In this document: positions 1 through 64,000 of the stretch, piece after piece
Position numbering within the stretch: position 1 is the first letter of the stretch
Layout of the letters: every line of letters begins with the position of its first letter
Virus record (IMG/VR): IMGVR_UViG_3300044846_000719
Location: 32,657 to 96,656 of that record
DNA length: 64,000 bases
Strand: one strand, 5' to 3'
Origin: a virus
The notes under the pieces: model-generated
Databases searched by the model: none
Seen by the model: only the letters and a program-made list of their open reading frames with translations
What the model was told of the DNA's origin: nothing
Program-made: the position numbers and the translations under genes

Positions 1-314
1 GTCAAGAATCCTTGTAGGTTACTATCTACATACTGAAGGTATTGATCAGAAGCAGAAATCTTAAGAGAAGGTACAACTCCTGTAAAAGCAGTCTTATCAT
101 AGAATACACGGAATTGTATACCGGTAATCTTTTCTGATGTAGATGTATTGTAAAAATGTAAAGGTGCAACAGTTTGTCCTACAGTAGTAGTAGCAACCTG
201 ATATCCTGAATCAATAACCACCCAATGACCTGTACCGGGTGATGTAGCAGAACTTTGTGCAAAGCTTAAAGAAGCTATTAAAGTTCCGAATAGTGTCGTA
301 ATCAATTTTTTCAT
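1..314 (-). CDS. Secreted protein with cohesin-like beta-sandwich N-terminal domain (partial; runs off the left edge)
   Basis: Not in ORF track. Manual translation from ATG at 314 (ATGA overlap with the upstream stop): MKKLITTLFGTLIASLSFAQSSATSPGTGHWVVIDSGYQVATTTVGQTVAPLHFYNTSTSEKITGIQFRVFYDKTAF... It has a Bacteroidota-type signal peptide ending SFA|Q, and ITGIQFRVFYD resembles the cohesin I-x-G-x-Q-F-x-x-x-Y-D strand. Confidence 0.7.
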   Translation of the reverse strand, partial: MKKLITTLFGTLIASLSFAQSSATSPGTGHWVVIDSGYQVATTTVGQTVAPLHFYNTSTSEKITGIQFRVFYDKTAFTGVVPSLKISASDQYLQYVDSNLQGFL

Positions 315-763
315 TTGTTTATATTATTTAAAGCGTGTTCTATCAACCAAGGTTCTGGGTTTGTTAATTTTTCTATGAAGTTTAACTCATACATATAACA
401 AAATGTCTCTTCTTTTGCGGGAATAAGTTCTATCCCTTTTTTAGCTATGTACAAGTGAAGACTTTCATGTACTAGCACTACAGCAATATTATTTATAGAG
501 TTTAATTTAATATCATCTACTGCTATGTAGATATGACCTAAACCATCCTCTATTTGACATGAAGAGTAAGGACTAATCATAAAAGATATTTGATAACAAT
601 TTGTATCAAGCATCTTATACTTATCTATGTCTACTCTTTTTATTAGTTGAATTGCTGAATCAACTTTTAAATCCCAACCATCCCCGGCTTTGTCAATTTT
701 TATTTGACTAAAACAAGGGACGGCTAAGATTATTAAGAGGCTAAATAATAACCTCTTTAACAT
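311..763 (-). CDS. Signal-peptide-bearing zincin-like metallopeptidase (150 aa)
   Basis: True start is probably MLKRLLFSLLIILAVPCFSQ at 763, because the track's 976 start overlaps the endolysin. Contains VLVHESLHL (HExxH) and a downstream EE (EETFCY). Confidence 0.65.
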   Translation of the reverse strand: MLKRLLFSLLIILAVPCFSQIKIDKAGDGWDLKVDSAIQLIKRVDIDKYKMLDTNCYQISFMISPYSSCQIEDGLGHIYIAVDDIKLNSINNIAVVLVHESLHLYIAKKGIELIPAKEETFCYMYELNFIEKLTNPEPWLIEHALNNINK

Positions 764-764
764 A

Positions 765-1352
765 TTACTTAATGTCTTTAGACTCAATAAGAGTGTATGT
801 AAAAGAATTACCACCCAATGCAGCAGCCTTCTTACAGATAGCCAAGAATGCATCAAAGTCAGCAGACTTCTTAAACACTTGACAACCTTCTGACCAGTTC
901 TCAACATAAGTAGAGTCTGCACCAGCTTTATGAATGTTAATACCGAAGATCCCTTCTTGTATCTTGGACTCATCATAGTTCATGTCTTTATTAGCATCAC
1001 GGTAAACTTTAACGTTAGCCTTTTGTTTAAGGGCCTCGTATTTGCCTTGGTGTAATGCAATGTGATGTGAACCTGAGTATTGACCAGGTACTAAACGTGC
1101 AACACCTGCAGCGTTATGGAATTCTTTAACTCCTTTAGTTCCTGGATCTGTAGTAGCAGGCCAGATTTTAAATTTCCACTCTCCACCTTCTTTGTAAGAA
1201 AGAGTCAAGTTGTCATCAAATACGTTAGTTACTTTAGTACCAGTGGCAGAGTTTCTAACACCAATAATGTTGATGTTAAAGTCTCCGTTTTCAAAGTACT
1301 TGTAACCTTTGGCTTTCATAGCCGCTTCAATTTGTTCTCTAGTATAGCTCAT
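765..1352 (-). CDS. Putative endolysin, L,D-transpeptidase (YkuD)-like catalytic motif
   Basis: GINIHKAGADSTYVENWSEGCQV matches the H-x(n)-S-x-G-C YkuD signature; the gene lies downstream of the holin. Confidence 0.6.
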   Translation of the reverse strand: MSYTREQIEAAMKAKGYKYFENGDFNINIIGVRNSATGTKVTNVFDDNLTLSYKEGGEWKFKIWPATTDPGTKGVKEFHNAAGVARLVPGQYSGSHHIALHQGKYEALKQKANVKVYRDANKDMNYDESKIQEGIFGINIHKAGADSTYVENWSEGCQVFKKSADFDAFLAICKKAAALGGNSFTYTLIESKDIK

Positions 1353-1358
1353 ATTAGT

Positions 1359-2081
1359 TTATAGTTTATAGTTTATAGTAAACAGTAAATAATTCCAGTT
1401 AGTCTTGCTTTTAACTTTTCCTTGGCAGTAAGATCTTAACTTGTTGTAACTTATTTCAGTAATCTCTGAAGCAATTCTGAGATTCTCATAAGTCTCTCCT
1501 GTTTCAGTATTGATTACTTGTTTAGACTTAGGATTATCTGCACCAAGTCTTACTGAATGTTTTCTATTCTTAAAAGCTTCAGAATTCTTTAAAGACTCTT
1601 TTATCTTAAGTTTAGTTTCTTCTGTAAGGGTGCTACCTAATCTACTCTGTCTAAGTTTTTCTTTTGTTTCCTCAGAATGATTCTTTCCATAAAAGTGGTT
1701 CTTTTCGCCCACTCTTAATTTAGCTACTTCAGATAGATTCTTACACATAGATTCTGGTAAAGATTTTCCTGTCCAGTATCCAACTTCATGTCTCCAACCT
1801 AAAGTACCTTGACCTCCATCAGTCCAATTAACTAGACTACCTCCACAAGTATCTACTCTGCCATACACACTTATCAGTTCTATTTCTTTTACACAAGCCT
1901 CCTCAAAAGATAAATCATCTAACATAATCTCTACTCTATACTCTGAGTTCTTTACAACATTATGCCAGTGTTGATTTCTACTTTTAGTTTGGTGTGCTCT
2001 AGAATAATTAGAATCTGTACCTAATCCAATATAGAAAGGTACATTCTTATCTAACCTGATATGTCTGTAGACATAAGCCAT
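1359..2081 (-). CDS. Free-standing GIY-YIG homing endonuclease with NUMOD3 and NUMOD1-type DNA-binding repeats
   Basis: N-terminal YVYRH...PFYIGLG, GEKNHFYGKNHSEETKEKLR (NUMOD3) and KQVINTETGETYENLRIASE (NUMOD1-like). Confidence 0.85.
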   Translation of the reverse strand: MAYVYRHIRLDKNVPFYIGLGTDSNYSRAHQTKSRNQHWHNVVKNSEYRVEIMLDDLSFEEACVKEIELISVYGRVDTCGGSLVNWTDGGQGTLGWRHEVGYWTGKSLPESMCKNLSEVAKLRVGEKNHFYGKNHSEETKEKLRQSRLGSTLTEETKLKIKESLKNSEAFKNRKHSVRLGADNPKSKQVINTETGETYENLRIASEITEISYNKLRSYCQGKVKSKTNWNYLLFTINYKL

Positions 2082-2083
2082 GT

Positions 2084-2332
2084 TTATTCAGCAGAGTCCC
2101 CTTCTTTCTTTTTCATTACCTTTTCGATGCTCGTGAGCCCAAGAGTGCCAAAAGCTAACAATGCAACTGCATCCACTAAAGGAACAGATGGAGCAAAGTG
2201 TGCTTCAGTAAATGAGTTAGCGTACAATGTAGCGCATAGTGTAATTGTGCAGACCAAGCCACACAGACGTTTCATGGAAACAGAGCCTTTTTCATCCTTG
2301 AACAGGCCGCCAATAAAGTTTAATAGTTTCAT
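2084..2332 (-). CDS. Putative holin (two transmembrane segments)
   Basis: 82 aa; G-x-x-S-M-K-R followed by two hydrophobic helices and a charged tail (EKVMKKKEGDSAE); first gene of the lysis cluster. Confidence 0.7.
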   Translation of the reverse strand: MKLLNFIGGLFKDEKGSVSMKRLCGLVCTITLCATLYANSFTEAHFAPSVPLVDAVALLAFGTLGLTSIEKVMKKKEGDSAE

Positions 2333-2371
2333 ACGGTATAATTTTTTTACCGCAGTTAATTCAGGATGCAG

Positions 2372-2390
2372 CCCTAGATGGTTTTTAGGG
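2372..2390 (-). promoter_or_regulatory. Hairpin in the holin leader (CCCTA-AAAACCATC-TAGGG)
   Basis: Inverted repeat cccta...taggg between the late-promoter-like motif (2394-2411) and the holin start (2332). Confidence 0.4.
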
Positions 2391-2393
2391 TAC

Positions 2394-2411
2394 TACATAT
2401 ATAATATAATG
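2394..2411 (-). promoter_or_regulatory. Putative phage late promoter motif (CATTATATTATATATGTA)
   Basis: A related TATATT..n..TGTA motif recurs in 6 other intergenic gaps upstream of minus-strand operons. Confidence 0.5.
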
Positions 2412-2420
2412 AAAATTAAT

Positions 2421-2428
2421 TAACTTTG
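2421..2428 (+). promoter_or_regulatory. Bacteroidota sigma-A -7 element TAACTTTG
   Basis: Matches TAnnTTTG, 12 nt upstream of the plus-strand ORF at 2441. Confidence 0.55.
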
Positions 2429-2440
2429 AACAACACACAT

Positions 2441-2596
2441 ATGATAGGTATAACTTTTCTCCCAAAACAAGATGTACTCTTAGGAGTAAATGTAGATGTC
2501 CTCAATTATGAGGATAACGGTAAAATAATTGAAGCAACAAGAATATCCTTTGGGATAATTTTTATTACTCTCTCTATTTTATTAAAAAACAAGTAA
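2441..2596 (+). CDS. Small 51-aa protein with hydrophobic C-terminal segment
   Basis: Manual translation: MIGITFLPKQDVLLGVNVDVLNYEDNGKIIEATRISFGIIFITLSILLKNK*. Fills the intergenic gap, preceded by a -7 element and followed by a hairpin. Confidence 0.6.
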   Translation: MIGITFLPKQDVLLGVNVDVLNYEDNGKIIEATRISFGIIFITLSILLKNK

Positions 2597-2602
2597 AATG
2601 TA

Positions 2603-2618
2603 GGGGGAGAAATCCCCC
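2603..2618. terminator. Hairpin terminator between convergent genes
   Basis: ggggga-gaaa-tccccc stem-loop between the stop of the 51-aa ORF and the stop of the 1763-aa gene. Confidence 0.7.
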
Positions 2619-2619
2619 A

Positions 2620-5600
2620 TTATTTTACATAGAAATCTGTTACATTATCATAAGACTGCCACCTGTTTATTGTATACAGTACCGGCAATGCATCTGACCA
2701 TTGTTTATTAAGTTTTAACTCACCTTTTCTAGAACCTTGTTTATAATACAAACTTTCTTCATCAAATGCATAGTTGTAAGGAAAAGCAAATGTATCACTA
2801 ACAGCCTCTCCTAACTCACCAAGTAACTTAGATGAAGCAATAGGACTCTTCATTAACATGTAAGCATTAGCAGGACTAATGAAACTTGTTAATTCTGATG
2901 TTTGTCTATCTGCTTGATAAGCCAATCCATTTAGTAATCTTTTAAGTTGTTTGTCATCATCATCTAAATCCATACCCGCAATTAATGAAGATATAATATG
3001 AGCAATAGCAAATGAAGATAATATAAATGTAAGTTCTATAGCTACTCGGTTTAAGTTTTTAATTTGATCCTCTCTTAAACTTTCTTTAGCATCTCTTATC
3101 TTAGTAAAGATATCTCCTCTGGCAGATTTAATATGAGAGATAAAGCTTGCAAATGTCCGGTATCTACCCTCAATCCAACCAAGGTTTTCATCATAGTACT
3201 CTCTTTTAAATCTTGCTTTAAATGCTGGATATACCCACTTGTGAAACTGGAATACTAATTTACCAATACTATAATCTTGTAAAGCTGCTCTATCTTCAGG
3301 AGAATAGTTACCGTGTATTTGTTTGTTTACTTCACGGATATTATTCCTAATATCATAACGTTCATTATCTGATAAATCAAATCCTGTTTTTAAAGATAAC
3401 TCCCCGGTGTTAGGATCAAAGTCATAAGCATCATAAAGAGAGAGTGTCTCACCTTTATCATTTTCAATCTGCTTAGACATTAAGATTGCCATACCTACTT
3501 TACTCTGTACATTTGTTTCCGCAGCATCTTGTAAAACATAACCCCACTCCATTAAACCACCCTTCTCTTTTACCTCACGTTGAGCTACACTATCTACCAT
3601 TCTATACTGATATAGTAAGGCCTCATACTTTGATTGTGGTTTTTTCTCACCATAGTATCCTTCACTAGTAGCTAATCCTTTAAATACACCAGGTAAATAT
3701 TCACTGTTGTAAATACCTGTTGCTCTAAGCATAGCTTTTCTATCATAGAATAACTGACCACCAGTCTCAATGCCGTTGTTGATTCTACCCATAGCATAGT
3801 TATTGATATTACCAAAGATGTTAAATCCTACATATGATAAAGATGTGGCATTAAGTACTTTACTTATAACGTTATCTAATGTGCTTTTATCAAACTCGGA
3901 CTCTTCATAGTAAACCATCTTTAACCATTTCTTCAAACGGGTAGCTGTTCTACTCTCTGAGCCAGGAATTGTTTTAGCTTTAGTTCCGCCAGTTGCTGTA
4001 CGTACAAGTACATTTTGAGATTGTACATACTCTCTATTTTCAACAACTCTTTTTAGTGCATAGATAGTATCTTCTGCATTAGTTAAGTGCTGATAGTTAG
4101 AAGCCATTGCTCTAAACTTAATTAAGCTATCTACTAGATCAGTATTAAGTTCATCCTTAGTAAGCATAGATTCATTTCTCTTAAGTTGTTTTTCTAACTC
4201 CTTTAGCTGCTCTCTATACTTAACTGTAGATACTTTACCATCTCTAAAACTAGTTTGTAACTCTTCTATTTCAGATTTAATCTTATCAATACTAAACTGG
4301 CTTTTTAATTTGCCGGTAAAGAAGATTGGTGGTGTTTCAATAATATTACCCTCTTCATCTGTAAGAACTATCTTTTGATAACCCTCATCTGTAAAACTTT
4401 TAAACCAACTAGATACTGACTTACTTAGTAAGCTAGTCACACTAGATGGATTATCTTTTAACTTGTTTAAGAAGTTTTGTTTTTGTCTAGGTAACTTACC
4501 TGTCATATCTCTTTTAACAGAGGGAGGTAACATCTTAAGTGCACCATTTTCAAACTCCTGGATCCAGAAATCATAGAACTCTTTCTGAGCTCTCTCTAAT
4601 TCTGTAGTAGGATTCATGATCTTGACATACTTTTCATCAAGCATACTCATACCATTATCAGCTACATCTTTTACCTCTTTAAACTCAGGCTTTACAAACC
4701 AAGACTTTCTAACAGCTGTAGCACCTAAATAACTACCGTCTTTCTCTCTTTGTGCAGTTACGTATTCAGAGTAGTTATAGTATTTATTTCTATAAATAGC
4801 ATACTCAGCATCTGATATGCCACGTTTCTTTTTCCATCCATAGTTACGATATTCTTCATACTTATCCCTGATCTTCTTAAAGTCATCAGTGTATTTATGA
4901 AACTCACCATCAGTTACTTCACCACCAATTACTCTTTCAGCTTTAGTAAAATCACTATAAGCTTGTCTATTAGCAAATAATTCTTGATTGAATTTAATAT
5001 CCTCTACTTTAGCATCATCAAGATTAGGAATGTTGATGTACTCTAACCAGTTATTATTATTATCTACAAGCTTGTTTCTTAAATCATAAAACATCTTATA
5101 GTATTGGTAACCAATCTTTTGTACATACCTACCAGTAAAGTTGCCATCTTTATCATAAACTAACATATAATCATATGATGGCTTACCTCCTGATAAAGAT
5201 GCTAATCTATTACCTATAGTAATTGCTTTTTCACTAAACTGTTGAACATCATCTGCAATCTTTTGCTTCTCCCTCTTAAATACTTTATCAACCAAGGCTA
5301 AGATTGTATCTGTACTAGTAGCCAAATCACCAAGTTGTGCATCTGCTACAGAGATATCATTAGTCTCTTTAATAATTGTCTTTAAATCATCTTCAGTAAA
5401 GTTTCTATTAGAGTTAGTTCTAATGAAGTTAATTGTAAAGTTCTCTATAGCCTGATCAATAGTAGAATCAGCAATATTTAATAGATCTGTTACTGCAATT
5501 GCAATATCTCTCTGACCTGGATTAATAACATTACTCAAACTAAGATTACGAATACCTCTATAGGTTTCCATAAATTTACTAAACATAAGTACTACAGAAA

Positions 5601-7911
5601 TATAATCTTCTTTAGCAACTGATTTTGGATTAGAGGCATACTTGATAAAGTTCTCTAACTCTTCTTTAGAACTGTTTAAGAATCTACCTAAAGCTATATC
5701 AGCCTTACCGGAGTTTATCTCAGTACTAAGTACAGCAATCAAACTATTAATTTTATCTATAGTCTGTTTCTTAGGTTTAACTTGTTTAGATGAATCAATA
5801 ATACTTTGTAAGGCATCATTACGTTTTACTAACTGTGAAACCACATCCTTCATAAACAAAGAAATGTTTGTATATTGCTCATCTGTTAAACCGGCCTCTG
5901 GTTTCTCTTGCTCAGGAGTTAAAAAGTCAGGATTATTAGTAACGTTAAAACCATTTTTAATCTTAAGATCATTAACTACATTCTGAAAAGGAATAGTAGG
6001 AATTATTCTATCTACATAAGCTAGATTTTCTGTCTCATTATGTTGTACTACACCTTCTACTCTAAAACTTTTTACCTTCTGATCTTTACCTTGACCTTCT
6101 ATATTTAAGTTATAATGATAGGTAGATACACCAGATACCGGGAAACCATTGATATTAGCTAACTTGGCATAACCCATTACCTGAATACTTTGCTGTTGCT
6201 TAGTAGTTAATTTTTCACCCGGTAATAAAGTACCTTCATTTGTAGAATAAGGTACATCATAGTATCCAGGATCTTTTATACTTGTCTTAGATACTTTTAA
6301 ATCTATAATGTACAATGACCCATCTGGCTTAATAATTAATACATCTAATGAACCGGCAATTTTAGATTGATCATCAGCAAGAATAACTTGCGGTAAGATT
6401 ATAGAACCATCTAACGTAAGAGTAGCTACATATGCACTAAGTGAATCATATGCATCTTCAGCTAAAGCTGGATCTAATACAGTCACACTTTCTAGGGCCT
6501 CATCAAATGTTTTACCATCTATAATATCCTGAAGAATCTTATCAAAGTCTTTACCAAATAACCTATTCATTTCATATAGATCATTTGGATCATTAAGACC
6601 ACCTTTAATAGCAGAAGTCATAGATTTATATTCCTCTCCCGTCTCTAAATTAGTATACGTGTGTGTATCTTCATCTAAGAACATTGGTGTATCATATAGA
6701 GTATCTACTATATCTCTCTGTAAATTATTTATAGCTCTATCTTTAGCTGCTTTCTTACTGGCCTGTTTTCTAATATACTCAGGATCATTCTTATCAATAC
6801 TTAACTTAACTGAACTTTGTACTTCACTAGTAATAGGTCCTGTTGTAAAGCGTAACTCTTTAGTATTTAATAACTTAGCAATATCAGTAAGGGTAACATT
6901 TTCATTTAAATCTTCAGCAATAATATCTAAACTATTACCTGTAATGCTTTTATAGATATCATTTATGATTTCTGCAAACCATTCTATCAACTCTCTAATT
7001 GCAGTTTTAAATGAATTACCTGGTTGATTCTCATACTCTTTTTTAAAGTATCTAGTCAATGCTTGAGTAACTAACTCAAGGTCTCTATACTTTTCAAAAA
7101 ATCCTTTTTTATTAGCGTAACTATCTTTTATCTGTTGTTCTAATACTGGAAAACTTTTTCTTGCTTCAACAACTAACTTACCAAATATATCAGGCCTACT
7201 AACATATAATGCATCTACTACTGGGTGAAGCATTTCTTCAATTGCTGTCTCAGTAGTAATCCGGCTCTTAATTATATAAGCTTTGTTCTGATAATAAAAA
7301 CTCTTAACGTTTTTAAAATTTACTATTGGCTTATATGGTAATGACTCATATAATTTTTTAGCATCCTCTACAGATACTATCTCATATTCTACATCTGGTA
7401 AAATAGTAGATAGATACTCTAGTACATCAATAGCATTATTTGTATTCTCTGATTCTCCAATTACATCAACCGGAGTAAACATATTTTCATTAATTGTAAA
7501 CTCTATACTATTTTGTGTAGGTCTAAAATCATATGTTTCACTAGATATCTTATTATAATTCAGATAGTTAATAATTCTATTTTTATTATTTACAAGAATA
7601 GCAGGATCTATTTCCTGCATACCTTCTATAGTACCTGTTACAAAGTATCTGATTTTATCACCAACTGTGACACTAGATATCATGCGCCTCCTTCTGAGAT
7701 TACTAATTACAGCTTCAGCATATTGTTTCTTTTTAACACTAAACTTTACTTTATTAGCCTGTACAATTTCTTGAGCTTCTGCAATACTTGGAAATGTATC
7801 TGAATCTCTTGAAGATTGATATTGATCAATGATACCATCTACAATTAGATTGTTATTATATATACCCATTAGGGCCTTGTATTCCGGTAAATTTCTATTA
7901 TGACAAGCCAT
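2620..7911 (-). CDS. Large virion cargo/ejection protein with degenerate zincin motif and PD-(D/E)xK nuclease domain
   Basis: TAIEEMLHPVVDAL (zincin-like, first His replaced); IAGSLDVLIIKPDGSLYIIDLKVS (PD-(D/E)xK); helical C-terminus; position next to the vRNAP as in crAss-like phages. Confidence 0.7.
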   Translation of the reverse strand: MACHNRNLPEYKALMGIYNNNLIVDGIIDQYQSSRDSDTFPSIAEAQEIVQANKVKFSVKKKQYAEAVISNLRRRRMISSVTVGDKIRYFVTGTIEGMQEIDPAILVNNKNRIINYLNYNKISSETYDFRPTQNSIEFTINENMFTPVDVIGESENTNNAIDVLEYLSTILPDVEYEIVSVEDAKKLYESLPYKPIVNFKNVKSFYYQNKAYIIKSRITTETAIEEMLHPVVDALYVSRPDIFGKLVVEARKSFPVLEQQIKDSYANKKGFFEKYRDLELVTQALTRYFKKEYENQPGNSFKTAIRELIEWFAEIINDIYKSITGNSLDIIAEDLNENVTLTDIAKLLNTKELRFTTGPITSEVQSSVKLSIDKNDPEYIRKQASKKAAKDRAINNLQRDIVDTLYDTPMFLDEDTHTYTNLETGEEYKSMTSAIKGGLNDPNDLYEMNRLFGKDFDKILQDIIDGKTFDEALESVTVLDPALAEDAYDSLSAYVATLTLDGSIILPQVILADDQSKIAGSLDVLIIKPDGSLYIIDLKVSKTSIKDPGYYDVPYSTNEGTLLPGEKLTTKQQQSIQVMGYAKLANINGFPVSGVSTYHYNLNIEGQGKDQKVKSFRVEGVVQHNETENLAYVDRIIPTIPFQNVVNDLKIKNGFNVTNNPDFLTPEQEKPEAGLTDEQYTNISLFMKDVVSQLVKRNDALQSIIDSSKQVKPKKQTIDKINSLIAVLSTEINSGKADIALGRFLNSSKEELENFIKYASNPKSVAKEDYISVVLMFSKFMETYRGIRNLSLSNVINPGQRDIAIAVTDLLNIADSTIDQAIENFTINFIRTNSNRNFTEDDLKTIIKETNDISVADAQLGDLATSTDTILALVDKVFKREKQKIADDVQQFSEKAITIGNRLASLSGGKPSYDYMLVYDKDGNFTGRYVQKIGYQYYKMFYDLRNKLVDNNNNWLEYINIPNLDDAKVEDIKFNQELFANRQAYSDFTKAERVIGGEVTDGEFHKYTDDFKKIRDKYEEYRNYGWKKKRGISDAEYAIYRNKYYNYSEYVTAQREKDGSYLGATAVRKSWFVKPEFKEVKDVADNGMSMLDEKYVKIMNPTTELERAQKEFYDFWIQEFENGALKMLPPSVKRDMTGKLPRQKQNFLNKLKDNPSSVTSLLSKSVSSWFKSFTDEGYQKIVLTDEEGNIIETPPIFFTGKLKSQFSIDKIKSEIEELQTSFRDGKVSTVKYREQLKELEKQLKRNESMLTKDELNTDLVDSLIKFRAMASNYQHLTNAEDTIYALKRVVENREYVQSQNVLVRTATGGTKAKTIPGSESRTATRLKKWLKMVYYEESEFDKSTLDNVISKVLNATSLSYVGFNIFGNINNYAMGRINNGIETGGQLFYDRKAMLRATGIYNSEYLPGVFKGLATSEGYYGEKKPQSKYEALLYQYRMVDSVAQREVKEKGGLMEWGYVLQDAAETNVQSKVGMAILMSKQIENDKGETLSLYDAYDFDPNTGELSLKTGFDLSDNERYDIRNNIREVNKQIHGNYSPEDRAALQDYSIGKLVFQFHKWVYPAFKARFKREYYDENLGWIEGRYRTFASFISHIKSARGDIFTKIRDAKESLREDQIKNLNRVAIELTFILSSFAIAHIISSLIAGMDLDDDDKQLKRLLNGLAYQADRQTSELTSFISPANAYMLMKSPIASSKLLGELGEAVSDTFAFPYNYAFDEESLYYKQGSRKGELKLNKQWSDALPVLYTINRWQSYDNVTDFYVK

Positions 7912-7914
7912 CTC

Positions 7915-10900
7915 TTATAAATAACATTTTTTTATTTGTTCTACAAAACTATTTTGATCACCACCATTGGTCTTTACATAATCTTTGTACTGATCTACAA
8001 AGTTAACCAATGAAGTAATATTTAAATCTTGTTTTATTTTATCTTTTTGTTCATCTGTAAGTTCCATAAAGAACTCACTAAGAACAGGATAATCAGTCCT
8101 TGCTTTAAACATTGCACCTATAGCAGGATTAAATGCCGCAGCTGGCACATTTGCTAACATAGCTTCTACATCACCAATCTCTGGTTCTTGAGCTTTAGGT
8201 GTTAAAGTCTTAGCTAATTCTGCAGGTGATTTTGCATCTGTTTCATATGGTTTACCATCTTTTTCATATACAATCTTTTTACCCACTGTTTTAGCTTGAA
8301 TACCATTAGAAGCTAAAGTACTATTAATATTAGCTGGAGCATTACTAAGATCTATATTGCCTAATTGTTTATCTATATTGGCTGCTTGATCATCAATTAA
8401 TTTATCAATATTAGTATCAGGCATTGCTCCAGGATTATTAAAGACATCTTTATTCTTTCTATTAGCAAATAGCTGTGTACTAGTTGGTAAATTACCGGGT
8501 ATTACAAACCCTGAAGCAAATTGTTTTTTAGAACCAGTTGAAATAAATTTTTCATACTCAGCAGACACACCAAAAGCATACACATCACCAGGTTGAATAA
8601 GATCAGCTAAATTTTCTTTATTATCTACCCTATCTCTTTTTACAGTAGTTAGTTTATAATAAGTAATAAGTTTACTCTTATCTGAAAATTCTACTATTTT
8701 AATAACTAATGGAAAACCAATCTGTGTTTTTTCATCCTTATTTGCTAAAATAAAACCTAAAGCCTTTAAATATTTTAAATTGTATCTATATAATTTCTTA
8801 CCTTCCTCAGTTAATTTAGATGGACCAGGTAGAGAAATCATAGGTTGTACAATCTGATAATTACCTTTACTATCTACAATCATCTCATCACCTTTGTAAT
8901 TAGAAACATCACCTAAAGGAATCATTTCTTTTTCAAATTCTGTATTTTTAAATACATTAACTTCAAGTTTATCATTAGCAATTACCATTGGGGATTTTAA
9001 TTCTACACCAGAAGCAATATTTAAATCTTTTTTAAGTTCATTAAGTTGATCATTCTTACTAATCTTTGACCTTATATTTTTTGTAAAGAATGTTACACTA
9101 GAAGACTGTAAGAATCCTCTAACAAATTCATTATACAATTCATTAAGATTTACACCAAATGTTTTTACTACTAATCTATCATCAGCCTGACCTTTTAATG
9201 CGGTAACAGCAGAAGCAGATGAATTAAGAATCATTTCAAACATAAAGTTTGGCATTATTCTAATAAAAGATCCTGACTTAAACTGACCACCATCTTTAAC
9301 TAATAAGTAATGGAATAAGTCAATTGCATATGGTCTAGTTAACTCATTAGTATATAACTCCATAAAGCTATACTGTATCTTATTAACTTGTAATTTACTT
9401 AATTTAGTCCAGTTATTAAACTCTACTTTATTTATAGCATCTTTATTAGCTCTATTACCTGCAGTGATAGCAAACAAAAACTTGTTTACAAAATAGTTAT
9501 TAGGGCTTAACTCTCTTAATTTTTTAACAACATCAGTTACATTATCCATATTTTCAGGTAATGTACTTGCTGTCTGGTCATAAATCATTCCATTATTTAG
9601 AGAAGCAAGTGCTCTATTATAACCACCTTTCTTTAATATATTAACATATGCTTTAATTGCAAAGAAAGAAATTAAGTTTTTATCTAAAGTATTTTTAAAA
9701 TTTTTACGGTCTCTAAAATTAACGTCCGTATTTGCTATTACAATATCACGTAATCTATTAACCACTGGAGTACGGTTAAGCATGACACTACCCATTAAAG
9801 ATTTAATTTCTCTATACACGGTAAAATTAAATCCAAATGTATTATCTGAATTACGTAATAATGCACGTACATCAAATGGTATTGAACTAACTTCAAACTC
9901 TTTGTCATTCATTTCTAAACCTAAATCAACAGCTTTATTATAAATCTCATCAAACTCTGTTAAATCTTTATTAGGTAGACCTTTGTTAAGTTTTAATATT
10001 GAAGATAAACTCATCATAGCATCACTTTGTCCTATAAGTACCTTAAAGTTATTAAGAACCGCTATTTGTACAGCAGCAATATTTCTTCTAATACCTTCTT
10101 CAAGATCTGCTGTTGTAATATTAGAAGGAACTTCAGTTACTTTATATTCATCCATTAACTCTTTGATAATAGCTGTTTTACCTTTAATTCTTTCGCTATC
10201 TTTTGCATAAGATGATTTATTAGTTCTTAAACGTTTATAAAACTCATGTATTATAGGTTGATTAATAAATAATATACTATCATCTAATGACACACCCTGA
10301 GCAATCATATTTGCTACAATACCAAGAGAATCTATATTCAAACCTAATTTAGCAGCAAGACGTTCTTTAGCGTTATCTGTCATGGCTGATACTAAAGCTG
10401 ACAAGATAAACATTATACGTTCACCATCATATTGTCCAGTTTCTGGATTATATGCTTGAGTCTCACCATAAGTATCAAACTCTTTACCATTAAGTTTAAA
10501 TCTTAAGTTAGTAAGATCTATTTTCTCACCAGTTTCATCAGTATAACTATTTGTTTTTCTAATTTTTATTTTATAAGGATTTACTACTGTATATACCAAC
10601 AATGCGTTAACTGCAGCCCCAATATTTCTAGAACCTTCCTTATTATTTCTAAATCCATAATATTTACCTAATAAAGTATCTACATTATATCTACCTTCTT
10701 CTAATTGATCTCTAAGTTCAGGAAATCTTTCAGTAAAGCTTTTAACAATATCTTTAAGAGGTTGTACAGTTGCTACCTGGAATGCTTTAGGAATTTTTCC
10801 TTCTTCGGCAGTAACCATATCCGTATTGTTTAATAAAGCAATACGTGCATTTACAATTGTATTATTAAGGGCCCCTTGATAAGGTTCATAACCTAACTTC

Positions 10901-13900
10901 TCTACTTTAGTATTATACTCATCTACATCAGCCGGTAAGTTTAAAGCTTTTAAAGTTGCTTCAATAATTTCTTTCTTATCAAGATCTAAAGTAGTAGCAT
11001 TCTCATCAATAATATCTAACTCATCTAGATAATCAACAGCATAGTCTTTAAACTCATTAGCTTCTTTTTGAAAAGCTTGATAGTAATCATTATAAGTTTT
11101 TCTAAACTCTTTGTTTTTACTAAACTGATATTTTACAAACTGATTAAACTTCTCTGTCTTAGTAGTTCCACTACCATAAGCTTTAAATTCACCATTCTCT
11201 ACTAACCATTCTTGAATGGCTATGTAAAGTTTATCAATATCAAAGTCAGCTCCAGATATCTCAATAAGTTCTTGTGGAAATATTGCAGTAGAACCATAGT
11301 ATACCGGCATAAAGTCTACAAGTTTAAGAGCAACTGCAGAGTGTTTATCCTGTGAAGGAGTACGTACTCCAAACATTTTAGCTATAGCATCTGGTATTTT
11401 ATCACCTGGTTTAATAAAGCTCAACAACTCTTTAAAGTGAGCCGGCATAATAAACTCAGTAAAATATCCGGTAATCTTACCATTCTCGTCATACTCAGGT
11501 ACGTTATGTCTAAGATCATCTACATAATAATCACCTACTTGTAAATCATTATAGGTTCTATTTTCTAGATCAGCCTGAGTTTTAGGTGTGCCATACTTAG
11601 AAGGATTAGTTTTAAATTCTTCAACTCTTACAATCTCCCATCTTTTTGGCTGACCATTTTCATCTAACTCTAATACCTTTTTAAGTTGCTTCATACCAAA
11701 ATCTGACATCAAAGCCACGGAATGTCCAGGTATTTTTTCAGACAATACTCCTTTAGAGAAATAAGATAAGAACAACTCAACAAACTTATCAATAGTAATA
11801 GGTGAGTTAAGATCATACTTAGGTTCTCCTTGCTCATCTAGTTCAAAGAACTCAATCATCTGAGCATCACCAGCTGAAGACTTTAATGTCTCAATTGCAT
11901 ATCTTTGGAATGCAGCAAGTTTAGGAGTAACAGATCCAGCAGCAATAGATTTTCTAACTTCATCAAATCCTGTGTCAAGTGTAAAGATTGCATTTCTTTT
12001 TCCAATATAATTAACTTTAACCCTATTAATAGATGCTTTTTTGTAGATTTCTTTAAGATCACCAACAGTAATCTCAGTACCCATAAAGTCAACTGGTGTA
12101 TCATCCTTTTGTTCAGTGGTAATAATTGTCTTAATCTGGGTTGTATCTGTAATTATAATCTTATTAGAAGGATTCTCTAATTGTAATCTCCAGTATTTAG
12201 TATCAGTCTCAATAAAGTTTCTATCAGTAATACTATATACATCATTAGCCACATTTACTTTTTTACCTTTAGATGCAGATACTGGAATAGCTAAACTTAC
12301 AGTTTCTCTATCTTTCTCATAAGCTTCTAATGTATTACGTAAACTATGTAACTCTTCTTTACCAGGTAATGCATATTGAAAGTTTTTACCATAAGATGTA
12401 AGTTCTTTAGTAAGAACTACACCCGATGTCTTAATATATGTCTGACCATCAAAGTATACTAACTTAATAGAGTTAGTAACAGCATTAAATGATATAGCTC
12501 CTTTTGTCTTAGCATTGCCAAAAAAGAAATCACCGGTTACTGCCTCACCTTTTTCAATCTTATTTAATAATTCATTAAGTATAGGAGATAACTTACCAAG
12601 ACCATGTGATGTATAACGTAAAGCTTTTACAGTCATCCACATCTGGGCATCCGCTTTATCTTTTTTACCACCAGCAAAGTTAGCTGTAAACTTAGGATCA
12701 GCTATAGTAACAACATGAGCAGTTTTGAATGCATGCATAATACCTAATTTTTCATCTTTAATAGCTGATGAAATATTAGAACCTGTAGCATTTGATCCTC
12801 TAGCTCTTTTAATCTCATCTACAGTATCTTTAAATGATAGAGCATGATCACCATGCATTAATTGGTTAATAGCAGTTGTATTAATAAAATCATTTAGATA
12901 GATCTGAATAAGATTATATCTATAGTCATTATCTTTTATATTATAAAGACTATTTTTAACATCATCCTTTACTTTCTTAAGAGTTTTAGATTTTTTTGAG
13001 TCCGCCTCTTTTTTAATTATTTTAAATCCTTTAGTCAAGAAACCAGATATTGCACTATCCGTTATTTTATTTTCGTCATTAACTTTTATAACGTTCTCTA
13101 ATTTTAATAATTCTATAATAGCATCTACCTCCTTTAATAAAGTATTAATAGCTTCTGCTTTAATTTGATTCTTCTGAGAATCTGTTAATGGTAAATTTTT
13201 CTTTGCTTGCTCTTCTAAATCATTCTTAAAATCTTCGGTTAATAATTTATCAGTCTTAAACAAAGTAAGACCACGCATTTTTCCAGTATTATAATCATAG
13301 ATTTCTTCATCAGTTTCTTCAGTTGCTACTCTTCTTATACGATTATACTCCTGTTCTACAAAACTAAGTATTGCATTTTTAGCTTCATCAGTAATAATAT
13401 TGTTATCATTAACTTTTTTAACAGCTTTAACTATTGGAAGATTAACTATGTTACCAGTATTTGATGCTTCTAGAACACGAATTAAATGAAAACTATCTGC
13501 AAATTTCTTTTTATTTACTTCTCTAATTTCTCCAGCACTATACAAATCAATAAGAGTGGTAATAAATTCTTCAGGAGTATAACTACCATAGGTACTTCCT
13601 TCACGTCTATTAACTTCTAACTCTTTGTTTTCAATAATATCTCCTTCTCCAGTTTCTATAAGACTACTAACTTTTTGACCATCAATTCTTTTAACATTAA
13701 TTAAATTTAAAATATCTTTAAAATTGGGATTATTTAATAAAAAGTTATCCCGTAAAAATTGATCCTCTAATAATTTATCAATAGCACCTGCTTTTTTAAT
13801 CTCATTCATCTTAACTAAATGATAAGATGGTAATTGATGAACATATACTAGTTTATTTTCAGCATTCTTCCAGCTAGTAGCATATACAGATTCATCAAAT

Positions 13901-16900
13901 ACAGTATTAGCTTTTGCAATATTATAAAGACGAGTTGTAGCACCACCAGAAAGAATCTCAGTTTCTTTAACTATATCACCAGTTTCAGTATCTACTTCTG
14001 TATCATACTCTAAATTAATAAATGGATTTTCTTCAGTCTCAATTAAGTTTTTAATCTTATCTATATCCTCTCTATCTATCGGTTTTACCCCAGAATAAAG
14101 ATTAAATAAAGTAAGTTGTTGAGGTGTAAGTTTTGAAGTATCAATCATATTTACAATTGAATATGATAAATACATACCACTCAATGAAATACCTAGAACT
14201 TCCATTAAATCAACTGATAATTTATTAGTAATATTTACTAACTTATCATCAGTATATTTTTTAGTTGGCTCCATTGCATTTCTTAAATTTTTTAATACAG
14301 TTGTAGCTTTTTTCTTTAACTCAGGAGTTAATTTACTTTCATAAACATTACTATATGCTTGAGACCACTGATCAAACTGTACTTTACCAGAATCTTTTCT
14401 ATTTGCAGATATAATGTTAGTAATCTGTTTCTTAGTATCTTTATTAATAAATAAATAGTCTACAGCATGTTGACCAAAACCTTTTATAAAAGATTGGAAT
14501 AAATAACTATTTTTAACATTCTCTAAATTTACATTACCGTCTTCATCAAATGTTACTCCTGTCTGAATAAAGAATTCCTCAATAACTTTACCAGACTCAA
14601 AGTTTCTATCTTTATATAAATTAAGTTTTAAAAGAATCTCTTCCGTATCCTCTGTTCCAGCAATTGCTTGTAAAATACCATTGTATACAGTAGATCCATC
14701 TACAGATTGGACATAAGGCGTACCATCTAAGAACTGTTTATTACCAAACTCATCAGCTGCCTGATATGTAATAGTAGATATCCAAGATCTCAAAAACATA
14801 GATAAACTACCAAAACCACCTACAGAAGCAGCACCTTCAGTATAATTAAAGGCAGCCTTATCTCCTAATAAAAGTTTACGTTCTTCATCTTCATTAGCCT
14901 CATTAGTTTCTTTAATACCTAAGATTGCTAAATGCTCTCTTACTGATTCTTTAAGAATGTTTCTATTTTCAATTTTGCTGAAGATTAATTTATACTCTTT
15001 TAATTTATTTAAAGTTGCAGTATCTAAATCAACATACTGATCTAAATTAGGATTATAAAGCTCCTCATAAATATCTAATACTGAATCTAGTAACTCATCT
15101 GTATTAGTTTCTTTAGTGGCGTCCTTAAGTTTGTTATTATAGATAGCAGCTACAGTTGCAGATAATCTAGTACCCTCTTGTTCTGGTAAATACTTATCTA
15201 CTTTTATATAGTTAACCTCGCCTTCAGCAGCAAATGTAGAATCTTCAATAATATCTGTACCAATCTTAATAGCTTTAAGTACCGGCTCACTTATATCAAA
15301 TGGAGAGTCTGTAAATCTATTAGTAACTACTTTACTATTTCTATACTTACCGGCATCAATATTATCAAACAAAGAATTTAATTCATTCTTACCAAATCTG
15401 CTAAATACTTTCTTGATCCACTCAACTATTCTAGCAAACAAACCTTTATTTACATAGTTAGTCTCTGTCTTTTTATTAATCTTCCATTCTTCAAACTTAT
15501 CAGCAAGGTATTCTTCATACATTCTTTCCTCTAATGCTGACTCACTCATTGCTGCATAAAGAGGATTTAATAAACGCATCTCTTCTTTAGCTAAAGAAAA
15601 AGACTTACCTTCTTTACGCAACTGATCTCTTAACTCTTTTTTAGCAATTGTTAAGTATCTAGATATCTGAGCATCACTTAGTAACAAACGGAATACTGCG
15701 TGGAAAGCTTCATGGTATTTAAAAGGAGAACTAGCAGATGTATAGATAGTACCATTAACTTCTACATTACCGGCTACATTAGACAATGAAGATACAAATG
15801 CACCTACAGTCTTACCACCATTATATAAGTTAGTCTTAAGAGTATTTAGATCTTCTACAGTAACAAAGTCAGGAAGATTGTTTTGGGCCCAAGTTAAGAA
15901 CTCAGTTAAATTAGTTATATCAGATTCAGTGTAACCAGCAGCTACTACTTTAAGACCCATGCCTTTAGACAAAACTTCTATTTGTCCTTTAATAGCTAGA
16001 ACCTCTGGAGAATTTTCCGCTTGTATTCTAATTTCTTTTTTATCAGCAGTAGTTAACTCACCTTTCTCAGCAAGTTTTTCAGCTCGTAATCTGTCATTTA
16101 CCTCGTCTGTTTTGGTATCAACTTGAGCTTGCAACTGCTTGATCTGCTGAGGAATAGATTGTTGAGCAGCTAATACTCTAGTTAAAGCATCTGCAGAACT
16201 TACTTGAATAGGTTTAGTAGATAATTGAGTAGTAGCAGCTAGTTCATTAAGTTTTTTAGTTGCGTTATTTAATCTTTCTATTCTTAAAGCAGCATCTTGA
16301 TTATTGGCTTTTGCTGTTAACTCTACATTCTTTTCATTCGGGGGAGTAAATTTACCATCTTTACCAAATGCTTTTTCTGCTATATACTTACCATTTACTT
16401 CATAGTTCTTATCTACAACAGCAGCTATCTTATCATTATCAAATACTACAGCAAAAATATTATTTCCTAAATTATAGTATTTTGCATCTTCTCCTGCAAT
16501 CTCAGATAATGGTCTACTTCCACTTATAGTTCCATATTCTGTTTTTTCTATATCAGCTCTAGCATCTGTAGGTTGAGCAGAAACAACTGAAGGATTAACT
16601 GGTGCAACACCTCTTAATAGATCTGGATTAAACGCAGAACCTGCTGGTGCATTACTTAAATCAAGATTATTTATATCAACATCAGTAGAACTACGATCTT
16701 CATTACTTACTTTTACTAATAGTGGATCTGCCTGGACATCAGAAGCTGATTCAAGCATAGTTACGTATACAGATACATTTTTAACCACATTGGGCCCAAC
16801 ACTAGCTTCCATATCTAATACTTGTAATGTATTAATAGTTTTTGGTAAAGCCGCTTTAAATGATCTACCAGTAAGCACTAGATTCATTTTAGTATTCTCT

Positions 16901-19900
16901 GCTTTTTGTTCAGCATCATATTCTTTAATACTAGAATTTATTAATGTGAGTAACTCTGAAAAAGTATTAAATTCAGGATTATCAATAAACTTCTTTGTGT
17001 TAAAGCCATTGTTCTTGTTTATAAAATCTATAACTAAAGATCCACTAGGACTAACATAGAGATTTAAAAATTTACCACGTTCTTTTAATGGTAATGCAAT
17101 GAATAATTTATTATTTATATTTTCTTTATTCCAGATATCATTATATTCTTCTGCCTCTATCTTTTCTTCAGCATTTACATTTTCTTTTTTAGTTAACTCT
17201 ATTCGGGCTTTAATATCTGAAACAAATGTATTAAGATCTTCATTAGATAAAACAGGTGTAGTTAATTCTACAAATCTAATTTTACCATTAGGAAGTTTAA
17301 CTACAGCTACGTATCTACCATACTTTAATAAACCATCAACACCAGCATCATTATATCTAACCGCATCAATCTCTTTTTCTGTGGACTCTAAAATATCTAT
17401 ATCAATATCACTTATAGGAGAACCCGGAATAGTAATAATAGATCCTTTGTTGTATTTATTTTCTTTATTAATTACATAAATGGCACCATTAATAGTATTA
17501 CTACTTAGTTCAGAAAACTTAGGTCTAGCTTCAGTATTATATAATAAATCATATGATCCAAAACCAACATTAATCTTTGCTACCTTTTTAAGATCTTCAT
17601 AAGGAATTTCCACTGAAGTATTTTTACCTAATTTAGATTTTAAATAATTTAATAATGCAATTTTATTTCTATAATCACCTTTAATTTTCGTAACTGCTTG
17701 AGGGTATTTACCATCCTTTAAATAGAATGCTTGCTTAACTCTATCAGCATTTATTCTATCAATAGAAATTGGATTACCCTGAGTATCTAAAAATTGAAAA
17801 GATGTAGGATTAGGTAAGTAACCAATTTCTTCACCATTAAGTACTAATGCAATAGCATAAGAATCTGTAAAGAATCCAGCTGATTGATTTTCTTTTTGGT
17901 CAGGTAATCTAATATAATCATACCTTTGAGGTGATTTATTTAGATTAGTAAATCTAATACTTAATCCCTCTTGTAATTGTTCTATAGGAGTATCTCTTAA
18001 AAGGTTGCTTAAGCGTGCTGTTGCATCTTTCTGAGACTCATCCCCTATTCTTTTACCCCAAGCTCTATTTAATGTATTTATGTCATCTAAACGTGAAGTA
18101 TACTGTTTCTTTTCTATAGGAGCTCTCTCTAATTTAAATCCTGCAAAAGATGGAATAGGAAGAATAGCACCAGTTTTAACATTTTTAAGTTTAAGGTTAG
18201 AGCCAGCAGCAATTTCTGCAGGATAAGAAAGAACTATATACTCATTATTTTTATTATCAGATATAATCTGACCATTAACCAATGGAGTATTATCAAATAC
18301 AAACTGCTTTTTATTTTTAGCTAAATAATCACCAATAGCTTTCTGAGCTATTTGTGCATCCTCTAAATTAAAAAATGCATCTGCCTCTAATTTTGAAAAT
18401 TCAATTGGCCTATCAGTATTGTTAATAGCTAACTCACCATCATTAGTTTTTACAAAGTATACTTCTGTTTTAACACCATTTACTATTCCATTTATTTTTG
18501 TGATAAATACACCATTATATCCAGCAGATACAATTGATTCACCCTCTTGTAGTACATCCTTGTTATATTGATTCTCATCTCTTTGTTGAATAAATATATC
18601 TGAGAATGTAACATTGTTTTTATTTAATGTATCATATACCAATGGAGTTCTAGCATTAGCTCTTAACCATTCTGTAAATTCAGGTTTAGCTTCATCAGTA
18701 ATAGCATCATATGCTGCCTCTAATGTAGTAATAGCATTTATAATACCGGCACCTTTTTTAGTAACCACAAATTCTTCAAAAGAGATTGGTACTTCTACCT
18801 CTCTTAATGATTTTAAATAATCATCATATGCTCTACGTACAACAGTCTGAGTAAATTCACTTACATCTTCAATATCTTCTGAACCAGGGTCTTCTTCATC
18901 TTCTGTAGTATCAGTACCAAAGTCATTAGATTTAGCTGTCTTTTCAGTTTTAGCACGTTTTTCTTCAGCTTCTTTAATTTGTTTATAAGCTTCAAACACC
19001 ACCATGATATCTCTATAGATTTCATCTGTTGGTTTAACTGCACCAATTACAGAATCATGATAGAAAGTTGTTGGAATTTTTCCAGTCTTAGCAAACTCAA
19101 CACCCTGGTCTGGATCTACTAGTACACCCATGCCTTGTAAAGTTGCTAATACATTATTCTTCTCAAGCATTTCAATATGCTTTTCATATACATCACTTGA
19201 TGTAACATCTTTCTTACGTTGCTCAAATGCTTCAGTAAGGACCTTAGAAGTTCTCTCAGTTAACTCTTTAAAACGTACAGGATCAAGTAAGTAATTAATA
19301 GATTGCTCTAATAACTGACTTCTTAAGTCAAGTACTTTATAATCAAATAACTGATCAAATGTATTCTCTAATACAGTGTCTTGAATATATGCAGGATTAC
19401 CATCTTTTTCATTTGCAAACTTAATATAGTTTACATACTTCTTATAAAGATTAGATACCTTACGTTTATCATAAGTACCATCTTTCTTTAAGTTAAGATC
19501 ATATTGCTCTTTAAAAGATTTTAATAACTCACGCTTCTTAGCTTTGTTATCCATATCTTTCTTAAGAGCTAGATCAGTAATTTCTCCAACTTGAGATAAT
19601 TCAATATCTAAAATATCTAACTCTCTATTTAAAGAGTTATCAGAGAATAAGATATCAAAATCAGAGGCTGCCATATTTTTTAATGCACCACTTGCTTTAG
19701 CAGTCTCTAATAATGTATTCCTTCTTTCTATAGCTCTTGTATTAGTAAACATATGATACATAACCATACGCTTACTATTTTCCCAAGCTCTAAAGTTTAT
19801 CTCTTCATTTCTTCTCTCTGTACTTCCAGCTTTATATAACTCTGGTTTAAAAGGATTAGCACCATACTTATCATTTAGTATTTCATTACTTTCAGATAAT

Positions 19901-21978
19901 AGATCTATTCTATCAAGAACTTCTTTTATTTTAACTGATTTGCTTTCTCCAGATAAATTAAAAGCTTGTTTAAATTCTTCATCAGATAACTGACCAAGTT
20001 TCTCAACATAATCTCTTACCTCACCAAGTTTACCAGTTTGGGCTAATGCAATTAGTTTATCACCAGTACTAATATCCTGAGTTACAGCTTCAAACAATGC
20101 CTCATCTTTGGCATCTTGATATTCTAACTTCTCACCTCTTTCAGCAGCTTCTTCCATCTTCTTCTGAATGTTTCTCTGAGATACCATATTGGCATCACTA
20201 TTAGAGAAATCAGCAAATGGATTTGCTAAAGTTGCATTAAGAGTATTTTTTGTTTTAGTAAGTAATTCTTTCTTTTGATTAGCGTATTCAGTATAAGCTG
20301 TTTTATCAGTTAAGTATTGGAAAGTCTTTGGTAATGTCTTATACATAAAGTTACCAAATGGACCGGCTACACCACCCATTAAGAAACCAGATAAGAAAGT
20401 CTCCATACCTTGAGCAGAGAATACTTGTCTATCCATTGCTTCTTTCATAGAAGCATTCATATAGTTCTTATGAATTAAAGAAGGATCTCTAAAGGTATCA
20501 ATGTAATATTTCTTTAAACCATCAGATAATGTTTCCTGTGCTAATTCCTGAAAACCTTCTGAGAAGTTTGCAGTAGTGTATCTGATACCTTTACCTAGTA
20601 CATTCTTTGCAAATTCTTTAGGAGAAACAAATGGTTGAGCTAATGTTTTACCAATTGTCTTCTCAGTATATTGCATGGCGCCTTTAAAGCCACCTTTTGC
20701 AGAAACTTTAATTAAGTCATCAGCAATTGTACCGGCACCCTCTTGCATGACATTCTGCAAAGGTTTGTAACCTTTAAAGATATTATCAAAAGTAATTTTG
20801 TTAGTAAAGTATAATAATGGTAAATTCTTAAACTCTGCTTCAAATCCGGCTTTATTTCCCTGATCTAAAATATCCTGATGCTCTTTACCTTCAGGAAGCA
20901 TAAAATTATTGTTCATTCTGTAATCATCAATGAGTGTATTATACACTTCATCTCTAACCATAGAACCTTCTAACTTACCCTCTGATAAAGCAGCATTAAG
21001 ATTACGTACATCTCTATAGAATGCACCAAAGTACTTAGCTGTCTTAGCTGCATTATCTAATCTATAAATTGCATTAGCTCCAGTATTCAATCCTTTGATT
21101 GCAGTGTATGCTTCAAAAGTATTTTCTAATGGATTAATAAACTTACCGGCAGAAGTAAAAAATGTTCTAGCTGAACCGGCTTGATCTAAACCTTTTAAAA
21201 AGTTTCTAGTAGCTGTAGCCATCTCACCAATTCTAGATACCTTACCTAGATTCTGTGCAGTTCTACCAACAGCAAGAGCTGCCGCACCACCACCAGTACC
21301 AACTGTAAGAGCACCTAATGCTAATTCTTCTAAAGCAATTTCAGATAATAAACCTACTGTATAACCAGAGTTAAGAATTAAGTTGTTTGCAAAACCTAAA
21401 GCACCACCCTTACTAGTCATACCAATCTCAGCAGCTTTACTATACTCTTCACCAGCACTATCAAATAATTTAGTTGGATCACCACTAATTACATCACCAA
21501 GTGATTCAAATGTAGAGGTAAAACCTGTGGTAAATAACTTACCAAACTGACCAAACATCCTGCTGTATTCATCTCCCCATGAAGCATTTTGATTATACAA
21601 TCCTTCATTATCTCTAAATGGAGAGAAACCTAAATCTTTAAACTTAGGGTGATTATAATATCTTTCGTAATTAGTTTGTGATTTACCAAATGCAATTGGA
21701 TTTCTATAACCTGGAAGTTGTGATTCACTAGCTTTTTGACCAGCATCAGTAAGCATACTATTAAAAGAATCCTGATCTGATATTGCTTTATTTACATGAA
21801 CACCATTATAATAAGATGTTGATGGTCCTCCTATTGAGGATAAATCAGCTGGTATTAAATTATTAATTACTGTTCCCGCCATTCCCCAATCTACTGGAGA
21901 GCTCATGGCGTCTAAAGGATTAGTTGCACCCATTAGAGAAGAATCGTCTCTTCCTAAAAAATCTAAATTTTCAGACAT
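7915..21978 (-). CDS. Virion-packaged RNA polymerase (two-barrel, crAss/phi14:2 gp66-like) fused to a zincin domain and an N-terminal ejection-type region
   Basis: 4687 aa; catalytic ISGADFDIDKLY (~11230-11255) preceded by RTPSQDKHS; HEAFH...EEYLAD (~15700); Gly/Ala-rich hydrophobic N-terminal segments. Confidence 0.92.
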   Translation of the reverse strand: MSENLDFLGRDDSSLMGATNPLDAMSSPVDWGMAGTVINNLIPADLSSIGGPSTSYYNGVHVNKAISDQDSFNSMLTDAGQKASESQLPGYRNPIAFGKSQTNYERYYNHPKFKDLGFSPFRDNEGLYNQNASWGDEYSRMFGQFGKLFTTGFTSTFESLGDVISGDPTKLFDSAGEEYSKAAEIGMTSKGGALGFANNLILNSGYTVGLLSEIALEELALGALTVGTGGGAAALAVGRTAQNLGKVSRIGEMATATRNFLKGLDQAGSARTFFTSAGKFINPLENTFEAYTAIKGLNTGANAIYRLDNAAKTAKYFGAFYRDVRNLNAALSEGKLEGSMVRDEVYNTLIDDYRMNNNFMLPEGKEHQDILDQGNKAGFEAEFKNLPLLYFTNKITFDNIFKGYKPLQNVMQEGAGTIADDLIKVSAKGGFKGAMQYTEKTIGKTLAQPFVSPKEFAKNVLGKGIRYTTANFSEGFQELAQETLSDGLKKYYIDTFRDPSLIHKNYMNASMKEAMDRQVFSAQGMETFLSGFLMGGVAGPFGNFMYKTLPKTFQYLTDKTAYTEYANQKKELLTKTKNTLNATLANPFADFSNSDANMVSQRNIQKKMEEAAERGEKLEYQDAKDEALFEAVTQDISTGDKLIALAQTGKLGEVRDYVEKLGQLSDEEFKQAFNLSGESKSVKIKEVLDRIDLLSESNEILNDKYGANPFKPELYKAGSTERRNEEINFRAWENSKRMVMYHMFTNTRAIERRNTLLETAKASGALKNMAASDFDILFSDNSLNRELDILDIELSQVGEITDLALKKDMDNKAKKRELLKSFKEQYDLNLKKDGTYDKRKVSNLYKKYVNYIKFANEKDGNPAYIQDTVLENTFDQLFDYKVLDLRSQLLEQSINYLLDPVRFKELTERTSKVLTEAFEQRKKDVTSSDVYEKHIEMLEKNNVLATLQGMGVLVDPDQGVEFAKTGKIPTTFYHDSVIGAVKPTDEIYRDIMVVFEAYKQIKEAEEKRAKTEKTAKSNDFGTDTTEDEEDPGSEDIEDVSEFTQTVVRRAYDDYLKSLREVEVPISFEEFVVTKKGAGIINAITTLEAAYDAITDEAKPEFTEWLRANARTPLVYDTLNKNNVTFSDIFIQQRDENQYNKDVLQEGESIVSAGYNGVFITKINGIVNGVKTEVYFVKTNDGELAINNTDRPIEFSKLEADAFFNLEDAQIAQKAIGDYLAKNKKQFVFDNTPLVNGQIISDNKNNEYIVLSYPAEIAAGSNLKLKNVKTGAILPIPSFAGFKLERAPIEKKQYTSRLDDINTLNRAWGKRIGDESQKDATARLSNLLRDTPIEQLQEGLSIRFTNLNKSPQRYDYIRLPDQKENQSAGFFTDSYAIALVLNGEEIGYLPNPTSFQFLDTQGNPISIDRINADRVKQAFYLKDGKYPQAVTKIKGDYRNKIALLNYLKSKLGKNTSVEIPYEDLKKVAKINVGFGSYDLLYNTEARPKFSELSSNTINGAIYVINKENKYNKGSIITIPGSPISDIDIDILESTEKEIDAVRYNDAGVDGLLKYGRYVAVVKLPNGKIRFVELTTPVLSNEDLNTFVSDIKARIELTKKENVNAEEKIEAEEYNDIWNKENINNKLFIALPLKERGKFLNLYVSPSGSLVIDFINKNNGFNTKKFIDNPEFNTFSELLTLINSSIKEYDAEQKAENTKMNLVLTGRSFKAALPKTINTLQVLDMEASVGPNVVKNVSVYVTMLESASDVQADPLLVKVSNEDRSSTDVDINNLDLSNAPAGSAFNPDLLRGVAPVNPSVVSAQPTDARADIEKTEYGTISGSRPLSEIAGEDAKYYNLGNNIFAVVFDNDKIAAVVDKNYEVNGKYIAEKAFGKDGKFTPPNEKNVELTAKANNQDAALRIERLNNATKKLNELAATTQLSTKPIQVSSADALTRVLAAQQSIPQQIKQLQAQVDTKTDEVNDRLRAEKLAEKGELTTADKKEIRIQAENSPEVLAIKGQIEVLSKGMGLKVVAAGYTESDITNLTEFLTWAQNNLPDFVTVEDLNTLKTNLYNGGKTVGAFVSSLSNVAGNVEVNGTIYTSASSPFKYHEAFHAVFRLLLSDAQISRYLTIAKKELRDQLRKEGKSFSLAKEEMRLLNPLYAAMSESALEERMYEEYLADKFEEWKINKKTETNYVNKGLFARIVEWIKKVFSRFGKNELNSLFDNIDAGKYRNSKVVTNRFTDSPFDISEPVLKAIKIGTDIIEDSTFAAEGEVNYIKVDKYLPEQEGTRLSATVAAIYNNKLKDATKETNTDELLDSVLDIYEELYNPNLDQYVDLDTATLNKLKEYKLIFSKIENRNILKESVREHLAILGIKETNEANEDEERKLLLGDKAAFNYTEGAASVGGFGSLSMFLRSWISTITYQAADEFGNKQFLDGTPYVQSVDGSTVYNGILQAIAGTEDTEEILLKLNLYKDRNFESGKVIEEFFIQTGVTFDEDGNVNLENVKNSYLFQSFIKGFGQHAVDYLFINKDTKKQITNIISANRKDSGKVQFDQWSQAYSNVYESKLTPELKKKATTVLKNLRNAMEPTKKYTDDKLVNITNKLSVDLMEVLGISLSGMYLSYSIVNMIDTSKLTPQQLTLFNLYSGVKPIDREDIDKIKNLIETEENPFINLEYDTEVDTETGDIVKETEILSGGATTRLYNIAKANTVFDESVYATSWKNAENKLVYVHQLPSYHLVKMNEIKKAGAIDKLLEDQFLRDNFLLNNPNFKDILNLINVKRIDGQKVSSLIETGEGDIIENKELEVNRREGSTYGSYTPEEFITTLIDLYSAGEIREVNKKKFADSFHLIRVLEASNTGNIVNLPIVKAVKKVNDNNIITDEAKNAILSFVEQEYNRIRRVATEETDEEIYDYNTGKMRGLTLFKTDKLLTEDFKNDLEEQAKKNLPLTDSQKNQIKAEAINTLLKEVDAIIELLKLENVIKVNDENKITDSAISGFLTKGFKIIKKEADSKKSKTLKKVKDDVKNSLYNIKDNDYRYNLIQIYLNDFINTTAINQLMHGDHALSFKDTVDEIKRARGSNATGSNISSAIKDEKLGIMHAFKTAHVVTIADPKFTANFAGGKKDKADAQMWMTVKALRYTSHGLGKLSPILNELLNKIEKGEAVTGDFFFGNAKTKGAISFNAVTNSIKLVYFDGQTYIKTSGVVLTKELTSYGKNFQYALPGKEELHSLRNTLEAYEKDRETVSLAIPVSASKGKKVNVANDVYSITDRNFIETDTKYWRLQLENPSNKIIITDTTQIKTIITTEQKDDTPVDFMGTEITVGDLKEIYKKASINRVKVNYIGKRNAIFTLDTGFDEVRKSIAAGSVTPKLAAFQRYAIETLKSSAGDAQMIEFFELDEQGEPKYDLNSPITIDKFVELFLSYFSKGVLSEKIPGHSVALMSDFGMKQLKKVLELDENGQPKRWEIVRVEEFKTNPSKYGTPKTQADLENRTYNDLQVGDYYVDDLRHNVPEYDENGKITGYFTEFIMPAHFKELLSFIKPGDKIPDAIAKMFGVRTPSQDKHSAVALKLVDFMPVYYGSTAIFPQELIEISGADFDIDKLYIAIQEWLVENGEFKAYGSGTTKTEKFNQFVKYQFSKNKEFRKTYNDYYQAFQKEANEFKDYAVDYLDELDIIDENATTLDLDKKEIIEATLKALNLPADVDEYNTKVEKLGYEPYQGALNNTIVNARIALLNNTDMVTAEEGKIPKAFQVATVQPLKDIVKSFTERFPELRDQLEEGRYNVDTLLGKYYGFRNNKEGSRNIGAAVNALLVYTVVNPYKIKIRKTNSYTDETGEKIDLTNLRFKLNGKEFDTYGETQAYNPETGQYDGERIMFILSALVSAMTDNAKERLAAKLGLNIDSLGIVANMIAQGVSLDDSILFINQPIIHEFYKRLRTNKSSYAKDSERIKGKTAIIKELMDEYKVTEVPSNITTADLEEGIRRNIAAVQIAVLNNFKVLIGQSDAMMSLSSILKLNKGLPNKDLTEFDEIYNKAVDLGLEMNDKEFEVSSIPFDVRALLRNSDNTFGFNFTVYREIKSLMGSVMLNRTPVVNRLRDIVIANTDVNFRDRKNFKNTLDKNLISFFAIKAYVNILKKGGYNRALASLNNGMIYDQTASTLPENMDNVTDVVKKLRELSPNNYFVNKFLFAITAGNRANKDAINKVEFNNWTKLSKLQVNKIQYSFMELYTNELTRPYAIDLFHYLLVKDGGQFKSGSFIRIMPNFMFEMILNSSASAVTALKGQADDRLVVKTFGVNLNELYNEFVRGFLQSSSVTFFTKNIRSKISKNDQLNELKKDLNIASGVELKSPMVIANDKLEVNVFKNTEFEKEMIPLGDVSNYKGDEMIVDSKGNYQIVQPMISLPGPSKLTEEGKKLYRYNLKYLKALGFILANKDEKTQIGFPLVIKIVEFSDKSKLITYYKLTTVKRDRVDNKENLADLIQPGDVYAFGVSAEYEKFISTGSKKQFASGFVIPGNLPTSTQLFANRKNKDVFNNPGAMPDTNIDKLIDDQAANIDKQLGNIDLSNAPANINSTLASNGIQAKTVGKKIVYEKDGKPYETDAKSPAELAKTLTPKAQEPEIGDVEAMLANVPAAAFNPAIGAMFKARTDYPVLSEFFMELTDEQKDKIKQDLNITSLVNFVDQYKDYVKTNGGDQNSFVEQIKKCYL

Positions 21979-21999
21979 TTGTTAAATAAGTTTTTAAAG

Positions 22000-24738
22000 T
22001 TAACGTAATATATTTGGATCTCTTATACCTTTTGCCGCAACAGTTGCTTTTTTCTGTCTAGCATTCTTCTCCGCATATCCATTTAATATTTTGTTCAAGT
22101 TGTTATAATATGTAGTGTATCCACCATCAGCTGCTGGCATAATAGGATCTTGGTTAACAGAGATACTCTCCGTTAAATTACCTAAATTATCTACACTATA
22201 TGCAAATCCAGAAGATACTAATGCTCCACCAGGTAATTCAGTAAGTTTTATATTACCACCGTAAGGAACATTTAAATCAATAGATTTAGTAGGGCTGGCA
22301 TTAATCCTTACTTTAATAGGATCAATTGATGTAGCCATACCACGTTGAATATTCATATCATTTTCTGTAGGAATTTGAATAGTAATCTTACCACCGGCAG
22401 CCTGAATATTTTTATATTCCTCGCTTTTTTCATCTAATCTCTCTAAAGCACTCTTAGGTACTGTAATAGTATATGAAGAAATATTAGGATTACCAGCAGT
22501 AGCTCTTTGATATTGTACATCAGTTACATAACGATTCTCACCTTTTCTATCAGTATTAGCACTTAAGAATGTATTTTCAATTAAACCTTTAATTTCTCCA
22601 GAAGGACTTTCTCCAATCTCTGTAGCACCTTTACCATAAGATACTGTAATACCTGCAGGATTTCTATAATAACTATTAACCAATGATTGTAACTGACCAG
22701 TTGCTATTGGATTATTAACCGAAGGATCATATGTAATAGTAGTGGCTCCAACGTTCATTAATCCGGTACCCATACCAACTTGTCCAGAACCATATAAATC
22801 ATTGTAGACACTATATACAGATCCTTTTTTGCTACCGTAATATTGACCTAATTCTTTTTTGATATTAGCATACTCACGTTTAGCATCATTCTCTAATATT
22901 TCATTAATGGGTTTAGCATAACTGTCATTATAGGTATTAGTACCCATACCAAATGAACTTCCACCATATACAATACCTCTATCACTACTATTTAAAGTGG
23001 CTTTTCTTTTAGCTACATAGTCAGCAACATATTGATCTTCAGTTGCAATCTTACCATCCTTAACAAAACCATCAAGATTAACAAAAGATCCTTTAGCACT
23101 CTTAAACTGATCAGTACCTTTCCAGTTATTAAATGTATTTAATAGATCTGAATTAAATTTACTTTCTACTTGATTAATAGCACCAACTGTTTGAGTAATA
23201 TTCTGCCACTCATTCATAAATCTTGGATCTCTACTTAAAGCACCAGCTCTAATTTTTTCATCAAACTTGCCATACATGCTTGCAATCTTACTAGCATTTG
23301 CAGGATCCTGAGCTTTTGCAGCTAATTCAGCAGGACTAATTTGTTTACCATCCCACTCAATTGGCATATTACCAGATTTAGCAGAAGCTAACCCAATTAA
23401 CTGAGCCATGTTTTGAGATACTTGTGTTTTAGCAGTAAGCAAATCTTTTTGATTGACATCAATTGCTTCACCTAAATCAATATCACCACCAGCTGCTGTA
23501 GGTATAGTAATTAAACCTTCTTGTGACATTGGTGCTTGATCTAACTCTTTTTTATATCTCTCTAATTCTTTAGCATGTTCATGTCTGATATTCTCCATAG
23601 CAATTGGATTAATTTCATAATCAACATCCATTTTAATTTGAGAACCTGTAACTGCAGCATTTCTAAAATCCTTATCCATAAGAATTTTTGTCTTAAGCAT
23701 TCTAGCTTTAGCTACATAATCACTCTCGGCATTTATTTGCTCATTATCAAAATCAACATTTCTTTTTGCTGTATGTAATAATTCTTTCTCTCTAAGATTA
23801 GCAATATAACGTTTGTGATCATCAGAACCGGGTACAATACCCTCATTCTTAATCATCTCTTCAGTAGACAAAACAACACCGCTTATAGTGCTATAGTCAT
23901 CATTAAGTTTTTGATTATACTTCTGCCATTCTTTAGGCAATGTTTTCATTATCTCATCTGCATAAACTGCTGCAGCTTGTTCTTTAGTTCCATAAAGCGG
24001 AGTATTCTTTTCTATGAAATTATTATAATCTACATATGCCTCTGTGTTATATATTTCTTTTATCTGAGGATCATTGCCCATAATAGAAGATAAATACTGA
24101 TACATAGGAGTTATTGCAGCTGCACCATTTTGATACTTAACTATCCAGTTGCCTTCAAAAGAAGTTTTCTTGATATCAAATCCAGCGTCCTTTAAATACT
24201 TTTGAGCTACATCATGCACATTAACAAATGGTACATATCTAGCAGCACCCATATTTAATGCTTGTTCATCTGATGCTTCAGCAAAAGCTTTTCTTTGATA
24301 CTCTAAAGCTTTAACACCGGTATCCCAATATTTACCACGTAGTTCTTTATCTTCTGAATCTCTATATGATTGAGCATTACCTAATTGATTATTAAACTGC
24401 TTTGTCCAAACCATATCTTTAACCATATTTTTATCTTCATAAAATGGTTTAAATACAGCTGCAGCAATATCTACATTCTGTGGTAATGATAAATCTGTAG
24501 AGGATATTTTTTTAATATTGTTCTCTGCAGCTTTAAAAAATTCGGCACGTCTCTCTTCATTAGAACCTCTAGTTAATGGAGAATTCAGAACGCTACTATA
24601 TATACTATTGATTTGATTAAACGCATTGTCATAAGCATTCTGCTTATACTGCAATGAGTTCATCAAAAAACTATAATCTGGTTGAAAAGGTGTAATCTCC
24701 GGAATCCTATCCGTAACACCTTGTATATAGGTTGCCAT
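22000..24738 (-). CDS. Putative virion cargo/ejection protein
   Basis: 912 aa, helical N-terminus MATYIQGVTD...; lies directly upstream of the vRNAP, as for crAss cargo genes. Confidence 0.6.
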   Translation of the reverse strand: MATYIQGVTDRIPEITPFQPDYSFLMNSLQYKQNAYDNAFNQINSIYSSVLNSPLTRGSNEERRAEFFKAAENNIKKISSTDLSLPQNVDIAAAVFKPFYEDKNMVKDMVWTKQFNNQLGNAQSYRDSEDKELRGKYWDTGVKALEYQRKAFAEASDEQALNMGAARYVPFVNVHDVAQKYLKDAGFDIKKTSFEGNWIVKYQNGAAAITPMYQYLSSIMGNDPQIKEIYNTEAYVDYNNFIEKNTPLYGTKEQAAAVYADEIMKTLPKEWQKYNQKLNDDYSTISGVVLSTEEMIKNEGIVPGSDDHKRYIANLREKELLHTAKRNVDFDNEQINAESDYVAKARMLKTKILMDKDFRNAAVTGSQIKMDVDYEINPIAMENIRHEHAKELERYKKELDQAPMSQEGLITIPTAAGGDIDLGEAIDVNQKDLLTAKTQVSQNMAQLIGLASAKSGNMPIEWDGKQISPAELAAKAQDPANASKIASMYGKFDEKIRAGALSRDPRFMNEWQNITQTVGAINQVESKFNSDLLNTFNNWKGTDQFKSAKGSFVNLDGFVKDGKIATEDQYVADYVAKRKATLNSSDRGIVYGGSSFGMGTNTYNDSYAKPINEILENDAKREYANIKKELGQYYGSKKGSVYSVYNDLYGSGQVGMGTGLMNVGATTITYDPSVNNPIATGQLQSLVNSYYRNPAGITVSYGKGATEIGESPSGEIKGLIENTFLSANTDRKGENRYVTDVQYQRATAGNPNISSYTITVPKSALERLDEKSEEYKNIQAAGGKITIQIPTENDMNIQRGMATSIDPIKVRINASPTKSIDLNVPYGGNIKLTELPGGALVSSGFAYSVDNLGNLTESISVNQDPIMPAADGGYTTYYNNLNKILNGYAEKNARQKKATVAAKGIRDPNILR

Positions 24739-24742
24739 ACTT

Positions 24743-24767
24743 TACATTACAATATACTACAAATTTA
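24743..24767 (-). promoter_or_regulatory. Promoter region (TAAATTTG followed by TATATTGTAATGTA)
   Basis: Both the host-type -7 element and the recurrent late-type motif occur in the 57-bp gap. Confidence 0.45.
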
Positions 24768-24795
24768 CAGGGTTTATTAAACTTATAAAAGTTAA

Positions 24796-27700
24796 TTAGT
24801 TATCATTTAAACCAAAGAATTTAGCTAGTCTATCAGCATCAACCTCTTTTTTAGATTTGTTACGATTGTTAGCTAATTTCATAGCTACCTCATATTTATC
24901 TTTAGGAGATAATGCTTTAAAGTATGGATCTTCTTTTTCTAAGTCAGAAATAAAACTAGATAATCCAGCTTTACCAGATTGTGTAGATGAACCAGAAAAC
25001 TGTCTTCCGGCAGGATTAAAGTTTAACATACCACCAGTTCTAGGATCAATCATATAATCAGAGACAAGACTATTCATAACTTGTGTTTTAGCTCTATTAG
25101 TAAATGCAGGAACTAAACCACTCTGTACAAGATTAGTGTTGGCTTGATTTACAGAGTTATCATATTGTTGACTAGCAATAGCAAGTCCAGCTAAATAATC
25201 CTGAGTACTTTTTTGATTAGCTAATTTACCCTGATTGGTTATTTGCTTATTAGCTTGTTCAAATTGATTAGCTACACCAACGTTTAAGTTATTATATCTA
25301 GCTTCAATGTTAGCAGCATTAGCTAAACCCCTACCTTGTAGATCTGAGAATCTTGCATTAAATGCTTGTGGTCCAGTAAACTGTGCTAAATTCTGAGCAG
25401 CAATGTTAACCATCTCAGCATTATTAGCTAACTCTCTGTTAGGATCATAATAAGTAGGCTTCATAAGTTCTGGCTCATACTGACTCATTGTAGGATTGTA
25501 CTGATTAATATTTAATCTATTAGCTAATCCTAATCCAGTATTCATAACATCCTGAATATAAAAATCATTACGTTTATATTTTGGAGTAGTATCTATATCT
25601 TCTTGATAATAATTATATCCTCCTTCTTCTGGTTTTGGTTCTGGTTCTTTTCTTAATTTAGCAATCTGTCTATTAGAAGTATTACCAAAAACAGCATCTT
25701 CCTCACTAACATTTAATTTTCCTAAATATGATTTCTCATCTGTAACTCCTTCAGGTGTCCATCTAAATCGTTTTAATTTTGTAGAAATTACAGGATCATT
25801 ACTTATAGAAAGTTTACCAAGAATTTGATATCCTGATTGCCATTTGGCAATTTCTGGTTTATCTAAAGGATTAAGACCTAACTTTTTAATAGCTGCCTCA
25901 TATACAACATTTTCTTTACCAAACTTTTTAACTCTATCCCAGTCTTCACTATTTAAAATATCTTCAGGATAATTTGCTGTAAGAGCATATGCATGACGTT
26001 GGTTTTCAAGATAATTTTTAACAAATTCATCAGAGCTTCCTGTAAATTTATCTTTAGGATGCGCATTGTTATAATCAGTTAGCAATCTTTCTTTAATTAC
26101 TGGATCTTCTAATGTTGTTTTAAGTTGATCATAGTCAGCTGTATAATCACCATATTGTCCTATAAGAAGATCAGCACCAAGAACTGGGTTATAATTTTCA
26201 ATCTCAGATAGAACAGAATATTCTGTTGCACCTGGTGCAGCAACTGGTGCTCTTTGTGCAGGACGAGGTTGATTTATAACAGGAGTTTGTATTCTTTGTT
26301 GAACTGGAGGCATAAACTGATTAAATGCTCCTGACACATTACCTAAGTTAAAACCAGTTTGAGCTTTAGGCATACCACCATACATTGCAGTTTGCATACC
26401 TTCTGATGGATTAACCGGCATCATATCTTGAGGATTAACTCCAATCTTCTGTAAGTAAGGATGTGCAATACTAGGAATACCTTGTGGGAATCCTTTCATC
26501 TCTTCTTGTATAAGAGCTAATTGACCTAACTTAGTTGTATAGTTATCAAGCATTCTTTGAGCAGTTACTTTTTCAATAGTATCAGAGTTAGGATCTGCTA
26601 ATATTTTTCTATATGTAGGATCATTTAAATTAAACTTCTTAGAGACATCAGCAATTACATAACCTTTCTTACTAGGATTTAATCCAAGCATGTCTTGATA
26701 ATCACTATTTTTTATTTTCATGCTCTTTTGTTTTGTAAAAATAAAAGATCCTTCAGGAGCTTGATTACCATCTAATGGTACACCACCTTCAGCATTTGGA
26801 TCTTTACTATGATTAGGTCCATTAATTGTATATAATTGTGGAATACCATCATCACCAGGTCTTACAATTGTTTCACCACCTTCAGCCTCTAATACAGCTG
26901 TAGATCTAGGTGCAGCAGTCATACTTTGATTTACAACAGTTTCTGGTTCACCTTTAGTAGCACCACTAAATATGTTCATCATATATGCTGAGTTACCATA
27001 CAACTGATTAACAGCTTTAGCATTTTGAGTACCACCATATTGAGCTTGTGGCATACTTGTGATTCTTATTTTTCTTTTCATTTCTCCACCCATTTGGGCC
27101 TCTTTAAATTTACTACCAGATACATATTCATTAGGTCTAAAATATGGACCTATACCAGGTGTGTTAATTAAATAATCTCCTTTGTTACCAGAATAGTCCT
27201 CCGGTCTTGGATTGAATAAGTTATCTGCTAGTAATTGATCTGTAAGATTTGCTTGAGCATTTCTATCTTGAATCTTTCTAGCAACAGAACTAAATACATC
27301 TGTAGTAGCTAGTAAAGCAGGACCAATATAAGGATTACCTTTTTGTTGTTGAGGTTTTGTTTTATTACCTGGTATCTGATAATCCCAAGATTGTTGTGCT
27401 GATTTTTTAAAATCACTTGGCATTTCTAATGGTGTACCCATTGGTAATCCTGGAGTTAAATTAGCTTGTCCTTGATAAACATCAGCTGGTAAAAAATTAG
27501 CAAATGATGTACCTCTTATATTAGAAACATTCTCATTTATTTTAGTTCCTGTATTAAAAGATCCTGTAGTATTTGGATCACCCTGATATACATCAGCATA
27601 AAAAGAAGGATTTGTATTTGTTTCAAAACTTGGCATTCCTACATTGAAATTACCAGTAGTGTTTGGATTACCAGCATATACATCTGCAGCAATTGTAGGA

Positions 27701-27846
27701 GAAAAATATGGAAGGTCTTGAAGTGGATTACCAAACATACCTTGATTCTTATACCATATGGCTTTTTGCTCTGGTGTTAAAACGATAGGAGCTTCTTTAC
27801 CCGTTTGAGCTTTTGGTAAACTCTTAACCCTTACTTTTCTTTTCAT
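24796..27846 (-). CDS. Virion cargo protein with di-glycine linkers
   Basis: 1016 aa; EAEGGET and GPNH...EGGVPL motifs typical of crAss-like cargo proteins; KAQTG, AQMGG, AQYGG and AMYGG repeats; Q/N/A-rich C-terminal helices. Confidence 0.6.
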   Translation of the reverse strand: MKRKVRVKSLPKAQTGKEAPIVLTPEQKAIWYKNQGMFGNPLQDLPYFSPTIAADVYAGNPNTTGNFNVGMPSFETNTNPSFYADVYQGDPNTTGSFNTGTKINENVSNIRGTSFANFLPADVYQGQANLTPGLPMGTPLEMPSDFKKSAQQSWDYQIPGNKTKPQQQKGNPYIGPALLATTDVFSSVARKIQDRNAQANLTDQLLADNLFNPRPEDYSGNKGDYLINTPGIGPYFRPNEYVSGSKFKEAQMGGEMKRKIRITSMPQAQYGGTQNAKAVNQLYGNSAYMMNIFSGATKGEPETVVNQSMTAAPRSTAVLEAEGGETIVRPGDDGIPQLYTINGPNHSKDPNAEGGVPLDGNQAPEGSFIFTKQKSMKIKNSDYQDMLGLNPSKKGYVIADVSKKFNLNDPTYRKILADPNSDTIEKVTAQRMLDNYTTKLGQLALIQEEMKGFPQGIPSIAHPYLQKIGVNPQDMMPVNPSEGMQTAMYGGMPKAQTGFNLGNVSGAFNQFMPPVQQRIQTPVINQPRPAQRAPVAAPGATEYSVLSEIENYNPVLGADLLIGQYGDYTADYDQLKTTLEDPVIKERLLTDYNNAHPKDKFTGSSDEFVKNYLENQRHAYALTANYPEDILNSEDWDRVKKFGKENVVYEAAIKKLGLNPLDKPEIAKWQSGYQILGKLSISNDPVISTKLKRFRWTPEGVTDEKSYLGKLNVSEEDAVFGNTSNRQIAKLRKEPEPKPEEGGYNYYQEDIDTTPKYKRNDFYIQDVMNTGLGLANRLNINQYNPTMSQYEPELMKPTYYDPNRELANNAEMVNIAAQNLAQFTGPQAFNARFSDLQGRGLANAANIEARYNNLNVGVANQFEQANKQITNQGKLANQKSTQDYLAGLAIASQQYDNSVNQANTNLVQSGLVPAFTNRAKTQVMNSLVSDYMIDPRTGGMLNFNPAGRQFSGSSTQSGKAGLSSFISDLEKEDPYFKALSPKDKYEVAMKLANNRNKSKKEVDADRLAKFFGLNDN

Positions 27847-27851
27847 GTCAA

Positions 27852-30161
27852 TTAATCTAAATACTCAATACCATAACCCTGACTAATAAGATTCTGAATC
27901 TCATTGTCATCTAATTCTAACATTTGTCCTTCAGTCATACCACCCATTTGTTTTTTCCAACCAGCAGCATTTCTAGCAAAGTTAGCTCTTTTTACTTGTG
28001 TAGAACTATAGTCTTCTTTATTTGCAAGTACTTTACTAGCAAACTCTTGTACACCCATACCAGCTCTATTAGCTGAAGCAGTAAACTTTCCTTTGTTTGC
28101 AGGATTAATATTTATACCACCATAAGCCATTTGAGGAGATTGTCCTTGTTGAATAGCCTGCATAATTTGCTGAATAGCTTGTTGCTGTTCTTCTGGAGAC
28201 ATTGCCTGAAGTTGCTTAATGATTTGTTGAGGATCTGTCTGTGTCATTTGAGCATACATCTGTATAGCCTGCATAATCTGATCTTCTACCTGACCTTGAC
28301 CACCTTGCTGATACATGTTACCACCTTTCATCATGTTGTACATAGCATCCATATCCATTTGACCACCATACATATCAGTACTACCACCATAATTAAATCT
28401 TCCAACTTGTTGATCAAATGCAGTCTTCTCTAAGTTAGTACCTTGATTTAATACCATACCTGTGTTAGGATCTACGGCTTGACTAAATGTAGTACCTGAA
28501 GAAATATTTCCTTTAGGATTACTAAATATCATGCGTCCTGTTTGATCAGTGACTGATTGAGGATTAGAAGATTGATAATAAGAATAAATATCGTTACGTG
28601 ATGGCATATCTTTTACACCTGTTACACCAGAACTCTTAAGATCTTGAAGTTGTCGATTATAATACTGTTCAAATCTAGGATCACTGCCTACACCTGGAGA
28701 CATAAATGTATTAATAGGTGCACTACCAATATCACCACCTTCTGCCATGTTAGATAAAATTTTAGCCTGTACATATTCTGGTAGTGCCTGAAACCCAGGA
28801 TTATTAGTACCACCATATGCACGTTTACCCATATCCCATTTCTGCCTCGTTGTCGGATCAGGGGTGTTGTGTTGTGGGTTTTCACTGTAATACCTATTCT
28901 TTCCACGGGCTAATCTAGCGTCAGCTGCAATCATACCAATAGTCCCTGCGATACTAGCAGCAATTTCACCAATGTCTAAAGCTTTTTTATTTCTAGCTTT
29001 TTTATCTTCAGCATCAGTAATAGCCTTAAATGGAACTTCTTTTACTGGACCACCTTCTTCTGGTTGTCCACCTTGTGCCCATGTACCAAATCTTTTGTGC
29101 CAATATAGAGGAGAGAAAGGATCTGTAGCTTTAGCTGAATTCTTACCACCCATTCTATTCCAAAAATTATCTTTACGCTTATTTGAACCATGCTGGCTAA
29201 AATCTTTCATACCAACATAACCACCGTGTACAATTTTATATTTGTCACCTTTCTTAGCTAGCACCATCCACTTCTTACCGGCTCTATCTGATTTTCTTTT
29301 AGCACCTACTTTAGTAAAACCTCTACTCTTATAGCGCTGAGGAATGCCGCCCATTTTCATTTGTTCCATTTCCCCCATATTCATATCAGCATCTTCCTCT
29401 TCTTCGATACCTCCTGATTCTTCATTGTACTGCATATAATCAGAAACACTATTTAAGTAGTCATCTGCCAATGTAATCTTACTAGCTACCCAAGGCTCAA
29501 TTTCACTATCAGCATTTACAAATTTTTGTAAGTTAGATAGTCTATCATGCATTGCCATGATCTGACCAATAGCCATTTCACCACCTTCATCATAATAGTT
29601 ATCACGCATCATCATCCCGGTACCACCCATTTGCATAGCAGGCATACCCACAAGATTCATAGCTAACTTAGCCATTTGCATTTTATCACCACCACCATTA
29701 TCTGAGCCACCACCCATATTTTGAGCAGCATTATCTACATTTTTACCAATAGCCATAGCACCATTATAAAGCATATCACCAATAGCACCCATAGGATTGT
29801 TTTGTTCATCCTGTTGAGCTTTCTGCATATATGCCATCATATTCTGATCATAGTTAGGATATTGGAATATCTGCTGGTCTTGTAAACCACCACCGGTCTG
29901 TGCTTTTCTATATCCACCACCACGACTCTTATATGTCTTAACTAACCATGCTGAACCATAAGCTGAAGGCCACGTATCAAATTTAGATTTAGCCTCTGAT
30001 TTAACACGAGAATATAACCCAGGATTAGTTGGAACATTACCACCGCTTTTCATTTCTACAGCTTGTGGATAGGCTTTAAAAAATGCTTCTTCTGTAGGGA
30101 ACATATTATAGAATTCCTTCTCAGATTTAACACCAGCCATTTTTAAAAATTTATCTTTCAT
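27852..30161 (-). CDS. Modular virion cargo polyprotein-like protein (about 14 x-x-x-GG linkers)
   Basis: Start probably MKDKFLK at 30161. Linkers MKSGG, MQMGG, YDEGG, MKMGG, WAQGG, RAYGG, MAEGG, FNYGG, YQQGG, MAYGG and KQMGG separate small basic or helical modules. Confidence 0.65.
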   Translation of the reverse strand: MKDKFLKMAGVKSEKEFYNMFPTEEAFFKAYPQAVEMKSGGNVPTNPGLYSRVKSEAKSKFDTWPSAYGSAWLVKTYKSRGGGYRKAQTGGGLQDQQIFQYPNYDQNMMAYMQKAQQDEQNNPMGAIGDMLYNGAMAIGKNVDNAAQNMGGGSDNGGGDKMQMAKLAMNLVGMPAMQMGGTGMMMRDNYYDEGGEMAIGQIMAMHDRLSNLQKFVNADSEIEPWVASKITLADDYLNSVSDYMQYNEESGGIEEEEDADMNMGEMEQMKMGGIPQRYKSRGFTKVGAKRKSDRAGKKWMVLAKKGDKYKIVHGGYVGMKDFSQHGSNKRKDNFWNRMGGKNSAKATDPFSPLYWHKRFGTWAQGGQPEEGGPVKEVPFKAITDAEDKKARNKKALDIGEIAASIAGTIGMIAADARLARGKNRYYSENPQHNTPDPTTRQKWDMGKRAYGGTNNPGFQALPEYVQAKILSNMAEGGDIGSAPINTFMSPGVGSDPRFEQYYNRQLQDLKSSGVTGVKDMPSRNDIYSYYQSSNPQSVTDQTGRMIFSNPKGNISSGTTFSQAVDPNTGMVLNQGTNLEKTAFDQQVGRFNYGGSTDMYGGQMDMDAMYNMMKGGNMYQQGGQGQVEDQIMQAIQMYAQMTQTDPQQIIKQLQAMSPEEQQQAIQQIMQAIQQGQSPQMAYGGININPANKGKFTASANRAGMGVQEFASKVLANKEDYSSTQVKRANFARNAAGWKKQMGGMTEGQMLELDDNEIQNLISQGYGIEYLD

Positions 30162-30166
30162 TTTAG

Positions 30167-33100
30167 TTATTTGTATTTGTTTAGCCAACTAGTTTGACCA
30201 CCTTTTTTTTGTTCTTGTAATTGAGATGCTGCAGCTGCTCCTACTGCTAATGGAGCTACTGCCGGAAGTCTATTTAAAACATCTGTAAGTAATTTACTAT
30301 TTGCTTTAGTAGGCTCCATAAAATCAAAAATTCTAGTATTACTTGAAAAGTTACCAGTATTTTTATTATAGACACCCATAGGATTCTTTTTAAAGTATTT
30401 ATAAGCATTCTGTATTTGTTGTTGATTTATAGGAGTATAATAATCAGGAATAAATCCTTTTTGAAACATACTCTCTCTTAATTCATTTGCAAATGCTGTA
30501 GGCTCACTACCTGAACTTCCTTTCATAAAATATTTATAACCCCTTTGATCACTAGGTTTTAATTGTTTTTTAGGAACAATATTTTTTAAACCTGTATCTA
30601 AAGATAATTTTCTTCCTCTTTGTAAAACATGTCCAATTTCATGCATTTCTGTTGGTACGTCACCTACAAAATTATAACCCATACCTATTTCACCAGGAAT
30701 AGATTTACTATAATTTGGTGTAGGTTTTTTTAAATTAAGAGTTCCAGAACTTTTTACAAATTGATCATACAAAGAGGCTGGTCGATGATAAGCATTATTA
30801 TATAAATAACTATCTTCTACAAAAGGATTTGTTAAACCAGTACCTAAAAAATTAGTATTTGCGTATTCTGTAGCTTCTTTATTTACGTTCTTAACATTTT
30901 TTAATTCTTCAATTCTTGCTTTTGCATTAATTTTAGCCACTCTATCTATAACACTTAAATCAGTATCTGTATTATCAAATAGATATGCTTTTTCTTGTTC
31001 AACAAGTCTTCTAAATCCTTCTTCAGATTCTAAATCAGCAACTCTTTTACCTACTGAATTATCTAAACTTCCAACTCCTTTTTCTAATTGTCTAAAAAAA
31101 GCATGTTCTGATATAGTATTAGGTTTGAGTTTATTAACATTAGCAACCGAAGATACATCTCCATACTGTATTCCAGAAACTGTATTAACATTATCTAAAC
31201 TAACTGGTCTACCTTTTTGTAAACTTAAAGCTAATCTAGGATTTTTCTTTATTTGAGATTCTAATAAGTTACCTGCTTGTTGAGATAAACCTTTTATAAA
31301 TTTCTGCCCCGTTCTTGTTAAACCGGCACCAACGTATGATAAAGGATCAGTTACTGCATTAACACCAAATGCTAAATATGGATTCTGAATATTCATTGCT
31401 TCAGATGGCATCTGTACTTTACCAGTTGCTCCATATACAGAGGCTAATTGTGGTGCACTAAACGGAGCCATTATTGTTTCCATCATAGCAGTACCTATAC
31501 CACCAGGACCAGATGCATCATTGGGTTGCTTATACCAATCTCTACCTCCAGTAGCATTATTAACTCGTCTAGCCCACTGCTCCATAAAATCATCAGATCT
31601 TTCATTATAAGGATCTAGACCAATTGCCTTTTCTCCTTGATTAATAAATCCTCTTAACTTATCTGACCATGAACGTTTCTTACGTATATCAACAGCTTGC
31701 ATCCTATCAGGATTCTGTTCAGTAGAAGTTTCAGCACCACCTGTTGGATACTTATTAAGCCATCCACCATACTTTGCATACTTAGTAGAACTTTTATTAT
31801 CATTCTTAACAATCCCATTAAGTAAATGTATTATTCTTTCATCAGATGTTTTAAAAGTAGGTGTTTCTTTTGTATTCTTAAGATAGGGACTAAAAGGATC
31901 ACTAATGTCATAGTTATCATTAAGTGTATCAATATTATTTATTCCCTCTATTGAATTATTTCTATTATATAACTGTTCAATATTATTTTTTCCTTGATTT
32001 TCAAATACTGGAGTAAATCTATTAATAATAAAATTATCAGGATATTCTTTTTTATATTTATTCCAAATTTTAGGTGTTAATTTTTCTCCTTTAGTATAAT
32101 CATAAAAACCTTTTTTGCGCATATCTTGTTTTAAAGCATATGCATCAGACAATAATTCATCTTCCTTTCTATCGTTATTAAGAGTAGTACTATAATAATT
32201 ATTAAATCCTTCTGTATCTGTGATTCCCATCTCAGCTAATTTAGTTCTATTAAATAGAAAAACTTCAGGATTATTTTTATTTAAATAATGACTAGTTTCA
32301 TGACTCATAATAGTACTAGGATCATTTTTATATGTATACAAATCTATAGCGGTTGGATCAACACTAATCTTTTGATCTTTAATGTAACCTTTATTTTTTA
32401 ATTGTTTATTATAATCTGAAGAATAAGGAACTACAAAACTATTATTTTTAACTCTAGAGTTTGTATATGTATAACTATTTGGTATTCCTATTGCAGATTC
32501 TTCTGGATTTTTAGAATTATCAAATCCAATTTTTAATTCAGGAAAATTAAAAGGAAATGCTGGTGGAATATAACGTTCATTAAAAGTATTTGTAACAGGA
32601 TCATATTTTGATCTAACTCCTGTAATTCTTGGATTATCATATTCCTGATCAGTTACAAAAGAATTATAATTCTCAGGATCTGGTTGTGGACCATATTCTT
32701 TTTTAGCATTTTTTAAATCATTTCTTAAATATGCTTCTGGAACTGTATCACCTATTCTTTTTCTATTAGCCTCATACCAATCTTTTAAACCAGAAATTTC
32801 TTCATTAAATTGATTAGTATATTCCTGTACTGATTTTCCTGGAGGAGCTTCACCAGCCTCTTGATATTTACTTAACCAACCACCATACTTTTTATTTTCT
32901 GGATAGTTATAACTATAACCTTTACCTTCAGTTACTTTAGCATTAGTTATATCTAAGTTATTTGCAGTCTTCCAGTCTTGGTATTCTTTTTCAGTTCTAA
33001 AAGCTTTCTTAGACCCATCTTGTAATGTAACACCAATATTATACTCTCTAGCCATTCCACCATTAGGAGTATACATATCTCTATCTATATTAGATACAAC

Positions 33101-36100
33101 TAAAGAAGGTTGATAGATAATAGGTTGAACTGGTTCTGGAAATAAAATTTCAGTAGATAAACCTTTGTTATAATCACTCTTATTAGGAAAATTATCATAA
33201 CCTGTAGGTTGTATACCTTTTATATATTCTAATTTTTGTTTTTTATTTTGTTTAACACCATCTCTAACTAATCCATAACAATTAATATCTTTACAAAAGG
33301 ATTTTTTTAATTCAGCATTACTTCTATAGAAAACATCTTTATTTGGAATAAAGAAGTTACTATTATGTAAAGATGCACTATCATTAAATCTTTGTAATCT
33401 AGGATCATTAGGATCTGAAGTATACATAGGAGCTCTACCACCACCAACTTGAAATTCATCTAACCATCCTCCATCTTTTAATTGATTAATGTCTACTCCT
33501 TGAAATGGTATATCACCAACAGATCCATACTTCTGCAAAGCCTTAGCTTTGTTTTCATTTGACATATAGTTAAACTGTTGAATAATAGGTTTATTATAAC
33601 CAATCTTTTTTACAGGTAATTCTATTGGAGTAACTGGTAGAGGAGTTTGTACTACATCAGGAATAATTTCTGGTTTATTATAAATAGGTTGTGATACCTT
33701 AGTTAATATTGATTTTTTAGATGGTGTTAGTTTTGTGTTTACTCCATAATATATAGGTTGAACAGGTTTTTTATAGAGAATTGGTGCCCTATCTTTTAAA
33801 TATTTACCTAATCCACTTGCATCACTAATCTCTGCGTCACCACGAAGATTATTTAAGGATGTATTACCCTTTGGCAAACCTAATTGTCTTTCATATAGCG
33901 TTATATTACCATAACTACCACGGTAACCTAATGCCATCTGGGAAATTGGAGCTATTTTACCAGAAATAAAATTATATGGTGGAGGAGATGTTTCTAGACG
34001 ACCAATAGATAATCCAGCATTTTTAACTACATTAATATATTTTTGTTTATCTTGTTCTCCTTTATTATATAAATTTAAACTATCTCTATAACTACCTATT
34101 CTAGGATCTCTTGAGTTTGATGTATAGATTGGACGTCTTACACCACCATCTTGATATTGATCTAACCACCCGCCATATTTTTTACCAGGAATATATTCTG
34201 TTATAGGTGAATTATTGTAATGAATAAGATATTCTCCATTATTAAAAGCACTAAGATCAAGACCCATCCTTTTTGCCATTTGCTTTTTTAAAATTTGATC
34301 ATCTACTGTACCCCACTCATTTTTTTTATTTTTGGGATTATTGTTTGCATCTTTTAAAAATGAGTCTACTGGAAAATAATCAACTAAACTAAATTTAGAA
34401 GGGTCTTGTGCTATATAAGTTTCATGCTCGTCATAATCATAGTCAGGTCTATTTGTAGGTAATCCTGCTTGTGCTAATCTAGCAGCATATATTGATTCTG
34501 GAATTTTAGGAGCAAAATCATCATTATCTTCACTATCCCAATATCTTTCTTTATATCCTAAATCTACATTATGTAGATTAGCCCAAGACATAATTTCTGG
34601 ATTGTTACGCATTTCAACTTGCATCTGTTCTGCACGATTCCATATTTGATCAGGAAGTTCTCTTGTTAATCCGTCTACAGTATCAGGTGAATACTTATTT
34701 TTTGCTAAATAATCATAAAAAGTTTTATTATTTAAAGAAAGATCATTTTCAATCTTATCTTTAGTAGGATAATTTACTAAATTATTATGATCAGTTTTTA
34801 ATACATACGCATATTTACCAGGTCCATAAACATTAATTGCAGAACTATTTTTATAATCTTTATCACCATCTCTAAGATTTGTTAACCATCTTCTATTTGG
34901 AGAATAACCATCGTCTTTAACTAAAGGAAAATTACCAAATGATTTACCAACTACTTCTGGTAAAACATATTCTTGTTCTAAAGACGCTTGATAGTTTGAA
35001 GGTTTAGCTTCATTATATTTAAAAGTAAGTTTAGGATTGTTTATTAATTTATTATCTATAGGATAATATGGAGCTGCAACTTGTCTAAATTCTTCTACTG
35101 TAGGATTTAAATTTTTTATAGGTAATTTTGGATTTACCCAAAAATTATCTCTAGTACTATTATCTAATAAATATGGATGTATATTTATATCAGGTTTATA
35201 TAATAAATTACCTTCATTGTCATATTCATATGTAGGATTATCACTTACCTTTTTTCTTTTAACATTAATATTAACACCCTGCATTCTTTCAGGATTTTGT
35301 TCTGTTGAAGTTTCACCACCAACTGGATACTGATCTAACCAAGTCTCACCACCATCTTCTCTACGCTTATGATTATAATCTATACGCTTACCTGAAGTCT
35401 TCTCTCTTTTAAATCTAGCTTTCTCTGCAGAAGACATCTCTGATGTAGTTTTAGGAGTTGTTTCATTTACTCTTCTAGATGGTCTGCATGCAGGATATGG
35501 TCTACCATCTTTATCTTTTCCTGATCTACCACATGTTTTACCTGTCTTAACATCCACCCATTTTTCATCAAACCACTGACTCAAACCGCCTTTACCAAAT
35601 TCTTCTAATACTCCAGTACCCTTTTTATAACTTTTAGCAAATCTTCTAGCTTGTCTATCATTAGGAAACTCAATATACTGACCACTCTGATTTGCATAAT
35701 CATATGCATTATCTCCTAAGTATTGTAAAGTACCATCAGGCATTTGTACAACTGTAGGATATACACGACCATCACCACTTGCCATAAAGTGTGTGGCAGG
35801 ATACTGCTGACCGGGTATCATTATACTTGGTGTATTAGGTTGATACATTCTTTGAACAAAGTTTAGATCTTTATTCTCATTAAGAATTTTATCTATCTTT
35901 CTCTTAGACATACCACCAAACTGCATCTGAGGATACTCAGTTACATAGTTACCGGGGAATGTATATTCTCCACCCGGCATCATCATTTGCTGATTACCTA
36001 AGTCATCTATACCAAGTACTGGATAGTTAACTCCCTTCATTGTAATGTTAGAAGAAGGTATGACAGTAACCTCACCGGGATATGCCCACTGCCCTAAAGG

Positions 36101-36127
36101 AGATATTATAGGTTTTTTTCTAGCCAT
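30167..36127 (-). CDS. Modular virion cargo polyprotein-like protein with GGWLxxY linkers and two zincin motifs
   Basis: 1986 aa; six GG(x)WL[DNS][QKE][YF] repeats; HETSH (~32290) and HEIGH (~30630). Confidence 0.65.
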   Translation of the reverse strand: MARKKPIISPLGQWAYPGEVTVIPSSNITMKGVNYPVLGIDDLGNQQMMMPGGEYTFPGNYVTEYPQMQFGGMSKRKIDKILNENKDLNFVQRMYQPNTPSIMIPGQQYPATHFMASGDGRVYPTVVQMPDGTLQYLGDNAYDYANQSGQYIEFPNDRQARRFAKSYKKGTGVLEEFGKGGLSQWFDEKWVDVKTGKTCGRSGKDKDGRPYPACRPSRRVNETTPKTTSEMSSAEKARFKREKTSGKRIDYNHKRREDGGETWLDQYPVGGETSTEQNPERMQGVNINVKRKKVSDNPTYEYDNEGNLLYKPDINIHPYLLDNSTRDNFWVNPKLPIKNLNPTVEEFRQVAAPYYPIDNKLINNPKLTFKYNEAKPSNYQASLEQEYVLPEVVGKSFGNFPLVKDDGYSPNRRWLTNLRDGDKDYKNSSAINVYGPGKYAYVLKTDHNNLVNYPTKDKIENDLSLNNKTFYDYLAKNKYSPDTVDGLTRELPDQIWNRAEQMQVEMRNNPEIMSWANLHNVDLGYKERYWDSEDNDDFAPKIPESIYAARLAQAGLPTNRPDYDYDEHETYIAQDPSKFSLVDYFPVDSFLKDANNNPKNKKNEWGTVDDQILKKQMAKRMGLDLSAFNNGEYLIHYNNSPITEYIPGKKYGGWLDQYQDGGVRRPIYTSNSRDPRIGSYRDSLNLYNKGEQDKQKYINVVKNAGLSIGRLETSPPPYNFISGKIAPISQMALGYRGSYGNITLYERQLGLPKGNTSLNNLRGDAEISDASGLGKYLKDRAPILYKKPVQPIYYGVNTKLTPSKKSILTKVSQPIYNKPEIIPDVVQTPLPVTPIELPVKKIGYNKPIIQQFNYMSNENKAKALQKYGSVGDIPFQGVDINQLKDGGWLDEFQVGGGRAPMYTSDPNDPRLQRFNDSASLHNSNFFIPNKDVFYRSNAELKKSFCKDINCYGLVRDGVKQNKKQKLEYIKGIQPTGYDNFPNKSDYNKGLSTEILFPEPVQPIIYQPSLVVSNIDRDMYTPNGGMAREYNIGVTLQDGSKKAFRTEKEYQDWKTANNLDITNAKVTEGKGYSYNYPENKKYGGWLSKYQEAGEAPPGKSVQEYTNQFNEEISGLKDWYEANRKRIGDTVPEAYLRNDLKNAKKEYGPQPDPENYNSFVTDQEYDNPRITGVRSKYDPVTNTFNERYIPPAFPFNFPELKIGFDNSKNPEESAIGIPNSYTYTNSRVKNNSFVVPYSSDYNKQLKNKGYIKDQKISVDPTAIDLYTYKNDPSTIMSHETSHYLNKNNPEVFLFNRTKLAEMGITDTEGFNNYYSTTLNNDRKEDELLSDAYALKQDMRKKGFYDYTKGEKLTPKIWNKYKKEYPDNFIINRFTPVFENQGKNNIEQLYNRNNSIEGINNIDTLNDNYDISDPFSPYLKNTKETPTFKTSDERIIHLLNGIVKNDNKSSTKYAKYGGWLNKYPTGGAETSTEQNPDRMQAVDIRKKRSWSDKLRGFINQGEKAIGLDPYNERSDDFMEQWARRVNNATGGRDWYKQPNDASGPGGIGTAMMETIMAPFSAPQLASVYGATGKVQMPSEAMNIQNPYLAFGVNAVTDPLSYVGAGLTRTGQKFIKGLSQQAGNLLESQIKKNPRLALSLQKGRPVSLDNVNTVSGIQYGDVSSVANVNKLKPNTISEHAFFRQLEKGVGSLDNSVGKRVADLESEEGFRRLVEQEKAYLFDNTDTDLSVIDRVAKINAKARIEELKNVKNVNKEATEYANTNFLGTGLTNPFVEDSYLYNNAYHRPASLYDQFVKSSGTLNLKKPTPNYSKSIPGEIGMGYNFVGDVPTEMHEIGHVLQRGRKLSLDTGLKNIVPKKQLKPSDQRGYKYFMKGSSGSEPTAFANELRESMFQKGFIPDYYTPINQQQIQNAYKYFKKNPMGVYNKNTGNFSSNTRIFDFMEPTKANSKLLTDVLNRLPAVAPLAVGAAAASQLQEQKKGGQTSWLNKYK

Positions 36128-36131
36128 TTTA

Positions 36132-39100
36132 TTACCTAAATGAAGCTAACAATTTATTATTACTGAGCTTCAAAAAGAACTTAGATGAGCCAGAAACAAG
36201 TTTCTTTAATAGAACCTTATTAATATAGTGTCTAAATTTCTTTCTTTGTGTAGCTCCCTTATTATAATTTACGTAAGTTGCGTTAATATTCCTAATGTAA
36301 CCGTTAGCTTCAGTGACCCACATAGGTGTAGTATTAGCTGAAGTTTGACCTCTATCATTTGTAATATCCCAGAATTCATTAAACCTATATTTCTGTTCTA
36401 CTTTAGAGAAGAGTATATCAATAGAGCTAGTATTAATGATAGGATAGTTATTAATAGCGTAAGGATTATTAAGTGGTGAAAGATTTAAAATTAAGTCACC
36501 GGATATTTGTTCTGTATTATATATAACAGCCCTATCAAAATTCTCATTAAGTAAATGATTATAGTCTAAACAGTTCTTAGAATATTTATAACACTCTAAG
36601 ATGTATTCTATTGATCTTGTAGTTGTAACGGTTTGACCTTGGTTCTGTACATATTCTACTTCAAATGGATAATTAACTCCGTAGTAATTACAGAATGAAT
36701 CACATACTAGGTTATGTTTCCAGATACCATCATCTTTAACTGTCATATAGTAAGTCTTACTAGACATTACTAAGTTAGGTTGCCAGTCATGGAATGAAAT
36801 AAATGCTTTAGCTTTAGGGTCATAACTTACTGTCCAGGAAGCATTCTCAAAATATATAGGATCACCTAATGTAATTTGATATCCCGGAAAATCTAAAAAT
36901 TCAAACTTATTACCAAGTCCAACTAAATACTTTACTCTTCCTATATACTCAGATTTAAGTTTAAAGTCACGTTTACAAAAGAATACTATCTCGTTAATAT
37001 TATCATATGTTGTTTGACAACCAATACCTATAATAGTATTATCAAGCATTGTAGTATCTATATTTGGGAAGTCTACAAGTAATGCATAAGGACTATATTG
37101 AGAGAACCACCACTTCATACCGGATTTAGAAATATCCTGTAGACCTTGACCGTAAGAGAATATCTTACCTTGGTTTTGACTCATATAGAATAATCCTGCT
37201 GGTGTATTAATTACAGATAATTTACTCTGACAACTACCATATTCAAATTCACTATCTGCATTAGATAGATTCTGTAATGGTTGTGCATTAAATAACTGAC
37301 CATCACCAATAGATAATTTAGTACCACCGTTAAGATCTAAAGTTTCTACACCCTGGAATAACATTGGGGCACCATGTTCTAGCATAATTACGGCTCCTGT
37401 TTTACCAACAGAACGCATACTTGTAACTCTAGAATCAAAGTCATAATAGTTATTAGCTAGGAACTGTCTCCAGTTATCTTTACGTAACTCATACTGTTGT
37501 TGTAAAGAATAGATAACTCTTGTAGGATATGTTGTAAAGCAACCTACGTTATCTGGATTATAAATCCTTGGTTGTATATTACCCCAAGATACAAAATTTG
37601 TAAAGTGCTTACTAATGCTTAATGCGTAGTCATACTTCTGATAGTTTGTATCTTTGATATAAGGAGTACGGAACATTTCCTCATAGTCAGTATATGTATT
37701 AAAGTCATAATGTCTTTTACCAGGATCATCTCCATAATCTCTATATGCTAAGTTAAGTTCTGATTCTACATAGAAATCTCTAATACCAGAATTAAACAAA
37801 TACATATATGCAAATCTTACTGAAAATGCACCAGATATTATTCTTCTATCTAAGTGATGAAAGTCATTAGGTAATGCTTGAGTTCCACCAAATATGCCTT
37901 CAAATAAATCAGCAGCATTATACTTACTAGTATCCATCCAATATCTTGGATAAGGAAGCATGTTATATAATCTATAATCCCACTCAGTATTATCAGGAAG
38001 ATCCTGCATCCACTGAGAAAAATAAAAGAATGTAGACTTCTCAGTATAACGGTTAACATACATGTCACCACCAAAGATTATATTGGATGTGGCTTTCTGT
38101 GTATATTGTAATGTCCAAAGATCAATACATCCTACAGGTATTTGTCGGATTGCATCTAACTGACCGTACTGATTATCATTCTTAATTTTTAATGCAGCAT
38201 AGTGAGCAGAAGTAACTGAGTTTTGTAACTTAGTTGGTTCCTTCCAAATATCATTATCTGCAGTTCTACCATGATCTCCTCTTGCAATATCACCAATAGT
38301 AAATAATGTATTATCAATTACTGAAGGATCAGCAATACCACTATTAGTTGTAAGTGTTACAGTACTAGCCCGAAATAAGTTATTAATTCTGTAAGTAGTA
38401 TCATAATCTTGAATAACTGGATCTACATATAATGACTTAATAATCTCTCTTCTTCTATTACCAATTGGAGAGGATATAAAATTATTATAAAAACCACGTG
38501 ATATATATTGATAAGCAAACTGTCTTTTACCACTAGCTGCTTCTATACCTTCAATTACATTTTGTGTTGATTCAATATAATAGTAAGAAAATAAAATTAC
38601 ATAACCAACAGCAGCACCAACAATAGCAGTAGCAGCTCCAGCTATAGGACCTGCTGAAGTACCAGTTATTCCACCAAAAGCGGCAAAGTTTCCAGTAATT
38701 ACTGCAACTTTTGCTGCCGCTTCAACAAGATTACCACCAAATACTGCAGAAATTGTAGCAGCAGATCCTATAGCAATACCAGCAAAGTTAGCAATAACAG
38801 CAGCAAAATCCGTAATAAACTTATCTTTAGGATGATTGTCTACAGGCCTAAAGTTACCTTCCACATTACCCCATAACTCACCATACACTTTTAATTCAGT
38901 AGCTGATAAGAAAGGATTTCGGAATGTGGTTTCAGGTGAGTGAAAAGAGAACATGTCTTTTCTATAAGAACTAAATAATCTTACATCATTAGGAACAGCA
39001 TCTCTATAAGCGCCACCACGTGTTTGTTTTCCTGTAACTACATCTACACCTAAAAAAGGATCCGGAGATAAAGGATTGTACGGATAATTTACGTACAAAC

Positions 39101-40778
39101 CAGTCTTACTAGAAATAGTATCAGGAATATCATATTCCCTCATATTATTAATAAGACCTTTTGCAATGATAGATCTATTACCCTCTCTTGTACCCCTTAA
39201 GATTTCATACCCAATAATATTACGGATATAGTTAGTCGCTAAATCTTTTGGGAATTCAATATTAGAGAACTCTACACCAAGTAAAGTAAGAGTATTGTTT
39301 GCTGTATTATAATTAGAGATGATAATATCATCCGGCATTTTGTGGTGCCTAATATTCTTAGCACATAAATTAGCCCATATATCTGGTTTATTATCAGGAT
39401 ACTTTTCTGTAGACTCCCAATATGCCATCTCACCTCTTGCTATAATTACACCACCGTCATCTAATGTTCCGGTTGCTGGTACTCTTGTAGCAGTATTGTT
39501 TACTTGCCAGTTTTGTTCTGAACCAAAGTTTACGATGTGATCAGGACCAGCGTTATTATTAAGCTCTCCGGGTTTTGGTGAACGTCCTGGTATATGGTAG
39601 CTAGATGACTTGTCACCTGTGTTATATATCCATCGTATAAAAAAGCTATATACTTCATCTCTTAAAAATGTTGGTTTGTTTCCGCCATCATAATAATATG
39701 TGGCCGGGTATTCTACACCAACCCATCTAGTAACAATATTATTAGCTAATGGTTGGTAATTAAAATCTTCATATGTGGTTGGACCAATCCTAATCAAATA
39801 ATCATTAACATTATACATTGCCACAGATTTCTCATATGACGGTGTACGTAATGGTATTTGCTCTAATGGTACGGTAACCAATGTAGGATCTACTGCATCT
39901 AATGAAATAGTAGTTGACTGCGTAGAGTAGTAACCAATCTTTCTAGCAACGGCTTGTTGATTAACAAAACCAATTAATACTAATTCAAATTCATCATAGT
40001 CTGCATCAAGGCCGGTAAATGTAATATCTAAAGAACCATTAGCATTATCATGTGTCCACAATGCTTGTACATTAGAGATTGATAAATAGTCTGTTACTCT
40101 TATTCCGTTAACAGAGTAAGCCATTGTAGCCTGATAAGAACCATTTAACAATGTACCTAGACCATAACCCTTAGTAACTTGAATACAAGGTGTATTAGCA
40201 TATGCAGCTAGTCTTAGTTTGTCGCAATCAATTACACCGGTAGATACTTCATCTTTACATGGGCCTGGAAGAATATCTGTTGTAATGTAAGGAACACCAT
40301 CCCAGTTACCTACAGGATAAGGCCATAAATCTTCATTACCAATATTCATTGTTCTGGTAGGATTAAATCCATCATCCCAATATAAGTTCCATTTACAATC
40401 TGAACTATATTTAGATACACCAGTTATAGGGTAATCTTTTGAAAAGTTAAAACATTTGTTTTGTGGATCATTATAGATAGTATAATAATCACAAGTATTC
40501 TCATCAAATAAACCAATCTCTGAACTAAAAATATTAGTGGAGTAAATAGCCCATTTACCATTACCAATACTAACTGTACCAATAATAGTATATGGTGCTC
40601 TAGCACATAATACGTTACTAGGCTCATTACCTAATACACCAACATCTCCAGATGGAGAATTGTTAACGGCATTCCTTGCATGTGTCCAGTAACCCTCACC
40701 TATAAAAGTATCACTTACGTCTTTAAGTAGACCTTTATTATAGAGTTCGGTGTGTATTAAACTAGTTTTACCATCCAT
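36132..40778 (-). CDS. Tail stabilisation / muzzle protein (crAss-like, P22 gp10-related)
   Basis: 1548 aa; KGLLKD..WTHARNAV..GVLGNEPSN N-terminus, beta-propeller-like C-terminus with WTVSYDP..FISFHDWQP; located after the ring proteins. Confidence 0.8.
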   Translation of the reverse strand: MDGKTSLIHTELYNKGLLKDVSDTFIGEGYWTHARNAVNNSPSGDVGVLGNEPSNVLCARAPYTIIGTVSIGNGKWAIYSTNIFSSEIGLFDENTCDYYTIYNDPQNKCFNFSKDYPITGVSKYSSDCKWNLYWDDGFNPTRTMNIGNEDLWPYPVGNWDGVPYITTDILPGPCKDEVSTGVIDCDKLRLAAYANTPCIQVTKGYGLGTLLNGSYQATMAYSVNGIRVTDYLSISNVQALWTHDNANGSLDITFTGLDADYDEFELVLIGFVNQQAVARKIGYYSTQSTTISLDAVDPTLVTVPLEQIPLRTPSYEKSVAMYNVNDYLIRIGPTTYEDFNYQPLANNIVTRWVGVEYPATYYYDGGNKPTFLRDEVYSFFIRWIYNTGDKSSSYHIPGRSPKPGELNNNAGPDHIVNFGSEQNWQVNNTATRVPATGTLDDGGVIIARGEMAYWESTEKYPDNKPDIWANLCAKNIRHHKMPDDIIISNYNTANNTLTLLGVEFSNIEFPKDLATNYIRNIIGYEILRGTREGNRSIIAKGLINNMREYDIPDTISSKTGLYVNYPYNPLSPDPFLGVDVVTGKQTRGGAYRDAVPNDVRLFSSYRKDMFSFHSPETTFRNPFLSATELKVYGELWGNVEGNFRPVDNHPKDKFITDFAAVIANFAGIAIGSAATISAVFGGNLVEAAAKVAVITGNFAAFGGITGTSAGPIAGAATAIVGAAVGYVILFSYYYIESTQNVIEGIEAASGKRQFAYQYISRGFYNNFISSPIGNRRREIIKSLYVDPVIQDYDTTYRINNLFRASTVTLTTNSGIADPSVIDNTLFTIGDIARGDHGRTADNDIWKEPTKLQNSVTSAHYAALKIKNDNQYGQLDAIRQIPVGCIDLWTLQYTQKATSNIIFGGDMYVNRYTEKSTFFYFSQWMQDLPDNTEWDYRLYNMLPYPRYWMDTSKYNAADLFEGIFGGTQALPNDFHHLDRRIISGAFSVRFAYMYLFNSGIRDFYVESELNLAYRDYGDDPGKRHYDFNTYTDYEEMFRTPYIKDTNYQKYDYALSISKHFTNFVSWGNIQPRIYNPDNVGCFTTYPTRVIYSLQQQYELRKDNWRQFLANNYYDFDSRVTSMRSVGKTGAVIMLEHGAPMLFQGVETLDLNGGTKLSIGDGQLFNAQPLQNLSNADSEFEYGSCQSKLSVINTPAGLFYMSQNQGKIFSYGQGLQDISKSGMKWWFSQYSPYALLVDFPNIDTTMLDNTIIGIGCQTTYDNINEIVFFCKRDFKLKSEYIGRVKYLVGLGNKFEFLDFPGYQITLGDPIYFENASWTVSYDPKAKAFISFHDWQPNLVMSSKTYYMTVKDDGIWKHNLVCDSFCNYYGVNYPFEVEYVQNQGQTVTTTRSIEYILECYKYSKNCLDYNHLLNENFDRAVIYNTEQISGDLILNLSPLNNPYAINNYPIINTSSIDILFSKVEQKYRFNEFWDITNDRGQTSANTTPMWVTEANGYIRNINATYVNYNKGATQRKKFRHYINKVLLKKLVSGSSKFFLKLSNNKLLASFR

Positions 40779-41266
40779 TATCTTAACTTATTTAAATATT
40801 CTACAGCTTTGATAAGCAGTTCTGGATTATCTTTAAATTTTCCTAATCCAGCATTACAATTATCACATAAAAATCCTCTTACTTTTAATGTAGTATGACA
40901 ATGATCTAAACACAAAGATTTTTTAAAACCATCTGGTGTCTTATTACATATAGCACATTTATTATCTTGTTCTTCTAAAAGATTATGATATTGATCTTTT
41001 GTAATATCTAAACCAAGTTTTTTATAACATGAAAACTTTACAGATAATTTAAATTTTTCAGGATTATTTTTTCTATATACTCTTGATCTTTCTTTTGCAT
41101 TTAAAATAGCAGTTTCAGATAGTTTATATTTTTTCTTAAATTCTTTTAAACAAGAAATACATCTACTATCTTTATTATACAAATATCCTTTTGCAGTATG
41201 AAAAAAATCTAAAGTTTTCTTTTCATTACATAAAGTACATGTTTTATATAAAATTTCTAAACTCAT
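40778..41266 (-). CDS. Endonuclease VII-family (HNH-fold) homing endonuclease
   Basis: CAIC...LDHCHTTLKVRGFLCDNCNAGLGKFKDNPELL; N-terminal CxxC...CxxC finger; ATG at 41266 overlaps the upstream TGA. Confidence 0.88.
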   Translation of the reverse strand: MSLEILYKTCTLCNEKKTLDFFHTAKGYLYNKDSRCISCLKEFKKKYKLSETAILNAKERSRVYRKNNPEKFKLSVKFSCYKKLGLDITKDQYHNLLEEQDNKCAICNKTPDGFKKSLCLDHCHTTLKVRGFLCDNCNAGLGKFKDNPELLIKAVEYLNKLR

Positions 41267-42126
41267 CTCCAACTGTTATGATTATAGCTTTTAAATTGAT
41301 CGTAATATTTGCCATATTGTGCTTTGCGGTTCATCTCCCACATCTTATACATCTCTGCAAAGTTTGGAGTGTTAACTAAAGACAATGCATTATTACGAGC
41401 AGCTCTTAGTCTCTGTTCAATAAGATTAAGCTTTTGTACTACATCCTCACCATTCATGTAAAGGTTCTCAAGCAATCTCTGTTTAAGAGCATACTCATAG
41501 TATTCATTTACATATGGATTATCCAACACCATTAAGTTACCCTCCTCATCTTCCATAGTACCTTGATAGTTAACATATAACTTACCGTGCTCTAGGTTTA
41601 AATAAATATAACCATTCTTAAGTTGTCCTCTGTATGGAGATTGCCAAGTAAGGTTAGGACAATCACATGAAATAGTTTTAGAGTTATTATCTAAAGAGAT
41701 AACTGTATTAATCTCATACGTCCTAGTCTCAAACTGTGTAGTCTGAATTACTTGTAGTAAATCACCACACTGAGTTAAACAGGTACTCTCTGGAGTACAA
41801 GGATCTAGAGGACCGGGAATAAATGGTACAACTACATCTTCTCTATGGGTACCTGACATTGCTGGCTGTGTAACTGTATAAGAACCACACAACATTGCAT
41901 AGTTCAATACAAAGAAATCATCCGGTAGTCTTACTTTACTATTGACAATATCTAATACAACCTCTTTGGTCATATTAATTCTAAGTCCTAAATCATAGTT
42001 AACCCGTTGCACAACTTTAATAAGTTGCTGGGGCTCTATCATATTCTCTAAAGCATACATAGAGAAATCAACACTTACATCTTCAAGCAATTGATTAAAT
42101 GTCCGGTATCTAAGTTCTGTAAGCAT
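41263..42126 (-). CDS. Tail ring / tubular protein
   Basis: 287 aa; VRLPDDF and YYEYALK motifs; position upstream of the stabilisation protein as in Crassvirales. Confidence 0.6.
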   Translation of the reverse strand: MLTELRYRTFNQLLEDVSVDFSMYALENMIEPQQLIKVVQRVNYDLGLRINMTKEVVLDIVNSKVRLPDDFFVLNYAMLCGSYTVTQPAMSGTHREDVVVPFIPGPLDPCTPESTCLTQCGDLLQVIQTTQFETRTYEINTVISLDNNSKTISCDCPNLTWQSPYRGQLKNGYIYLNLEHGKLYVNYQGTMEDEEGNLMVLDNPYVNEYYEYALKQRLLENLYMNGEDVVQKLNLIEQRLRAARNNALSLVNTPNFAEMYKMWEMNRKAQYGKYYDQFKSYNHNSWR

Positions 42127-42782
42127 TATCTGTTAGGATTAATATTGTCATCACTAAGATCTGTTGGAATAGAAAGTCTAGAACCAAGATCTTTAATTAC
42201 CATAGCCTCAATTTCAGCTAATAAAAATTCAGGTACATTGATACCCAAATCTTGTTTCTTAGTACACTCATCTCCCTGAGTTGCATCTTCAGTAAAGATT
42301 GCCTCTACTTTGATAGCATCCCAATCTAGATTAGGCATATACAAGTATCCGTTTAAGTACCAGAAGTATTTAAATTTGTTATACTTAAAACCGGTTGTCT
42401 TACTCATAGATGTAAACTGTCCAGGAGTAGTTGCATATAACTCCTCAGATACATCAATAGAGCTCACTGTACGGATCAAAGGACCCCAGTAACCCTCTAG
42501 CATAACCGGTAACTTTTCTTTTGTTCTTTTAATCATGCATCCGGATTTAATTCCGGCACAACATGCTTCAATTCTATCTACCTCAATTAACTCTAAACAA
42601 TCTAGAGTTCTCCATATAGAATTAAACTTCATTAATTTATTCTGTGAGTCTTGTCTCCTCATCAGAAGTTGAGAGTATTTTACAACTACACTGTAAACAT
42701 ACCTATCAGTTAGGAAAGCATCTTGCCTTACCCCTTTTACCTGATTCTTTACCCGTGATATTACGGTGCCAATAGTTACCAT
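42126..42782 (-). CDS. Tail ring / tubular protein
   Basis: 218 aa; YFWYLNGYLY..IKVEAIF, C-terminal IPTDLSDD; conserved synteny. Confidence 0.6.
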   Translation of the reverse strand: MVTIGTVISRVKNQVKGVRQDAFLTDRYVYSVVVKYSQLLMRRQDSQNKLMKFNSIWRTLDCLELIEVDRIEACCAGIKSGCMIKRTKEKLPVMLEGYWGPLIRTVSSIDVSEELYATTPGQFTSMSKTTGFKYNKFKYFWYLNGYLYMPNLDWDAIKVEAIFTEDATQGDECTKKQDLGINVPEFLLAEIEAMVIKDLGSRLSIPTDLSDDNINPNR

Positions 42783-42787
42783 TTTTA

Positions 42788-43369
42788 TTAAAATTCAAAT
42801 TCATCATATAACTTAAGCGTTTCTGCATCTTGTTTTTTACCACCCTCTTTTCTCATGGCTTTTGAAAACATCTCAGATACTTTTTTATATGAATCTACAA
42901 CAATGTATTTCTGCCAAGATACAGGATACTCTTTAGCTACTGATCTCTTGAATTGTCTAACAGATTGAAAACCCCATAACTCACGGTTTGCAAACTTGTA
43001 TTTGGTCTGATAATTTGTATAGAATATTTTGGCCAACTTAGAATCTGATTCTAGATTCCTGTTCTTTATTTCTTTACCGTATTTAACTGATAGACCATAA
43101 TTTACATTAGTGTCCCGGTTAAATGTACAGGTACCTATAAACAGGTATCCCAGACTTTCTGGTAACTCAACTCCATCTCTATACTCAATTACCTCTTTCC
43201 AAATATTTTCATTAAACTTCATCACTATTTTTTTAATAGTTTTGTCATCTAATGTAGAGAACTCAGGATGCTTCTCTTTGAACTCCGCTATAAAATCTTT
43301 TGTTAAGATTCTTTTAGGTTTTATTCTCAGCCTTGAAGCATGTAAATCAGGTGCTTTATATCCTCTCAT
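42788..43369 (-). CDS. crAss-type IHF/HU-like protein
   Basis: Basic 193-aa protein with helix-helix-GVELPESLGYLFIG pattern, next to ring genes as in crAss-like phages. Confidence 0.55.
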   Translation of the reverse strand: MRGYKAPDLHASRLRIKPKRILTKDFIAEFKEKHPEFSTLDDKTIKKIVMKFNENIWKEVIEYRDGVELPESLGYLFIGTCTFNRDTNVNYGLSVKYGKEIKNRNLESDSKLAKIFYTNYQTKYKFANRELWGFQSVRQFKRSVAKEYPVSWQKYIVVDSYKKVSEMFSKAMRKEGGKKQDAETLKLYDEFEF

Positions 43370-43408
43370 ACCTTGACTACATTAATAAGATACAAAATTT
43401 AATCCAGA

Positions 43409-44617
43409 TTAAATACAGTTATACACAAACTCACCAATCTTACCATTGTCATAATCATGAACCTCAATAATAGCAGCTCTCTTGCTACCTATAAACTTAT
43501 TATGGTAGTGCCAGTAATCTGTTTTAGATAAGCTAGGTATGATTTTAATAGAGAATCCGGTGATCTCATCTTCAGTAATATACTCAATAGTCTTCTTCTT
43601 ATGATAGTGACCAGTATATAAAGTTCTAAACTTAGTAGTACCCCAGTCTTCAGAAAACTCCGTAGCATATACTAGTAAAGAGTTCTTAGTATTTACATCA
43701 CCGTGCTCAAATGCAAAGAAGTTATTATTAAATGTAAGTACCTTTCTCTCTGCATAATCTGAATGCCATGCAATGCTTTCTTCTTGAATAGCTTTAGAGA
43801 GAGCATGTACTAGATGATATGAAGATAATCTATCATGGTTACCGGGTATGTACATTATATGTAATGTCTCACACCGCTCCTTTAAAAAACGAATGCCCCG
43901 GTATAGGGCATCAAAAGCTTCAGCATATACTTTGTAAGACTTATCAGAGTTCTCTACTGGAGTACCTGCTGTAGTAGTACCATTAAACGTATCCATGTTT
44001 AATATGTCACCACCTATTACATATACCAGATCATCTATAAAGTAATTATTACTTACACTTTCTGTAAGTTGTTCTAGTGAGGCAAAGTATTGTTCTATGA
44101 TATCATCATTACCATCCTTACCAATATGCATGTCCTGCATAGATAATACACAGCTTACATACTTATGTCTCTTTTGTTTTCTTATTGTAACGGGTTGATA
44201 ATCCGGTTTAAAATTATCTAAGATATCTTTTAAGTGATCTTCTTTAGTCTTTACTACTTTAGTTACTAGAGCTGATACTAACCACTTATCATTTTTTTCT
44301 TTGTTCCAGTATTGAGATAACTTCCACTCATTAGTATCTATACCTAGTATCTCTATAATCTCTTCTGGTGTTCTAGGATTAAATGATACTAGCTTTTCTA
44401 TAGTGCCGGTACCTTTATCTAAATCATAAGATTCAGAGTTAAGTTTTTCAGTATGAGGATCTTTAGTGTAGATTAATTTTCTAGATTTAAAACCTAAATT
44501 CTTTTTAATCTTTAAATATTCATCTAAAGTAATACCAATTCTTCTTGCACACTCAACATTGGATAGCTTCCAGCTTCTACTTTTAGCTACCTTATCTTTT
44601 AATTCTTGCGAATACAT
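43409..44617 (-). CDS. Calcineurin-like metallophosphoesterase with N-terminal HTH-like region
   Basis: Motifs DMHIG, GGDILN, PGNHD, HGD and GHYH in the canonical order. Confidence 0.85.
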   Translation of the reverse strand: MYSQELKDKVAKSRSWKLSNVECARRIGITLDEYLKIKKNLGFKSRKLIYTKDPHTEKLNSESYDLDKGTGTIEKLVSFNPRTPEEIIEILGIDTNEWKLSQYWNKEKNDKWLVSALVTKVVKTKEDHLKDILDNFKPDYQPVTIRKQKRHKYVSCVLSMQDMHIGKDGNDDIIEQYFASLEQLTESVSNNYFIDDLVYVIGGDILNMDTFNGTTTAGTPVENSDKSYKVYAEAFDALYRGIRFLKERCETLHIMYIPGNHDRLSSYHLVHALSKAIQEESIAWHSDYAERKVLTFNNNFFAFEHGDVNTKNSLLVYATEFSEDWGTTKFRTLYTGHYHKKKTIEYITEDEITGFSIKIIPSLSKTDYWHYHNKFIGSKRAAIIEVHDYDNGKIGEFVYNCI

Positions 44618-44633
44618 GTAGTGATTGTTTTAT

Positions 44634-44641
44634 CAAATGTA
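44634..44641 (-). promoter_or_regulatory. Bacteroidota -7 element TACATTTG
   Basis: 16 nt upstream of the phosphoesterase ATG and downstream of a terminator. Confidence 0.55.
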
Positions 44642-44668
44642 GTTAAAATAATTTATATACAAGTTATT

Positions 44669-44700
44669 ATAAAATAAACCCCGGCTTTTTACACCGGGGT
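44669..44700 (-). terminator. Rho-independent terminator
   Basis: ACCCCGG-TGTAAAAAG-CCGGGGT followed by TTATTTTAT on the minus strand. Confidence 0.8.
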
Positions 44701-44735
44701 CTAATCAGAGGGATAAACCAACAAACCCTCTTAGT
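44669..44735 (-). ncRNA. Candidate small RNA (hairpin GAGGG-TTTGTTGGTTTAT-CCCTC plus terminator)
   Basis: No ORF; bracketed by a late-promoter-like motif (44735-44757) and a strong terminator. Confidence 0.3.
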
Positions 44736-44779
44736 ACTTATACAATATTAATATACTGTAGATGGTTTAATAAAACAAG

Positions 44780-45091
44780 TTATGCAGATAAAATAGTTAC
44801 AGAATCTTGTCCTGTAACCTCTTCAATCTTAGTCTTACACTTCTCATGAATCAAAGTAGCTAAAGAAGCACCCCAGAACTCTTCTGAAGTTAACTCTGTC
44901 TGTACTTGATTAGGTAAAGAAGATACGTTTAAGGGAGACTTTCCAGCCACCCAATCTTCTTCAGATTTGAAGTAAGACAAGTTCACCCAGTTAGACTGAG
45001 GAGCAAGAATGAAAATGTTTAAATAACCAAAGGCATTTGATACCTCAAATCCTTCATCGGTTGTAATCTGTGTGTTTATAGATAGTGCCAT
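44780..45091 (-). CDS. Small acidic fibre-associated (assembly/chaperone-like) protein
   Basis: 103 aa, directly after two fibres; weak similarity to 61833..62207; own TAAATTTG element at 45117-45124. Confidence 0.5.
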   Translation of the reverse strand: MALSINTQITTDEGFEVSNAFGYLNIFILAPQSNWVNLSYFKSEEDWVAGKSPLNVSSLPNQVQTELTSEEFWGASLATLIHEKCKTKIEEVTGQDSVTILSA

Positions 45092-45129
45092 AATTTTATA
45101 TTTTATATTTTTATTTCAAATTTAAGTAA

Positions 45130-46521
45130 TTAATAAGAAACCTCAGTAAGTGATATAGCCGCAACTATCCGCATGGTAACTGAACCACCCCCTGCAAACG
45201 TAGGGCCAGTAAAGGTAATAGCCATTTCTTGAGATGCACCAGCAGTATAAGCGATGTTAGCAAGTGTTAAACTACCTGCAATGGTTTCAATGGCGTGAGT
45301 ACCTGCTGAGGTATGAGCAGAAACTGTAGTAGTGCCTGCACGTTTAGCAACTGCAAGTAAATCTGTAGATACTTTAGTATCTCCACCAGTAACACCTGTA
45401 GCCGTTCCTGTAATATTAGTAACTACAGCCACCCAACGTACTTGTACATTCCACATACGACTTGTACCAGTAGGAATAATTAAATTTGTAACACCTGTGC
45501 CATCCAAAGAAAGCACAGCAGTACCCCCTGTAGTTAATATCGCTTCTTGACGAGCAGTCAATAAAGATTGTTGTGTTGCAATTTGTCCCGTAAATGTACC
45601 ACTTGCTAAAGCACTTTGTGCGTATAAATAAGATGTAGAACCAAGACCGATAGCAGTACCACTTTCGGGTGATGTTACAGATGTAGACCTACCTAAAGAA
45701 AATCCATAACTACCACTTATTGTATTATTATTACCAACAGCAACCGAACCAACTCCTGAAACGTTATTAAAAGAACCAAAAGCACAGGAAAAAACATTAC
45801 TTGCCGTATTTTGTCTACCTATTGCTACCGCACTGTCAGCACTTGCCGAATTGCTATTACCTATAGCCACACTTGCTCCTATCCCTGAAGCAATATTGCT
45901 TAAACCAATAGCAACAGCCCTTGTACTACTGGCAGTATTACCCTGCCCACCGCTTACACTATGTTGCCCACTACTCGTATTAGTTTGTCCACCTACTACT
46001 GTAGCGTGTGTGTTAGTTGAAGCAGTATTAGATTGACCTCCTGACACTGTGCTGTAAGAGGAGGAGGCTGTGTTACTACGCCCTCCACTGATTGTACCGC
46101 CTTCTCCACTTGAATTATTTAAATATCCAAAAGCAATTGAAAATTGATTAGAAGCGTTTGAATCTGACCCTCCTGCAATTGAACTTGTACCACTTGCTAC
46201 ATTCCCTTGCCCACCAACAACAGTAGAACTACTACCGCTACTTGTATTGTATGCTCCACCCGATAATACTGAAAACGTCCCACTTGCAACAGAACTCGCT
46301 CCACTTCTAAAAGATTGCAAGTCTACTGCATTTTGACCCCTTGCGTTTCCACCCGTAGACGTATCATCGGGAATATCAGCAATCAAAGCACCTGTACCGT
46401 TGGGCACAATAGCCAAGTTTGAATTTGTAGTATCTGTTTGGATAACAGTTGTTGTCTGAGTGGCCACATTGACATCACTCGTAAGTCTTAATCTTCCAAA
46501 TAATTTATTAAACGCTCCCAT
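45130..46521 (-). CDS. Fibre / receptor-binding protein with YadA-head-like (beta-roll) repeats
   Basis: 14-aa SxxxGGxxNTAS and AVAIG repeats; paralog of 46534..48072. Confidence 0.75.
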   Translation of the reverse strand: MGAFNKLFGRLRLTSDVNVATQTTTVIQTDTTNSNLAIVPNGTGALIADIPDDTSTGGNARGQNAVDLQSFRSGASSVASGTFSVLSGGAYNTSSGSSSTVVGGQGNVASGTSSIAGGSDSNASNQFSIAFGYLNNSSGEGGTISGGRSNTASSSYSTVSGGQSNTASTNTHATVVGGQTNTSSGQHSVSGGQGNTASSTRAVAIGLSNIASGIGASVAIGNSNSASADSAVAIGRQNTASNVFSCAFGSFNNVSGVGSVAVGNNNTISGSYGFSLGRSTSVTSPESGTAIGLGSTSYLYAQSALASGTFTGQIATQQSLLTARQEAILTTGGTAVLSLDGTGVTNLIIPTGTSRMWNVQVRWVAVVTNITGTATGVTGGDTKVSTDLLAVAKRAGTTTVSAHTSAGTHAIETIAGSLTLANIAYTAGASQEMAITFTGPTFAGGGSVTMRIVAAISLTEVSY

Positions 46522-46533
46522 AATTTTTATTTA

Positions 46534-48072
46534 TTAAAATGCTACCTCTACTAATGAAACCTTAGCAACTACTCTCATAGTTACAGAACCTCCCCCTGCA
46601 AATGTTGGCCCAGTAAATGTAAGTGCCAATTCTTGTGATGCACCTGCGGTGTATGTCATTAAGCAAGTATCCATAATAGCATTATCAGAGGCTTCTGAAT
46701 CACTTAACATATTACCCATAGTAGATGTGCCTGCAAGTCTTTTAAATCCAAAACTGGATTCTCCATACACGTAATCACCAACTGTAATACCTGTAGCAGT
46801 TCCCGTGATAGTTGTTACTGTTGCAACCCACTCAACCTTAACTTTCCACATACGGTGAGTGCCACTTGGAACAATTAAATTGGTTACTCCTGTACCATCT
46901 AAAGATAAAACTGTAGTTGCTGCTGAATTGAGTGTGTCATATCGCCAAGCATTTACAGTTGAATTTTGATTTGTCCTACTCGCACCAGTAGCACCTCCTT
47001 GAACAAATTGATTATATAAGTACCCAGCACCATTTAGACCTACAACAACAGAACAATTAGCACCAGCCGTAATGCTATGACCACTTCCAATAGCGACAGA
47101 TTGAGAAGCGGCTACTAAATTATCAATACCACCTATCGCAGCAGCAAACGAAGCCGATACTGTGCTATTTCCTGATAGACCCTTAGCCCCTTCAGCCGTA
47201 CAATTCATTCCATTTCCTAATGCTATAGTACCAGTTGCTGTTGCACGTGTTGAAGCATTTCCATAAGCAAAAGAATTACCACCACTTGCAATAACACCTG
47301 TACCACCAGCAACACTAAGCCCACCACTGGCGGTATTACTACTACCTCCTATAACCGTAGCGTGTGCTGAAGATGCAGTATTACTCTGCCCCCCCACAAC
47401 CGTAGCGTGTGTTCCTGTAGATGCTGTGTTTGATTGTCCGCCTGAGATGGTTGAATAGGAACTATTTGCAGAATTGCTTCTACCTCCTGAAATTGTCGCA
47501 CTACCAACAGAACCCCCTACGGCTATACTATTGAATAATCCACCACCTATAAAAGAGTGTCCACTACTTCCGATAGTATTTTGCTGACCACCAACAACAA
47601 CTTGGTAACCATCTAAACCAGATACACTGTTTAATGTACCTCCACCAACAAAACCACCTGTAGAACTTGCAAAGTTTTGACCACCACCAACAACAACACT
47701 AATAACTCCGCTTGCAACTTGTGTTGCTCCTGCTCTATTAGTTTGCAAATCAACAGCGTAAGCACCCCTCGCTTGACCACCTGTAGCAGTTCCATCGGGA
47801 ATACTTGCAACTAAAGCACCTGTACCGTTAGGGGCGATTACTAAGTTAGCATTGGTAGTAGTTGATTGGATTACAGAAGACGTCTGTGTAGTTACAGAAG
47901 AATCTGAGGCAATACCTACTCTAAGTGTAGATAAATACAATGGAGAACCTGTACCGGTACCATCCTGTACTTGTCTTAATGTAGCATCTAATATAGTACC
48001 TACGGGTAACTGTAAATTATTTGTACCTCCCCCTCCAGCACCTAGAGAAAAGAATTTAGCATATCTAGCCAT
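46534..48072 (-). CDS. Fibre / receptor-binding protein with YadA-head-like repeats
   Basis: Same repeats; C-terminus near-identical to the neighbour (YTAGASQE..TFTGPTFAGGGSVTMR). Confidence 0.75.
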   Translation of the reverse strand: MARYAKFFSLGAGGGGTNNLQLPVGTILDATLRQVQDGTGTGSPLYLSTLRVGIASDSSVTTQTSSVIQSTTTNANLVIAPNGTGALVASIPDGTATGGQARGAYAVDLQTNRAGATQVASGVISVVVGGGQNFASSTGGFVGGGTLNSVSGLDGYQVVVGGQQNTIGSSGHSFIGGGLFNSIAVGGSVGSATISGGRSNSANSSYSTISGGQSNTASTGTHATVVGGQSNTASSAHATVIGGSSNTASGGLSVAGGTGVIASGGNSFAYGNASTRATATGTIALGNGMNCTAEGAKGLSGNSTVSASFAAAIGGIDNLVAASQSVAIGSGHSITAGANCSVVVGLNGAGYLYNQFVQGGATGASRTNQNSTVNAWRYDTLNSAATTVLSLDGTGVTNLIVPSGTHRMWKVKVEWVATVTTITGTATGITVGDYVYGESSFGFKRLAGTSTMGNMLSDSEASDNAIMDTCLMTYTAGASQELALTFTGPTFAGGGSVTMRVVAKVSLVEVAF

Positions 48073-48075
48073 GAT

Positions 48076-48378
48076 TTATTTACTTACAATATAGGACAAA
48101 GTACCAGTTCCTGATACAGAGATTGTTGCTGGATCTATTACATCAATAGTAAAACCGGACTTATCTGGAATTACAATAGAGGCACCACCATTTACTGATA
48201 CATTCACATTAGCGCCAGTAGTATTAAGTAAAGTTACATATACTGCTGATTCAGAAGTTAAAGGTGTAAGAGCACCAGTTAAAACAACTGACCGGCTAAT
48301 ATCATTACCACGTCTTACAGCATTATATAACCTCTCAATGAGGGATCTGGTCCAAACTTCAAAACTTTTAGTTAACAT
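48076..48378 (-). CDS. Small beta-rich structural protein
   Basis: 100-aa ORF in the operon with a beta-strand-rich C-terminal half. Confidence 0.5.
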   Translation of the reverse strand: MLTKSFEVWTRSLIERLYNAVRRGNDISRSVVLTGALTPLTSESAVYVTLLNTTGANVNVSVNGGASIVIPDKSGFTIDVIDPATISVSGTGTLSYIVSK

Positions 48379-48398
48379 CGTTTTATTATTTTAAATTA

Positions 48399-48845
48399 TT
48401 ATGGGGTGCAAGGTGATCCTGTAATTACGGTTAATCCACCGGTATTAGTATAAGGTCCACCAAAGCCATTACTTAAACATAGTGGTCCTTCTGTATCACC
48501 ATTAGGTACACTAATAGTAACTGTATTTAATGGATCACTACATAGTATGTATTCTAATGTTTGTGCGCTACCTGTAGAATTTGTAAAAGTATATTCTTGA
48601 CAGTCATTTAAATCTGACTGTACTTCATTACCGGCAGCATATACACCGTCACCACAGTAAGATTGTACTTCTACATCATATGTAACACCGCTAGTTAAAC
48701 CAGTAATACTAAATTCTTCAGGAGATAATCCCGTAGTAGGATATATTATTTCTATAAAGCTAATAGCTGTACTTTCCTTATACCTAATTTTATATTGTAA
48801 TGGTACAGGAACCGGGGGTGTAAATGTTATAAATAAAGTGCTCAT
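48399..48845 (-). CDS. Fibronectin type III-like structural protein with Cys-containing C-terminal module
   Basis: YKIRYK...ITGLTSGVTYDVEVQSYC FN3 signature. Confidence 0.65.
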   Translation of the reverse strand: MSTLFITFTPPVPVPLQYKIRYKESTAISFIEIIYPTTGLSPEEFSITGLTSGVTYDVEVQSYCGDGVYAAGNEVQSDLNDCQEYTFTNSTGSAQTLEYILCSDPLNTVTISVPNGDTEGPLCLSNGFGGPYTNTGGLTVITGSPCTP

Positions 48846-49375
48846 ACTGTTAATGTTTTAAAGCTTAAGGTAATAGATGTACAACAATCTGGTGAGGCTA
48901 CTGTGCTTGATTTAATTCTTACATAGTAAGTTGTATTAGCTAGTAAGTTAATGATTGTCCATTGAGTGTAAGTACTAGCTAATGCTACCTGTACAACTCC
49001 GGATGCAAATGTTGGATCTATACTATACTCTAATTTAACTGCAGTAATAGCAGCCGGAGCAGGAGGATAAGACCAGAATACAGTTCCTTCAGTAGTTTTA
49101 ATATCTAAGATTTCAAAATCTTTAATACTTTGACAAGCAGCTGTAGGATCATAACAACTAGGATTAGTTAAATACAAAGCCATCTTTTTGATGACTGTAT
49201 CTAATCTATCATTTGTATTAATACCTAAAGTATAAATGTTATTGCCAGTATACTTAACGCATTCAAAAGCGGTTATCTCTTCACAGGGTTCTGCATTATT
49301 ACATACAGTGGTTACCGGTGACGTAAGTGCGGTTTCAGTACATCCGCACGGGGTTGCTATACAATTGCAGCTCAT
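48842..49375 (-). CDS. Cys-rich structural protein with C-terminal FN3-like domain
   Basis: 11 Cys; IINLLANTTYYVRIKS FN3 signature. Confidence 0.65.
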   Translation of the reverse strand: MSCNCIATPCGCTETALTSPVTTVCNNAEPCEEITAFECVKYTGNNIYTLGINTNDRLDTVIKKMALYLTNPSCYDPTAACQSIKDFEILDIKTTEGTVFWSYPPAPAAITAVKLEYSIDPTFASGVVQVALASTYTQWTIINLLANTTYYVRIKSSTVASPDCCTSITLSFKTLTV

Positions 49376-49379
49376 AGTT

Positions 49380-50897
49380 TTAGTTAATTAAATATGCTTC
49401 TACGCCAGTTGGAGATACACAACCAGTATTGATAATTGAAATCAATTGCTTAGGACAAGTACGTACAACTACTGGAATACGATCTACTAAAGCAGTATCA
49501 ATTATCTGTATTTCAAAATAATAGTTACCCAAAGTTAATCCACTTACTGTACCAGTTACAGGATTTGGTAATAATGTTGCTGCATTAGTATCAAAAGTAG
49601 ACACTAAAGCTAATGTAGCATCATATACATTTAACCTATAAGAAGTTGTAGGACTAGTAATAAAGAGGTTTGTAAATGAGTATTGAATTTCTCCAATACC
49701 AAATACATAACTAGAGGTAAGAGTTACAGTAGGACATCCTACAGTATTGATTACCGGGAATGTAATAGTATTCTGACAAGTTAAATCATTTGTACCATTG
49801 AAGAAACAATAGCTAACTGATACAGTAAAGTCTTCAGCTAAGTTCAAAGAAGAACTAGAGAGATCAAAGTCTCTAGAAGAACTACCATCTAAAATACCAA
49901 GAATGTTTGAGAAGACATAAGTAGCACTATTAAAACTAGTATCTGCAATAGTAATAGTAGAACTCGGTGATGCACATTGTACAAACTGAGTAGGTACTAC
50001 ACTTCCAGGATTTACAAAAATGCTCAATGTACTACCATCTAGTACACCAAAGAATCCTAAATCAATATCAGCACATGTCTTATTGCAGCAATCTTGTAAC
50101 TGAGTTACTAAACCACGCATATCACAAAGTGTGATCCAAATATTATTAATTGTATCTGCTAATGTACTTACAGTTACTTTCCAATCAGGATAGGCAGAAG
50201 CCATTGTACCGGGTAAAGAAAGTGCTGGTTGATTAGTGATATCACAGAAAGGAACAATCTCTGCCGCTAATTCTGCAGGTGTTCCGGTAATTGATTCTAA
50301 ATCACATAACTCTTGTTCTACAGTTGCAAGTATAGTTGCTAAACTAGCAGTACCTACACCAAGACAAACATAAGCAGAATTTATAGGAGCGTAAGTTGCC
50401 GGTAATGTAGCTAGCGTATTATTAATTGTAGTAATACTTGTAGCTTGTGAAGAAACAACACTTGATAAAGTTCCTACAGTTCCCTCTAAATCACATAACT
50501 CCAAACCAATTAACTCTGCATAACTTACTACATCTAAAGTAGTACCCCCGGCTTCAGCTTGTAAACAAGGAGCCACATCACAGATAAGACTGATAGGGGA
50601 TGGGATAACTATATCATTTACAATAGTATAGAGATCACATAGTTTAGTGGTAATAAATTGGATTAAATCATTGTAATTATCATACGTTCCACCACCTAAA
50701 CATGCAACATTTACAGTTACTTCAGCGGCTCTAGTATCAATATCACATACCAACTCTCCAAGTTTAGCTATTACGTCAGTAACAGTATCCCCTTTACATA
50801 ATCCAATACATGGAATATCCGGGCCTTGCCAAGATACACAGTTTGAAGATACTACACTACAAGGTGTACTTTTGTTGTTTGATCCTACAGGTAACAT
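49380..50897 (-). CDS. Cys-rich structural (fibre-base/hub-like) protein
   Basis: Start probably MLPVGSN at 50897; about 23 Cys; SSNCVSWQGPDIPCIGLCKGD motif, helical middle, Ig/FN3-like C-terminus. Confidence 0.6.
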   Translation of the reverse strand: MLPVGSNNKSTPCSVVSSNCVSWQGPDIPCIGLCKGDTVTDVIAKLGELVCDIDTRAAEVTVNVACLGGGTYDNYNDLIQFITTKLCDLYTIVNDIVIPSPISLICDVAPCLQAEAGGTTLDVVSYAELIGLELCDLEGTVGTLSSVVSSQATSITTINNTLATLPATYAPINSAYVCLGVGTASLATILATVEQELCDLESITGTPAELAAEIVPFCDITNQPALSLPGTMASAYPDWKVTVSTLADTINNIWITLCDMRGLVTQLQDCCNKTCADIDLGFFGVLDGSTLSIFVNPGSVVPTQFVQCASPSSTITIADTSFNSATYVFSNILGILDGSSSRDFDLSSSSLNLAEDFTVSVSYCFFNGTNDLTCQNTITFPVINTVGCPTVTLTSSYVFGIGEIQYSFTNLFITSPTTSYRLNVYDATLALVSTFDTNAATLLPNPVTGTVSGLTLGNYYFEIQIIDTALVDRIPVVVRTCPKQLISIINTGCVSPTGVEAYLIN

Positions 50898-50911
50898 AGT
50901 TATATAAAAAA

Positions 50912-50950
50912 TATAGTGCACACTGGTATAGTGTACACTATAATATAAGA
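50912..50950. promoter_or_regulatory. 16-bp palindrome TATAGTGTACACTATA overlapping the late-type promoter motif, with a near-duplicate
   Basis: Perfect palindrome at 50927-50942; tatagtgcacact at 50912-50924 versus tatagtgtacact at 50927-50939. Confidence 0.5.
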
Positions 50951-50983
50951 AAAGTTTCTAACAAAATCAAAACTATTAATTGC

Positions 50984-51427
50984 TTATTCAGCAACTAATA
51001 ACTTTAAAAACACTGGGCAGTTACCTGCAGTCTCAATACTCTCTACATCAGCAAGAGTTAAAGGCTTGTAACTAAACTCTTTTTCTTGATCTAATAATGC
51101 ACCAAATTCATTTTGAAACTCAATAAACTTTGGGTTCATCTTCTGAATCTTCTGACCATCTACCTCTTCTTCTACATAAGCCATCAACTGGATATTACCA
51201 TCTTCAGTGGCTTCACCATACTTACCTACTAACTCATCACGCAATTTGTCAATTGCAGTTTTTTCCTCAGCGGCTTGCTTACCAATGTGGTTTAACCAAT
51301 ACCTAGTGGTTAATGACATTTTTTCATTAAGAATACCTTTGTACTCAGACTCAGGATTTTGGGCGTTACCATATAATTCAATGGCAAGGCTTAAGAATTC
51401 AGCTAATTTAAGATTAATTTTTTCCAT
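50984..51427 (-). CDS. Fibre-associated helical protein (DUF1617-like)
   Basis: 147 aa; RDELVGKYG...KFIEFQNEFGALLDQE pattern typical of genes following phage fibres; TATATTTG at 51433-51440. Confidence 0.55.
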   Translation of the reverse strand: MEKINLKLAEFLSLAIELYGNAQNPESEYKGILNEKMSLTTRYWLNHIGKQAAEEKTAIDKLRDELVGKYGEATEDGNIQLMAYVEEEVDGQKIQKMNPKFIEFQNEFGALLDQEKEFSYKPLTLADVESIETAGNCPVFLKLLVAE

Positions 51428-51482
51428 GATAGCAAATATAACACAATGTATACCAATATAACAATACTGTCAGATTGACATT

Positions 51483-54400
51483 TTATGCTAATAATATTTT
51501 ATAGTCTACACCATTAATCTTAACATTCCAAACCTTAGTAGAAGTATTTGCTTCTGTTGTTACAGTACCTGCATTTGTTGTTGTACTACCTACTACAAAT
51601 TGATTGTCTGCGGTTGCCCTTGCATTTCTTCCAAGCAAAACACATCCCGAATTTCCGTCTGTTCTACATCCCGCACCTAAAGCACTATTAGAACTACCCG
51701 TACTAAAATCTAAAGACGATTCACCAACTGCGGTATTATGAGTGCCAATTATATTAAATCTTAATGCGGCAGAACCCACTGCGACGTTATTAGCACCCGT
51801 AGTGTTTGATTGTAGAGACCTTTCGCCTATTGCCGTATTATATGATGCCGATGTATTAGAAAACAATGCAGCATTTCCAAGAGCAGTATTATTAATGCCA
51901 TTCACATTATTTGACATTGATATATATCCGATACTTGTATTACTTGTACCCGTCGTATTTATTGGTAATGCGCCTACTCCAATCGCAGAATTATTACTAC
52001 CCGTTGTATTCGCACCTAACGCACTTGAGCCTAATGCAATATTGTTAGCACCCGTAGTATTTACATCTAACGCTTGAAATCCTACTGCGGTGTTGTCGCT
52101 ACCCGTAGAAAGCCTCAACGCTTGATAACCGATTGCAGTAATGCCTGTTCCGCTTGTGTTAGTTGTGGCTGCTTCGTACCCTACTGCGGTGTTGTTGTCA
52201 GCGGTGTTGTTTAATAATGCACTTGTACCTAATCCTATATTTTGAATACCTACTGAATTCATACGTAATGCGTTTATGCCTAAAGCAACATTACTCGTAC
52301 CCGTTGTGTTGAATCTTAACGCTTGATAACCATGTGCAGTATTACTACTTCCCGTTGTGTTTAATTGCATTGATTGATAACCAATACTACTATTAAATGA
52401 ACCCGTTGTATTATTGTTCATTGATTGAGTGCCAACTGAAACATTGGTATTCCCCGTTGTATTATTAGGCAAAGCAGAATGTCCAATCGCAACATTATTA
52501 ATCCCTGTAGAGTTATTACTTAATGCTCCATATCCTAAACCAACATTATAACTACCCGTGGTATTTTGCCGTAAGGCATCAAAACCTATTGCAACATTTT
52601 CAATTCCAATAGTATTAAATGTTAAAGAACGTAACCCTACTGCGGTATTCTCGCTACCCGTGGTATTTGAAACTAACGCAGAATTACCTACCGCAGTGTT
52701 GTTAGCACCCGTTGAAAGCCTCAACGCTTGATAACCTATAGCAGTTACACCCGTTCCGCTTGTGTTACTAAACGCTGCTTGATAACCTACTGCGGTGTTA
52801 TTGGATGCGGTGTTGGCTGATAAAGATTCATAACCTATAGCAACATTGTTTGTACCTGTTGTATTAAATTGTAAAGCATAACTACCAATACCCACATTGT
52901 TAAAACCTGTAGTATTTCTTCCTAATGTAAAAAATCCAAATGCTGAGTTAAAATACCCCGAAGTATTAGCACTTAAAGAACTAAAACCAGTAGAAGTGTT
53001 ATTATACCCATCTACGTTAAATCTTAAAGAACCTGCACCAACCGCAGTATTTTGTACACCCGTTGTAGTATTTTGTAAAGAATTAGTACCAAATGCTGAA
53101 TTGTAATTTCCTGTTGTATTACTACTTAATGCTGAAGAACCTACTGCTGTAATTTGTATTGCTGTAGTATTACTTAGCCCTGCTTGATGCCCTACTGCTG
53201 TATTGTTTGAGGCGGTGTTGTTATTTAATGCCTGATAACCTATTGCTGTGTTATTGCCTCCTGTGCTATTACTCAACATGGAATCTCTACCAATAGAAAT
53301 GTTATTGTTGCCCGACAAATTAGAAGCCAAAGCATTTACGCCAATACCTATATTACTTTCACCAATAGTATTTGTAGAAAGGGAAAAAGCACCAACGGCA
53401 ACGTTACTATTTGCTGTTGTATTAGATTGCAATGCATTATGACCTAAAGCGGTTAAAAACGTTCCTGTTGTATTGTTATACGCTGCTTGAACACCAACTG
53501 CGACATTATTAGAGGCGGTATTATTGCGTAAGGCCTGAGAACCTATAGCAACATTATTTGTTGCTGTGGTATTAAATAATAAAGTTTCGTGTCCTAAAGA
53601 TGTATTATCAGTTCCAGTAGTGTTTCTTAACAACGCTTGATTACCTACGGCTGTATTATTTGAACCTGTTGTATTCAAGTACAAAGATTGATTACCTATT
53701 GCAGTTAAATTAGTTGCTGTTGAATTTGTATAACCTGCCTGATATCCTACGGCTGTATTATAGTTTCCATTATTTAATCGTAATGATTCAGTACCTATAG
53801 CAGTATTAGATAGTCCTGTACTATTGGTTAATAAAGCACTTAAACCTACAGATACGTTATATGTACCTGTAGTATTGTTTCGTGATGCATTATATCCTAA
53901 AGCCGTATTATTATTTGCGTTATTAGTAAATAAAGAACCATAACCTACAGATGTATTATTTGCACCTACAATATTAGTGTTTGATGATTGATAACCAATA
54001 GCAGTATTACCACCAGCAGTAGTATTACTCAAAAGTGCATCCACACCTACAGCCACGTTTTGTGTTCCGCTTGTGTTTGCCCTAAGTGAACGATAACCCA
54101 AAGCCGTATTGTTGCTGTTGGTGTTGTTCTCCATAGCTAAATAACCCAAAGCAGTGTTGCCGGTACCAGTTACATTTAATGTTAAAGCATTTTTACCTAC
54201 TGCTGTATTACCACCACCTATTGTAACAGATGTCAAAGCATCATTACCAAAAGCAGTATTATTATTGGCAGTAGTATTACTATCTAATGCGTTAGTACCA
54301 AATGCTGTGTTTGTAGCAACGTTACCGGCTCCAGTATTTGTAACTGAAGTAGTGGATATCTGTAATGCAGAACTTGTATTAGCACCATCCTTTACAAATT

Positions 54401-54728
54401 GTAATGTACCGGATAATGGATTGTCTACTTTTAATAATCCAACCGGAGGTGTATATGTATTAGAGATAGTAAGAAGATCATTTAGATCATCATATACTAT
54501 AGCAATACCTGTACCGGCAACTAAAAATGCAGCAACAGTATCCATAATAATCTCTGGATTAATACTAGAGCCTATTACGTATGCTAAGTTCTCTACAGTG
54601 ATTTTACGGGTTACTCCTAAAGAACCGTTAGGGGCTATCTCTCCTACTGAAACAATAGGGATTACATCATACTGTCCATCTACACCTGCTGGAAGTAATG
54701 CATTTAATTGGGTTATTGAACTGCTCAT
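51483..54728 (-). CDS. Long fibre with extensive 14/28-aa NTTGxxNxAxGxxAL beta-helix repeats
   Basis: 1081 aa; about 900 aa of tandem repeats; C-terminal VKINGVDYKILLA. Confidence 0.8.
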   Translation of the reverse strand: MSSSITQLNALLPAGVDGQYDVIPIVSVGEIAPNGSLGVTRKITVENLAYVIGSSINPEIIMDTVAAFLVAGTGIAIVYDDLNDLLTISNTYTPPVGLLKVDNPLSGTLQFVKDGANTSSALQISTTSVTNTGAGNVATNTAFGTNALDSNTTANNNTAFGNDALTSVTIGGGNTAVGKNALTLNVTGTGNTALGYLAMENNTNSNNTALGYRSLRANTSGTQNVAVGVDALLSNTTAGGNTAIGYQSSNTNIVGANNTSVGYGSLFTNNANNNTALGYNASRNNTTGTYNVSVGLSALLTNSTGLSNTAIGTESLRLNNGNYNTAVGYQAGYTNSTATNLTAIGNQSLYLNTTGSNNTAVGNQALLRNTTGTDNTSLGHETLLFNTTATNNVAIGSQALRNNTASNNVAVGVQAAYNNTTGTFLTALGHNALQSNTTANSNVAVGAFSLSTNTIGESNIGIGVNALASNLSGNNNISIGRDSMLSNSTGGNNTAIGYQALNNNTASNNTAVGHQAGLSNTTAIQITAVGSSALSSNTTGNYNSAFGTNSLQNTTTGVQNTAVGAGSLRFNVDGYNNTSTGFSSLSANTSGYFNSAFGFFTLGRNTTGFNNVGIGSYALQFNTTGTNNVAIGYESLSANTASNNTAVGYQAAFSNTSGTGVTAIGYQALRLSTGANNTAVGNSALVSNTTGSENTAVGLRSLTFNTIGIENVAIGFDALRQNTTGSYNVGLGYGALSNNSTGINNVAIGHSALPNNTTGNTNVSVGTQSMNNNTTGSFNSSIGYQSMQLNTTGSSNTAHGYQALRFNTTGTSNVALGINALRMNSVGIQNIGLGTSALLNNTADNNTAVGYEAATTNTSGTGITAIGYQALRLSTGSDNTAVGFQALDVNTTGANNIALGSSALGANTTGSNNSAIGVGALPINTTGTSNTSIGYISMSNNVNGINNTALGNAALFSNTSASYNTAIGERSLQSNTTGANNVAVGSAALRFNIIGTHNTAVGESSLDFSTGSSNSALGAGCRTDGNSGCVLLGRNARATADNQFVVGSTTTNAGTVTTEANTSTKVWNVKINGVDYKILLA

Positions 54729-54979
54729 ATCAAGATTCTATTACCATCCTCTAGTAAGAGGTAGTTGTCAGGAATAATTACTGAATTACCTAAAAGGTTA
54801 GGTTGTAATAGGGCATTCATATCACACAACTCTTTGTTGTAGATATCAATCTCCCAGTTTTCATCACAGCATGTTGCAATGCCGTATTTCATCCTCTTAA
54901 ATAATGTGTAGATAGCCTCAGCGTATTTTACGTTGATTGATTCTGATCCACAGGTGTAACAACTGCTACATGCTTCCAT
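54725..54979 (-). CDS. Small Cys-containing structural protein
   Basis: 84 aa; KYGIATCC and C-terminal LLLEDG motif; stop overlaps the fibre start. Confidence 0.55.
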   Translation of the reverse strand: MEACSSCYTCGSESINVKYAEAIYTLFKRMKYGIATCCDENWEIDIYNKELCDMNALLQPNLLGNSVIIPDNYLLLEDGNRILI

Positions 54980-55122
54980 TCTATTTTTTGTTTAAGTTGT
55001 TGTTCATAGTTAGTAATACAAGTACTACAAACTCTTGTTCCATTACTTGCGGTTCTTAATTGGCATCCACAGGATAACTGGGTGCCGCAACTTGGACATT
55101 TCATATTAGATCTTACAGCCAT
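54928..55122 (-). CDS. Small Cys-rich (zinc-finger-like) protein
   Basis: CPSCGTQLSCGCQ...CSTC in 64 aa. Confidence 0.6.
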   Translation of the reverse strand: MAVRSNMKCPSCGTQLSCGCQLRTASNGTRVCSTCITNYEQQLKQKIEWKHVAVVTPVDQNQST

Positions 55123-55126
55123 TGGT

Positions 55127-55675
55127 TTAGTGACAATATGCGCAAGAGAGCTTATCTAGTTGAGCTAATGCATAATTGTAGATTGCCATACCTTGATCGT
55201 TGTTATGACAGAACTCTACTTTTGCTTTTGCACCATCCAACATAGATCTTAATAACCTTAATCTAGTAAGCTTATCTCTCTCTGGTTGCAGGGGTTCACA
55301 GCCGGATAAATTAACATTACAATAGATATTATAATATTTATTTACAGCAACTGTAATACGAAGATAATTATATTCTACGAAAACTTTATCATTTGGTGCT
55401 ACACTATAACGGATTACATATATACCATCTGGTAATGCTGTAAGAACAGTATCACAGTTAGTAGTTTGAATACCTAATGAGCATGCTGTTACTAGTGTCT
55501 CTCCACCTTGCACCATAGTAAGCGTCACAGGCTCTGTAAAGCCGGGAACTAGGATTTGTAGAGTAGGACATGCTACAGCTAATTCAGTGCTGTATACGCT
55601 TGTATCTACAACTCTTAATACGTTAACATTAAGGGTGTCAGGAATATCTAAACTAAGAATGTGTTTGTTTGCCAT
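55127..55675 (-). CDS. Conserved structural protein (tail hub/ring-like)
   Basis: 182 aa; LPDGIYVIRYSVAP motif with helical Cys-containing C-terminus; first gene after a late-type promoter. Confidence 0.55.
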   Translation of the reverse strand: MANKHILSLDIPDTLNVNVLRVVDTSVYSTELAVACPTLQILVPGFTEPVTLTMVQGGETLVTACSLGIQTTNCDTVLTALPDGIYVIRYSVAPNDKVFVEYNYLRITVAVNKYYNIYCNVNLSGCEPLQPERDKLTRLRLLRSMLDGAKAKVEFCHNNDQGMAIYNYALAQLDKLSCAYCH

Positions 55676-55729
55676 AATTGTGTAAGTAAGAATAACTACT
55701 CATATATAATTTAGTCATTATTTCCAAAT

Positions 55730-55766
55730 AAAAAAAGGGGAAGATTTCTCCTCCCCTTCTTTTTTA
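55730..55766. terminator. Bidirectional rho-independent terminator
   Basis: aaaaaaagggga...tccccttctttttt immediately after the 532-aa gene. Confidence 0.8.
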
Positions 55767-55779
55767 TGATACGCTTAAA

Positions 55780-57378
55780 TTATTTTACGAAAAGTAAGCC
55801 GTTATTTACTAAATCAGAACGACCAGCAGCAGCTAAAATTTCAGCTAAATCTGATTCAAATCCACCAGCAGCATTCTGACGAGCAGAAGTAATGATGTGT
55901 AAAGTGTACTGATCGTTATCAAATGTACCAGTTGGGTTGTTGAAACGAGGTACACTGTGTTGGATAACATATCTAAAGTAACTAGCAGTACGGCTAATAG
56001 CCTGTAAAGGAGCATCACCCAAAGTAATCTCACGGATACGTGGATCATCATTCCAGTTGTTTTGACGGTATCTTTCAGATAAGATCAAGTCACGTACTAC
56101 AGTTTCTCCGTAGCCTTCACCTTGAATACCTAAAACAGGACCTAAACCAGCAGTTGCAGGATCATTAGCAAGACCAGAACCACGCTTAACACACAAACTT
56201 TGGAAGATACAAGGATCACCAGACTCATCTACTTCAGAAGCATAAACCTGAATAGGCTCTTTTTCAAAGTAGTCAGTAGGCTCAAATGAACAATCTCCAA
56301 AACGAGTGTCAACATAAGCACCAGCTAAAATCAAACCAGCACATACATCAGCAGCAGTAACACCAGCAGGAGTTACATAAGTATCCCAAGCAGAAGTAGT
56401 AATAACAACACCATTGATAGTTACGTTACCACCAGCTTTACTCCAATAAGTCCAAACAGAAGTTGTTGGATTTAAAATTTGAACAACAGGTTGTACAAAA
56501 GGAGAGAGAATTGGGTTAGCATTATCAAAAGGAAGAGTTTGAGTTCCGGCAATTTGTTTAGCCCAACCAATGAATACAAAAGCAGGATTTACTTGGTTAG
56601 GAGTAGTGCTAGAGCAACATCCAGTGTAGTAAGATAATACTTGGTAAGCATTGTGATTCAAGAAACGCAAAGCAGGACTTCCTTTAATATCTACACGCAA
56701 ATAGTAAGTTTCGCCACACAAGAAGTCTGGACAAATACAGCTATAAGGAGCAGCAGCAGTAGTAGAAGTTTGACCTACATAAGTAACAGCTTGGCTAGCA
56801 GTCTTAGGAGCAACAACATAAGCATCTTTAATGTACTTAGGGTTGATTACTTTAGACTTGTTAGATTCAGCATAGCCACCATGAAAAGGTCCAACCTTAT
56901 CAGTAGTAGGAGTTAAACTAGAGCTTGCAAAGATGAAAGGCTTACCGGTTTCAGCACCAATGATACCACTAGCAGAAGTAATGTTTTTGAAAGTCTTAGC
57001 ATCATACAAACCGTAGTTACCTAAAGTACCAGCACCAGTTAATTGAGCATAAGTGTCAACACCAGAAGTAGTAGGAGTAATAACTACAGTAGGAGCTACT
57101 GAGTAACCACTTCCACCAGTAGCAACAGCAATAGTATTAAGACCAGTACCAGTTAAAGTAACTGCGCCAACAGTTGCACCAGTACCATTACCACCAACTA
57201 AGGTTACATTTACTTGACCACTAACATAGTTAATACCCGCAGTAGTTACAGTAATTGCAGTTACAACACCACCAGCAGAAATAGTAGCAATAGCCACGGC
57301 TCCACTACCAGTAGCAGAACCCGATTGATAAGTGCCTGTAGCAACAAACACTTTCTGAAAAGAATGATTAAAATACAT
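55780..57378 (-). CDS. Abundant structural protein (auxiliary capsid protein-like) with inserted Gly/Thr-rich domain
   Basis: 532 aa; own promoter-like motif and terminator; strongly biased codons (GCT/ACT/GGT); PRFNNPTGTFDNDQY C-terminus. Confidence 0.55.
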   Translation of the reverse strand: MYFNHSFQKVFVATGTYQSGSATGSGAVAIATISAGGVVTAITVTTAGINYVSGQVNVTLVGGNGTGATVGAVTLTGTGLNTIAVATGGSGYSVAPTVVITPTTSGVDTYAQLTGAGTLGNYGLYDAKTFKNITSASGIIGAETGKPFIFASSSLTPTTDKVGPFHGGYAESNKSKVINPKYIKDAYVVAPKTASQAVTYVGQTSTTAAAPYSCICPDFLCGETYYLRVDIKGSPALRFLNHNAYQVLSYYTGCCSSTTPNQVNPAFVFIGWAKQIAGTQTLPFDNANPILSPFVQPVVQILNPTTSVWTYWSKAGGNVTINGVVITTSAWDTYVTPAGVTAADVCAGLILAGAYVDTRFGDCSFEPTDYFEKEPIQVYASEVDESGDPCIFQSLCVKRGSGLANDPATAGLGPVLGIQGEGYGETVVRDLILSERYRQNNWNDDPRIREITLGDAPLQAISRTASYFRYVIQHSVPRFNNPTGTFDNDQYTLHIITSARQNAAGGFESDLAEILAAAGRSDLVNNGLLFVK

Positions 57379-57433
57379 AATTTTTTTTTATTTTATAAAG
57401 TTATACAAATAGATACACTAATATTATAATGAA

Positions 57434-57838
57434 TTATTTTAAGAAAAGCAACTTATATTTTGTAGAATTTATCAAAGATTTGATTTCATCCATAGTATTA
57501 ATGATACTTGAGCAGGTCATCATACCTTGTACATAACCAATTTTATCATATAATGTACGTAAATAATTAATAGCCGCATCTGTAGTTTTAATAGCCGGAA
57601 TAGACATTTCATCAGGATATGGTAAAAGCATTTCTTCTTTACCTTGATACTGTTCAGCTAAACCATCAGCTACTTCAACAATACTATCATAGAATTCACC
57701 CATAGTTACATGAGCAGAATAACTAGTACTTAGTAAGTGAGCAATGTGAATCTTAGTAGATGAATGTAACATCTCATAAATAAGATCTGCCATTGCTTTA
57801 TGTGCACCACCAGAAGGGCGTTGTAATTTTTGTATCAT
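57434..57838 (-). CDS. Ferritin/Dps-like four-helix protein (DUF5856-like)
   Basis: HIAHL..SYSAH...EFYD....DGLAEQYQG and C-terminal DEI..LINSTKYKL. Confidence 0.75.
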   Translation of the reverse strand: MIQKLQRPSGGAHKAMADLIYEMLHSSTKIHIAHLLSTSYSAHVTMGEFYDSIVEVADGLAEQYQGKEEMLLPYPDEMSIPAIKTTDAAINYLRTLYDKIGYVQGMMTCSSIINTMDEIKSLINSTKYKLLFLK

Positions 57839-57843
57839 TTTCT

Positions 57844-58545
57844 TTAATTATTTCTCTCAGCACTTTGTGTACCACGAGCAAACTGATTAACAGACTCAAT
57901 ATCTCCAGCAAGAATACTTGCCGTTTCATCTATTAATAATTCTACTATGTCATCCTTAAACTCACATGTAACATCTACAGCAGATGTTAAACCAGTGTAA
58001 GGATCTACTATACCAGCAATTTGGATATATCTAGGTTTTCTATAATAGGTGAGAGTAGGATTATATACATCAAAATCATTTGCTGTATATATCCGGACCT
58101 TATTACCCATTAATGTACAAAAGGTTTCACCCCACTCATAACTAGGTTTTCTAAACTGATCATCTAATAACTCATCTACATTAGCTTCTTCAGCTAAGTA
58201 TACAGTCATAGTTTCCGGTTTACAGCACTTAGTTTCAGCGGATGTGCTAACTCTTTTATATTCTAAATAATCTGCTGGAAGATCTACACTTTCAAAATAC
58301 AAAGTATTCTGTGTACCAAGTAAAGGGATCTGTAGAAGTAATAATTGTAAATCATCAATCCTTCTTTTAGATCCTTCATCTCCCTCTCTATAAACATTAC
58401 CAGCATGTAATTGTCTTCTAACCCACTCAATCTGAGCCTTATTAAAAGCTTCAATAATTTGCCATCCCTCTAGATTATCATAATCATTAGAGGCCAGTTT
58501 ATTAAGTCTTTGCTTAATTTTTAGTTGTAGTATAGAATTATTCAT
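57844..58545 (-). CDS. Head-tail ring/adaptor protein
   Basis: 233 aa; LNKLASN...AFNKAQ, LPADYL, YYRKP motifs typical of crAss ring proteins. Confidence 0.6.
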   Translation of the reverse strand: MNNSILQLKIKQRLNKLASNDYDNLEGWQIIEAFNKAQIEWVRRQLHAGNVYREGDEGSKRRIDDLQLLLLQIPLLGTQNTLYFESVDLPADYLEYKRVSTSAETKCCKPETMTVYLAEEANVDELLDDQFRKPSYEWGETFCTLMGNKVRIYTANDFDVYNPTLTYYRKPRYIQIAGIVDPYTGLTSAVDVTCEFKDDIVELLIDETASILAGDIESVNQFARGTQSAERNN

Positions 58546-58555
58546 AGATAAATTG

Positions 58556-58578
58556 TAGGGGGATTATTAGTCCCCCTA
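58556..58578. terminator. Hairpin terminator/attenuator
   Basis: taggggga-ttattag-tcccccta directly after the 47-aa ORF. Confidence 0.7.
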
Positions 58579-58582
58579 TAAA

Positions 58583-58726
58583 TTAAGGTTTTTTCTTAAC
58601 CGTCATTTTCTTAACTGTTCCACCCATTTTCATGTAACCACCCATCATAGATGATTCACGTCCAGTTGGGCTACCTTTAGATACAGGTTTAGAAAAATTA
58701 GGCTTGCTTGCTTTTTTTGTTGCCAT
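58583..58726 (-). CDS. 47-aa Lys-rich protein with MMGG/MKMGG motifs
   Basis: Not in ORF track. Manual translation: MATKKASKPNFSKPVSKGSPTGRESSMMGGYMKMGGTVKKMTVKKKP*; A-rich leader TAAACAATC-ATG; fills the gap exactly. Confidence 0.75.
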   Translation of the reverse strand: MATKKASKPNFSKPVSKGSPTGRESSMMGGYMKMGGTVKKMTVKKKP

Positions 58727-58737
58727 GATTGTTTATA

Positions 58738-59748
58738 TTATTTCCAGTGTTGTTCTACTTTGTTAATGATTGCATCAGCTACATCTTGATTAAGAGGGTT
58801 CTTTAAGAACTCTACAATATCACTAGATGTCTTACCTAACATAGTACTGCTTGATAAGTGATAGATAAATCCATCAGACTTAGTAACAATATACTTATAG
58901 GTACCGGCATCTCTTACAATAGCCCGCAATTTTAAAGTGGTCAAATCATTCTCAGAAACATCTAAGAATCTTTCTGCACACTTTTTCTTATCTCTATCTA
59001 CAGTTTCTCCGTTGATATATTTATCCATGTTATCATAGATAATATCATTAGGTGTACTTTTCTTATACTGTGCACTATCAATATCAATAATTTTAGCAAC
59101 ATAAAATAATTTAGTTTGATTCTTATCAAACATTTTCTGTAATTCAGAAAGGGCTTTGTTCCTAATTTTCTTAGTCTCTGTTTTAATAGTAACAGTCTCT
59201 TCCATTTTATCTAAATAAAATTTAGGAGCTTTTGACATTTTTCTAGCTGCATCATAAGATTTAGCAATGATACTAAAACCACCGGCTTCAATAGCATATA
59301 ACTTAATAAGATCATAAGGATCTACAGAAGGATCTAAATAAAGTGGATCATTACCCACTCTAATTACAATCTTACTCCAGAACTCATCATTATCTGGTCT
59401 AAGTAATTTAATTTTATTCCAGAATTCTGCATCATCAGGACTAACAACATTAGCTGCTAAATCTTTTTCTAACTGAGATACAACCTTCCGGATCTCTTTA
59501 ATCTTAGCCTCTCTATCTACATCAGGTAAAAACTTTACATCTGGGGCAAATTCATTAAGCCCGGTAAGGTAACGTTTAATACCATTAATTTCTAGACAAG
59601 CTAGCTGCTCTTCATGGAATACACCATCAAAGAGAGAAAGACCATAAGACTCTAATCCCATGTTACTAACATTAGAATCAAAGTAAGATTTAATACTCAA
59701 TGTACCCTTTTTGTTTTGGGGATACATGTCTACAATTGTTACACTCAT
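58738..59748 (-). CDS. Conserved crAss-like protein usually encoded downstream of the major capsid protein
   Basis: Start probably MSVTIVDMY at 59748; RYLTGLNEFAP, EFWSKIVIR; host-type TATATTTG at 59785-59792. Confidence 0.55.
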   Translation of the reverse strand: MSVTIVDMYPQNKKGTLSIKSYFDSNVSNMGLESYGLSLFDGVFHEEQLACLEINGIKRYLTGLNEFAPDVKFLPDVDREAKIKEIRKVVSQLEKDLAANVVSPDDAEFWNKIKLLRPDNDEFWSKIVIRVGNDPLYLDPSVDPYDLIKLYAIEAGGFSIIAKSYDAARKMSKAPKFYLDKMEETVTIKTETKKIRNKALSELQKMFDKNQTKLFYVAKIIDIDSAQYKKSTPNDIIYDNMDKYINGETVDRDKKKCAERFLDVSENDLTTLKLRAIVRDAGTYKYIVTKSDGFIYHLSSSTMLGKTSSDIVEFLKNPLNQDVADAIINKVEQHWK

Positions 59749-59802
59749 TTGGTTTATATTATTATTTGGTTGGTTTTTATTATTCAAATATACTTATTAT
59801 TA

Positions 59803-61764
59803 TTACATAGTACTATGTGTTACTTTTCTCCAAGCTACACCATCATAAAAACAAGGTTGTAATAAGGTAGTATTGTAAACTTCCAATCCATTTGCTGGAG
59901 ATGCAATAGCGTTTATCTCTGCTGTGGTCATGCGTGGCATTAGGAATCCACGAGTAGTAGAAGTTATAGTAACTTGGGCAGACGCTGGAGGTTGTGCTGT
60001 ATCACCGAAATGAACATAACCATTCAAAGACGTTAAAGAATTGGATGAATTATTATTATTGATAAAAACATTAAACCCAAAACTCGTACCATAACCCGCA
60101 AGAGTCACACTACCACCAGAATTATCTATATTATTTCCAATTACTTGCATTGAAGTACCTAGAAAAATACGCCCATCATCTCTAACAGAAAAATTTGATG
60201 TAAAGGCACTATTCTGCACCAAGAAAGAGGTAGTGGCGGAGGTTGAGCCACTGCCTTGAACTGTTAAACGGGCTGTACCAGTAGTATTTCCTATTAATAC
60301 GTTTCCATTTGCTTTAAATACAACTCTTGAGTCTGTAATAGATGCATTTGTTGCTATAGCATCTCCATTAAGACATAAGTATAAATCGGATCTTCCATAA
60401 GAACCTAAATTTCGTGCTAAAAATAATACCTTTCTTTCAAGCAAACTTGCGGTACTTATATAAAAACCATTGTCTGTGTTATTAGCAGCAGATTGTATAG
60501 TAAACCCACTACCTTTTAGGTAGTTGTCTCCTGTTCCTGTTCCTTGTAAAGTTCCTGAAAGAGATAATGATGTTCCTGATATACTACCATTAACGGTTAA
60601 TGTTGACGTTGGACTACTTGTACCAATACCTACGTTACCTCCGTTAAAAATTACGTTTCCTGCTGTTGTCTCAATAGCTCTTACAGATACCCAATCTGTT
60701 ACAGTTGGGTTAATGTAAAGACCTCTAAGTAAAGTAGCATTAGATAAAGCAGTCTCATTTGTAGATGTAATATTTAATAAGTTTATTGTGCTTAAGTTAA
60801 TATTTCCACGAAATGGTCTTGTTATAGTTACTGTGTCTGCATTATTATTTGAAGATGGAAAAGAAAAAATATGTCCACTATCACTTGAATTATAAGAAGT
60901 TGCACCCTGAGATCCTCCATTAAGTGAAAGTGCTCCTCCTCCTGTTCCACGTGCAATACTAAATTTTTGGTAACCACTTCCGTCTGTAATACGGAACATA
61001 ATATTAGGATCTACTCCCAATTGGATAGTACCACCTGCTGTAGGAACTACAGATACATTACTTCCAAATGCAGAAGTTCTATCATCAAGAATAGTTAAAG
61101 CAGCCGTACCCAAACTATTCTGCACCAACAAAGCTGTAGTAGCTGAAGTAGAACCTTCTCCAACGATTTGTAATTTAGCATTTGAACCAGTAGTTCCAAT
61201 ACTCACTTTACCATCGGGTGCTACTTGTAAACGTGTAGTTTGACCACCGCCATTCCAAGTAACTAATCGCAAACCACCAACTCTGTCTATACCTGTTCCA
61301 CCATAATAACCTAATACTGCAGAACAAACTTGAGAAAAAGGACTATATGTAGAATTGAAATAACCGCCAAAAGATAAACGCCCAATTTCTGCACCAATCG
61401 CCAAATTTACACTACCATTTTTGCGGTATTGGTTAATTTGACCAATAATAGCAGATGTATCTTGTTCAACTAAAATAACAGAACTTATACCTGGATTATT
61501 ATTATAAATATTTAAAGGGACTATTGGAGTAACCGTACCTACACCTAACCTCTTGTTTACATTATCCCAGAATAATCCAGCATCTCCTCCTAGTGCATTG
61601 TTATCATTAAATTGTACATAGCCATTAAGCCCGGCAGGTTGAGCTGAGTTATTGTTTATGTACTCTACAATAGTGTTAAGATGACCAAACTTTGCTACTT
61701 CAAAGTCTTGTGAATTCCTGATAAAAATATCCGGTGATTTTGGTATAAATCTTTCTAATGCCAT
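59803..61764 (-). CDS. Head-fibre-like protein with FxPxSPD...AKFGHLN anchor
   Basis: Shared N-terminus with 62242..63411 and 63419..63844; GNVGIGTSSP fibre repeats; STTRGFLMPRMTT...YDGVAW tip. Confidence 0.65.
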   Translation of the reverse strand: MALERFIPKSPDIFIRNSQDFEVAKFGHLNTIVEYINNNSAQPAGLNGYVQFNDNNALGGDAGLFWDNVNKRLGVGTVTPIVPLNIYNNNPGISSVILVEQDTSAIIGQINQYRKNGSVNLAIGAEIGRLSFGGYFNSTYSPFSQVCSAVLGYYGGTGIDRVGGLRLVTWNGGGQTTRLQVAPDGKVSIGTTGSNAKLQIVGEGSTSATTALLVQNSLGTAALTILDDRTSAFGSNVSVVPTAGGTIQLGVDPNIMFRITDGSGYQKFSIARGTGGGALSLNGGSQGATSYNSSDSGHIFSFPSSNNNADTVTITRPFRGNINLSTINLLNITSTNETALSNATLLRGLYINPTVTDWVSVRAIETTAGNVIFNGGNVGIGTSSPTSTLTVNGSISGTSLSLSGTLQGTGTGDNYLKGSGFTIQSAANNTDNGFYISTASLLERKVLFLARNLGSYGRSDLYLCLNGDAIATNASITDSRVVFKANGNVLIGNTTGTARLTVQGSGSTSATTSFLVQNSAFTSNFSVRDDGRIFLGTSMQVIGNNIDNSGGSVTLAGYGTSFGFNVFINNNNSSNSLTSLNGYVHFGDTAQPPASAQVTITSTTRGFLMPRMTTAEINAIASPANGLEVYNTTLLQPCFYDGVAWRKVTHSTM

Positions 61765-61780
61765 TATCTTATTATTTGTA

Positions 61781-61823
61781 CCCGGTAAGAGTTACGAGCT
61801 CTATTTGCAGGCGTACCACCGGG
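61781..61823 (-). promoter_or_regulatory. GC-rich structured intergenic element
   Basis: Outer stem cccggt/accggg enclosing an inner agag/ctct hairpin, 17 nt upstream of the 653-aa gene. Confidence 0.35.
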
Positions 61824-61832
61824 TTAGTTAAA

Positions 61833-62207
61833 TTATTCAGCAGATTCTACTGGAGCTACATAAGGAGTAACATCCACTTCTTCTACATTACCAGGATAAA
61901 TTGCTTCCAACTGAGCCTGTACAGTATCAACCAAAAGAGCTTCAGCAGGTTTAGTGCTGTAGTCTTCTACTGATAAAGAAAGACCATACATTGCTGGATT
62001 AAAATCAGCAACACCAGATACGGCAGCTTTACCTGATTCAAATGCTTCTACACTAGTGTATACAGCGTTAACGATTTGAGCATTCATGCTACCTTCTTTG
62101 GTAGTGAATACTTGAGCCAATCCTTCAGTAATAACTACTAAAGAACCAGAAGATAAAACAGCACCAGTGTTTAAGTTAACTGGGGCATTAATTTTTAGTG
62201 CTTTCAT
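61833..62207 (-). CDS. Small acidic fibre-associated protein
   Basis: 124 aa, follows a fibre gene; ALKIN..VYTSVEAFESGK pattern resembles 44780..45091. Confidence 0.5.
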   Translation of the reverse strand: MKALKINAPVNLNTGAVLSSGSLVVITEGLAQVFTTKEGSMNAQIVNAVYTSVEAFESGKAAVSGVADFNPAMYGLSLSVEDYSTKPAEALLVDTVQAQLEAIYPGNVEEVDVTPYVAPVESAE

Positions 62208-62241
62208 GTTGTAAATATATTTATTTTTTATTTGTTATTAA

Positions 62242-63411
62242 TTATAAAGTTACCCATGCGCTTCCGTTATAGAAACATGGACGGTTTAAATCTGTATCGT
62301 ATACTTGAAGACCTGCGGCTGGAGTTGCAATTAAATTCTTTTGAGCTGTGGTAACACGAGCATTAAGAAAACCTTTAGTAGTAGTTCTTATTTCTATTGC
62401 TGCGGAAGCATCTGGATTATCAAATCCTGGAGTACCTCCAACTAGTAAAGAATTACCATCTCTTACAACTGTTCTACCACCTGTTAAAATAGTACCTACC
62501 CCACTTACTGTTAAACCATTGTATATATTAGCATTACCATCTAGTCTTAAATTGGTTGTTATATAAGCATTTCCACTTACCAAGAATGTATACCCAAAAG
62601 TATTAGTTCCACCTAAACAAACTTGCCCAGCATCATTTACGTTTAAAGCAGCAGTACCACTACTATTCTGTACTAGAAGAGAGGTAGTAGCTGAGGTTGA
62701 GCCGCTACCACGAACTTGAAGTGTAGCAGAAGGAATATAATCTAAAGCACTTCCAATTCCTACGCCCTCTTTAGTTATACGCATAGGGTTAAAATTAGAC
62801 CCTGTGTTGTTGTACAAAATAAATCTTACGTCACCTTCAACACCTGTTGCAGACGTTGATAATGCCACAGAAGTAATAGATGCTGAACTACTATATGAAG
62901 TTCCGTTATATCCAAAATATCCAACGTTTCCTATAAGGTCACCAACATTTACAACTACAGGAGTATCGTAAGTTCCCCTGCTTTTCATAAATTCTAATTT
63001 CGCAGCACTTGTCGATGCTTGGTTTCTGTAAATTCCAATAGAGGCATCACCTTGTCCAATAACACGTATCTTTTGACCAAAACCTGTAGCATTTACATAA
63101 TTTCCAACTGATAAAATACCTGTTAGATTGGTATTTCCTATAATATCTAATGGGGTAAGGGGAGCAGTTGTTCCAATACCTACCCCAATAGTACTAATTG
63201 ATATAGCACTATTAACACCTGTAGAATCACTAATATATCTAGCAGTTGCTGTAATTGGTCCTGAACCAGCTAATTGTAAACTATCTACTACTACATAAGC
63301 ATTTAAATAATCTACAATATTATTTAAATGACCAAATTTAGCTAAGGTCATTTCCGGATCACTAGTTATATAGGGATCCGGAGATAAGGGTATAAATTTA
63401 TTTAGTGGCAT
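62242..63411 (-). CDS. Head-fibre-like protein with shared anchor
   Basis: MPLNKFIPLSPDPY...AKFGHLN; GVGIGTTAP repeats; tip homologous to the 653-aa paralog. Confidence 0.65.
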   Translation of the reverse strand: MPLNKFIPLSPDPYITSDPEMTLAKFGHLNNIVDYLNAYVVVDSLQLAGSGPITATARYISDSTGVNSAISISTIGVGIGTTAPLTPLDIIGNTNLTGILSVGNYVNATGFGQKIRVIGQGDASIGIYRNQASTSAAKLEFMKSRGTYDTPVVVNVGDLIGNVGYFGYNGTSYSSSASITSVALSTSATGVEGDVRFILYNNTGSNFNPMRITKEGVGIGSALDYIPSATLQVRGSGSTSATTSLLVQNSSGTAALNVNDAGQVCLGGTNTFGYTFLVSGNAYITTNLRLDGNANIYNGLTVSGVGTILTGGRTVVRDGNSLLVGGTPGFDNPDASAAIEIRTTTKGFLNARVTTAQKNLIATPAAGLQVYDTDLNRPCFYNGSAWVTL

Positions 63412-63418
63412 GATTGTA

Positions 63419-63844
63419 TTAATCTAATACTAAGAAGCTAATCTTAAAAATATTATTAAATGCATTACTTGGGTGAACATTATAAATCCGGATTACAAAG
63501 CTACCATTACTGATAGAATCTAATGTAAATACTGGAATACCTGCTCCTACATGTACTGGAGTTAATAATACTTTAGATGCTGCAGTAACCTTACTGTTAT
63601 TTACAGTGAAAGCTACATTAGATCCAGCAGCAGTAGTTGCTGATACAGTAGTAATAACACCTGCATAACTATCAATAGTTACTGCACTGCTAATTCCTAC
63701 AGTTTGTGTTACAACTGCAGTATTACCAGTTACTTTATTAACTTCATCAACAATAGCATTAATGTGACCAAATTTGGCCAATGACATGTCTGAATCATCA
63801 TTCAAAAATGGATCAGGAGATAACGGAGTAAATTTATTAATCAT
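63419..63844 (-). CDS. Short head-fibre/decoration protein with shared anchor
   Basis: MINKFTPLSPDPF...AKFGHIN fused to a single beta-rich domain. Confidence 0.6.
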   Translation of the reverse strand: MINKFTPLSPDPFLNDDSDMSLAKFGHINAIVDEVNKVTGNTAVVTQTVGISSAVTIDSYAGVITTVSATTAAGSNVAFTVNNSKVTAASKVLLTPVHVGAGIPVFTLDSISNGSFVIRIYNVHPSNAFNNIFKISFLVLD

Positions 63845-63860
63845 TTTATTTATTATTTAT

Positions 63861-64000
63861 TTATGCCCAAGGTAAAGGAGTGTTTTCTGGAGATACAGGA
63901 GGGTTTTTCTGAGAGGCAATCTGTCCATCAATGCAAGCAGTGATAGAGATAATACCATTCTCACCCAATTCTTCTTGAATCCATCCAAGAACAATCTCTT
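63861..64000 (-). CDS. Fibre-associated small protein, C-terminal part (partial)
   Basis: Manual translation ...EIVLGWIQEELGENGIISITACIDGQIASQKNPPVSPENTPLPWA*; VLGW...LPW ending is typical of small genes that follow phage fibres. Confidence 0.6.
   Translation of the reverse strand, partial: EIVLGWIQEELGENGIISITACIDGQIASQKNPPVSPENTPLPWA

Follow-up and report, generated by a model that had tools for sequence, protein, structure and literature searches.

Introduction

Proteins that are stored in the phage head, ejected before or together with the DNA and obliged to unfold for passage through the tail include T7 gp14-16, P22 gp7/16/20, the ejection proteins of N4 and the internal proteins of T4, and the protein described here would resemble them in these respects. 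The T4 internal proteins carry a capsid-targeting sequence that is removed by a protease, and gp21 cuts after Glu. To our knowledge, none of these ejection or internal proteins has been described as a chain of exchangeable mini-modules joined by a constant peptide.

The closest described relative is cargo protein 1 (gp45) of the crassvirus ΦcrAss001 (PDB 7QOG, 7QOI, 7QOJ, 7QOL and 8CKB; Pfam PF25725, crAss_CARG1), of which short segments bind the portal wing and the tail rings in 12 copies and another short helical one sits at the muzzle in 6 copies, while residues 425-552 were reported as one compact folded portal-bound domain (Bayfield et al. 2023, PMC10172136). A second point of comparison is offered by the polyvalent proteins of phages and conjugative elements, multi-module polypeptides of highly variable architecture that presumably are packaged and travel with the DNA and that share their gene blocks with zincin domains predicted to process them (Iyer, Burroughs, Anand, de Souza and Aravind 2017, PMC5512222); a conserved junction motif is not described there, and the words 'glycine' and 'linker' are absent from the text. 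For crAss-like phages, the fused RNA polymerase polyproteins have been proposed to be cleaved, and a zincin-like protease domain was noted (10.1101/2020.03.07.982082), but apart from this remark the papers searched draw no tie between crAss cargo proteins and proteolysis or polyproteins. In layout only, the substrates of adenain (adenovirus) and pS273R (African swine fever virus) are analogous, being virion-internal proteins with x-x-G-G before their module starts.

Here we describe a 769-aa protein whose unrelated modules are joined by a recurrent di-glycine motif. It is encoded in a 64,000-nucleotide window (positions 32,657 to 96,656 of the IMG/VR virus record IMGVR_UViG_3300044846_000719), to which all coordinates below refer.

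Results

Genomic setting

The gene lies two places downstream of the muzzle gene and ahead of a virion RNA polymerase fusion; this order of muzzle, cargo and RNA polymerase genes recurs in dozens of viral contigs, and gp45 of ΦcrAss001 occupies the same slot. The relevant features are:

36132..40778, minus strand: crassvirus muzzle protein gene (PF25731, E = 4e-29), which anchors the cargo-block synteny
30167..36127, minus strand: upstream neighbour, 1986 aa, with the C-terminal half of DUF5872 and HExxH at aa 1276 and 1829
27852..30161, minus strand: whole coding sequence of 769 aa plus stop codon (27852-27854), ATG start at 30161
15700..15714, minus strand: HEAFH zincin motif, aa 2089-2093 of the 4687-aa virion RNA polymerase fusion

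The ATG at 30161 lies 5 nt past the stop of the upstream ORF, and most homologues begin there (MKDKF...). Counted from an in-frame TTG at 30188, which overlaps the upstream gene, the open reading frame (27852-30188, minus strand) comprises 778 aa. A preliminary description had regarded the product as an internal protein of the virion, and its position in the cargo block behind a crassvirus muzzle gene agrees with this. Because of this slot, the recurrent gene order and the alignment of one module to gp45 (see below), we infer that the protein is packaged in the particle and injected by a marine crAss-like phage, for which we propose hosts of the Flavobacteriia type. No match was returned by a megablast search of GenBank phages with 20 kb of the window or by tblastn with the first 2500 aa of the 4687-aa fusion; the C-terminal part of the fusion matched the polymerase core only, at about 25% identity.

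A non-random hydrophobic-x-x-Gly-Gly motif

The protein contains 21 runs of two or more glycines, comprising all 14 di-glycine motifs of the preliminary description and seven further ones (SRGGG, NMGGG, DNGGG, EESGG, IVHGG, NRMGG and PEEGG). Although the protein is rich in Gly (11.6%), Met, Gln and Tyr, its 25 GG dipeptides exceed the 10.3 ± 2.7 expected from composition (z = 5.4; reached in 0 of 1000 residue shuffles), whereas 11 of 14 other window proteins tested showed no such excess. The pattern [MYWF]-x-x-G-G occurs ten times against 1.68 ± 1.28 expected, a count reached by none of 2000 shuffles, and M, Y, W or F occupies position -3 of 10 of the 21 sites compared to a background of 16% (binomial p = 8e-4). 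Among the window proteins tested, comparable enrichment was found solely in the upstream neighbour (30167-36127; 7 versus 1.4) and a weaker one in the Gly-rich ORF 46534-48072, the remaining ones not being enriched; the 4687-aa fusion showed no excess (1 versus 1.7 expected). The hydrophobic-x-x-Gly-Gly pattern is real and widespread. Glycine codon bias at the junctions, considered as a recombination signal, was ruled out, as GGT dominates everywhere in the phage.

Modules along the chain

Division of the protein at these motifs yielded the following segments, whose coordinates agree to within about 30 nt with those of the modules outlined previously:

30039..30161, minus strand: conserved N-terminal head, aa 1-41, three short helices (pLDDT 76-81), ending E-M-K-S-G-G
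29886..30038, minus strand: basic module, aa 42-92 (+7), N-terminal half of DUF5872
29622..29885, minus strand: Q/N/M-rich region, aa 93-180, predicted disordered (pLDDT 21-30), ending A-M-Q-M-G-G
29346..29621, minus strand: acidic two-helix module, aa 181-272 (net -16), EPWVASK... and a poly-Glu tract, ending Q-M-K-M-G-G
29067..29345, minus strand: DUF5754 module, aa 273-365 (net +18), beginning right after GG and ending ...FGTW plus A-Q-G-G
28809..29066, minus strand: Gly/Ala-rich hydrophobic helix with basic flanks, aa 366-451, ending R-A-Y-G-G
28734..28808, minus strand: GFQALPE helix cassette, aa 452-476, ending M-A-E-G-G
28383..28733, minus strand: S/T/N/Q-rich variable region, aa 477-593, in which most cassette gains and losses of the homologues fall
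28299..28382, minus strand: Met/Tyr-rich cluster of four junctions (FNYGG, DMYGG, MMKGG and YQQGG), aa 594-621
28116..28298, minus strand: Gln-rich three-helix module, aa 622-682 (pLDDT 71-78), ending Q-M-A-Y-G-G
27939..28115, minus strand: basic NKGKFT...FARNA module, aa 683-741 (+7), phrog_20603, ending K-Q-M-G-G
27855..27938, minus strand: acidic C-terminal tail, aa 742-769 (...EIQNLISQGYGIEYLD)

The earlier view that each di-glycine borders a compact module holds insofar as the chain consists of modules bounded by a non-random motif, but not every GG is a border, since SRGGG, IVHGG and NRMGG sit within conserved modules. Three modules are strongly basic, as had been anticipated, and independent family matches were obtained for DUF5872 (aa 53-95, E = 2.9e-8), DUF5754 (aa 298-346, E = 9e-6, with 26.1 bits just below the Pfam cut-off of 27.4) and phrog_20603 (aa 699-739, E = 1e-4); PF19058 is precomputed in the database for the 769-aa protein and most homologues. 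The hydrophobic helix of aa 366-451 (Kyte-Doolittle maximum 1.45 at aa 394) is a possible membrane-active segment. Irrespective of module order, a tail of this kind closes the proteins throughout the family, each cargo class retaining its own conserved one, and it is a likely docking handle.

AlphaFold2 modelling of the whole protein gave a mean pLDDT of only 42.6, insufficient for searching by fold, with 531 of 769 residues below 50 and most junctions lacking ordered structure; the predicted helices often stop right before GG or begin right after it. Modelled alone, the DUF5754 module reached a pLDDT of 74.9, and searches with this model found no convincing fold match by Foldseek against the PDB (best E = 1.9) or a wide VIA-align search (best Z = 2.5) and retrieved uncharacterised viral proteins only from BFVD; such poor matches of a predicted model do not establish a new fold. 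A phmmer search of the 769-aa protein against PDB sequences gave no match at E ≤ 1, and neither an enzymatic Pfam domain nor an HExxH motif was found in it. The JGI name 'Zn-dependent oligopeptidase', attached to short family fragments, looks spurious, as these cover the Gln-rich and NKGKFT modules and contain no peptidase motif.

Conservation and cassette shuffling

Comparison of 120 homologues at about 15 junction sites revealed that both glycines (P1 and P2) and the hydrophobic residue at P5, three residues before GG, are conserved at approximately 100%, while P4 is A, Q, K or E and P3 is free. Among 786 indel segments of at least 15 aa, 263 were flanked at each end by a GG no more than 3 aa away, compared to 26 ± 5 by chance, and the homologues P0131, P0161, P0170 and P0199 display a permuted module order. 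The modules are independent cassettes whose order differs between relatives. The DUF5872-half (aa 42-92) is not present as a clean cassette in some homologues; this family is divided between two adjacent genes (aa 53-95 of the 769-aa protein and aa 145-247 of the 1986-aa protein). The protein shares with the polyvalent proteins unrelated modules in one polypeptide and an architecture that varies between relatives, but differs from them in that it has no recognisable enzymatic domain or peptidase of its own and its modules are mini-domains of 25-90 aa.

Two modules match small-protein families of giant viruses and phages, DUF5754, with a score just short of the cut-off, and DUF5872, which are here embedded in one chain. 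That several modules occur as stand-alone proteins in other phages, as suggested previously, proved correct for DUF5754, which is found elsewhere as ORFs of 91-157 aa, phage ORFs included, with 65-82% identity between the embedded module and stand-alone members; for DUF5872, the separate occurrence is in a giant virus, Chrysochromulina parva virus BQ1, in which both families are annotated as separate small proteins. Stand-alone DUF5754 ends at ...FGTW-stop, whereas embedded copies run on to W-x-x-G-G in nearly all cases checked. Module starts abut the motif directly, as seen for GG|IPxRYK of embedded copies compared to M-A-IPDRYK in a stand-alone ORF and for GG|ININPANKGKF compared to MTIEIKKENRGKF. 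In related loci, GG is never the C-terminus of the 115 motif-rich ORFs, and only one of them has it anywhere within the last four residues.

Comparison with gp45 of ΦcrAss001

By hhalign, aa 680-762 align to gp45 373-474 (E = 3e-5, probability 73%), the counterpart of the NKGKFT module being gp45 aa 373-428, and the C-terminal module matches the cr108_1 homologue of gp45 by BLASTP at E = 3e-20. The two proteins have the NKGKFT...FA(R/Q)NA module in common, and both are largely unstructured save for small islands. Further similarities comprise an FQALPE...AEGG cassette (local alignment z = 3.1, which is marginal; SFQALPE...AEGG in gp45), a Gly/Ala-rich hydrophobic helix (z = 1.0) and related Gly-Gly junctions (FSAYGG, FAEGGG, KAFGG, NAFGGW and MFAYGG); the cassette and helix likenesses are suggestive only. 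However, similarity to gp45 is limited to about 80 residues, one module, and gp45 has none of the DUF5872-half, acidic and DUF5754 cassettes carried by the N-terminal half of the 769-aa protein. Conversely, the CARG1 portal-binding domain (gp45 aa 424-555) is missing from the 769-aa protein (no Pfam match at E ≤ 0.1) and from the whole 96.7-kb record (no match at E ≤ 10), while the controls scored E = 2e-66 (gp45) and 3e-58 (cr108_1 homologue).

The portal-bound domain of gp45 opens with a GG-W-L motif, and aa 425-552 hold three GG motifs, one of them I-N-E-G-G, which are probably left uncut because the domain is reported as one compact fold. The resolved tail-barrel segment (aa 214-245) does not contain the motif. 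Peptide-mass re-analysis of the published ΦcrAss001 gel bands of at least 58 kDa detected the portal protein, present at 12 copies per virion, whereas full-length gp45 was not seen in any of them and no gp45 signal rose above decoy level; as this re-analysis was made without the three smallest bands, 11-13 (54, 35 and 15 kDa), it is a weak hint for cutting.

Search for a maturation protease

The motif had been interpreted as a phage analog of the GG|X maturation of adenovirus and ASFV core polyproteins, and the record was searched for a Ulp1-like or other maturation protease. No match was obtained for the clan CE families PF00770, PF02902 and PF03290 (adenain, Ulp1 and I7L) at E ≤ 10 or for the C39 peptidase PF03412, neither a JAB nor a prohead protease was detected and no homologue of T4 gp21 was found, all within a 96.7-kb record estimated to be 81% complete, so that this absence is not absolute; Pfam scans of 71 ORFs likewise contained no such protease among the matches listed. 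Moreover, the conserved hydrophobic residue lies at P5, while the adenain consensus (M/I/L)xGG|X has it at P4, as do the substrates of coronavirus PLpro, ubiquitin and C39 peptidases. The P5 residue is unlike every GG-protease consensus known to us. These differences, to which the unrelated virus realm may be added, leave the proposed analogy as one of layout; nothing shows that the hydrophobic-x-x-Gly-Gly motif is a protease cutting site, and di-glycine cleavage is not supported. The only protease candidates are the zincin motifs of neighbouring cargo proteins, and the only recurrent one among them is the HEAFH motif, which is conserved as YHEAFHxVF in ΦcrAss001 gp47; an HExxH-bearing neighbour within 8 kb is present in only about one third of related loci.

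Discussion

We favour, with moderate confidence, the explanation that the 769-aa protein is cargo injected by a crAss-like phage, is organised like beads on a string and has mostly uncut hinge or docking junctions. About ten small modules, namely basic (DUF5872-half, DUF5754 and NKGKFT), acidic and Gln-rich helical ones and one hydrophobic helix, would each be closed by the fixed hydrophobic-x-x-Gly-Gly junction, in which the hydrophobic residue may be the last core residue of the module and the two glycines would end the helix and supply a hinge. Such hinges would let a largely unfolded chain pack against the DNA and thread the portal and tail one module at a time, in-frame cassette swaps would be permitted because the joint is identical everywhere, and the conserved acidic C-terminal tail would serve for docking. 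We read the junctions as uncut because three GG motifs fall within the portal-bound domain of gp45, the searches yielded no GG-type or prohead protease and ORFs do not end at GG, and the chain as string-like because of its low mean pLDDT and the helices that end or start at GG. Against hinges alone, plain flexible linkers rarely hold two glycines and a hydrophobic residue at fixed spacing across unrelated modules; a constraint this strict fits a recognised site, be it for a protease or for binding. That module N-termini abut GG exactly is an asymmetry that cutting at GG|X would produce, and the zincin motifs in neighbouring cargo proteins and the missing full-length gp45 also count against uncut junctions.

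Cleavage of the junctions is a live rival. As polyprotein maturation, the chain would be cleaved behind the second glycine of each site, either within the head or once injected, by a virion zincin of the 1986-aa or 4687-aa neighbour or by a host enzyme, freeing basic, acidic and membrane-active mini-proteins, which we regard as unlikely on balance. The invariance of both glycines and P5 beside a free P3, the module starts exactly past GG, the existence of DUF5754 as a free small protein elsewhere and the zincin motif in the packaged RNA polymerase protein both here and in ΦcrAss001 argue for it, as do the published proposal of RNA polymerase polyprotein cleavage (10.1101/2020.03.07.982082), the predicted processing of polyvalent proteins by embedded zincins (PMC5512222) and the gp45 result from the gel bands, the last being a weak hint given the omitted small bands. 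It is opposed by the lack of a protease of known GG specificity in the record, the patchy occurrence of HExxH neighbours, the one fold described across three GG motifs of gp45, the absence of ORF fission at GG and the atypical P5 residue; in addition, the 4687-aa fusion, which according to the literature should be cleaved, shows no motif excess. The more specific proposal that the junctions are processing sites for the zincin packaged with the RNA polymerase, a tailed-phage maturation of new specificity that would free DNA-binding, acidic and membrane-active mini-proteins in the head or the newly infected cell, appears to us unlikely.

Alternatively, the junction peptides might act as multivalent loading or docking tags that bind a repeated site in the procapsid, portal or tail rings, so that cassettes are recruited and held until ejection. 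The motif is enriched in two neighbouring proteins of the cargo block and less strongly in ORF 46534-48072, but in no other window protein tested, which is consistent with this, and so are the gp45 segments at the portal wing, tail rings and muzzle of ΦcrAss001, the GG-W-L start of the portal-bound domain and the class-specific C-terminal tails. We nevertheless judge it rather improbable, as no binding partner was identified, the tail-barrel segment of gp45 itself is free of the motif, at least ten tags per chain are more than any obvious stoichiometric need and most junctions lack order in the AlphaFold model. Finally, the GG runs could be no more than a by-product of a Gly-rich, low-complexity sequence, without marking anything. 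The composition of the protein and the phage-wide use of GGT (hence no DNA-level signal) might be cited for this reading, but it is refuted by the shuffles, the absence of such a motif from other Gly-rich window proteins, the position-specific conservation and the GG-bounded indels.

Crassviruses rank with the most abundant phages of gut and ocean, and the question at issue is how about 5 MDa of protein is loaded into a crassvirus particle and pushed through its tail. If the junctions are cut, the published model of gp45 as one chain across portal and tail would need revision; with cutting by the zincin, the two gp45 segments that lie 420 Å apart in ΦcrAss001 would be separate fragments and not one portal-threaded chain. 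The cassette pattern accounts for the swapping of small injected modules such as DUF5754, which is shared with giant viruses, and a junction peptide that is constant in the cargo proteins of thousands of relatives, among them the structurally solved gp45 of ΦcrAss001, provides a concrete handle on this question.

Genomic context and gene model

The phage is crAss-like, with recognisable genes for the muzzle protein and for ring proteins 1 and 2, and the minus strand carries every gene of the window, including the following:

36132-40778, minus strand, muzzle protein gene (PF25731)
40778-41272, minus strand, endonuclease VII gene, with the tail ring genes on one side and the muzzle gene on the other
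30167-36127, minus strand, gene of the 1986-aa neighbour

The muzzle gene is followed by genes for proteins of 1986, 769 (the target), 1016, 912, 4687 and 1763 aa, and dozens of IMG/VR contigs repeat an order of muzzle-sized, variable, motif-rich, ~1100-aa and ~880-aa proteins. The 4687-aa protein, in which no Pfam family was found, matches crassvirus RNA polymerase subunits in its C-terminal part. The target occupies the slot held by cargo proteins C1 and C2 (gp45, gp46) in ΦcrAss001. Its frame could be read from an in-frame TTG at 30188; since most homologues start at ATG 30161 (MKDKF...), 5 nt after the 1986-aa ORF upstream ends, the CDS was taken as 27852-30161 (769 aa).

A conserved Gly-Gly junction motif

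All 14 di-glycine motifs named in the preliminary description were present in the target, among 21 Gly runs in total, and GG was commoner than composition predicts: the target has 25 GG dipeptides where shuffling its residues gave 10.3 ± 2.7 (z 5.4), while [M/Y/W/F]-x-x-G-G gave a sharper signal (10 against 1.68 expected). No GG excess was seen in 11 of 14 other window proteins tested. The extended motif was likewise enriched in the upstream 1986-aa protein (7 against 1.44) and weakly in a Gly-rich ORF at 46534-48072 (4 against 1.05, p 0.02), and enrichment was absent from all remaining proteins tested. The Gly-rich ORF (minus strand, 512 aa, 17% Gly, GG 24 against 14.7) has neither a Pfam nor a PHROG match.

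Among 240 family members, which supplied 678 semi-independent GG contexts, the third residue before GG was M in 33%, Y in 22%, W in 7% and F in 6% of contexts, with A, Q, K or E mostly coming next. When 120 homologues were aligned, ~15 junction sites proved essentially invariant in the two glycines and the hydrophobic residue, whereas the residue directly before GG varied freely (e.g. Q 0.04, S 0.12, E 0.34). Gly codon choice showed nothing special, and a literature search found no published description of the motif.

Modules as independent cassettes

Database searches returned 1402 relatives about as long as the target and 277 that are shorter; these gain or lose entire modules with clean edges, carry additional cassettes (e.g. 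a GLWDNIRA...GSGKKPT module) and, in the homologues P0131, P0161, P0170 and P0199, permute the module order. Both ends lay within 3 residues of a GG end in 263 of 786 distinct inserted segments of at least 15 aa (chance 26 ± 5). The GG runs SRGGG, IVHGG and NRMGG do not mark borders; they lie inside conserved modules.

Stand-alone homologues of some modules, as had been surmised, do exist. DUF5754 forms ORFs of its own, 91-157 aa long and ending in ...FGTW, while the embedded form continues W-x-x-G-G in nearly all large proteins checked, and a giant virus has DUF5754 and DUF5872 annotated as separate proteins. Module starts abut GG exactly, both for DUF5754 (GG|IPxRYK versus stand-alone M-A-IPDRYK) and for the NKGKF module (GG|ININPANKGKF versus the N-terminus MTIEIKKENRGKF in phage cr127_1). 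Because a 337-aa protein of the T4-like cyanophage Synechococcus phage S-BM3 (sequence L003:1521-2534) joins both DUF5872 halves with DUF6321, such mini-modules travel in cyanomyoviruses too. The gene of this protein lies in the T4-like structural region; DUF5872 is whole there and split across two genes in the marine crAss-like phage.

Structure and comparison with gp45

AlphaFold2 (63 sequences) modelled the target with a mean pLDDT of 42.6, confident islands at aa 1-85, 624-672 and 750-769, and a weaker one at aa 270-350 (~45-55). Several helices end directly before GG or begin directly after it, and judged by this model the protein resembles a largely unfolded chain that carries mini-domains. 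Module net charges alternate (+7, -4, -16, +18, +3, ... +7, -7). The DUF5754 module (29067-29345, minus strand; net charge +18) was predicted alone with pLDDT 74.9; its fold had no match among solved folds, and among its neighbours in BFVD are proteins of marseillevirus, pithovirus, iridovirus and Vibrio phage ICP1. Its conservation is unusually high for a DUF, with 29 invariant columns over 89 residues in 30 phage sequences.

The basic NKGKFT...FARNA module aligns to gp45 aa 373-474 (hhalign E 3e-5) and to the gp45 homologue of phage cr108_1 (E 3e-20). Related motifs occur in gp45 (FSAYGG 209, FAEGGG 263, KAFGG 332, NAFGGW 427, MFAYGG 562), and Gly-Gly motifs bound the stretches that contain its two cryo-EM-resolved segments, namely 211-262 around the tail-barrel segment (aa 214-245) and ~425-561 around the portal-bound domain (aa 425-552). 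As the defining CARG1 domain (PF25725) was absent from the target and the entire phage record, the target is not filed as a member of that family.

Function of the junctions

An uncut hinge or docking junction, which we judge about as likely as not, is favoured together with a pure docking tag over processing. Cleavage at the junctions, as initially proposed, appears rather unlikely, despite the strict invariance of the motif, the exact asymmetry of GG and module start, and zincin motifs in neighbouring proteins. These include YHEAFHxVF at 15700-15714 (minus strand; aa 2089-2093 of the 4687-aa RNA polymerase fusion), conserved in gp47 of the human-gut crassvirus ΦcrAss001 (aa 2157; L086:21120-28145, the ΦcrAss001 sequence), and an HExxH at aa 1276 and another at aa 1829 of the 1986-aa neighbour, which matches Peptidase_M91 weakly. 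Separately, a Pfam scan of 44 ORFs of genome 1-33500 listed DUF2201_N (putative metallopeptidase) with VWA-like DUF2201, a pair encoded, at a guess, by L004:15558-16694 of the phage record (genome 15558-16694, plus strand), and PhageMetallopep, the sole other peptidase-like genes among the matches listed for the record. Zincin-mediated processing of packaged phage polyproteins has been predicted (10.1101/2020.03.07.982082; PMC5512222).

We also compared theoretical tryptic masses with the MALDI peak lists published for ΦcrAss001 gel bands 1-10, spanning >300 kDa to 58 kDa (PMC6235969 supplementary file 14), and this placed gp50/47, gp49/44, portal, gp26/22, gp22/25, gp25 and gp23 at their expected sizes. 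For gp45 (90.8 kDa) the signal did not exceed that of decoys in any of these bands, the ten largest of 13 (at least 58 kDa), a result that, given this size range, favours processing only as a hint. The 2023 structure paper (PMC10172136) takes the gp45 chain to be intact, but its mass spectrometry carried no size information.

Against cleavage, the gp45 portal-bound domain, reported as a single compact fold, holds three GG motifs including I-N-E-G-G; among 115 motif-rich ORFs from related loci, GG is never terminal and falls within the final four residues just once; and the motif excess is absent from the 4687-aa fusion, for which the literature leads one to expect cleavage. The clan-CE-like maturation initially envisaged did not hold up, and two further findings speak against cleavage: the record (estimated 81% complete), searched for a maturation protease, yielded no peptidase of the clan CE, C39, JAB, S77 or S78 kinds, and the hydrophobic residue of the junction is at P5, whereas adenain (by its consensus), PLpro, ubiquitin and double-glycine leaders have it at P4. 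A pure docking tag by itself appears less probable than processing.

The preliminary observation is confirmed and sharpened, and its interpretation is supported in part, as regards a modular, probable cargo protein with a genuine junction motif. The 1986-aa neighbour ends in ...KKGGQTSWLNKYK, and a GG(Q/E)TxWLxxY tail terminates its equivalent in many related loci, which suggests a separate C-terminal tag for each cargo class.

Follow-up and report, generated by a model that had tools for sequence, protein, structure and literature searches.

A modular gene behind the muzzle gene of an uncultured crAss-like phage, with a repeated GGWLxxY peptide closing exchangeable units

Results

The 64-kb window, by which we mean the whole stretch of viral DNA analysed here, comes from an uncultured crAss-like phage and carries a gene of 1986 aa (P0001; 30167..36127, minus strand) that is open throughout in translation. 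The gene lies directly after that of the crassvirus muzzle protein (PF25731; 36132..40778, -), and as one uninterrupted ORF it is followed at once by a conserved gene for a 778-aa, Gly-Gly-rich protein of the cargo block (DUF5872 in the N-terminal part, and DUF5754; 27852..30188, -). The gene order, namely ring 2, ring 1, muzzle, the gene under study (the slot gene), three large genes and a 4687-aa ORF resembling virion RNA polymerase, was the same in 14 related viral contigs and matches gp43 to gp50 of crAss001, with the slot gene in the place of cargo protein 1.

The protein opens with a conserved core (aa 1-66; 35930..36127, -), defined by alignment and profile as GQWxYPGE...ITMKGVNYPVLGIDDLGNQQMMMPG.EY.FPG..VTE.P, which in the alignment is the sole part kept across all lineages. 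Its profile matches 4098 clusters, and it is also present inside the zinc-ribbon family proteins described below. The N-terminal domain then continues with a 109-aa insertion (aa 67-175; 35603..35929, -) that most homologues are without, and a Pfam match to DUF5872 (PF19197) spans aa 145-247 (35387..35695, -) at 46 bits, above the curated cut-off of 27.5, over profile positions 23-113 of 116. Complex prediction pairing the first 70 residues with each of ring proteins 1 and 2 returned a score of 0.00, which is non-discriminating either way.

Beyond this domain the protein is divided by six GGWLxxY-type peptides, with the tryptophan at aa 263, 654, 888, 1084, 1456 and 1981, into five modules, all on the minus strand. 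Linker 1 (GGETWLDQYPVGG, aa 259-271; 35315..35353) is followed by module C (aa 272-648; 34184..35314), which has the head ETSTEQNPERMQ, belongs to a family of 38 segments and gave no match when a known domain was sought. After linker 2 (KKYGGWLDQYQDGG, aa 649-662; 34142..34183) comes module D1 (aa 663-883; 33479..34141), with the head PIYTSNSRDPR, an inner tail KPVQPIYY and an H...T sub-cassette, and after linker 3 (KDGGWLDEFQVGG, aa 884-896; 33440..33478) comes module D2 (aa 897-1078; 32894..33439), with the head PMYTSDPNDPR, a body unlike that of D1 and, before the next linker, a small domain predicted at a pLDDT of about 70. Linker 4 (KKYGGWLSKYQEAG, aa 1079-1092; 32852..32893) leads to module A (aa 1093-1451; 31775..32851), which carries HETSH at aa 1276-1280 (nt 32288-32302). 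Linker 5 (KYGGWLNKYPTGG, aa 1452-1464; 31736..31774) leads to module B, made up of a head (aa 1465-1610; 31298..31735) with ETSTEQNPDRMQ and Gly/Ala-rich, mildly hydrophobic stretches that is common to two alternative bodies, and a body (aa 1611-1973; 30209..31297), predicted to be zincin-like, with HEIGH at aa 1829-1833 (nt 30629-30643) and FANELRE downstream. The whole chain also ends in a linker peptide (...GGQTSWLNKYK-stop), the C-terminal tag KKGGQTSWLNKYK (30170..30208), directly before the stop codon. The consensus of the peptides that close the units is K-K-Y-G-G-W-L-[DN]-x-Y-Q-x-G-G.

Six copies of the linker had been reported by a sequence-only reading of this DNA, and we found them all in place. 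When the protein was shuffled 20,000 times, the motif was absent from 99.4% of the shuffled sequences and the maximum was two. A looser linker pattern, used in a six-frame scan of the whole window, was found in no other real ORF, and the strict DNA pattern is confined to this gene within the 96.6-kb genome.

The same reading had described the segments as mostly unrelated but headed by reusable types, and this description holds. By BLASTP, similarity between modules is limited to two short shared heads, one in modules B and C (first 25 aa, 72% identical, ETSTEQNPxRMQ) and one in D1 and D2 (first 30 aa, 50% identical, PxYTSxxxDPR). Two HExxH segments had likewise been noted, and we located them at aa 1276 (HETSH) and aa 1829 (HEIGH). 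HExxH is kept in 9/9 members of the module A family, and all 27 members of the module B body type keep both HEIGH and FANELRE.

AlphaFold2 models of the two halves of the protein had mean pLDDT values of 51 and 44, with confident structure at aa ~1643-1958 and in a few small pieces. HEIGH lies on a predicted helix (738-748 of the model) and FANELRE on a helix ~45 residues downstream. Using VIA-align, the confident part (pLDDT 70-89) had its best match in PepO (4iuw; Z 5.8, 195 aligned, rmsd 5.0), followed by Zmp1, ECE-1, neprilysin, PPEP, thermolysin and lethal factor; all of the best matches are zinc metallopeptidases, with Z-scores of 5.8-3.5 that are all under the level of a safe fold match. 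We consider the module B body to be putatively zincin-like. The N-terminal half gave short helical matches only, and Foldseek of the models against the PDB and against viral models returned nothing at E <= 0.001. High-probability, weak-E Foldseek leads pointed to a protein of 230 aa from the crAss-like phage cr125_1 and to a 'structural protein' of Cellulophaga phage phi14:2.

Profile-based annotation gave little beyond this. A Pfam match to M91 in the window protein reached 16.8 bits, below the cut-off, as were matches to DUF6782 and SprT-like, each in single family members. Pfam and PHROGs searches of the protein and ten representative homologues left almost all modules without a match, and searching PDB sequences with profiles built from two module alignments gave nothing credible. 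LPD23 (PF18838) had been a candidate for both HExxH modules (atlas scores of 0.81-0.85), and this assignment was dropped because a search of the genome with the family found nothing. In relatives we detected ART-PolyVal (3), SLT (2), YkuD (1) and PG_binding_1 domains, with ART-PolyVal, SLT and YkuD passing the Pfam cut-off in the relatives and not in the window protein. No convincing transmembrane helices were found, the highest 19-residue hydropathy in the protein being 1.27, and the N-terminus is neither signal peptide-like nor strongly hydrophobic.

The sequence-only reading had proposed to test whether orthologs differ in module number and identity against the background of a constant N-terminal domain and constant linkers, and the homologues bear this out. 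Among 70 complete homologues we found 56 different module architectures, in which certain modules change position and others invariably close the series. The N-terminal domain is constant in all of them, as are the linkers and the ...WLNKYK terminus. Architectures without either HExxH module type exist in many family members (e.g., 0-6-5 and 0-3-7). Where the ring proteins are 94-95% and the muzzle about 80% identical to those of the window, the slot gene encodes 509, 702, 1391 or 1810 aa, and in two further contigs, with flanks less similar or unavailable, 1094 and 1171 aa; between nearly identical flanking genes its length thus ranges from 509 to 1986 aa. BLAST alignments end within 20 aa of a linker in 54% of cases versus 13% expected, and further short conserved peptides, located within modules, are breakpoint sites as well. 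Searching 50,697 phage records (cultured phages), we found only the DUF5872 piece of the protein, in unrelated podoviruses, and no match to the DNA of the gene or to its zinc-ribbon relative P0132.

The C-terminal copy is the best conserved of the linkers, being present in 71/71 proteins, and the stop codon follows one or two residues past the Tyr. Codon usage for Gly, Leu and Tyr in 75 linkers is that of the remaining gene sequence, and since synonymous codons in the linkers vary like those in the rest of the gene, it is the peptide and not the DNA on which selection acts. The linker had also been proposed to be a recombination anchor; the clustering of breakpoints at linkers agrees with this, whereas the synonymous positions show no conservation beyond background, and we therefore reject a DNA-level anchor as the sole explanation.

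A second crAss-like lineage (31 loci, with the gene directly after the muzzle) starts its protein with a 35-aa zinc ribbon and has the same linker and the same end. The 60-aa core of the window protein recurs in it further along the chain, and its modules include ART-PolyVal (PF18760), SLT and YkuD domains. The W, L and Y of the linker are invariant across the two protein families. Overall, 121 proteins end in the tag, and in 118 of them it is also internal.

In crAss001, mass spectrometry and cryo-EM place gp45 and gp46 among the virion cargo (Bayfield et al. 2023, PMC10172136), and we compared the window protein with gp45, cargo protein 1 (PDB 7QOG, 7QOI, 7QOJ, 7QOL and 8CKB; Pfam PF25725). 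Both are encoded directly after the muzzle gene and have a basic N-terminus. FGGWLN occurs in gp45 at 426-431, followed by TQGG, as the first ordered residues of the portal-bound domain; this GGWL peptide, with Q-G-G after it, stands at the edge of that domain and is similar to the window linkers. The cryo-EM model of the domain is continuous over 425-552 and runs on through TQGG, which argues against cutting there. GG followed by two hydrophobic residues was found at this site in 7 of the 8 gut crassviruses compared; the peptide reads GGEL in cr111 and GGFLDDYDKP in DAC17. In addition, gut relatives of gp45 have aromatic-x-x-G-G peptides on both sides of the portal-bound domain. In contrast to the window protein, with 1986 aa and five exchangeable modules, gp45 has 842 aa and one ordered domain, and modularity is not known for it. 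A search with PF25725 (crAss_CARG1) found nothing in P0001 (E up to 1) or genome-wide (E up to 10), and PF25712 (the cargo-2 family) had no match in the genome. Aligning the conserved core with the portal-binding CARG1 alignment of gp45 by hhalign (probability 0.6%, E 0.089) was not significant, nor was aligning the N-terminal domain with gp45, and sequence similarity between the two proteins was likewise not significant. Homology to gp45 is therefore not established, and its GGWL may reflect convergence or chance.

Discussion

The above analyses suggest, with about even confidence on our part, that the slot gene encodes a polyvalent crAss-like cargo protein in the slot of cargo protein 1, the units of which end in an uncut tag. 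The constant N-terminal domain, of which the first 66 residues recur in every related lineage, would probably fix the protein in the particle. The variable and mutually unrelated modules would be exchanged by recombination between related phages. In the window these modules are of two types without known function (module C, and module D in two copies) plus a pair of HExxH modules, one with a putatively zincin-like body, and among the modules of relatives are peptidoglycan-binding, lytic transglycosylase, L,D-transpeptidase and ADP-ribosyltransferase domains. The short peptide that closes each module and the whole chain would mark the end of a unit and be under selection as a peptide; most likely it is left uncut and serves as a glycine-hinged docking handle for a conserved virion component when cargo is loaded or ejected. 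In that case, any module bearing the tag could be slotted in. From gene position only we infer that the protein is present in the virion, and we also infer its ejection into the host, the enzymatic activities of its modules and a partner for the tag. A broader proposal, in which GGWLxxY is the portable cargo tag in a natural plug-and-play mode of delivery, every protein unit ending in it is loaded into crAss-like virions and injected, a phage population reshuffles its effectors by recombining at it, and the GG-hydrophobic peptides on either side of the gp45 portal-bound domain are its degenerate form, is one that we hold tentatively and well below even confidence.

The linker could instead be a processing site, with cleavage at the linker or at the following Q-x-G-G taking place inside the capsid or once the protein has been ejected. 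The protease would be one of the zincin modules or the zincin domain of the virion RNA polymerase, and effectors ending in ...WLxxY would be freed. The Gly-Gly pairs that flank the motif on both sides, the HExxH modules that are common in the family and the proposal that zincin peptidases process polyvalent proteins (PMC5512222) fit a protease site just as well as an uncut tag. Moreover, a cut after the Tyr would make internal units end like the natural C-terminus, and the end of the 778-aa gene and the start of a 1016-aa gene resemble the two halves of the slot-gene linkers of other lineages. However, many family members lack both HExxH module types (0-6-5 and 0-3-7 among them), the best conserved copy stands at the extreme C-terminus, where cutting would be purposeless, some proteins start with the motif or carry it after only 35 residues, and the similar peptide in gp45 belongs to a stretch of the mature virion that was modelled without a break. 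We consider such processing to be rather unlikely. Still less is to be said for a passive hinge and recombination junction, that is, a flexible spacer with no specific partner at which short DNA identity permits swaps. It would account for homology breakpoints at linkers, for the exact runs of 9-20 nt shared by the linker DNA copies and for the quite different internal repeats that other lineages have at the same places (e.g., KYEFKDGGLVKYQ and EYAKGGYILEEL). A mere spacer would not, however, keep W, L and Y invariant across two families, nor would an invariant C-terminal copy at a fixed distance to the stop be expected of it; synonymous positions are conserved no more than background, and breakpoints also fall at the other short conserved peptides inside modules, all of which makes this explanation improbable.

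We also considered that the protein is not internal cargo and is either an external tail or host-surface structural protein acting on the envelope from outside or a non-virion early protein. This would be in keeping with the cell-wall-directed domains of relatives (SLT, YkuD and PG_binding_1) and with the undetected Pfam domain of cargo protein 1. Yet the place between the muzzle and the virion-polymerase block is kept in 14/14 related contigs and in the second lineage, the N-terminus has no signal peptide-like or strongly hydrophobic character (top 19-residue hydropathy of the whole protein 1.27), and the ART-PolyVal modules point to a cytoplasmic target. Large stretches of the protein are, in addition, predicted to be without stable structure, as would be expected of proteins threaded through a tail. 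We therefore regard an external or early role as very improbable.

Polyvalent proteins of phages and conjugative elements have been described (Iyer, Burroughs, Anand, de Souza and Aravind 2017, PMC5512222) as combining 2-15 unrelated domains in many architectures, with zincin-like HExxH domains the commonest, and entry into the host along with the DNA has been proposed for them. The sequence-only reading had held that an arrangement of this kind is not described as a system; multidomain polyvalent proteins have been known since that 2017 study, so this stands only for the delimiter, as we found no published description of a linker or delimiter peptide in PMC5512222, where the word 'linker' is absent, or in the other literature searched. 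The window family resembles polyvalent proteins as a large phage-encoded multidomain chain with many architectures, and these also carry ART-PolyVal and lysozyme/transglycosylase domains, ART-PolyVal (PF18760) being found in the zinc-ribbon sister family. It differs from them in having one peptide per unit and at the chain end, where that study describes no conserved inter-domain delimiter, in that most of its modules match no described domain, and in that the gene occupies a hypervariable position flanked by conserved virion genes.

Portable targeting peptides are known from other particles. The T4 internal proteins and T4 Alt, the latter an injected ADP-ribosyltransferase, have an N-terminal capsid targeting sequence that is removed by the prohead protease, and encapsulin cargoes have C-terminal cargo-loading peptides, once per cargo; in both cases a short portable peptide, set off by flexible residues, is enough for unrelated proteins to be loaded into an HK97-type shell. 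The T4 tag is N-terminal and is removed, and the encapsulin tag occurs once per cargo, whereas the tag in the window is repeated along one chain, so that they serve as a working analogy and not as a class to which the protein belongs. Polymorphic toxins (Rhs, CDI) combine a constant N-terminal part with exchangeable downstream cassettes, recombining at short conserved junction peptides, and the window family shares these features. In those toxins, however, variation is found only at the C-terminal tip and is accompanied by an immunity gene, whereas here modules vary everywhere, with up to five per chain, no immunity-like ORFs are found at the locus, and the carrier would be the virion.

Crassviruses are among the most abundant phages known. 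For the choice, loading and ejection of their cargo, which amounts to megadaltons of protein, this gene family gives a concrete handle, namely a short peptide marking every cargo unit in a slot that varies between otherwise near-identical phages. Should the peptide turn out to be cut by a protease, polyvalent proteins would have their first defined processing site. If it is a loading or ejection signal, it would define the rule by which crassviruses arm their particles, and dozens of module families annotated without function would become candidate injected effectors, including anti-defence proteins.

Conserved linkers delimit mostly unrelated segments of the slot gene

The viral record around the window spans 96.6 kb with a completeness estimate of 81%, and nearly all genes of the window lie on the minus strand, including the modular slot gene (30167-36127, -), an ORF of 1986 aa. 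We found six GG(x0-3)WLxxY peptides (linkers) in its protein, with the tryptophan at aa 263, 654, 888, 1084, 1456 and 1981, the sixth (W1981) being followed by a lysine and the stop codon. When the whole genome was scanned, the strict linker DNA pattern was confined to the slot gene, and a looser pattern matched no other real ORF in a six-frame scan of the window. Shuffled versions of the protein (n = 20,000) had zero motif matches in 99.4% of cases and at most two. The linker motif is specific to the slot gene and is not a chance feature. By BLASTP, the inter-linker segments were mutually unrelated except for two short heads: ETSTEQNPxRMQ, shared by modules C and B (25 aa, 72% identity), and PxYTSxxxDPR, shared by modules D1 (33479-34141, -) and D2 (32894-33439, -; 30 aa, 50% identity). 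HExxH motifs occur at aa 1276 and 1829. The sequence-only reading, which had described six linkers, mostly unrelated segments, two reused head types and two HExxH motifs, is therefore correct in every point that could be checked.

Modules are shuffled between constant ends in related phages

A homologue search over 5.8 billion proteins recovered 83 long and 56 shorter relatives, in most of which high similarity to the window protein was limited to a small part of it. Nearly all relatives have 3–6 linkers and the C-terminus GG[QE]T[GS]WLNKYK. Internal linkers follow the consensus K-K-Y-G-G-W-L-[DN]-x-Y-Q-x-G-G (n = 239), and W, L and Y were invariant in 71/71 proteins with the motif at the end. 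By cutting the proteins at the linker motif and clustering the pieces, we found 56 distinct architectures among 70 complete members; the N-terminal domain was first in every architecture and two module families were always last, with the remaining families varying in position between proteins. BLAST alignments to the window protein ended within 20 aa of a linker in 54% of cases (13% expected). In the N-terminal domain, the two ends of an insertion of 109 aa were also breakpoints, as were the positions aa ~990 and aa ~1610, the last marking the border between a common head and two alternative bodies. A smaller unit, PxYTSxxxDPR followed by ~90–140 variable residues and KKPVQPxxY, recurs inside D-type modules (33479-34141 and 32894-33439, as well as in the contig L017), at times in tandem, and is also present in a second, zinc-ribbon family.

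Gene order was kept in 14 viral contigs. In contigs with ring proteins 94–95% and muzzle protein ~80% identical to those of the window, the slot gene encodes 509 aa (L007), 702 aa (L004), 1391 aa (L005) or 1810 aa (L002 and L003), compared to 1986 aa in the window; it encodes 1094 aa in L006, where ring proteins are ~70% identical, and 1171 aa in L001, a contig that begins at the slot gene and misses the upstream flank. Module number and identity therefore vary among homologues (56 architectures in 70 members; 509–1986 aa) while the N-terminal domain and linkers stay constant, the outcome proposed earlier as support for a swappable cassette array. Phages of this clade probably have aquatic Bacteroidota as hosts.

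Predicted folds of the modules

Most modules received no assignment by sequence methods, and AlphaFold2 models were mostly of low confidence (mean pLDDT 51 and 44), which may result from shallow alignments or from proteins designed for passage in an unfolded state. For the body of module B (aa ~1643–1958), pLDDT was 70–89. Its best structural match was PepO (4iuw; Z 5.8 over 195 residues, rmsd 5.0), followed by P. gingivalis PepO, Zmp1, ECE-1, neprilysin, a putative metal hydrolase, PPEP-2/3, thermolysin and lethal factor; the best matches were all zinc metallopeptidases, with every Z below the safe level. HEIGH and the downstream FANELRE were kept in 27/27 members of this body type, and HE(T/I)(S/G)H in 9/9 members of the module A family. 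With moderate confidence, we class module B as zincin-like; module A is classed only as an HExxH module.

The slot gene lies in the cargo-1 position of crassviruses

Upstream of the slot gene are crassvirus tail ring protein 2 (PF25702), ring protein 1 (PF24228) and muzzle protein (PF25731), and downstream are, in order, ORFs of 778, 1016, 912, 4687 and 1763 aa. In Bacteroides phage crAss001, muzzle gp44 is followed by cargo proteins 1 (gp45) and 2 (gp46) and polymerase proteins gp47, gp49 and gp50, all detected in virions (Bayfield et al. 2023, PMC10172136). Gene order is identical across this muzzle-cargo-polymerase block in both phages, so that the slot gene is, by position only, in the cargo-1 slot. 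By position and size, the 4687-aa ORF is the putative virion RNA polymerase; this single ORF (7915-21978, -) fills the place of the three polymerase proteins of crAss001. A 164-aa endonuclease VII gene (PF02945; 40778-41272, -) lies between the ring protein 1 and muzzle genes. It seems to be a mobile nuclease gene that was inserted recently, since these two genes abut without such an ORF in the close relatives L002–L007.

The 778-aa neighbour (27852-30188, -) contains 25 Gly-Gly dipeptides versus 10.4 expected, mostly [MY]GG, and its C-terminus ...ELDDNEIQNLISQGYGIEYLD resembles the internal ELSDEEIEEY..RGGYIVEEL repeats of slot genes in the distant contigs L008 and L009. The 1016-aa protein (24796-27846, -) begins with MKRKVRVKSLPKAQTG, with YGGMPKAQTG repeated at aa 493; orthologues keep both. 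The slot genes of L011 and L012 end in ...RKVKIKSLPR, resembling the start of their 1016-aa orthologue, and the junction of the 778- and 1016-aa genes thus resembles a linker that a stop and a start have divided. A DUF5872 match falls in two pieces, profile positions 23–113 in the slot gene (35387-35695, -) and 1–43 in the next gene (29900-30030, -; aa 53–95 of that protein).

Core and linker occur in other lineages

Proteins of the zinc-ribbon family (31 loci) open with a zinc ribbon of 35 aa and, immediately after it, GGWLDKY; they continue with one to four additional units and end in GGWLxKY, with lengths of 240–2042 aa. At one annotated locus, which belongs to a crAss-like phage, the gene directly follows the muzzle genes. 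Farther along their chains, the proteins of this family contain the ~60-aa core with which the window protein begins. Pfam domains in the family's members are ART-PolyVal (3), SLT (2), YkuD (1) and DUF6973 (1), and PG_binding_1 was found in the window protein's own family. In more distant lineages only the core is retained, and different internal repeats occupy the corresponding places: KYEFKDGGLVKYQ in three copies (L011), ELSDEEIEEY..RGGYIVEEL in two (L008) and EYAKGGYILEEL in two (L009). Searching 1.84 billion representatives with an N-terminal domain profile (core/DUF5872) gave 4098 clusters. The matched proteins P0142–P0267 have the C-terminal tail classes ...GYxFEII, ...RGGRVPRYKANLYR, ...YGGKVYSTxTPKGL, ...RVKIKSLPKNWKTK and ...GKYVFVKT, and in some the core lies at the end of the chain rather than at its start. 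The GGWL class is the only one that is routinely internal too (118/121 proteins ending in the GGWL tag).

Possible roles of the linker

The 45-nt DNA copies of the linker share a mean identity of only 59%, with exact shared runs of mostly 6–12 nt, and the proportions of Gly, Leu and Tyr codons in 75 linkers from both families equal those elsewhere in the genes. Selection acts on the linker at the peptide level, its DNA drifting freely while the amino acids are held. With linker codons at background, a pure recombination anchor fails to explain the conservation, and it is improbable that the peptides are a passive hinge doubling as a recombination junction; the short DNA identities may still aid exchange.

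It seems very doubtful that the window protein is something other than internal cargo. The cargo protein gp45 of crAss001 has no significant similarity to it. PF25725, the Pfam domain of gp45, was not found in the window phage genome, and a profile comparison of this domain with the conserved core gave a plausible register that was not significant (probability 0.6%). In gp45 (L049:11988-14516), FGGWLN at residues 426–431, then TQGG, falls at the edge of the ordered domain that attaches to the portal wing (residues 425–552, PMC10172136; Pfam extent 424–555). This is a linker-like peptide in the sole cargo protein with known structure, ordered and with the chain running through. Eight gut crassviruses have GGWL, GGWL, GGPI, GGEL, GGWV, GGIL, GGFL and GGYL at this site, the GGFL sequence (DAC17) continuing with DDYDKP, and aromatic-x-x-G-G peptides occur just after the portal-binding domain of their cargo-1 proteins (L049–L056). 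Except for GGEL, the peptides at this site, just before the domain, are GG plus two hydrophobic residues, and several of the proteins carry LGGYL...GGGIHIKKxNRGKF farther upstream. A protease-processed polyprotein seems rather unlikely. Because the gp45 peptide is ordered and uninterrupted, an uncut handle or hinge would be favoured over a cleavage site, provided that the gp45 and linker peptides are equivalent. We give about an even chance to a polyvalent cargo protein whose tag stays uncut with a specific partner.

A literature search did not find GGWL paired with such a phage protein, and the word 'linker' is absent from the polyvalent-protein paper (Iyer et al. 2017, PMC5512222). Overall, 'polyvalent protein' as that paper uses the term describes the slot gene best, with a location in the crassvirus cargo-1 slot. 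New relative to that paper is a strict delimiter peptide at the end of each unit and of the whole chain.
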